From: Circinaria calcarea
Taxonomy: Eukaryota
Reading direction: 5' to 3'
Length of the DNA: 32,200 bases
NCBI GenBank assembly: GCA_051942165.1
Contig: JAVECS010000039.1
Location: 1-32,200 of the forward strand
In this document: positions 1-32,200 of the stretch, one piece after another
How the letters are laid out: every line of letters starts with the position of its first letter
How positions within the stretch are numbered: position 1 is the first letter of the stretch
Notes under the pieces: model-generated
What the model was told of the DNA's origin: nothing
Databases searched by the model: none
The model's input: only the letters and a program-made list of their open reading frames with translations
Translations under genes and position numbers: made by a program

Positions 1-772
1 GGGTAGTCTAGAAATCTGCCGATGGAGTTTTTTTTTTATGCTCGGAGGTTGTTAGGTAGACCCGGAATAACAGTGCTCCCAGCCAATCAATACCTCGTCT
101 GCAAGGCCCTCCCTTGGCCTGGTTTACATAGCTCCATTGTACATCCACGGAGCTATGTTATACTAGTAGACCTAGTGTGGCCAATACGAGAACACAGTTT
201 CTACCCACCGTGCTTTACAGTATCAGGCTTAGCTTATCGGCGCCGTGCTCCCGAGCATACTGGTCTACAAGCATATTAGTCGTTAGTGAGCTTGATAAAA
301 CAGGGTATATTTTGAGTACAGCGACCAATTAAATCCCCGTATTGGCAGATCGCACTAACGACTAATATGCTTGTAGACCAGTAACAGATTTCTAACAAAA
401 AAAAACAAAACCACTCAATTTAGTAAAATCTTGTAAGAGGTTTGTTATGCACGGGAGCCCGGCACCGATACCCTAAACTTAATATCGTAGAGTCTAAGTG
501 GCAGGGAAGCGTTGCTAGCTTAGAAATATACCCTCGTATTGGTCAGAAAAAGCCAGCTAGTGCAGCATAGCTCCGTTGTAGAATAGTGATGGAGCTACGT
601 AAAGCTAGGCCGGGGGCTCTTTCCACGCAGGGTATGTATTGGCTGGGACCACAGTTATTCCGCGCCTAGTTTTACATTACACTAACATAACAGAGTTTGC
701 TAAATGCCCTAATTCTTATTCCTTTCTTCTCTCATCTCTTCGCCTCTATCTATCTTTAGTTGCGGCGAAATC

Positions 773-3449
773 ATGGTGCAATCCGAAGCCAACATGCCCG
801 AGGATGGCCCATCGATTATTGCGACCTGCCAGCAGACCCGCTTCCATATCTCGGATGATTCGCGCACGTCCGAGGCAAGCCCCAAAGTTCACTTCACAGC
901 CGCAATCCGTAACGTCGTGTCCAGATTTCTGTGCAGCAGCTCACTGTCTCCGTACTCCCCATCAACAGCAGCACTGCCTCTGTTAAAACCAAGGCTAAAG
1001 CTGCTGCCAAGACTCTAGACATTGTCACCGATGCCGATCTGAAGCTCAAGCCGGGCGTTCACTACGGCCTACTGGGCCGCAACGGCTCTGGTAAATCGAG
1101 TATGTTTAATGCTTTCTACCCTTATGCGCCTCGACTTACCTTGCACGAGCTCTCCTTCGGGCACTTGCGACCAAGATCATTCCCGGCATTCCATACTCCA
1201 CTCGGATATCTCTTCTCCAGCAGACGGCCGCTGATGGCGAAGCCGCAAGCGTACCGTCTGCCGACAACAAAGTCTTAAACAAATCCGCCTTACAGTTCAT
1301 TCGTGAGGGTGATGCAGATAGAAACGAGCTGCAGGCAGAATTGAATGGTAAGCAACAGCCTATCAAAGCTCTTCTTTACATCTAGCACATGCTTCGCTCC
1401 CACCTGGGGCCTTACCGTCCTAGCCTAGGCAGCATTCTCTAGTCTACGCCAGCGCCTCGCTGATGGTAGAAGAACTATCTCGTGGCGAAAATGATGTTGA
1501 TGGCGAAGGATGGGCCCTGCTACGAGCCTACCGGCAACTCGAGTATAATCGCATGCGCCGACGACTCGCCGAGCTCCAGAGGAACTCCGCGTTGCGGAGT
1601 GGAGCTAGGGGCTTGCAAGCGCGTAGGGAGCTGCTAGCCTTTGAGAAGCAGGTTGAAGTGGCCAAAGAGAGGTATGGAAGAGAGAAGCGTGTCGATAATA
1701 AATGCGGTCAAAGGGCTGATATAAGAAACAGAATAGGCAGCGTGGAGCCTCCGCTAGACTCAGCAGAATGCCAAAAGGAACTACTTCGAGCTTCACAACT
1801 GATGGTCGATATTCAAGCCGAGCTGGATGAGGTGAGATCTACTTCAAGATCACATGATCTACGCAATACTACTGGCAAAGATTGACGGTCCCAGCGGCGA
1901 TTGGTCGACTTGGAGGCCCGAGCATTGGATGTGCTCCGCTGTTTAGGGTTCAGCGAATCGAGAATGCAAACGTCGCTTGGCCAGCTTTCCGGAGGTTGGC
2001 AGATGCGCTGCATCCTTGCCAACGCCCTTCTCCAGGATGCAGATATTATGATCTTGGACGAGCCAACCAACTTCCTTGATCTTCTCGGCATCATCTGGCT
2101 TCAGAAGTACCTCGTTAGCCTTCGCTCGAACTCCCCAAAGACCGTGGTCGTTGTCTCCCACGATCGTGACTTTATTGACCATGTCTGCGAGGAGATTATC
2201 ATACTCAAAGATAAGGCACTCACCTATTTTGACGGAAATCTCACGGCCTATGAGGAGGACATGAATTCGCGCCGGCTAAACCTCACGCGGGTCAAAGAAG
2301 CGCAAGATAAACAGATTGCACATATGGAAAAGACTATTGCTATGAACATCAAGGCCGGAAAGAAGAGTGGTGATGAGAACAAGATGCGCCAGGCCGCGTC
2401 TCGAAAGAAAAGGATTGAAGATCGCTCTGGCATGCAGGTTAATGCCAAAGGTGGCAGATTCAAGTTGTCAAGAGACCATGCGGGTATGTTTCCTAAAAAT
2501 CATCCAACAGCCATGCTTACGCAAGCTAGGCTACCATGACTCGAAGCGCGAAGCGATTGAGATTCCTCCTGAGGAGAGGATGGTTAGTCTGATCCTCCCG
2601 CTCGCACCCGACCTACGATTTCCAGGACCTCTGGTATCGTTCGAGAAGGTCAGCTTCGCATATGGGCCCAAACAGGAACGTGTTCTACACGACATTGACT
2701 TGTCTATTCATATGGGTTCTCGCGTGGGTATAGTAGGTCTCAACGGTTGCGGGAAGTCGACTCTAATCAAGCTTCTCGTCGGAGATTTGCAACCCACTAA
2801 GGGATCCGTGACTCGTCATCCTCGCCTCAAATTCGGGTACTACTCTCAGCTTGCGGTGGAATGGTTACGAGCTGCTGGTATCGCGGAGCCTTCCAGAACT
2901 GCGCTGGGTGCCTTGACAGCTGATGCGGGCGACGACATGAATGAGGGCGACGTGCGTGCTCTGCTCGGTTCATTTGGCTTGACTGGCCGCGTTGCTTCCG
3001 ACGTCCCCATCGCAAAACTATCCGGTGGACAATTGGTGAGCATTATTCCGTCCAGCTTAGCATGACCTCCTCTGCTGACGCCTAGATTAACGGTTCGGCT
3101 TGCCCTTGCTCGCATTGTATGGAGTCATCCTCATCTACTCGTATTAGACGAAATCACCACACATCTTGATTTTTATTCTGTCATTGCACTCGCCAAAGCC
3201 CTCAAAGCATTCAATGGTGCTCTTTTACTAGTGTCGCACGATCGGTTTCTGATCAAGTCCGTAATCGAAGGAAACACGGAGTTACTGGACTTGGACGAAG
3301 AAGACGAGGCTGACGGTAACACGGAAGAAGATGCTGAATTGCACAGGACATTATATTTACTGAAAAAGGGCACTCTGGCTCGCTTGGAGCATGGCGTTCA
3401 GGACTTTGAAGATAGTTTGGAGAAACGGGTTGCGAAATTGAGTTTATAG
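773..3449 (+). CDS. ABC-F family soluble ATPase with two NBDs and no TMD (GCN20/ARB1-related); about 8 exons, possibly splice-defective
   Basis: NBD1: Walker A GRNGSGKS(T), signature LSGGW, Walker B ILDEPTNFLD, H-loop VSHDR. NBD2: GLNGCGKST, LSGGQ, VLDEITTHLD, VSHDR. The ORF pieces (773, 931, 1463, 1901, 2367, 3231) join through short introns with GTATGT/GTAAGC/GTGAGA/GTGAGC donors. Intron 1 appears to be GC-AG (875-924). The last intron (3036-3092) lacks an in-phase AG. Confidence 0.88.
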
Positions 3450-3801
3450 CCTCAACTAAATAAAGAAGGTCCATATATAAAAAAGTATTATAATAAATTA
3501 AGGCTATAATAAAATAATTAAAGAACCGAGCTTAAAATCACGGTCCATTGTAAGGATCCTTTACGAATAGTATAGTGATCTTACGAATAAGGGTCGGTAA
3601 ACTGTGTGATAATGTGCTCAATTGGTTCGCATAGCGTATGAATTATTGCTAAAGAATTCTGGTGTAACGCTTCGCGAGGAAAACCTTTCTCGCTAAGCCA
3701 ACAGCTCGTGACCTCGGTGTATAGTTCACCCGTAGGGTTCGTAGGGGTCCTCTACCAGAGGTCCTTACACTCACACCCATCAAATTTTAACTCCAAGCGT
3801 C

Positions 3802-4660
3802 ATACCAAACTTTCAAGCAATTCTAATAGAGCGAGGAACGACTAGTACAATCTATCAATTGAGCATATCTATCGTCCTGAAAATTGCTCGTCGAGGAGTC
3901 GATGGAGAAGACGACCATGCCAATAAGCAAAAGACATTCGAATTCCTCGAAAAGCACCCACCGATTCCTCATTGAATCCGATGGTTTTATCAGGAGAAGC
4001 ACTTGACATTCCTTAACTTGGCCTCTAACGGGAGTCTTGTAATGTTGCTTAATGAGCACCAGTTGCTGGACAACACAAAACGTCCATCGTTGGATGCGAT
4101 AACTTTTTCAGGCTTTTGTTGGATTAGAACGGCTCGGATTGGTACACGGCGACATTCGGCCTGGCAACATACTCTTCGATGACCAGTGGAATTTGGTACT
4201 TAGTGACCTCAATAGGTCCAATCGAATTGGCCAAATACTAATAGCTGTATCGGAACCGTTTGGACGGCTGCTGGGCAAGAAAGATGGTGATGACGCTGGA
4301 ACATACGGTAAAGCTGGATCTCGCACCGAGACATTCGCTATTGGATCCATATACTACACTGTCCTACGTGGGTACGAACCTTATCAATTAGAGCACTCAG
4401 ATAGGGATCGTTATCTCATTATAGGCGAGAAGCTCCAAAATAAAGAGATTCCTTCTCTCGGGGACTTTACGAAAGACGGCATCATTCTCAAGTGTTGGCA
4501 TGGGCAATACGAATCGGCAAAAGCACTCTGGGCAGAATTCAAGGATGGTAGTGGACTGAATACTCCTTAAATGAATAAGGAGCAGTGGCTGGCTACACGT
4601 CGATCAGAGTGTGCAGAACTTGCTCAAAGTAGTGACATAGAAAGATTAGATAGGTACTAG
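3802..4660 (+). pseudogene. Degenerate Ser/Thr protein kinase-like gene
   Basis: Manual translation from ATA at 3802 gives a Gly-loop-like IERGTTSTIY and a VLK lysine. It is then broken by an in-frame TGA, a frameshift near 4070 and a TAA. The catalytic loop HGDIRPGN, a DFG-position SDLN and ETFAIGS lie in ORF 4139-4570, and a short tail runs past the TAA at 4568-4570. Confidence 0.8.
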
Positions 4661-5206
4661 TTACCATTAGTATGATCCTTGTGGCGTTGCTCTATGAAAT
4701 AATTATCACGTCTGCGCTTAAAGTCGAGTTCTCAAAAATACCGACTTCGTACGACTTGCTATTAATGCACGTCATCCGTACTGATGATGAAAAATTTACT
4801 GTTTCTTAAGCGTAAAACAGTAAATTACATGTCTTGCTAATATTAAATGGATTGATACAATTCATTCTAGCTTTTTAAAAGCTTTCAAATGATCCCTTAA
4901 AGGTTCCAGCAAACACTATGAGGATAAAAGCTATCGTCTGCCCAGTCATCTTTGCGCTAGTATAAATTCGGTTAAAGGGCTTCGCTTGGAGCTGTCGAAA
5001 CGCAAAGCACTGGTTCCGAGAGTGCCAGGGGCGATATTTTCGGTTAAACTTTTATCCTCGTCGCTTTCTGGTTGACCTGTGCGTGCTGTGTTTACATCAC
5101 AAGTTCCCCGCTAATAATTCTTTCTGCATCCCCAATACCACCGTTGACTGTCAGTATTAGTATTGAAGCTGGTGTACGTTATGCTTATTTGACTGTACCA
5201 ACCAGC

Positions 5207-7426
5207 ATGTCCGATGAACAAGCTTCAGAGCTAGCAATCCTTAGGGAGTGTCTGAGGCAAGCTGAACGGAAAGCAGAGGCAGAACGACAACGAGCAGAGG
5301 AAGCAGACCGGCGCACGGAGGTGGAACGACAACGAGCAGATGAAACGAACAAGCGCATTCAGGCAACAACTTTGGAGGAATGTCTACATGCCTGCCACCG
5401 ATACCTCCACAACGCGCTTTCCGTTGAGACGGACAAACTCCTGACGACCAAAGGCTTCACAAACCCTAAGAACAAATTTTATCCAACTCTTTTACGTCCT
5501 TGGGAGGATTTTCCTGAACTCCAATCCTCGGTTTTTTACGAAGCGTACAAATTTTTCCATCCACCTGAACAGCCACCGGTACGGTGTCTTAACTCGGTTC
5601 ATTATCTTGAAGAACTCGGCCAGAATCTCAGCCAGCGCAAGCTTGCCAGTGAAGCCGACCTGGAATCATTTGAACGAACAACGGTGGAAGGTATGGTGAC
5701 TCGCATCATCGGTCAGCTGTGTGCGATGGACCCTGCCCGCACGCAGTTTCAGCTTGGACAAGGAGTTACATTTGATAATCATACCAATTCTCTCAGCGAT
5801 GCAGCAGAAGAAGTCCAACAGTACCTTCATATTCGAACTCCTCGAGCAAGTCCACAGCCATCGAGCTCATCCTCATCCGGTTCTGATTCAAAGCCAACAA
5901 GGACTCGAGCTGATCAGTTCTGTGTTTTCAGAAACTCGGACGGGATTCGCAAACTACTCCTCGTCGTTGAGTACAAACCACCACACAAACTCTCCGTCGG
6001 TAACCTTCAAGCAGGGTTTCGACCGATGAACATCGAGGATATACTTATGGCAGCAACCATACCAAATGAGTTAGAGGCCAGACTACAATACAATGCTGAT
6101 AAGCTAGCTGCTGCAGTGGTCACGCAGACATTTCACTACATGGTTGAAAATGGGTTAGAGTTCAGCTACATCACAACTGGAGAGGCGTTTGTTTTCCTTC
6201 ACGTCCAAAAGGAAGATCCAACCACATTATACTATCATCTAGCCGTGCCTGGTGACGAGGTCAGCAATGAAGAGCCTGAGTTTTCGATTCCGCAGATAGC
6301 CATCAGCCAGGTCATGAGCCTTTGCCTGATAGCTTTTCAGTCAGAGCAGAGAAATCATCGCTGGCGACGCGACGCCAAAAAGAAGTTAAAGAAGTATATA
6401 GTTGACTATGAGGCGATCCTTCGGCAGATTCCCGAGACGGAACGAAAACTTTCGCCAGCCTCTACTTATAAAGGACGGAAAAATGCGAACCCCAGGGAAT
6501 CACCGTATCCCACAAGGCGGAAGGCACAAGAGGAAAAGGCAAGAGCGAGAACAAGAACAAGCTGTGATTTGGATGAGCTGAGACTTGGCGACGATGGACA
6601 ATCGGATCCAGACACACCTAGTAAACAACGAAAGGGCAGGCTACAACTTGTCAGTCAGACAAAAAGCAACGAAGACACGGCGGATAAGCGCAGCAACACC
6701 GACAACCACCCAGGGAGCAAGGGCAGACAACGTCAGTACTGCACACAAGAATGTTTATTAGGCCTTGTGCGGGGAATGGTGCTTGACAAACGATGTCCAA
6801 ACGTGATGTTACACTCTGGACATACCAACTGGCACGCGATCGATGGACAGGAGTTTATGAGACTAGTTCGAAGCCAGCTCAAGGATGATCTCGATAACAA
6901 CTGCGAGCCTCTGGGATTGCAGGGGGCACGAGGGGCCTTATTTAAGCTCACTTTGGCATCGCACGGCTATGTCTTTGTTGGTAAAGGAACGGTACGGGCC
7001 TTTGTGCCTGCCTTGTCGTGGGAAGGTTCGATGTATCAGAAGCTAAGGAGGCTTCAAGGAACAGCAGTGCCGGTATATCTTGGGAACATTCAACTGGCTC
7101 ACCGGTACTACCTTGACGTTGATGTTAGAATATCGCATATGCTTTTGATGTCGTGGGCAGGAGCTATAGTGGAGGAGACGATCGACGGTCAAGAGATTCG
7201 GCGCACAGTAGAAGAAGTACAGGCTGAAGGAGTTGATCAGGGAGATGTTCGGATGGCGAACCTTTTATGGAATCCAGAAAGGAAACGAGTAATGCTTATT
7301 GACTTTGAGCGGGCGAAGTATATCAGTTACGACAAGCCAAGTCTAGCCAAGGATGAAAGAGTCCTACAAGAGATGTCACCGAATAAGAAACGAAAACGAG
7401 TTGAGTTCATGAAGGAAAGATATTAA
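5207..7426 (+). CDS. Spok: Spok (spore killer) family protein, 739 aa: coiled coil, PD-(D/E)XK-like nuclease, Cys cluster, kinase
   Basis: Intronless ORF from ATG 5207. It has an N-terminal heptad repeat (AERKAEAERQRAEEADRRTEVERQRADE) followed by TTLEECLHACH...LRPWEDF. The nuclease core is RADQFCVFR...VVEYKPPHKL (D 5912, E-Y-K 5969-5977). The cluster CTQEC-x13-C-x5-H-x6-H spans 6740-6835. Kinase motifs are GARGALFK, GYVFVGKG, VPVYLG, QGDVRMANLL and IDFERA (D 7301). Domain order and size match what is described for Podospora SPOK proteins. Confidence 0.85.
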   Translation: MSDEQASELAILRECLRQAERKAEAERQRAEEADRRTEVERQRADETNKRIQATTLEECLHACHRYLHNALSVETDKLLTTKGFTNPKNKFYPTLLRPWEDFPELQSSVFYEAYKFFHPPEQPPVRCLNSVHYLEELGQNLSQRKLASEADLESFERTTVEGMVTRIIGQLCAMDPARTQFQLGQGVTFDNHTNSLSDAAEEVQQYLHIRTPRASPQPSSSSSSGSDSKPTRTRADQFCVFRNSDGIRKLLLVVEYKPPHKLSVGNLQAGFRPMNIEDILMAATIPNELEARLQYNADKLAAAVVTQTFHYMVENGLEFSYITTGEAFVFLHVQKEDPTTLYYHLAVPGDEVSNEEPEFSIPQIAISQVMSLCLIAFQSEQRNHRWRRDAKKKLKKYIVDYEAILRQIPETERKLSPASTYKGRKNANPRESPYPTRRKAQEEKARARTRTSCDLDELRLGDDGQSDPDTPSKQRKGRLQLVSQTKSNEDTADKRSNTDNHPGSKGRQRQYCTQECLLGLVRGMVLDKRCPNVMLHSGHTNWHAIDGQEFMRLVRSQLKDDLDNNCEPLGLQGARGALFKLTLASHGYVFVGKGTVRAFVPALSWEGSMYQKLRRLQGTAVPVYLGNIQLAHRYYLDVDVRISHMLLMSWAGAIVEETIDGQEIRRTVEEVQAEGVDQGDVRMANLLWNPERKRVMLIDFERAKYISYDKPSLAKDERVLQEMSPNKKRKRVEFMKERY

Positions 7427-8294
7427 CTTCGGTTCAATGAGCAGTAGGTAGCTGAATCACGTGAAAACATTCTCTTTAATCTCGGTTCATCTGCTAAGTT
7501 GACGGCCTCATAACAAGGAACAGCCTCTTCACAAGGCGCGGCATTATAGCTTATTTCATGCGAAAGCTCGTTGGAGAATGAGGGCCAGAAGTGTTGGGTA
7601 TGTAAAGAGCTCCGCTGGAGGGTGTTCTGCACGATATTGGCAATGCCTGCAATCATCTCAGTGTATATCTCCGTAACAATATTCGTGAGAATCCTATTAA
7701 TGTTTTAAGTTCTTATGCATGAGGAGCTTAGAGTGCACATAATTAAGGGGCGGATCACCTATAAATACCGGCACATACCCACGTGACACCTTCTACAGGG
7801 CAGGCAAATGCCAAAGCCAGATGGGAACGGATGAGAAGAAGCGATGGCGGTACTGCAACCGAGAACGTTTGGTATGCCGCTAAGGCGCACCGGCTCCACG
7901 GCGGCGTCTTGGTAGCTACCGAAAGACAACGCCTATTTGCTCTACCTTTAGGCTGCTTTCCATGCTCGCTGGCCCGCCCCGGTCATCCATCATAAACGTG
8001 TTCCAATGGGGTGAAGTATAAGGCTTTGTGTCAAAGGAGAGGTACGAGTGCTATCGCTGCTGAAAGCAGATCCAGTCCTTCGGGCTCCTACACGTGTTCG
8101 TTATATTACGAAGCGTTGAGCATGCTTGTAAGAGAACCTATTATACTTATATTAGCAGTGAAGCCTTGGCCATTACCATAGCTGTTTGAGTACTGTTATA
8201 GTAGAGCAAGGCACAACAAACTTGATGAGGTACAGGACGGTATTATGGTAGAATCAATTAGTTTATCCCAGATGTGCTATGCGAACCGAGACCT

Positions 8295-9269
8295 TTAGAA
8301 TTCCTTTATAGCATTGGTTTGCACCCGAGCCTCACGTTCCTGCTGTATAAGGTCCGTTATCGCCTTGTCTAACCCTTCCATCACTTCTTGAAGCTCCTTA
8401 TTTTGATCTTGTACTTCTTTAACGGCTGTGACCACCTTCTTAAGCGTAACTCCAAGGTCTTTCACCTGCTTCCTAACTATTGCCCCTGTGCGTCTCACCC
8501 GTTGCTGTATAATCTGGCATTCGTTGCTCGCGTCTTTAACTTCCGTCAATAGCTCCCTTGCCTTTTTAGCTCGAGCATGATCATCATTCTTCATTAGTCG
8601 TCTCACTAATTGAAGATCTGGACTCTCTTCATTGGCTTCAGACCGTTTGCGTTTACGTTTGCTCTGGCGCCGCCCGCCCTCTGGCCTCGAACTGTCGTTT
8701 TGTCGGCGTCGTTTAACCGGTTGCTTGGATGGGTTGCTGTGTGCAGCTATCGGTGAAGAAGTACATCCCTCGTGCAGAGACATCTTCGTGGGCGATGTAG
8801 CTGTTGCGTTAGTAGGTTCTTGACCACTTGCCGTACGAACATCGTCGTCGGTCCCCTCTCTTTCACTAAACGGGGAGTCTCTTCCGAGCTGGTATTGTGA
8901 GATTCATCGATTACAATTGGATTATCTGGGCTCCAGTCAGTAGGGCTACGGTTGTAAGGCTTGTAACATACTCGCACCGCCGTGGCTTTGAGTTCTCTCC
9001 TGCGTATAAATGGCCGCAACGTGTTCTGATTCCTTTGCAGGCTCAGAAGTCGTTCTGGAAGACGGCGGCACAGAAGGATGCTTTAGATCAGTTGACTGTA
9101 ATGCAGGGCTGACAATCTTCGGCTCCTGAGATAAGTCGATTACCGGAAGCTTTCCTGCATCGGCTTCTGAAACCTCTGAGTTTTCCCCGCGGGATTGACT
9201 TATACCAAGTGTGGAGAGGACCTCCGAGCCAAGCGTTTGCTCGGGAATTTGATTCTGTGGCCCGTCCAT
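8295..9269 (-). CDS. Hypothetical protein with a disordered N-terminus, basic NLS-like patches and a C-terminal coiled coil; may be frameshifted
   Basis: ORF 8946-9269 splices through a GTATGT...CTGAC...CAG intron into NPIVIDESH. It then needs a frame change near 8870 (or a second intron; a CTAAC...CAG acceptor is present near 8805) to reach ORF 8295-8783, which has KRRRQ/KRKRKR and the heptad-rich VKEVQDQNKELQEVMEGLDKAITDL. Confidence 0.5.
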
Positions 9270-11171
9270 GGTTGCTCTGACAAAGCCAATGGAAAGGTGG
9301 TAAGAAAGAAGTTATCGGGAGACGTCCAGGCTCTTAAAGTATGAGCCCGTTGCGAATCTGTGGCGGCGATCTCATGATACCTTAGCGCTGCTAATAGCAA
9401 GGCTCCTCATCGCTTGGGTGGAATGAGACATTGTTGTAGTTGTCCCGAAATCCCTTCTGCTTCACTCTTGTAGGCTGCTCGCCTGCGTTTACCTTAGAGC
9501 TGTAGATGGCCACTGGCAATGCTCAAATGTTCGAAGGTTCCAATGCAAGCATACAGTCTTGCTACTTGGCCTATGTTGGAGAGAGGCACATTATTCGAAT
9601 CAAGAAATGTACGGCTACCCAGATCGTGTATGACTTGATGGATCGTGAAAACATTTTAGTGGATAACGCAAGAGGAGAAGAAAGACAAGAGGCCGGAAAG
9701 AATGAAGGGCTCCCGAGAAACCTGGAAAGTCGAGGCCAACGGAGGTGTAAGGATGCTCTGCTGTCTTCTTGTAAGCCACCCAACTCTGTAGCTGCAATCC
9801 TTACACTCTATGGATCGCGATCGACAAATCAAACCCTATTTCCTCGGCTCCTACTGGTCTAGGCTAAGCCAACTCCGAACGACTTTGCCACAAGGCGTAA
9901 ACTGGTGTTTCCAAGAACCTAAATGTGGCCATCTTTCTGCCTCATTAAAGAGGCTATTCCGCTAAGATACTATGACGCTGTAGAGACGTGACTGTAGATA
10001 GGCACTTGTGGACGCTGAAGTCCATCGCTCTGTTCAAGATGGACGTGGAACATCGCTAGCCAGGTTCTAGCTCGAAGCTTCCAATGTTTGGAACCATTCA
10101 GCAACCGCGGGGAACGTCTTTGTCAAGCATGCGGTCTTGCTGCCTTGGAACCTTGAGTAGAGCGGTGCATAACTTGAAAACCTCCAGCAGAGCAAGGTCA
10201 GGAAAAACGCAAGGGGTGGAGAACAGAGGGATAGAGGCTAGAGAAAGGGAGAGGAATCGCAGAGACCCCGAAAATCGAGAAGCCAAGGGGGGACGTAAGG
10301 ACCTTTGCTCGCCTACATCGTAAGGCATTTTCTATGATAGTTGCATATGCCTTGGGTGTAGTATGTCTAGGAGCAATGACCACAGGGGAAATGCCTTGCG
10401 ATGGCAGGCTCTCCACAAAACAGGTAAGAAAGACACCGCCAAACTTTAGCGCTATCTTACTGTGCACGAATGGCCACACACGGTAGCCGATTCGGTCTCC
10501 AAGCCTCTTTATCCTTGTTATGTCCACCCCTTTTCCGGAGAAGGATTGTCAGTTGAAGAGCGAGCATCGGACTAAGCCGGACAGCAGGCCTTGATGAGCG
10601 GTTTCGAAGTGAACTGTAAGGCTTCCCTCTTCGCTAAGGATGGAAAAGGCAAAAGCACCGCTACAGTTGAGCGTAGGATCGAACGCGAAGGCAGCCTGGG
10701 CTGCGAGGAACGGATGACGCAGTGCTAGCTGAACCTGGATCAACACAAGAGCCAGAAATAGAGGAGAGGAGCGAAGACAAAGGAAGGAAATGACGGGGGA
10801 GTGGACGTGACTCTGAAAGCGCGGACACCAGAGCGGCCAACACAAAATGAAAATATCAAGCGGAAAATGAAGCCAGGAGGCCGAGGGAGTAAGCCAGTTC
10901 TTATGTTTTGCGGGAAAAGCAGCACGACGTACCAAAAGCTCGTAGGTAAAGGAAATTATCGAGAAGTGAGATGCCTTGTAGTCAAGGTCAACCTTCTAGT
11001 ATCGCCGCTTTAGCTGTAGATATGAGCTTGAGGCCATTTCTGGATGCTTTGCAGCTTGATTAGGCCTCAATCGTCGATAAGCCACAAAAGGAGAAACGTA
11101 ATAGTTACTCCAGAGCGAGGCTCGGGCAGCTGCTCACCCATTTCACCCTTTTCAGACGACAGCCAAATACT

Positions 11172-12261
11172 ATGAACGCACACATACATATATCGAGTTG
11201 GGATTGGCCCAACTGCCTTGAGTTCTGCTGTGGCCCAAAACAGCTGATACAGCATATCATCATTTCTCATTTGACGGAAGAGACGCCGGTGCCTTCGAGG
11301 AACTTTTCGAAGAAAAGGAAACGACTGCTGGCGGATACAGACGACCAAGAGATTGATCGATAAACCATGAAAGAGGTTGTATTTATCTGCTCATTTCCAC
11401 AATGCGGACACACGAAGGAATACAGATCTAAATCTAACCTGAGACGACATTACTTTGACCGTAAGTGATAACATTTAGACACCTGGACATGGCGAATGGC
11501 TGTCGAACTCAGATTATTCGTTTTTTAGAAAGAAAATAATCGATGCCCATACTGTCTCACGCCGAAAGATGATTTGGGAGCTCTTTCACGACATTGGGAT
11601 ACATCTTGCAGAAGCAAGGTCCGAGAGAATGGTGTGTTTGACCCAGACGAACAGCTTCGACTCGACTCCTTCAAAAAGAAACAAGAGGTGGGCATGCTTT
11701 TGACAAGAGCTTTAAATGTGGCATCAAATGCACCACGCAAACAGGCTCGTCAGGGTCAGGCGCATACTTCAGAAAATTCGGGTAGCGATGATGAAGACGA
11801 TAGACGTATCTACTAGCATTCTGACCAATCGGCCATTCTGACCACCCGGCCCGGGCTTAGTGGGTGCTTAGTGGGTGCTTAGTGGGTACCCCCTAAAATT
11901 TCTTCGGGGCATAGAAGCGAATCCACTAGTATGCAAGTAGAAGCCATAAAGGCTAGGCTGCCAGCCACTAATGCTCGGCCCGGGTGGTCAGAATGGCCGA
12001 TTGGTCAGAATGCTAGTAGATACGTCTATCTTGTTCCACGCGAAACCTTGCCCGACAACGTCCATGCCATCCACAAAGCCAAACCTAGACTCTGGTAGTA
12101 AGGAAGCTGCGAACGTTGCTTCAAGTATGTCTCTAGGTTCTAATAAGCTATCTAACTTCTGGTCTAATGAGGTAACTTTGGATAGTCTCCAACTCGATAT
12201 CTACCTTCTCCCAAATATCAAGGACTTCGACAAGCAATGCGAGCCAGGCGATACACGCTGA
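11172..12261 (+). pseudogene. C2H2/C2HC zinc-finger protein pseudogene interrupted by a MITE; fragments probably continue to about 13065
   Basis: A KKRKR NLS is followed by an in-frame TAA (11361), then finger 1, CSFPQC-x14-HYFD|H, which spans a GTAAGT intron at 11461-11512. After a frameshift/TAG in the poly-T at 11521-11528 comes finger 2, CPYC-x12-H-x4-C. Removing the MITE fuses ORF 11574 (..SDDEDD) in frame to ORF 11971 (ILFHAKPC..). Confidence 0.65.
11803..12026. mobile_element. 224-bp MITE of the Tc1/mariner-pogo type, with perfect 47-bp TIRs and a TA target-site duplication
   Basis: 11803-11849 (GACGTATCTACTAGCATTCTGACCAATCGGCCATTCTGACCACCCGG) is the exact reverse complement of 11980-12026. 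TA flanks both ends (11801-11802 and 12027-12028). Each TIR contains CATTCTGACCA twice, and the interior has GCTTAGTGGGT three times. Confidence 0.93.
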
Positions 12262-14880
12262 TCTCACTGCCCGTCTCCTGCTTAGCGACGATTTAGTCAT
12301 CCCCTCCATCGCACCCGCAACTGCAAATACACCAGACCATTCCTCAGCGTTGGGCTATAAGAGACATGTATCATTGCCTCACAGTACCATTCTTAACTAT
12401 ACTGCGACCGCGACTGTACAAGATTCAAGAGGTAGAGTTGTTCCTCGCTCGTGCCCCCCCTTTTTGGTGCAAGGGCTCATGATATAATGGCAGATACCTC
12501 TAGTAATTTTAGACTTATTACGGACGGAACTCAAACCAGGAACGAACAAGGAACTTCGAATGCCAATGAGAGCTCAACGTCCCTACCCTCCTCCGACCTT
12601 TCACAACGACGTTCACAAGGCAAGCATTTCTGAAATTGGCAATCATACGCTGTAGCTTACAAAACTTGCAGAAATACACCTCTCCTATGATGCAGCAATT
12701 CAAGCTAACAGAAACGAACACCGAGAAACACTACTTCCTTCGTTATGTGGCACGAGAAATGACATTCAAGAGACGTCAAATGCAGAGCAAGGTAAGTACA
12801 CAAGCTTGTGGTGCGTCTCTAATAAGGGCTAAGTTCTAGGAACGTGAATCGTAATCGTGTTGAATCCAACCGTGACACGGCATCTGGGGATCTGGAGCAA
12901 AGCATGTGGAGTCAACCACAACAACCTGAGTTTATGGGCTATGATGTGATAGATTTTGCATCATTAAGGGACCCCTATTATGCCATGACCAGCCATAACC
13001 TTTCAATGTTCACCTCTCTCGATCTGGAAGCGTCCCCTTCGAACTGGAACATTCCGCCGGAGTGATAACAAGAAGGTCCAAGGCAGGGCTGACATCGACT
13101 ACCCCTGTTATATGATTCTTCTAACCTGTGAGCAGCAGCCCAGAAGGATTTGGGTCGTCGCTGATAACACGGATCGGTATCAAATCCGCCCACACGCCTT
13201 CCTTAACGTGGACACGAGCGGGTCGAGGTCCAGGTATTCGCAGGATTGAATAGCCATACTCTTTTGCATCCATCTACTTTCTTAGCATAATCTGGTATTG
13301 CAATGAGAACACTATACCTTGGTCCGAATTCCTAATGCCTCAAATAGGCTGTCAAGTCTAGCCCGCCTATCCGCCTCCACGCATCTGCCTATGTCGCCCT
13401 TTGGTTCCATCTTGAATTCCGCGGTTTCAAGCCATGTGCCGAGGTCGTTTATAATAGCAGAAACCCCCTGCAGCTGACTAGGCCCACCAGAGGCCATTTG
13501 CCTGGCTCAACAATGCTTCAAAACTCAAGGAGCGGAGAACGAGTGTGCTCTAGCGAGGATCGATGCTAGTCGTATAAGGAGGGTTTTCGGATCTGCACTA
13601 TGTATTGATCAGCCTTTGATAATATAACGTTTTGTCCGAAAACATGAGGAGGAACCAACGGTTTCTGCGCAGGCCCGTCATTGGCCAAAACAGGGTGGAA
13701 ACATATATCTCCAGACTTAGCAAAGTCAACCAGACGCTACAACCTTTAATTATGTATATGCGAGACCTAGGATTCGTAGCTAGGTACAAGAAGTCCAGAT
13801 ATTTAGATTTTGCTGTTGGAATAACCTCATCCACATATTTTGGCCTAAGGCATCATTTAGAGTATTAAATGGAGATTTTCCTTGACATCGTTATTATAGA
13901 GTCTGCTATGAAGGCGACTTGCACTACCAGTAACTCGAAGCAGGCTTTGAGAGAAGATACAACTTATTGGTCAGACGTTTCAATAGAAAAGGGAAGTGCT
14001 GTTCATCAATTATTATTTTCATCTTCTATATAATGTAGAACTATGTATAAACTGTTATTACTTAGCTATCCTCTAGTCCAGCCCGCCATGATTTAATCCA
14101 GCGGGTAGCATATATTTCAAGCGCAGAGTATAAGCCGATCCCGCAGAACGTTTTTATCAACGGTGTCTTTCGACAGGTCGAAGTCTGGTAGCTTTGTCTG
14201 GCCGGATTTCGAGACTGATACACCGTAAGCAGAAAGGCAGATTGCCAAGTACGTGGAATGCTGCGGAATGAAGACTTGTGTGTGCGGTTTGAGCCTGCTT
14301 CAGAGCGCTGTCTTTTTCAACGCAGTGGTGACAGGCCTCGAATGCAAGACATGAGAAAAGGATGATGAGATAAGAAGGTAAAGCAAAGGGGAGAAGGTCG
14401 GCGCAGCCCTGGACAGAATAGCTCTGCGAATGGAGGTGATGTATGAAGAGAGCTGGGGTACCTTGACTGGCTTGATTGATACTGTATCAGAGTACCATGG
14501 GTTCGGCGTATCGATGTGCAGCACCAATTAGCGAAGTTTATTATTAGTGGGGGTGCTCAAGCGTAGCGAAGAATGCCACGAATAGATCCCGTGGTGTTCT
14601 CCGACTGCTAAGCCATAAAAATGCCTTAGGCAAAAACTTGCTTGCCATGGAGGGGTGCTAACCCAGGGCAACTGAACGACGGAGCCATCATTCTCCAACT
14701 AAGTTTTTAGGTAAGACGCATCACTACGTTGCTTCCTTCATCCTCACTCCACGCGGTGGAGCACTCTCTGCCTCAGGAGAACCAAGATCTGGAGGACTGT
14801 GGCGTGGTAAATCTGCTACCTGCCTCGTAACCTGCTCCTTTCCTCGACGGACCCTGCGCAATAACTGACTGAGACTTGCA

Positions 14881-15268
14881 ATGGCTACTCCTGGAGAGGC
14901 TGTACCATTGAGCGAAGAAGAACATTATGCAGTCACTGAGTGCATGAAATCGTTGGACGAGGCGCCACTACAAGGACAATCAGACTCAGAAGTTGACCTA
15001 AGTGGGCTAGACGGTGTTGTCCAAAAATTTGTTCAGAAATTCGATTCATGGAGGAAGGCATATGTTCCCAATCTACCCATGGACATATGCTGAACTACGT
15101 TTGCAGCTCGGCGGCAAAGAATTCGAGGTTTACAGCTCTTCGGTTCACCAAATCCATCATCCTGACTGTGCCAAAAACGGTGCTCTTGATTCCTACCGCT
15201 ATCACCTCCAACAACCCTGCCATTGGAAAACAATCACTGGCCATTGGGTCATATATATATCTTACTGA
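14881..15268 (+). pseudogene. Possible frameshifted hypothetical gene fragment
   Basis: ATG-initiated ORF 14881-15093 has protein-like composition and overlaps ORF 15014-15268 (WTYAELRLQLGGKEFEV..), which suggests one frameshifted gene. No family recognised. Confidence 0.3.
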
Positions 15269-15292
15269 GGATGTATTGGTGGAACCAGGATT

Positions 15293-17379
15293 TCATTGCC
15301 TCGCGTTTCTAGCTGAGTAGCTTTGCCCTGGAAAATCTTCATCAGAAATGGCATTACCCCAGATGTCGACCTGGTCTGGCACAGGAGGGCTTACACTATC
15401 CGCCTGGCTTCCGACATTATTCGGGAAGGTGAGCAGCATAGCATTTTCCCATGGATCGATAGGAGTCGCGAAGGAGATCGGCATAGCGCTTTCCCACGGA
15501 TCGATTTGATTTGGGAAGGAGATCAGAGCGGCATTTTTCCAGGGGTTGATAAGAGAGGGAACATAGTTCAGTGATTTGTCAGCCGCTTGATATGGCACGA
15601 GTCCTATGCCATGTTTATGTGTTAATTCATTCCAACGATTTCAGAGTTACTTACCTGTTTAGATGCGGCTGATCAGTGATCAAATCCGTAGAGGTTGATG
15701 AGCATTAACTGATTGAAGTCGTACTCGCACTGTAGTTGTTTTGGGTTTGTGGGTGATCAGGGAACTCTGGCCGTACTCCTAATGATGAATGATGACCAGG
15801 GCCTAGCGGGCTAGACTGAGGATCAGGATCCGGATTCTCCAACGCAGAGTCTCCCACCGAATTAGCTGACATGGTCACAGGGCCTGGCTGTGGGATTGAA
15901 TCAAGCTGAGCTCTAGCTTATGCAGATTGTGCTGCGCCCTCTGGAGATTCTGCAGGGCGGTCGAATTCAGCAACGGCGACAGCGGCAAGGATGTCAAATT
16001 GCGACGCATCCGATACAACCGGGCTATGGCAGCGCCTAGAGCTTGTGGTAGTCCTTGCCTGGTAACGGCTCCATTGATCTAAAAGCAATAACAACGATAC
16101 ATGACACTATATGTTTCGTGGGGCTTCTAGACAGGCGAAAGAGCTCCCCAGCGCCTAGAGCAAAACATACCTGTCTATAACTGTTCAGAAACTCAGCCGA
16201 ATCACGTTATTGGGGCAGTTCATCGCATACTTAAAGTCCAATGTGCTGCTAATATATGCGGCAGGATGAAACATATACATATCAACGAAGGTGGGAGGCG
16301 CCGACCTCCCAAGGTTGTGGATAACGCCTTCTATCACCTTTCGCATCCTCTCTTTAGAATATGATACAATTTGGCTCAGAGAGAAATTCATCACTGGCAG
16401 GGGTCAGTAGCTGTAATAATGTCATAGAGGGTCAATAGAGGAAGTAGACTTACAGGATAAGGCTTCGTATACCAGAGCAGCTCGAGGTCCCCATTCCCAC
16501 CAGAGCCCATCAACAATCGAGTTTATAGCCGAGGCTGCAAGTACCCACCGAGTTCTAGTGGAAGGGCTTCTTCCATGAATGTCGCAGGCAGTCGGCGCGA
16601 GGTCACGGAACTTGCGAAGGCATGGAGCAACAATACGGCACTTCCAAGAGATCTGGTAAGCGCTTCTTAGGACTCTTGACGCCTGTTCCCACAGAATAGT
16701 CTCTAGGCATAAGGACCGATCCTTGATGTTATATTCACTGCACGCGAAGCGGGCGTTGAAATCCATAGGGACAGTCGGTGGGGCAAGATTGACTTCCGGG
16801 GACGACCACATCAGTGCATGTCGGTTGAGTGCTCTTTCCTTCCTTCGTGGCACTAGACAGCTTGTCTAGCCCCTTCTTGATCTTGTTCGTGAGACTTTTA
16901 ACAGCCTCATCTTCCTCGACTCCCACCTCATTGCCCCTTGTATCATTACCAACGCTACTGCCACTATCATCGTCCGCGCCCTCATCATTGGCATCGCCAT
17001 TGCTGCCTTCATTATTATAGCACTCCTGGTCGTTATCATCATCTCCATTGAGGTTGCGCTCGTTATAGACGCTGTGGGACGTGTTCAATCTTCGGCGTTT
17101 GAGTCGATTCGCAGGTCTGTCACTGGCATCCTCCACACCTGAACTTCCTAGCACCTTCACCTCAATTTCTGCGTCGTTTTCAAACTTTATGTATCCAAGG
17201 AGAGCCAATTCAGCCTTCTTCGCGCAGGATACATCGGGGCAACCGGAAACCGGAGGATCGTAAGTGCGGCTGGAACTTGTCAGTTGAAGGCCAGGAAAGG
17301 AGCTTATTAAAACATACCAACATTTGCTTGAGAAATCCCGTTGAGTAGGTTGGTAGTAAACATTATATATCCGTTGCAC
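15293..17379 (-). pseudogene. Multi-exon hypothetical gene (NLS, acidic tract, globular domain, C-terminal 15-aa repeats), apparently frameshifted
   Basis: Collinear minus-strand ORFs 16735-17379 (LKRRRL, D/N-rich), 16422-16853 (CLETILWEQA..WGPRAALVYEAL), 16185-16394 (FHPAAYISS) and 15293-15598. A GTAAGT donor near 16450 and a CTGAC..CAG acceptor near 16400 link two of them. A frame change is needed near 16840-16850. Attaching 15293-15598 to this gene is inferred. Confidence 0.5.
15413..15550 (-). repeat. 45-bp (15-aa) coding tandem repeat, 3 copies
   Basis: Translates as INPWKNAALISFPNQ / IDPWESAMPISFATP / IDPWENAMLLTFPNN. On the + strand TTCCCA(T/C)GGATCGAT recurs about 45 bp apart. Confidence 0.7.
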
Positions 17380-17788
17380 AGCATCAAGGAGTTCGGAAGA
17401 GTTATCAGCCCAAAGGGCCGTTTGGCAACACCAGGTGTAGCGAAATCGACACGAAAAGAACGTTTAATTTGGAATTACTTTGATGCCAAACGGCGTGATA
17501 AATACCTGAATCACTGCCCAGTGCTGGTCATGCTGCACAGCAAAGTGAATGCGTGTCGTCCGATCCTTGGAGACTCGGTGGCCCGGACGTCGTGCAATCA
17601 CTCCTGATGCAGATATCGCTTTTTGCTGGTCCTTGTAATGAGATATAGAACGAGTGATGGCTGCAAAGCTTGCTTTGGTCCATTTCACAGATGGGGTACA
17701 GTTGCAAGTGAAATGGAGTAAGAAGGAATATCATAAGTTTGTGTTGTGTAGGAGAGATGGGGAAGCTGAACTCGACGAGGTCGGTTTT

Positions 17789-17833
17789 TGCAGGGGGGCA
17801 CTCGCGTTTCCACAATGCGAGTGCCCCCCTGCA
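17789..17833. repeat. Perfect 17-bp GC-rich inverted repeat (hairpin/cruciform) with an 11-nt spacer
   Basis: TGCAGGGGGGCACTCGC (17789-17805) and GCGAGTGCCCCCCTGCA (17817-17833) are exact reverse complements. Confidence 0.85.
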
Positions 17834-18653
17834 GATTCGCGGAACTTGACGAAACAAGCCCCCCACCAATATCTGCCGCACTAGTCCCACAGACATCGCC
17901 TGTTCGATCCAGTAGAGGACAATGATACCATTTATGATCAATTAACACGAAGCCTAATTGTTGGAAGTGTCTCAAGAGTCTGCAGTCTAGAAAGGTGATG
18001 AGGATGGGCGTCCGCACTTCCACCCAGTAGGAGGATATCAACCACTCTCTGGTATCGATGCATGACCATTCGAGCGTGAAGTGTCATTCCAGGCTATCTG
18101 GGTGCAACGCAATAAACGGCTCCCTAAACTGAACATCCAACCTATTGTTGATGGTCTCATGTCGCATGTCTCAAGCCAAGGCACTCTTGAATTGTCTAGA
18201 CAGTCTGTGATTTATGGAAGTTGAACGAGAGCCTCAAGGTCAAGCTATAAAAAGCAATTGTAATCCGTATAAATGCAATGTGCCCTCTTCGCTACCTCCA
18301 AACGTCGCTCCCAGAGAACAATCGCGAAGCTTCATATATGCTGTTTGCTTGATCAAAGCCTGGCAGGTTATGCAATCTGCACCTCGGACACACGGCGCGG
18401 CTCCAATCTTCCAATCCTTCCATCCATCTCCGGTGACTCGACCTCTACTGCATATCAGCAGTTGGGAAGGGGCAGGAGCGGTGGTCAGCTACCCGTCCTT
18501 AGCCCTTCGAGCAATCCAAGACAAACTCGATGGCGGTGTGGATAATAAAACTTTGCCGGAGACGCAGCAGTCAAATCTTTGCGATGACGCGCATCATTTT
18601 GCCGCAAAGGATCCGTCAAACCCCCTCTCCGTTGGTGCTCTTAGCCCCTTCTA

Positions 18654-19999
18654 TACTAATTTACTAGTAAGCGCTATCTTTGTGTACGCGTATTCCAATT
18701 TTCTTCGGGGATTTTCAATTATTTTCATTCAATTAACAACATAATGCCGAAATCATTAAGCAGCGAATTAAGGGCGAATGTACTTTATATGATACAGAAC
18801 GGAATACCTATTAAAAACATATCTAAACATAATCGCATTTCTATACGGCAAGCCCAACAAATGCGATTGAATTACATTCATTGGGGTAGTGTAGTGATGC
18901 CAAGATGTGTTCGAATGGGCCGCCCAAGGTTACTTACTAAGGCAATGGAGGAGGTATGTAAGATACGGAGAATATAAAGCTATTTACTAATAAATTCTAT
19001 AGGGCCTGCTTGATTTTCTCGGCCACCACCCTACTGCATACCTCGATGAAATGGCATACTATATATGGGACCAGTTCGGCGTTGATATTAGCGTTCAATC
19101 CATTTGCCGCATATTGAAGAGGCTGAAATGGTCATGGAAGAAGATATAACATGAACTTTTATATCTAAATTACGTGGAATTACAAGCTAATTCTTCGTTT
19201 ATTTAGGCTCGCCATGAAGCAGCACAACGAAGCCAATTCCTTCGCGACGAATGGAACGTACGTCTTACCGAATGGCTTCCACATCAGCTGGTTTTCCTTG
19301 ACGAAAGCGCTGCCAATGAGCGTACAGCAGACAGGAAGTATGGATGGGCCCCTATTGGCGTTAGGGTATCAGTAACCACGCCATATACACGGTCAGAAAG
19401 ATGGTCTATACTGCCTGCGTATACCATCGATGGATATATAGCGCACGAGGTTTACAAAGGCTCTATTACAACACCTATTTTCAATGACTTCGTTGCTCGC
19501 AGAGTGCTTCCGCTTTGCGGCGACTCTCGACTACAAGAACCTTGCTCAGTATTAGTAGCTGATAATGCCTCAATCCACCGATCACAACAACTTCAGGATA
19601 TGTGCGACAGAGCCCATGTTACCCTAGCAATGCTACCGCCTTATTCGCCGGATTTCAATCCAATTGAGACGTTGTTTGCGGTATTAAAGGCATGGATAAA
19701 GAGGCATCATGTGCTTGCAGCAAGCTATGGCCCAGAAGGAGGCGGATTCATACAATTCCTAAACCACGCAATTGCGGAGCAAAATAATCGAGGTGATCCA
19801 GGAGCTTTATTCCGGGCAGCGGGCATTCAATATTGGAACGTTACGGAGCAGGAATTAGAATATCAATAGCATAGTAGAATCATAGCAATCTACGTGGGTT
19901 TAGGCAGTATTTACATAGAGAAAATATTTAATATTCAACTTTCCCCGACGAAAATTGAGATACGTGTAAATAAAGATAGTATTTACTAATAAATTACTA
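18654..19999 (+). mobile_element. Tc1/IS630-family (DD34E) DNA transposon of about 1.35 kb with degenerate 55-bp TIRs
   Basis: 18657-18711 matches the reverse complement of 19942-19996 at 45/55 positions, and 8 of the 10 mismatches are transitions. The TIRs enclose the transposase. TA at 18652-18653; the right TSD is degenerate, so the exact ends are approximate. Confidence 0.85.
18744..19869 (+). pseudogene. DD34E Tc1-like transposase with 2 introns; intron-2 donor mutated from GT to AT
   Basis: Exons 18744-18953, 19003-19143 and 19207-19869. HTH region with MGRPRLLT and PTAYLDEM; catalytic motifs LVFLDES, VADNASIH and LPPYSPDFNPIE, with 34 residues between D2 and E. Intron 2 starts ATATAA at 19144, so read-through hits TAA. 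Confidence 0.88.
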
Positions 20000-20039
20000 T
20001 GGTACAACTATCCTAGCTAGCGCCTCTCCCTAATCCATG

Positions 20040-21450
20040 CGGAGATCGCAAAAAAAAAAGAGGACCCTCAAAAAAGAGTCTACAACATGCCACCCCCCAT
20101 TTCTGAGGGGGCTGGCTTTCGCTTAATTTTTGCGCGAATTATAACATCTCGAAAAAATGCCACCCACGATCCGCTAGTTATTAGCTCTGTATATTAAAAG
20201 GTACTAAGGATCTTAAAGTTAGCGATTTACGCAGCTAATCTTTAGCTTTTTGCCCCGCTCAAGCATTGTATCTAAAATGGTAGGTAAAATGAAGTATTAA
20301 TAGGGTCGAGTCCATTCTCTTTTGGCCGTGCGCAATACATGAGTCACGTTATCTAAAATTGTACCTAAAATAAGAGATGGAATAAAATATTAATAAGGTT
20401 TTTTCTGATAATAACGCAGCATATAATTCAGGGTATTAAAATTAGTATAGAAAATGGTACCTAAAATAATATTTAAAAAGATATGTAAAATAGTACCCAA
20501 AACGGTATATAAAATAATAAGTGGATAAACTGATGGCGCTAAATAACGCTAAGCTCGGCTTTATTTTAGCTTCACTTCAGGGTGGCTGGCTTTTTACTAC
20601 TACTTAAAATGATACTAAATTCCGACCCATACAAATTAAGCGAGAAAAAAGCCAGCCCCCCCAGAAATGGGGGGTGGCACGTTCCGGACTCCTCAAAAAA
20701 CGCATAGACTTTTGCTACCAACGGTATCATAAATGCATTGCATGTCAGCGCGGCTGGGTGAGTGCTCAATTGGCCGAATGACGCGTTGAATACGCCGAAT
20801 ACATGCTGGAGCGGTATCCAGATAAAGAGGATTGGAAGCGTGTACGATTCAGCGATGAAGTTTATTTTGGATGGGGCCCATAGTATAAATTTAGTATTAT
20901 TCGAAAGCCTGGAATAAGATATTGTAGATTGTTTACAGCATAACGATAACCCGATTGCAAAAGGCGAAGAACGCTTCCATTGCTGGGCTGTAGTAGGGTA
21001 TAATATCAAGTCACCTACTTATTCTTATAAGGTGCAAAGTAACACCAATGGAAAAATGACACTATAGATTTAGGAAGACGCTATTCTGGAGCCTATAGTG
21101 AAGCAACGGCTACAACAGGGGTAGGATTTCGTCTGAGAAGAAGACCGGGACTATGGGCATAGAACAGGGAAAGCAAATATTGTACGCACGTGGAAGTAGC
21201 AAAAGGGGTTGAAATCCTATTTCAATTGTACCTCTTCCCTAGACCTTTCTCCTATTGAGAATTGCTGGCAGCCACCGAAACAGCACATCAAGATATACCC
21301 TCATTAGGACGATGCAATGACCAATGGCCTTATTTATGATGGGTAGAAGGCTGTATCTTAGAAGTTAATTAACGAGCGTGTACTACAAATGCCGGAGAGA
21401 TTACAGGCTATCATTAATAGCGAGGGCAAGATGCCAGATAAATTATTAGA
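20040..21450 (+). pseudogene. Heavily degraded second Tc1-like transposase relic (DD37E spacing), interrupted by a MULE-type MITE
   Basis: Manual translation: RTLKK|RID..YHKCIACQRGWV..DWKRVRFSDEVYFGWGP*..RFHCWAVVGYNIKS..NGKM..ILEPIVK..DFV*EEDRDYGH..YFNCTSSLDLSPIENCW..MPERLQAII. D at 20854, D at 21143 and E at 21257. Many TAG/TGA stops and at least one frameshift. Confidence 0.85.
20076..20691. mobile_element. 616-bp non-autonomous Mutator-like element (MULE-MITE)
   Basis: Exact 9-bp direct repeat CTCAAAAAA at 20067-20075 and 20692-20700. Termini are GAGTC...GACTC. TIRs 20076-20129 and 20633-20691 differ by 5 substitutions and one 5-nt indel. The AT-rich interior repeats an AAAATGGTACCTAAAAT-like motif. 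Confidence 0.9.
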
Positions 21451-21670
21451 ATACTGCACTTTAGTATTATCTTAAACTATAAGCATATATTGAATCACGA
21501 CAGCAAGCATCCAATTTGTATATGGAATTGCATGTGGTGTTGGTAGAAAATGTCGGTTAAGGCGGGGTTATGTCGCATTTTTGGGTCACCCGCGTGTTAG
21601 GGCTTGGTTCTCAGAATAGAGAAGTATCAAGGCACAGTGGCTAGCAGCGGTATTAGTTGAATTCCAATCA

Positions 21671-22072
21671 GTCACTGGCACTGACACTGGCACTGATACT
21701 GACACTGACACTGACACTGGCACTGGTAATAATAATAATAATGGCACTGATACTGGCACTGACAGTGACAATGACACTGGCACTAGCACTGGTAATGATA
21801 ATGGCACTAATATTGGCACTGGCACTGGCACTGGTAATAATAATGGCACTGGCACTGGTACTGGCACTGGCACTGGCACTGGTAATGATAATGGCACTAA
21901 TACTGGCACTGGCACTGGCACTGGTAATGATAATAATAATGGCACTGGCACTGGTACTGGCACTGGTAATGACAGTGATAGTGACACTGGTAATGACAGT
22001 GACAGTGACACTGGCACTGACACTGGCACTGGCACTGGCACTGGCACTGGCACTGGCACTGATACTGATAGT
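21671..22072. repeat. Degenerate hexamer satellite (GGCACT)n of about 400 bp with a roughly 90-bp higher-order unit
   Basis: Runs of GGCACT with variants GACACT, GATACT, GGTACT, GGTAAT, GATAAT and GACAGT. The block starting at 21791 recurs at 21881. This explains the low-complexity ORFs (PV)n, (LA)n and (SA)n. Confidence 0.95.
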
Positions 22073-22215
22073 TACTGACATTGTAGTAGTAGCAATTGAA
22101 TTGAATACAATGCGTATATAAAACCGTTCAAGGACCCTACCAACGGTGGCCAGTGTAGCCAGTGTGACCAGTCGCTGGGAACACTCCGTACATTGTTTGT
22201 TTGCCTGTGGCTCAG

Positions 22216-22986
22216 TCATGATGTGGCTAGTGGTCCGGCAAGGATCACTGCTTTGGTTTCATTCATGACAAGATAGTCCAGCCCATTGAACGCCTTTTCG
22301 GGCAGCTCGACAGCAGGAGCGGGATTCAACAGAACTTCGATTTTGTGCTGCTTGGCCAATTTGATAACCGAAAACACCGTCTCTAGTGGTGTCTCCAACT
22401 GCAAGACCATTACATCTGGCTTGACTTTGGCAATGAAGTCACTAAAGAGCTTGGACCCGACTATAGCGTTAGCACCGGCTATAAACAAGATTCTATCCTC
22501 TCCACTAGACTCCTCGACGAGAGTAACAGCTACGCCCGTCGTCTCGTCCTACTATAACTTGACACCAGAGACATCGATCCCGTCTACAATGAGGTCGGCG
22601 AGAAGCTGTTCGCCGTAAATATCGTTGCCGACTGCGCCTACCATAGATACATCAGCGCGCTGACATCTTTAGGCTCTTTGAAGTTACGCGATGTTCGCGC
22701 GGCAGCGACTGCCTGGTTGGCGCCTTTGCCTCCGGACCCTACCAGTAAAAAAGGAGTAGCTGATCTAGCGATAATCAACTAGCTTCTGCTTATAATGTAG
22801 TACGATAAATGGTATGCAAAGAAGGTGATGTTATGGAACCATGACTATCAAAGTGAAGCTCTAATCCTAAAGCAGAGTAGACATAGGAACTACACACAGC
22901 GTCTCACCGCCTCGAGGGACTGTGGGGGTCCTGGTGACTAGGTTCGCGTTCAATGACCCTAGTACGAGTATACGTGGATTGAGCAT
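22216..22986 (-). pseudogene. RBK1: Ribokinase (PfkB family) pseudogene, 3' part disrupted
   Basis: ATG 22986 starts MLNPRILVLGSLNANLVTRTPTVPRGGETL. After an intron come GGKGANQAVAAAR, MVGAVGNDIYG, TGVAVTLVEESSGEDRIL, GANA, LQLETP, LNPAPA and LVMNETKA. There is a frameshift near 22660, TAG-TAG at 22549-22554, and conserved acidic residues have changed to N/K. No intact DTxxAGD motif was found. Confidence 0.9.
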
Positions 22987-23314
22987 GTTATCGATTTTGA
23001 ATGATACACGTTGGCGTGGTGTGTCATGCTGAGAGAGGTCAAAAGATTTATCCACGATATCAAGATGGATCACCGCCGAAAATGCGTCTTCGTAGAGCTG
23101 GAACTCCGGAAAGTGATCAAAACTTAATTTAACCCTGACCTGTATAAAGATGAGCCGGGATGTGCTCTCAGAACTTATTTGAATCAAAGAGATTCTTGTC
23201 ACAATTATGCTACTTACCCGGCTGGGTAGCGGTCCTAATGCTGATGAGGCAAAATAAACTTCGTCTCGGAGAGTGAACTCCGTTGGAGCTGCGGCTGCAC
23301 CCTTAGTCTTCAGC

Positions 23315-24900
23315 ATGACGGAGCCACTGTTAGAAAATTCTCCGCGGAGTCCAAGGTCTTACTTGACTGTTGGTTTTCTCTTATGGAAGGTCTTTTTGTT
23401 CTCGATATCTCTACTGAGCCCTTGTCCCGGCTATGGCACCTTAACGACATTACTCGAAGGCGTCGGCGACTCTAGCCTGCTGCCCCTGATCAGATGGAAC
23501 GCGATATATTTTACCGAAACCGCACGAAGAGGGTATATTTTCGAGCAAGAATGGGCGTTCGGTTGTACTCTAACAAGAGTGATGGCTTTCGTTGCGAAAT
23601 GTAGTTGGCTTTATAGTATTTGGATACAGCTGTACTGACGCGTTCAGATCTTCAACTCGTTGGAGTGCTGCCGGTTACTGCTCCAGCATGGGCCGGTAGA
23701 TTGATCGCTAACGTGTCACATTTATTGGCAGTCCTGTTGCTGTATGAGTTATCGCTGAGAATCTTTGGACGAGGCCCGAAAGGCGGGAGTTTAGCTCTCG
23801 TCATAGCTGGGCTACACATTTTCCCTCCCGCTGGGATTTTCCTGTACGCACCTAACGCAGAAAGTCCATTTGCCCTCTTTCATATCCTGGGAATTCTTTT
23901 GTACACTGAAAACTTCCTGTGTCGACGCAACGGGGCGATCAGGAGAAGTGATGTGTTGCTTCTGCTTTCCGGTGCGTCTGTTGGGGTGGCCACCACTCTC
24001 CGAAGCAATGGTCTGATCAGCGGCTTCTACTTCGTCTATTATGCCTTCTAGAGGGAAGTCAAGTGGTTCAAGGCAACATCTCTTTGATGTGAATTAGAAA
24101 ACTCGCTGTCATAGTGATCTGAGTTTTTGGTCGCTCTAAGATTTGTTCTACCCCAGATCGGGGCTTATCAGGAATATTGTGGTTCTAAATCGCTTGAGCG
24201 GAGGCCATGGTGCAGTGCGTACTAATTAAGATAATTTATTAGGTGGAGATTTGTGGTGGAAAATTTTAGAATTTAATGCCCCCAGACCCTGAAGCTAAGC
24301 CTAATTAGATAAATCTCAACTACATGTCGTGTAATTTAATGAAACACCACACCAAAAAAGGTCGTGATAATTAATTACAATTCTAGCTCCGTATTAATCC
24401 CCGAGCTCTATACTAAGCTTTAAGCGGAATGAATTTTCTTTGTTCCTTTTACCATTTGCCTTCGTACATCAGCCTCCGCCTTTCTATACTGTTCGAATAC
24501 TACCTCCGCGCACCGAGTCCGGAAGCACAGGCTATGGGCGAGGTCTTATAAACCAAGGAAGAGATGGATTACGACTACAAAGGTACTGTGGGGTGGATTG
24601 GAATGAGTAGGGGTTAGAATATACGTGTTACGGCACAGTCTTCACAGTAGCAAGAGAGGGCATCATTCTTTACAGTATATCTGTTCGTTTGGAGTTCACT
24701 ACGCAATTTTCTATAAAGCCTTGGCCCAGTATCTACAAATTCGTGCAAGAACACTACTAGTAAGTTAAGGATCACAAAGAAATTCTCTGCTAATAGCCTA
24801 GGAACAACGGCTTTTTACAATACCGGACTGTATCGAAAATTCCCCTATTTGCGCTAGCTAGCTCTTTACTTACTATCACGATTGTTTCATCGATATGGGG
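23315..24900 (+). pseudogene. GPI18: GPI mannosyltransferase 2 (GPI18/PIG-V) pseudogene, interrupted by an insertion and truncated
   Basis: LIRWNAIYF (family consensus WDAIYF), RGYIFEQEWAF, intron 23601-23647, PAGIFLYAPNAESPFA, LRSNG, TAG at 24049 and PQIGAYQEYC..RPWCS. After about 500 bp of foreign DNA it resumes as PSIYKFVQEHY*, intron, NNGFLQYRTVSKIPLF. Confidence 0.9.
24221..24714. mobile_element. Unclassified insertion of about 0.5 kb inside the GPI18 pseudogene
   Basis: It separates RPWCS(A) from PSIYKFVQEHY, motifs that are normally only a few residues apart in GPI18. The left part is AT-rich. Exact ends, TIRs and TSD were not resolved. Confidence 0.5.
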
Positions 24901-25088
24901 TTTCAACTTCTCAAGATTCCAATATGACGGCGCAGGTGTTGGAAGTCATAGGGCTTACCGAGGCATGTATTGCTTAGGAGGTCCATGCTTAACACTTCCA
25001 CACACCATAAAAGCACTTTTTCGTAGCATAGATAATTCCTTAGTTACATGCTCAGGTAGCAATGCCACCATACATTCTGCTGCCCAAC

Positions 25089-25180
25089 AGCATGGAAAGA
25101 ACTTGCAGTATAGCATGGAATGAGCATGCAGTAGAGCATGGAAAGAGCACGCAGCATAGCATGGAAAGAGCACGCAGTAT
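25089..25180. repeat. 23-bp minisatellite, 4 tandem copies
   Basis: Consensus AGCATGGAAAGAGCACGCAGTAT at 25089, 25112, 25135 and 25158. Confidence 0.9.
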
Positions 25181-25683
25181 ATCAGTCCTTTATATATGCG
25201 CAAAGGGCGTATAATCGAGCATTTTACGACCTTCCTATAAAGGTAAGAGCTAAGGCCTAAAAAGGTTATAAAACTAGGCCGAAAGGCGTAAAAAAACTAA
25301 ACTCTTTACGGCCACTTTAAGTGTTCTGTTGAGACTCCGGTAGAATTTTGCTCGGGTCGTGCCCAGATTTATAACCCTTCAACTTCGTTCCTCGTTTCAG
25401 GGCACGTGTAAAAGTTCGGGGCATCGGTAGGCTCAGCTCCGGAGGGGTCGCTTAACATTGGTGTACTATTACTAGTGTTGGCCAGGCAATAGCCGGTATA
25501 AACTCTTAGCGTACATGCCATGAGTACTGCTGTATTATTAATGCGCCAACACGCCTTAAAGTATGCACATAATCAGCTCACAGCGCGTTCTCGACAGTCC
25601 TTCCGCCTGTGGCGTTTGAGAGTATTTCACATCATTCATCATATAAAACCTCTCTATCTCACTTGCCCGACTGTTTTCTCGCC

Positions 25684-28231
25684 ATGGCCAATCGCTCTTT
25701 GAGGTCGGAAATCATCAGTAGCAAGCCTATCGGAGAAGGATTAAAGGCGTTTCGCGATTCTTTAAACCCCGCTTGGGATCCAGATAGAGCCCATCAGAGT
25801 GGCAATCAAGGTAACAGATACTGACCTATCGGACGGTTCTTTCTAACATACAGATTTCAAAAATCGAGTGGTCGACCTTTTACTTGCGCTACAAAATCTT
25901 CCTGCCGCTCGACTCATACCTTCCAATACCAGGCCTGGAACCCTCTTTGGCGACCTTCAGCTACTTGGCTCCTCGGTTGACACCGATAATTTCGAAATAC
26001 AACCGCTCATTCGTCTTTTCAAAGCAGTCCTTAATAACGAACCCGACGAAGACATTTGGAACAAGGTCTCCGCCGCTGTCACCGAGTCCACACCACCTCC
26101 TCGCCCCACCGTTTTTGACAAACTCCTCGCCGACACGCCGCTCAGATCCACCTCATCCTCGCAGCAATCCCACGAACAGACTCACAAAGAAATAGACCGC
26201 CGCATACTTCAAGAGATCGACGGCTGCTTTTATAAGAATACTAAAGGCTTCTATGAGAGATACTTTGAAGGGAAGGAGTGGTCCGAAATCGCAGAAAAGA
26301 TTATGGAAGACGTAGATCCACAATTTGTCAATAACCACTGGACAGGCTATCCACTAGTTCCGACTCAGGCTGCTGTCCTGGCTTTATTAAAGGAATTTCA
26401 AGAAACATTCTTCCATGGACATCGTGGTAAATACTATACCTCAAAGGATATTCCCCTTGGAGGTTCGGACTGTGATCGGAAGCCTGACCTTTTCCTCGCA
26501 CTTTCGGGTTCCCCCAACAGCAAGGGAATACACGACTGGTCCGACGTTCGAGTCGTCGGGGAGCTCAAGCAAAGTCAGATCCAAGGGAAATTTAGAGGTG
26601 AGTTACTTCAGTTCTGTGGGTACGCACGAGAAGTATTTGTAAGCCAACCTGCACGACGATTCCTGCATGGCTTTTTTATCCGTGGTGATTCGATGGAGTT
26701 GTGGGTATTCGACCGATCTGGACCGTACGGCAGTGAGAAGTTTTGTATTCGCAAGGATCCGCATCGCTTCATCAAAATCATGGCCGGCTATACTCTGATG
26801 AACGACGAGGAGTTGGGCATAAATACCTATATCAAGGAGGATAAAAGTGGCAAATACATCATGTTCAAAGTGGACGATAAGACGGTAGAAGAGAAGCTTT
26901 ACCTCGAATATAAGCCGATCGCATTTCAAAGGGCGATAGTCTGCCGGGGGACTACCTGCTATCGAGTGAAGATACCGAGCTCGAACCGATGGGAACACGT
27001 GGCCAAGTTCTCCTGGCGGTTGGACCAAAGACGGGCTGAGGGGGAACTCTTGAAGTTGGCGAGAGAAAGGAACATGTATGGTATTACGAAGCTATTCAGT
27101 CACCAGGATCTTGAAAGCATTAAAGATCTACGTCGAGGGCTGCAGTTTGGAGAACCGCAGATGTTCCAGTCGTCCAGGAAGGTTTCAACCAGCCAGAGTT
27201 ATTCAAGACGGGGGAGCAGCCTCCAGTCAAATGCGTCAGGCATTAGTTCGAATACTCCCACCTCGTCGTCATCGAGATAGAAACGGAAGTGGCAAGACGA
27301 GGCATTCACGACTGGGCCAGCTAAGCAATCAGAATCAGGCAGCAGCCGCAGATGGTCGGATAACATTGGCCTGGTCTCTGCGCAGGAAGACAATAGCACT
27401 CAAGGAACCAATAAGTATAACGCTAAACGGTTCAAAGCGAATAGTCTCATGTACCCTGACAATGAATCATTCGACAACCGAGTATTCTCTTGTCTGGTCA
27501 TTTCCCCTCCTGGACGGGCCATCAATGGATTCAAGTCCGTGAAAGAGTTTCTGAAAGCGTGCCGTGATTTTGTCAAGGCACACAGATCTCTCTATGAAGA
27601 TGGCAGAATACTTCATCGCGATATTTCCGATAACAACATTATCATCACGGATCCCGACAAGGAAGGGGACCCAAGAGGTATGCTAATTGATCTCGACCTT
27701 GCGAAAGAAATGGACAACGGCCCAAGTGGAGCAAGACACCGTACCGGAACTAGGGAATTTATGGCTATTCAGGTGCTGAAAGGCAAACCGCATACCTATC
27801 GCCATGATCTGGAGTCACTTTTCTATGTTTTCCTATGGGTTATCATCCGAGGAAGAGATAAAACGCTACCGAAAACAAGCAGCCTTCGAGATTGGTATGG
27901 TGGAACTCCCGACCAGATCGCGAATACCAAGAGAGGGCATATGGATAAGGAGGCATTCAAGGAAATCACCGCCGAGTTCCCTCCTGAATTTGAAAGTCTT
28001 CAACAACTAGCCAAGCAGTTACGCGGAATATTATTTCCTATCCAAAACGGGGCGTTGTTCACCGGAACCCCCACTACCCCGAATACGCTATACTGTCCTA
28101 TGGTTAGTGCTTTTGAAAGAGCGATTTCCAATCATCACGCGCATTCTATCGCTGATAAGGAGGGCACAAGAGGAATAGGATGGGATGGCGATACTCAAGA
28201 AACAGGATATCAAAGCTTCCACCAGGGGTAA
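25684..28231 (+). pseudogene. FunK1 fungal-type protein kinase with an N-terminal PD-(D/E)XK-like domain; one premature TAG
   Basis: Exon 1 is 25684-25810, then a 43-nt intron with a CTAAC branch site (25811-25853), then one frame to 28231 broken only by TAG at 27278-27280. Motifs: RKPDL..VVGELK, RRFLHGF, MELWVFDRSG, VCRGTTCY, AKFSW, LHRDISDNN, LIDLDLA, RTGTREFMA and HTYRHDLESLFY. Confidence 0.9.
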
Positions 28232-31200
28232 ATGGACCTCAAGCATTACTTCGCTTCTCTCTATGGTACATTGCCTTACCTCTGAAACCTTTCGTGGTGT
28301 GGTACATACGGGCTACGATCGAACGTTGCCTTCCGTCCGTGTACCACAGCCGAGATGTGGTGATCATGCCCAATAGCAATCCCCGCTGAGATGTGCGGGG
28401 GCTATGGCTACCCCACGTAGAGCACCTGGAGTACGGGCGAGGATAATGTGCACGGTCAAAAACACCACACGCTGCTTTCTTCGGTAGCAGAGATAGGGGG
28501 AACGATTACTTTATATAGTTCCTTTTGGTAAACCGGCTTGGCCGAAGTTAGACAATAATGTTTTCACCCTTCACTCCCGACTCAGGATTAGTTCGGGACA
28601 AGAATCTGCCGCGGTCATGTGCCACAAGATGGTAATGTAGACCATAGTTTTGGAATAGAAGAGTATATGAACAGTGAGCATGTAGAGTACTATACATGTT
28701 TCATTTATCCCAAGACGGTTCTTCCTTCGTAACGGTGCTACCTCTTCCATGAACTTTCGCATGTAGTGTTGGTTGATAAGATGGATACGGGTTGGAAGGG
28801 TGGGATGTTGAGCTGCTGATGGGTGTGGTTGGTGGCGATGGTGATAAGACACCTCCGGTAAGGTCAATTACTTGGAGAGTTTGAATAATTGAAGAGTTGC
28901 GTAAAGATGGAGGCGCGAATACAACGATGTGATCGGTTCTAATAGGGTCACTGTAGAGAAGTACATATTCTTGGGTTATGTGCATGGTACTTGAAGTCAA
29001 CGAATCGAATATAGTTCTGAGCTAATATAAATGCGTCCTCTATTATGCGTCCTCAAGGAAGACCACCAAAGACACGTACCTGACTGGTCGTACCAGGTGT
29101 TCTTCATAGAATACAGACTGGATGTAAGAACAAGTACCGATATGGTTGGGTATCGATATCATAAGGAAACTCATCTATAAGGTCTTGAGCGCACGGCCAG
29201 CCGTACGGTCGTTCAATAACATCATGATATGATTACACATCCTCACTGAAATGTACCCAAAAGCTCCAACCCTGAGGCGCAGTCGCCTTACTTACGAGCA
29301 GCCCAACTCCTTTGCGATCCCGACCCGTCATGTCTCGCGGCACCGTTTCTGTAGTACGACAGGGCGGGAGCTCCTTGCTACTGGGTTTGCTGAACATTGT
29401 TATACGTGATGTTGGTTCTCATACAAGTCTCGTTGAGGCATTAGAGGCTGCTGCTATTCGCGATTGGGAGCTATAAACCCGAGCCTTCTTTAGTCGTTCA
29501 GCCAAATCTCATCTCTGAGCCAGTGTAGGAACAGAAACGAGCAAGATCGTAAGAGACACGATCCAGGATAGTTAAAAAATAATCAGGCACTCCTCCAGGC
29601 ACGGCCGACCAGCCCGGCCAAGGCAGAAATACGAAAGAAAGCCTAGGCACCTTTAATCAGAGCGAAGGTCCAGTGGAACCCGTTAGGGATGGACGCTATA
29701 GCAACAAGCCCTCCACTACCAAGTACCACTCTCATTCTGATGGCATGGCAGAAGCAATCAAGTGCTGACCACTCGGTCGGCACTTTGACGTAGCGAAAGG
29801 GCGACGACGCATCAGCGCCGGCAAAGGAAGGGGACCTCCTCTAAGCGTGTCGCATGAAATCCAAGGTCGAAGGCAACGCACGATACAACGCCCGAGGACA
29901 CGCAGCGCGTTTGGACTTGTCCGGGCATAAGACCCGTACATTTTAAAAACAACGGCAGCCAGCGAAGAGTCTTCTTGATCGATGGGATCACTGGGAACGG
30001 GACCCAAGAGTTGCAGTGAGCACTCATCACAGGAAAAGCTAGGTACCTTGTACCTTCGCTGAGCAGTCAGATGCTTCGCCAGGAGCCAGGAACACTAGGT
30101 ACAGTACTAGGACAAAATTGACCGAAAGAGAGCAAGAGCAAGAGCGGTCCAACGTAGCTCTGGCTCTGGAGCTAGCACTTACGTGGCTTGGTCTCGGCGC
30201 TAAGCAGGGAGGGGTTTACCCTCCCTTTACTCCGGGAGCTCCGAAGAATACTGCTAGGGACCCCAACTCAACTCGAAAGCTGCAGCATAGAGCACATGGG
30301 AAAAAGGTCAATCATTGAATCCTTGGCGCTAGAACATCGGTCGGGCGTAGCTGTAACTAGGCTTCTGGCGATAATGACTCGGTGCACGCTCGTCGTCTGC
30401 AGGAGGATGGATGACAACACCTCTTCCCAAACAAATTACCATTTTCTCTACCAGTAGGCTGACAAGGAAATTCAGTCCGGCGTCAACTACTTGCGATTTT
30501 GGCAAAAGATACCCCCGGCCACGATACCGCCCGCATAGTTCTATTAGCCGCCGAGTCAGCCATCGCTGACGTGCTCCTCGTCAGTTGTAGCCACGCTGGC
30601 CTCTCGACTACCACGACTTTCACCGCGCTCTACAAGTCCGTGTGATCTTGAGCGCGCACGTACCTGGCAGCTTTCGTTCGAACCCTATGCGCCTAGTCTC
30701 GCCGTTGGAGAGCAAGGAGATTTCGAAGAGAGCACCGCGGAAAGTGTCTTATGCTCAGGTCGCAAACCCTGGACCAATCGTTATAGGCGTTGGACACTCA
30801 GCTCAGTAATGGTTGGAATTTAAATTCATCGGCCGGCGAGGTCTCGACAGGCTTCAGAAATTCAGGGTAGTCGACGGTGTACAACGGTTTTTTGTTATTT
30901 AGACGGGTCCCCCCAGCCTACCAAGCTTCACTCTATAATTGGTATGTCTTGCGCTTTCGGAGCGGCAGGGTCGAGGCAGGTGGTGGTGAAATGCGAGACG
31001 CAGCGAGTGGTTAGGTGGTGCCGAGAGGGAATATCGAGAGGAACTGGGGGAGCAGTTCGTTGTAGAAAGGGGAGGAGGGAGTCCAGGGAGTAATTGACAG
31101 GCGGTGGTCCAAGAGGAGCAGCTGGATGGCAGGGTTGAGACAGCTAAGAGCTCTCAGATTGCCTCTCGAGGCGGGACTGTATGTGTTTCAAGCAACGAAA

Positions 31201-32200
31201 GACTTTACAAACTTACACTCACCTCTCCAGTGGATCTTTAGCTAGACCTCCAGAAGCTATGAATGGATTATATCTTTGTTGATGGTTTCGCAATGACCTT
31301 CATGGTCAGATATTCCGAACGTATAATCTTCCTTTCGCTCAATTTACTCTCGTCTCTTTTTCAGCTTTAGCTTGCTTGGGAAACATCCTCCATTGCTGCT
31401 AACTTGTCCGCTTGCTGGTCCACGTTGCAAGATTGCTTGATAGGTACGTGTCAAGAATAGGGGGTTATGCACCACAGTGGAAACCAGGAGGCGGAGCGGT
31501 TGAACTATGGTAACCCCCACAACACACACACACATAGCAGAACCTTCTGCTATTCCATTCTATAGTGAAGTCCACATGGTACACATAGACTGGTAGTTAC
31601 CATAGCTAATACAGCCTATTCCACCGTGTATTACCTCTATTATTGAACAGTACGTTTTCACATTCATACTCTATTCAACGTATATGGCAGTGGTTTATTC
31701 TTACAGTCGAGTGTTTATGTCGGCGAGTTCTTCGTGGCGACTGCAAGGTCTTGTGTGGCCGAGATTTTATATTGGCGTTTACTTCCATTGGCGACTTCTC
31801 CTCCCCGGGTCTAGGGGGTTTTTACCCAGCGTTCCGGTAGGGGTCGTCAGGTGTGTAAATAATAGAACAAGTCCTAAATATCTTGAAAACGATTCATCAA
31901 GTTCTTGCGCCTTGTAGATTTTATTAGTAAACACCAGCAAAATAGTACAGACTACTAGAACTCTTTAACAGTATGGAGCCGTCAAGGGTATTCAGGGGTG
32001 ATAGCCACGGAAAAAGTTCCTTTTACAGCGACTCGGATTTTCAAAGAGATCTAGATAGAAATTGTTTGAATATCATCTACACATTAAACTATGGACGATT
32101 CCAACCCCCATTAATCTACCGACCCTGGACACCAGCTGAGTGGGTCCAATACACTTTAATGATTTCCTTGAAGACTTCGAAGCTCTCCCTCCAGCCCACC

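Follow-up and report, generated by a model that had tools for sequence, protein, structure and literature searches.

The Spok genes of Podospora and Fusarium are the closest described systems to the gene reported here, and what we say about them follows the available portions of the cited papers. In SPOK3, the substitution K240A abolishes killing (Vogan 2019). D667 (D680 in SPOK1), to which the paper gives the role of catalytic base in the kinase catalytic loop, is needed for resistance, as is a cysteine/histidine cluster with the spacing C-x3-C-x13-C-x5-H-x7-H. The D667A mutant and the cluster mutants (C493A/C497A and C511A/S) are toxic, and the wild type rescues (Vogan 2019). The same paper names a QxxxY motif for the Spok nuclease domain and reports HsdR of V. 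vulnificus as an HHpred match. In P. anserina strain A, non-catalytic mutations near the active site of Spok2 weaken killing (Vogan 2019). SPOK1 is reported to kill by targeting DNA. Podospora Spoks are found in the nucleus (Grognet 2014), and they are reported to be expressed and active in vegetative cells.

Spok homologues are known from every major Pezizomycotina class apart from Orbiliomycetes and Pezizomycetes, and they are often pseudogenes (Grognet 2014, for both points). Some Fusarium homologues act as toxin-antidotes in yeast, according to the FuSpok study. In F. oxysporum, a spok is reported to limit loss of a dispensable chromosome and to give a fitness gain through hyphal fusion. 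A whole-word text search for Spok together with Lecanoromycetes found no paper about Spok genes in lichens.

We analyzed 32,200 nucleotides of DNA from Circinaria calcarea (contig JAVECS010000039.1, positions 1 to 32,200 of the forward strand), referred to here as the window. We found that it contains a genuine, intact member of the SPOK family, one of many hundreds in ascomycetes.

A complete SPOK-family gene in the window

We found a complete, intronless coding sequence for a SPOK-family protein at 5207..7426 on the + strand. It begins with an ATG at 5207, continues for 739 codons with 0 internal stops, and ends with a TAA stop codon at 7424-7426. The limits given by the ORF scan are the same as the ends of the homologues. 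A preliminary description of this DNA had reported a 739-aa intronless ORF here, and the frame is indeed single and uninterrupted, with all of the motifs in the places given for them. The ORF scan of the window detected no other ORF of at least 100 aa overlapping 4500-8200. A scan for bacterial-type promoters and terminators is uninformative for a fungus.

The protein belongs to the SPOK family. Its precomputed Pfam label is PF27653.1, named SPOK2_N, and all 120 matches listed for it carry the PF27653 label; the InterPro entry IPR052396 is cited for the family in the Fusarium FuSpok paper. An alignment of 22 sequences stays collinear over the whole stretch between M1 and the KKRKR tail. The protein aligns over its full length, at 38-40% identity, with Polytolypa hystricis AJ80_09569 and with homologues from F. 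oxysporum, B. bassiana, and M. rileyi, and the available text of Vogan 2019 names these four species as carriers of clade-II Spoks. These clade-II proteins serve as proxies for the Podospora SPOKs, and the equivalences to SPOK3 residues given below are indirect. Together, the SPOK2_N label, the collinear clade-II alignment, and the predicted nuclease-like and kinase folds bear out the claim in the preliminary description that this is an intact, full-length Spok-family gene.

The family is large, with 831 clusters at 50% identity (E ≤ 1e-30). Among the matches listed for three seeds (the window protein and the Beauveria and Polytolypa homologues), no Podospora protein appeared by name. The published length of SPOK1 together with D680 was found in 0 of 133 further family representatives.

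The ORF is far beyond chance. The window protein matches hundreds of homologues with E values from 1e-130 to 0. A scan with a Pfam set that does not include PF27653 gave matches to Kdo (E = 0.017), APH, and coiled-coil-like families, all below the curated cut-offs. Such sub-threshold matches might be expected of a chance ORF, or of another gene that was misread, for example an ordinary kinase with an unrelated N-terminus. That reading is refuted by the full-length homologues with E values down to 0, the SPOK2_N label, the collinear alignment, and the nuclease-like fold, and we give it almost no credence.

The N-terminal helix and the nuclease-like domain

The protein is predicted to begin with a long charged helix (residues 1-51; 5207..5359, +), the putative counterpart of the variable-length "coiled-coil" repeat region in Spoks. 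In the AlphaFold2 model of the full-length protein (pLDDT 84.5, pTM 0.81), residues 2-51 form one long helix. E, R, K, D, and Q make up 59% of the segment, and hydrophobic positions account for 7 of its 51 residues. In the 22-sequence alignment the helix lies opposite variable E/R/A/Q repeats of the homologues. Two imperfect direct repeats of 42 nt (14 codons) fall within this region (5259..5342, +), and the copies are 76% identical. The segment may be a coiled coil or a lone charged helix.

The helix is followed by a helical domain, domain 1 (residues 52-204; 5360..5818, +; pLDDT >90), which is predicted to pack against the nuclease fold. A Ser/Pro-rich linker of low confidence (residues 205-233; 5819..5905, +; pLDDT <50 at 219-233) leads into the nuclease-like domain, and a basic, disordered linker (residues 414-505; 6446..6721, +; pLDDT <50 at 449-505) follows it.

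The predicted fold of the N-terminal half resembles that of PD-(D/E)XK restriction nucleases. We modeled residues 52-420 separately with AlphaFold2 (pLDDT 87.6, pTM 0.87) and compared the model with 48,161 chains by a VIA fold search. The top match was the type IIG restriction endonuclease BpuSI (3s1s; rmsd 3.7, 155 residues aligned), with a Z score of 9.4, little above the 7-8 that is stated as typical for models with no clear match. Further matches were DrdV (7lo5; Z 7.2), V. vulnificus HsdR (3h1t; 6.6), and EcoR124I HsdR (2w00; 6.0), and the Z scores to restriction nucleases were 9.4, 7.2, 6.6, 6.3, and 6.0. Nucleases or resolvases, judged by title, made up 19 of the 50 matches listed. Within the 52-420 fragment the alignments run over model residues 8-329; that is, domain 1 was aligned together with the nuclease fold. 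Foldseek alone, run on the N-terminal half, gave nothing significant (best E = 0.079).

We found the residues of a nuclease core in the corresponding places. In PD-(D/E)XK enzymes, the D and the ExK sit on two consecutive strands. In the window protein, strands 237-244 and 247-256 of the model bear these residues, and the putative killing domain spans residues 234-413 (5906..6445, +). D236, in DQF, is the first acidic residue of the motif (5912..5914, +), and 114 of the 118 homologues in the alignment also have D here. E255-Y256-K257 lies at 5969..5977 (+), with E in 114/118 and K in 115/118 homologues; the K257 codon is AAA at 5975-5977. A nuclease core of the form D...EYK had been described before, and D236, E255, and K257 are as reported. 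The motif, its spacing, and the published text indicate that K257 is probably the counterpart of SPOK3 K240. A QxxxY motif is also present (Q307-T-F-H-Y311; 6125..6139, +), with Q in 118/118 and Y in 101/118 homologues.

The cysteine/histidine cluster and the kinase domain

Upstream of the kinase lies a cysteine/histidine cluster, C512-x3-C516-x13-C530-x5-H536-x6-H543 (6740..6835, +), in which all five residues are conserved in 118/118 homologues. The preliminary description had noted C512, C516, C530, and H536, and all four were found. The spacing of the final histidine is x6 in the window protein versus x7 in the published cluster.

A small kinase domain (residues 545-715; 6839..7351, +) follows, and is the predicted antidote, or resistance, part. 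Its Foldseek matches are kinases, CK2 and Rio2 among them (E about 1e-5, probability 1.00). Profile matches of the C-terminal part to solved structures included Cdc7, CK2, and a Bud32-type kinase. A sequence search of solved structures returned kinases, with no SPOK and no nuclease match, and kinases were likewise the only proteins among the Foldseek matches listed for the full-length model.

The kinase residues K593, E606 (the alpha-C Glu), D680, N685, and D699 are all present. We take K593 (6983..6985, +; 118/118), from general knowledge of kinases, to be the beta-3 ATP-binding lysine. The catalytic loop, D680-V-R-M-A-N685, lies at 7244..7261 (+), with D in 118/118 and N in 117/118 homologues. 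D680 (7244-7246) is in the sequence QGDVRMAN, which aligns with HGDLTTSN of a solved Bud32-type kinase. D699-F-E-R-A (7301..7315, +) aligns with the DFG of 8k20_B and is a DFG-type metal-binding motif; its D is conserved in 118/118 homologues, and the D699 codon is GAC at 7301-7303.

These assignments change one point of the preliminary description, in which the D of DFE (7301) had been proposed to map to a known catalytic residue. That residue, D699, is the DFG-type metal-binding Asp. Motifs, spacing, and the published text indicate that the counterpart of SPOK3 D667 is probably D680, and the residue for resistance would therefore be D680 and not D699, since the published account gives D667 the part of base in the catalytic loop. 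The kinase had also been said to end in DFERA. DFERA is in the position given, but 36 further residues follow it. In this low-confidence tail there is a basic patch that resembles a nuclear localization signal by composition (KKRKR, residues 727-731; 7385..7399, +), and N726 is conserved in at least 90% of alignment rows.

Conservation of key residues and close copies of the gene

We found that both putative active sites are intact, as had been proposed. All 15 key residues that we checked are present in the window protein and in 97 of 118 aligned homologues. Of the 118 rows, 117 retain all ten of these that belong to the cluster and the kinase, and the nuclease triad is altered or deleted in 5 of 118. 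The resistance-side residues are thus more constant than the nuclease triad, as a toxin-antidote would predict.

Close copies of the gene are present in public sequencing runs, in which the highest share of sampled words was 0.12. In 4 of the 4 unrelated runs examined, from 4 studies, contigs about 89-99% alike span 5087-7749. The copies come from moss and soil metagenomes and from RNA-type libraries, and one library is a metatranscriptome. Contigs from the metatranscriptome cover the 3' half of the gene, although such cover is no proof of transcription. Relative to alleles roughly 95% alike, the listed differences in residues 313-700 comprise 11 synonymous and 7 that are not. One contig diverges from the window after 7749, about 325 bp past the stop codon. 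In the four runs the flanks 1-5086 and 7750-20000 are uncovered except for pieces of ~40-60 nt, and such holes prove nothing.

The loss of triad residues in 5/118 homologues raises the question of whether this gene is an open but functionally dead copy, with the residues for catalysis intact and killing lost elsewhere. Such a copy would be resistance-only, or inert and decaying. One related metagenome locus carries a broken Spok copy, Spok homologues are often pseudogenes in the available account of Grognet 2014, and the weakened killing in strain A is a precedent for mutations outside the catalytic residues. However, the window gene has 739 codons without a stop and all 15 key residues, both AlphaFold2 models are confident, and the listed differences from the ~95% alleles lean toward synonymous in the folded domains (11 versus 7). 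The metatranscriptome contigs over the 3' half also speak against a dead copy, and we consider one improbable.

Genomic surroundings and family tree

We found no carrier element for the gene in the window. Apart from the Spok frame, 66 ORFs of at least 90 aa were compared with Pfam, and neither a Starship captain (tyrosine recombinase) nor another carrier element was found in the 32 kb. No terminal or long repeats flanking the gene were found; a 29-nt similarity between 6736-6764 and 7850-7878 was taken as chance. Neither tblastn nor a family HMM in six frames found a further Spok copy in the window, whether whole or degenerate. The next-best family-HMM match (E = 0.01), an ORF at 4103-4567, is an unrelated small kinase-like ORF, and the downstream ORF at 8298-8903 (-) has no family match. 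At 12 metagenome loci carrying Spok relatives, no neighboring genes were shared with the window. There is a Tc1/mariner copy 11 kb downstream of the gene.

Upstream, the neighbor is an ABC-F gene of the ordinary kind (600-3450), as would suit a stable site on a chromosome. The GC3 of the SPOK-family gene is 0.47, versus 0.43-0.59 in its neighbors, and comparison with the neighbors gave no foreign composition and no RIP signal.

In the family tree, the named members of the clade of the window protein are all lichen fungi, and this clade is separate from the one in which the tested Spoks fall. Homologues of one fungal class mostly stand together in the tree, with 6 label changes versus 24.8 when labels are shuffled. 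Within the lichen clade, the named species are not grouped by genus: Xylographa opegraphella falls beside Icmadophila and its congener X. trunciseda beside Sarcosagium. This mixing of genera suggests paralogy, loss, or transfer.

These surroundings bear on whether the gene drives. A SPOK-family gene with the same biochemistry might be present without drive, either because it is fixed, which would leave no sensitive partners, or because it has a role for the host, as a vegetative "addiction" module that keeps its chromosome region stable or in conspecific competition after hyphal fusion. The housekeeping-type ABC-F neighbor, the lack of a recognized carrier transposon in 32 kb, and a composition like that of the neighbors are consistent with this, and the grouping of the tree largely by class fits long residence in the lineage. 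The reported chromosome retention and hyphal-fusion benefit of the F. oxysporum spok, and the vegetative expression and activity of Podospora Spoks, point the same way. On the other hand, the mixing of genera suggests a less settled history, the tested family members in the available reports are drivers, and fixation is an assumption. We regard a gene without drive as possible but rather unlikely.

An active single-gene killer, acting in spores or post-segregationally in vegetative cells, is a further reading. The gene would then belong to a lichen-specific SPOK clade in which toxin and antidote are kept together in a lichen-forming fungus. The ~89-99% alike copies in moss and soil metagenomes and RNA-type libraries, and the contig that leaves the window ~325 bp past the stop codon, fit a compact unit that moved recently. 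We hold this reading tentatively and think it somewhat doubtful.

Proposed function and significance

Our results are most consistent with an intact SPOK-family gene that acts as a one-protein toxin-antidote. This reading, which we favor with moderate confidence, takes Podospora SPOK1/2/3 and some of the Fusarium homologues as its model. From the same analogy we infer that the protein is toxic and also rescues, and that its nuclease and its kinase are active. The nuclease domain would attack DNA. The cysteine cluster and the kinase domain would neutralize the nuclease activity in cells still making the protein, and spores or cell lines that inherited the protein but lost the gene would be killed. 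The preliminary description had proposed a candidate toxin-antidote element, which the family label, the alignment, the key residues, and the predicted folds support. Toxin-antidote action of the window protein is plausible, and spore-killer drive is a candidate role. Against this reading, identity to the clade that holds the tested Spoks is 38-40%, and the window protein falls in a separate clade of lichen fungi. The modest VIA Z score, the Foldseek result for the N-terminal half, the x6 spacing of the last histidine, the single copy in the window, the lack of a recognized carrier element or flanking repeats, the neighbor-like composition, and the ABC-F neighbor also count against it.

As it stands, the result soundly annotates a further member of a family that is already very large, with one practical correction: the residue for a test of resistance is D680, not D699. 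If the gene is active, experimentally supported Spok toxin-antidotes would extend from Sordariomycetes (Podospora and Fusarium) to a distant, lichen-dominated clade, the nuclease/kinase logic would be shown to be conserved at about 38% identity, and lichen biology would gain a candidate selfish element. If it is an active killer, no lichenized lineage would have had a spore killer, or a vegetative post-segregational killer, before it. In lichen fungi crosses are impractical, but ascus-by-ascus genotyping is possible.

Comparison with known systems

The window protein has the same order of parts as Podospora SPOK1/2/3/4: charged N-terminal helix (the putative repeat region), domain 1, nuclease (D...ExK and QxxxY), disordered linker, cysteine/histidine cluster, small kinase, and basic tail of nuclear type. 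The preliminary description had recognized this order for a coiled coil, the nuclease core, the cluster, and the kinase. The window gene is likewise intronless, and its product has 739 aa compared with 734 aa for SPOK1 (Grognet 2014, available text). The catalytic loop of the window protein has QGD instead of HKD, and no Enterprise or Starship context was seen in the 32 kb around the gene. Relative to the clade-II proxies, two distances are shorter. The D-to-K spacing is 21 in the window protein versus 22-24 in the proxies (24 in 14 of 15), and the first cysteine is 168 residues from the catalytic Asp versus 183-200.

The Fusarium FuSpoks (Genetics 2025; bioRxiv 2026) have the family label and the conserved residues in common with the window protein. 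According to the available text, they occur in multiple copies, with enrichment on Starships and on accessory chromosomes, whereas the window gene is single in 32 kb and adjoins a housekeeping gene.

The nuclease domains of BpuSI, DrdV, and HsdR have a similar predicted fold, but sequence identity is only 7-16%, and the window protein does not have the methylase, helicase, and specificity parts of type IIG and type I restriction enzymes. Its kinase resembles the Bud32, Rio2, and Kdo/WaaP kinases in the xGDxxxxN loop, the DF(G/E) motif, and the short C-lobe. It differs from the Bud32, Rio2, and Kdo kinases in being fused to a cysteine cluster and a nuclease.

The gene at 5207-7426 and its protein family

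We found that one ATG-to-TAA reading frame of 739 codons fills 5207-7426 (+), as the preliminary description had proposed. It is the only ORF of at least 100 aa that overlaps 4500-8200. The motifs also lie at the residues listed there: D236 (DQF) and E255-Y-K257 (Lys codon AAA at 5975) in the nuclease motif, C512-x3-C516-x13-C530-x5-H536 in the Cys/His cluster, and D699-F-E-R-A (GAC at 7301) in the kinase. The kinase had been described as ending in DFERA, but the ORF continues for 36 further residues, among them KKRKR at 727-731. Residues 2-51 are modelled as one long helix, plausibly a coiled coil; this region is 59% E/R/K/D/Q and aligns to a charged repeat of variable length in Spok homologues. 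Two 42-nt imperfect repeats (5259-5342) lie inside the N-terminal coding region.

The 739-aa protein is almost certainly a member of the SPOK family. Searched against 5.8 billion proteins, it had 226 matches at E<=1e-3 among the 8000 candidates scored, the closest being 70% identical. The query and all 120 matches listed of the 226 carried the precomputed Pfam label PF27653 (SPOK2_N, a name taken from a protein atlas); a local scan with a Pfam model set that lacks PF27653 gave only sub-threshold kinase matches. This label, together with a collinear alignment to Spok homologues, bears out the family assignment made earlier. The SPOK family is very large: when 1.84 billion representatives (50% identity) were searched exhaustively with HMMER, 2717 proteins reached E<=1e-3, of which 1794 also reached E<=1e-10 and 831 E<=1e-30.

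The best named matches among those listed were from lichen-forming fungi (Lobaria, Xylographa, Varicellaria, Diploschistes and others), followed by Helotiales and then by Fusarium and Beauveria at 38-40% identity. In a FastTree phylogeny of 118 homologues, a biased sample selected by similarity to three queries, the protein fell inside a 48-row clade (support 99) in which all ten named members are lichen fungi. This clade was apart from a Leotiomycete clade and from a Sordariomycete clade that includes proteins of Polytolypa, F. oxysporum, Beauveria and Metarhizium; the tree comes from a fast method and has several flagged long branches.

Comparison with characterised SPOK proteins

Podospora SPOKs were compared through published residues and proxies, as no Podospora protein was named among the matches listed or recognisable among the representatives. 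Polytolypa hystricis, F. oxysporum, B. bassiana and M. rileyi carry clade-II Spoks, clade II being that of the Podospora Spok genes (Vogan 2019), and homologues from these species served as clade-II proxies. An alignment of 22 sequences, comprising our protein and homologues that include the proxies, was collinear from the first Met through the KKRKR tail. Invariant columns include E255, Y256 and K257 in the nuclease, C512, C516, C530, H536 and H543 in the Cys/His region, and K593, E606, D680, N685, D699, F700 and R702 in the kinase. All 15 key residues checked are present in the protein, and likewise in 97 of the 118 rows of the larger alignment.

In SPOK3, the PD-(D/E)XK motif spans residues 219-240, with a QxxxY motif at 294-298, and K240A abolishes killing; C493A/C497A and C511A/S abolish resistance; and D667 is the catalytic base within the subdomain VIb catalytic loop, D667A being toxic unless the wild type is present (Vogan 2019).

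The D of DFE (D699) had been proposed to map to the known catalytic residue, but D699 is the DFG-type Asp and D680 the probable counterpart of D667. HMMER aligned the protein to a Bud32-type kinase of solved structure, with QGDVRMAN opposite HGDLTTSN and LIDFERA opposite LIDFGLS. The first Cys and D667 are 174 residues apart in SPOK3 (Vogan 2019). The distance from the first Cys to the catalytic-loop Asp is 168 in the window and lichen proteins and 183-200 in 15 clade-II proxies; that to the DFE Asp is 187 and 202-219, respectively, the latter from 14 measurable proxies (the pattern mis-hit in one). The published end of the SPOK3 kinase, ~700, agrees with a DFERA some 19 residues C-terminal of D667. 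Because residue spacing and the end of the kinase domain both fit D680, it is the residue for a resistance test. These comparisons support D680 (7244-7246) as the SPOK3 D667 equivalent and predicted resistance residue. Both D680 and D699 are intact, in line with the claim that both putative active sites are intact, and the earlier conclusion is therefore unaffected by the correction.

Predicted folds

The full-length model, from the 118-row alignment, had a pLDDT of 84.5 and a pTM of 0.81, with low confidence confined to two linkers and the tail; a model of residues 52-420 reached 87.6 and 0.87. With the full model, the Foldseek matches listed were kinases only (E about 1e-5, probability 1.00), including CK2, Rio2, the kinase domain of a lanthipeptide synthetase and JAK2. 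With the N-terminal model, Foldseek gave no significant match (best E 0.079).

The N-terminal model was also compared with 48,161 chains by VIA, a structure search independent of Foldseek. The type IIG restriction endonuclease BpuSI had a Z of 9.4 (rmsd 3.7, 155 aligned); for models that lack a clear Foldseek match, the top Z is commonly 7-8. DrdV (Z 7.2), a V. vulnificus HsdR fragment (6.6), SgrAI (6.3), a putative restriction-endonuclease domain protein (9y1l; 6.0) and EcoR124I HsdR (6.0) also ranked high, as did two mitoribosomal chains (8.6 and 7.0). By title, 19 of the 50 entries listed are nucleases or resolvases, and about a dozen more are presumably nucleases. In the full-length model, D236 and E255/K257 lie on strands 237-244 and 247-256, which follow one another directly, the canonical PD-(D/E)XK arrangement. 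We read the N-terminal half as nuclease-like because one superfamily dominates the VIA list and the motif residues lie on consecutive strands. The V. vulnificus HsdR structure was also the HHpred match of Vogan 2019.

Residue loss among homologues and variation in public runs

Of 118 rows, 117 keep all ten Cys/His-cluster and kinase residues checked (the exception has N685H), whereas the nuclease triad D236/E255/K257 was altered or deleted in five (P0006, P0038, P0072, P0101 and P0230), in a sample that is small and pre-selected for length. Across these sequences, loss of the poison would appear to be tolerated and loss of the antidote not, the pattern that a toxin-antidote predicts.

At metagenome locus L004:8709-12943, a Spok-like copy 45% identical to our protein looks broken; its longest ATG ORF (346 aa) stops just past the catalytic loop. 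Some 1 kb further downstream, a 392-aa ORF joins ankyrin-like repeats to a SPOK Cys cluster and kinase with no nuclease domain, its SPOK part being 59% identical to residues 503-731. This ORF may be an antidote-only derivative. The observation also concerns loci L001, L002 and L003 (around 10001-10744 / 628-1371).

Contigs about 89-99% alike, jointly covering 5087-7749, were present in all four public runs compared (four studies), two of them moss metagenomes, a third a soil metatranscriptome and the last presumably RNA. Stretches of flank that these runs leave uncovered carry no weight as evidence. In a partial count (40 of the 166 differences between contigs and window), 12 of the 25 CDS differences listed were synonymous; among those listed, residues 313-700 had 11 synonymous versus 7 non-synonymous, the D699 codon had a synonymous difference only, and every one in the tail (705-737) was non-synonymous, one of them an earlier stop (E737*). 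At 5830/5835 the run contigs show a +1 and a -1 indel that offset each other. One contig departs from the window after 7749 and continues for 75 letters unlike it, a hint that the downstream flank may differ in that sample.

Genomic surroundings

Upstream of the Spok gene lies an ABC-F type gene of several exons (about 600-3450, +). Directly upstream is a fragmentary small kinase-like ORF (4103-4567, +; Pkinase E 8e-5, below the cut-off), within a kinase-like region at 3826-4567 (+) with motifs HGDIRPGN...LSDLNRS. The N-terminal part of this region is seemingly in other frames, which would make it a pseudogene or else a gene with an intron. A relation to Spok was ruled out (E 0.059 by BLASTP, 0.01 by family HMM).

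On the downstream side, some 11 kb have no recognisable domain. A 64-nt inverted repeat (11793-12036; 94% complementary, arms 116 nt apart) lies in a stretch with no recognisable genes. The window has just one recognisable transposon, a Tc1/mariner-like transposase in two ORFs (18660-19866, +; HTH_23 E 0.0011, DDE_3 E 6e-29) that lies 11 kb downstream of the gene, with a 44-nt inverted repeat pair nearby (20076-20119 / 20648-20691). A tandem array at 21631-22139 proceeds in steps of 12 and 18 nt by turns, with 23 register copies that overlap; both strands have open ORFs of 150-196 aa there in several frames, none with a family match. Also downstream are pfkB-like and PIG-V-like pieces and a FunK1-type fungal protein kinase (25847-28228, +; Pkinase_fungal E 1e-68 and 2e-57), which a lone stop (27278-27280) splits into two ORFs, so that it is a pseudogene or else contains a short intron.

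Within the window we found no Starship captain, no repeats flanking the Spok gene, no second Spok remnant, and no compositional or RIP signal. No neighbour genes were common to the window and 12 metagenome loci with Spok relatives.

Proposed mechanism and relation to known systems

Grognet 2014 reported Spok homologues from every major class of Pezizomycotina other than Orbiliomycetes and Pezizomycetes, and the 2025 literature (Genetics 2025) terms them widespread. Public databases already include lichen homologues, annotated as hypothetical proteins. In a literature search that reached neither supplementary files nor Figure 6 of Grognet 2014, both of which might add to the taxa reported so far, no publication dealing with lichen Spok genes came up. 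The preliminary description spotted the gene correctly, and its interest is modest until tested.

On balance we favor a nuclear one-protein toxin-antidote. The PD-(D/E)XK domain would damage DNA, and the Cys cluster and kinase would neutralise the nuclease wherever expression of the gene continues. SPOK1 is reported to kill via DNA targeting, and a kinase-dead allele is rescued in trans by the wild type (Vogan 2019). We put toxin-antidote activity of this protein at slightly better than even, and consider meiotic drive by the gene in nature rather unlikely. By analogy, the outcome could be spore killing, as in Podospora, or alternatively vegetative post-segregational killing or hyphal-fusion competition, as reported in F. 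oxysporum.
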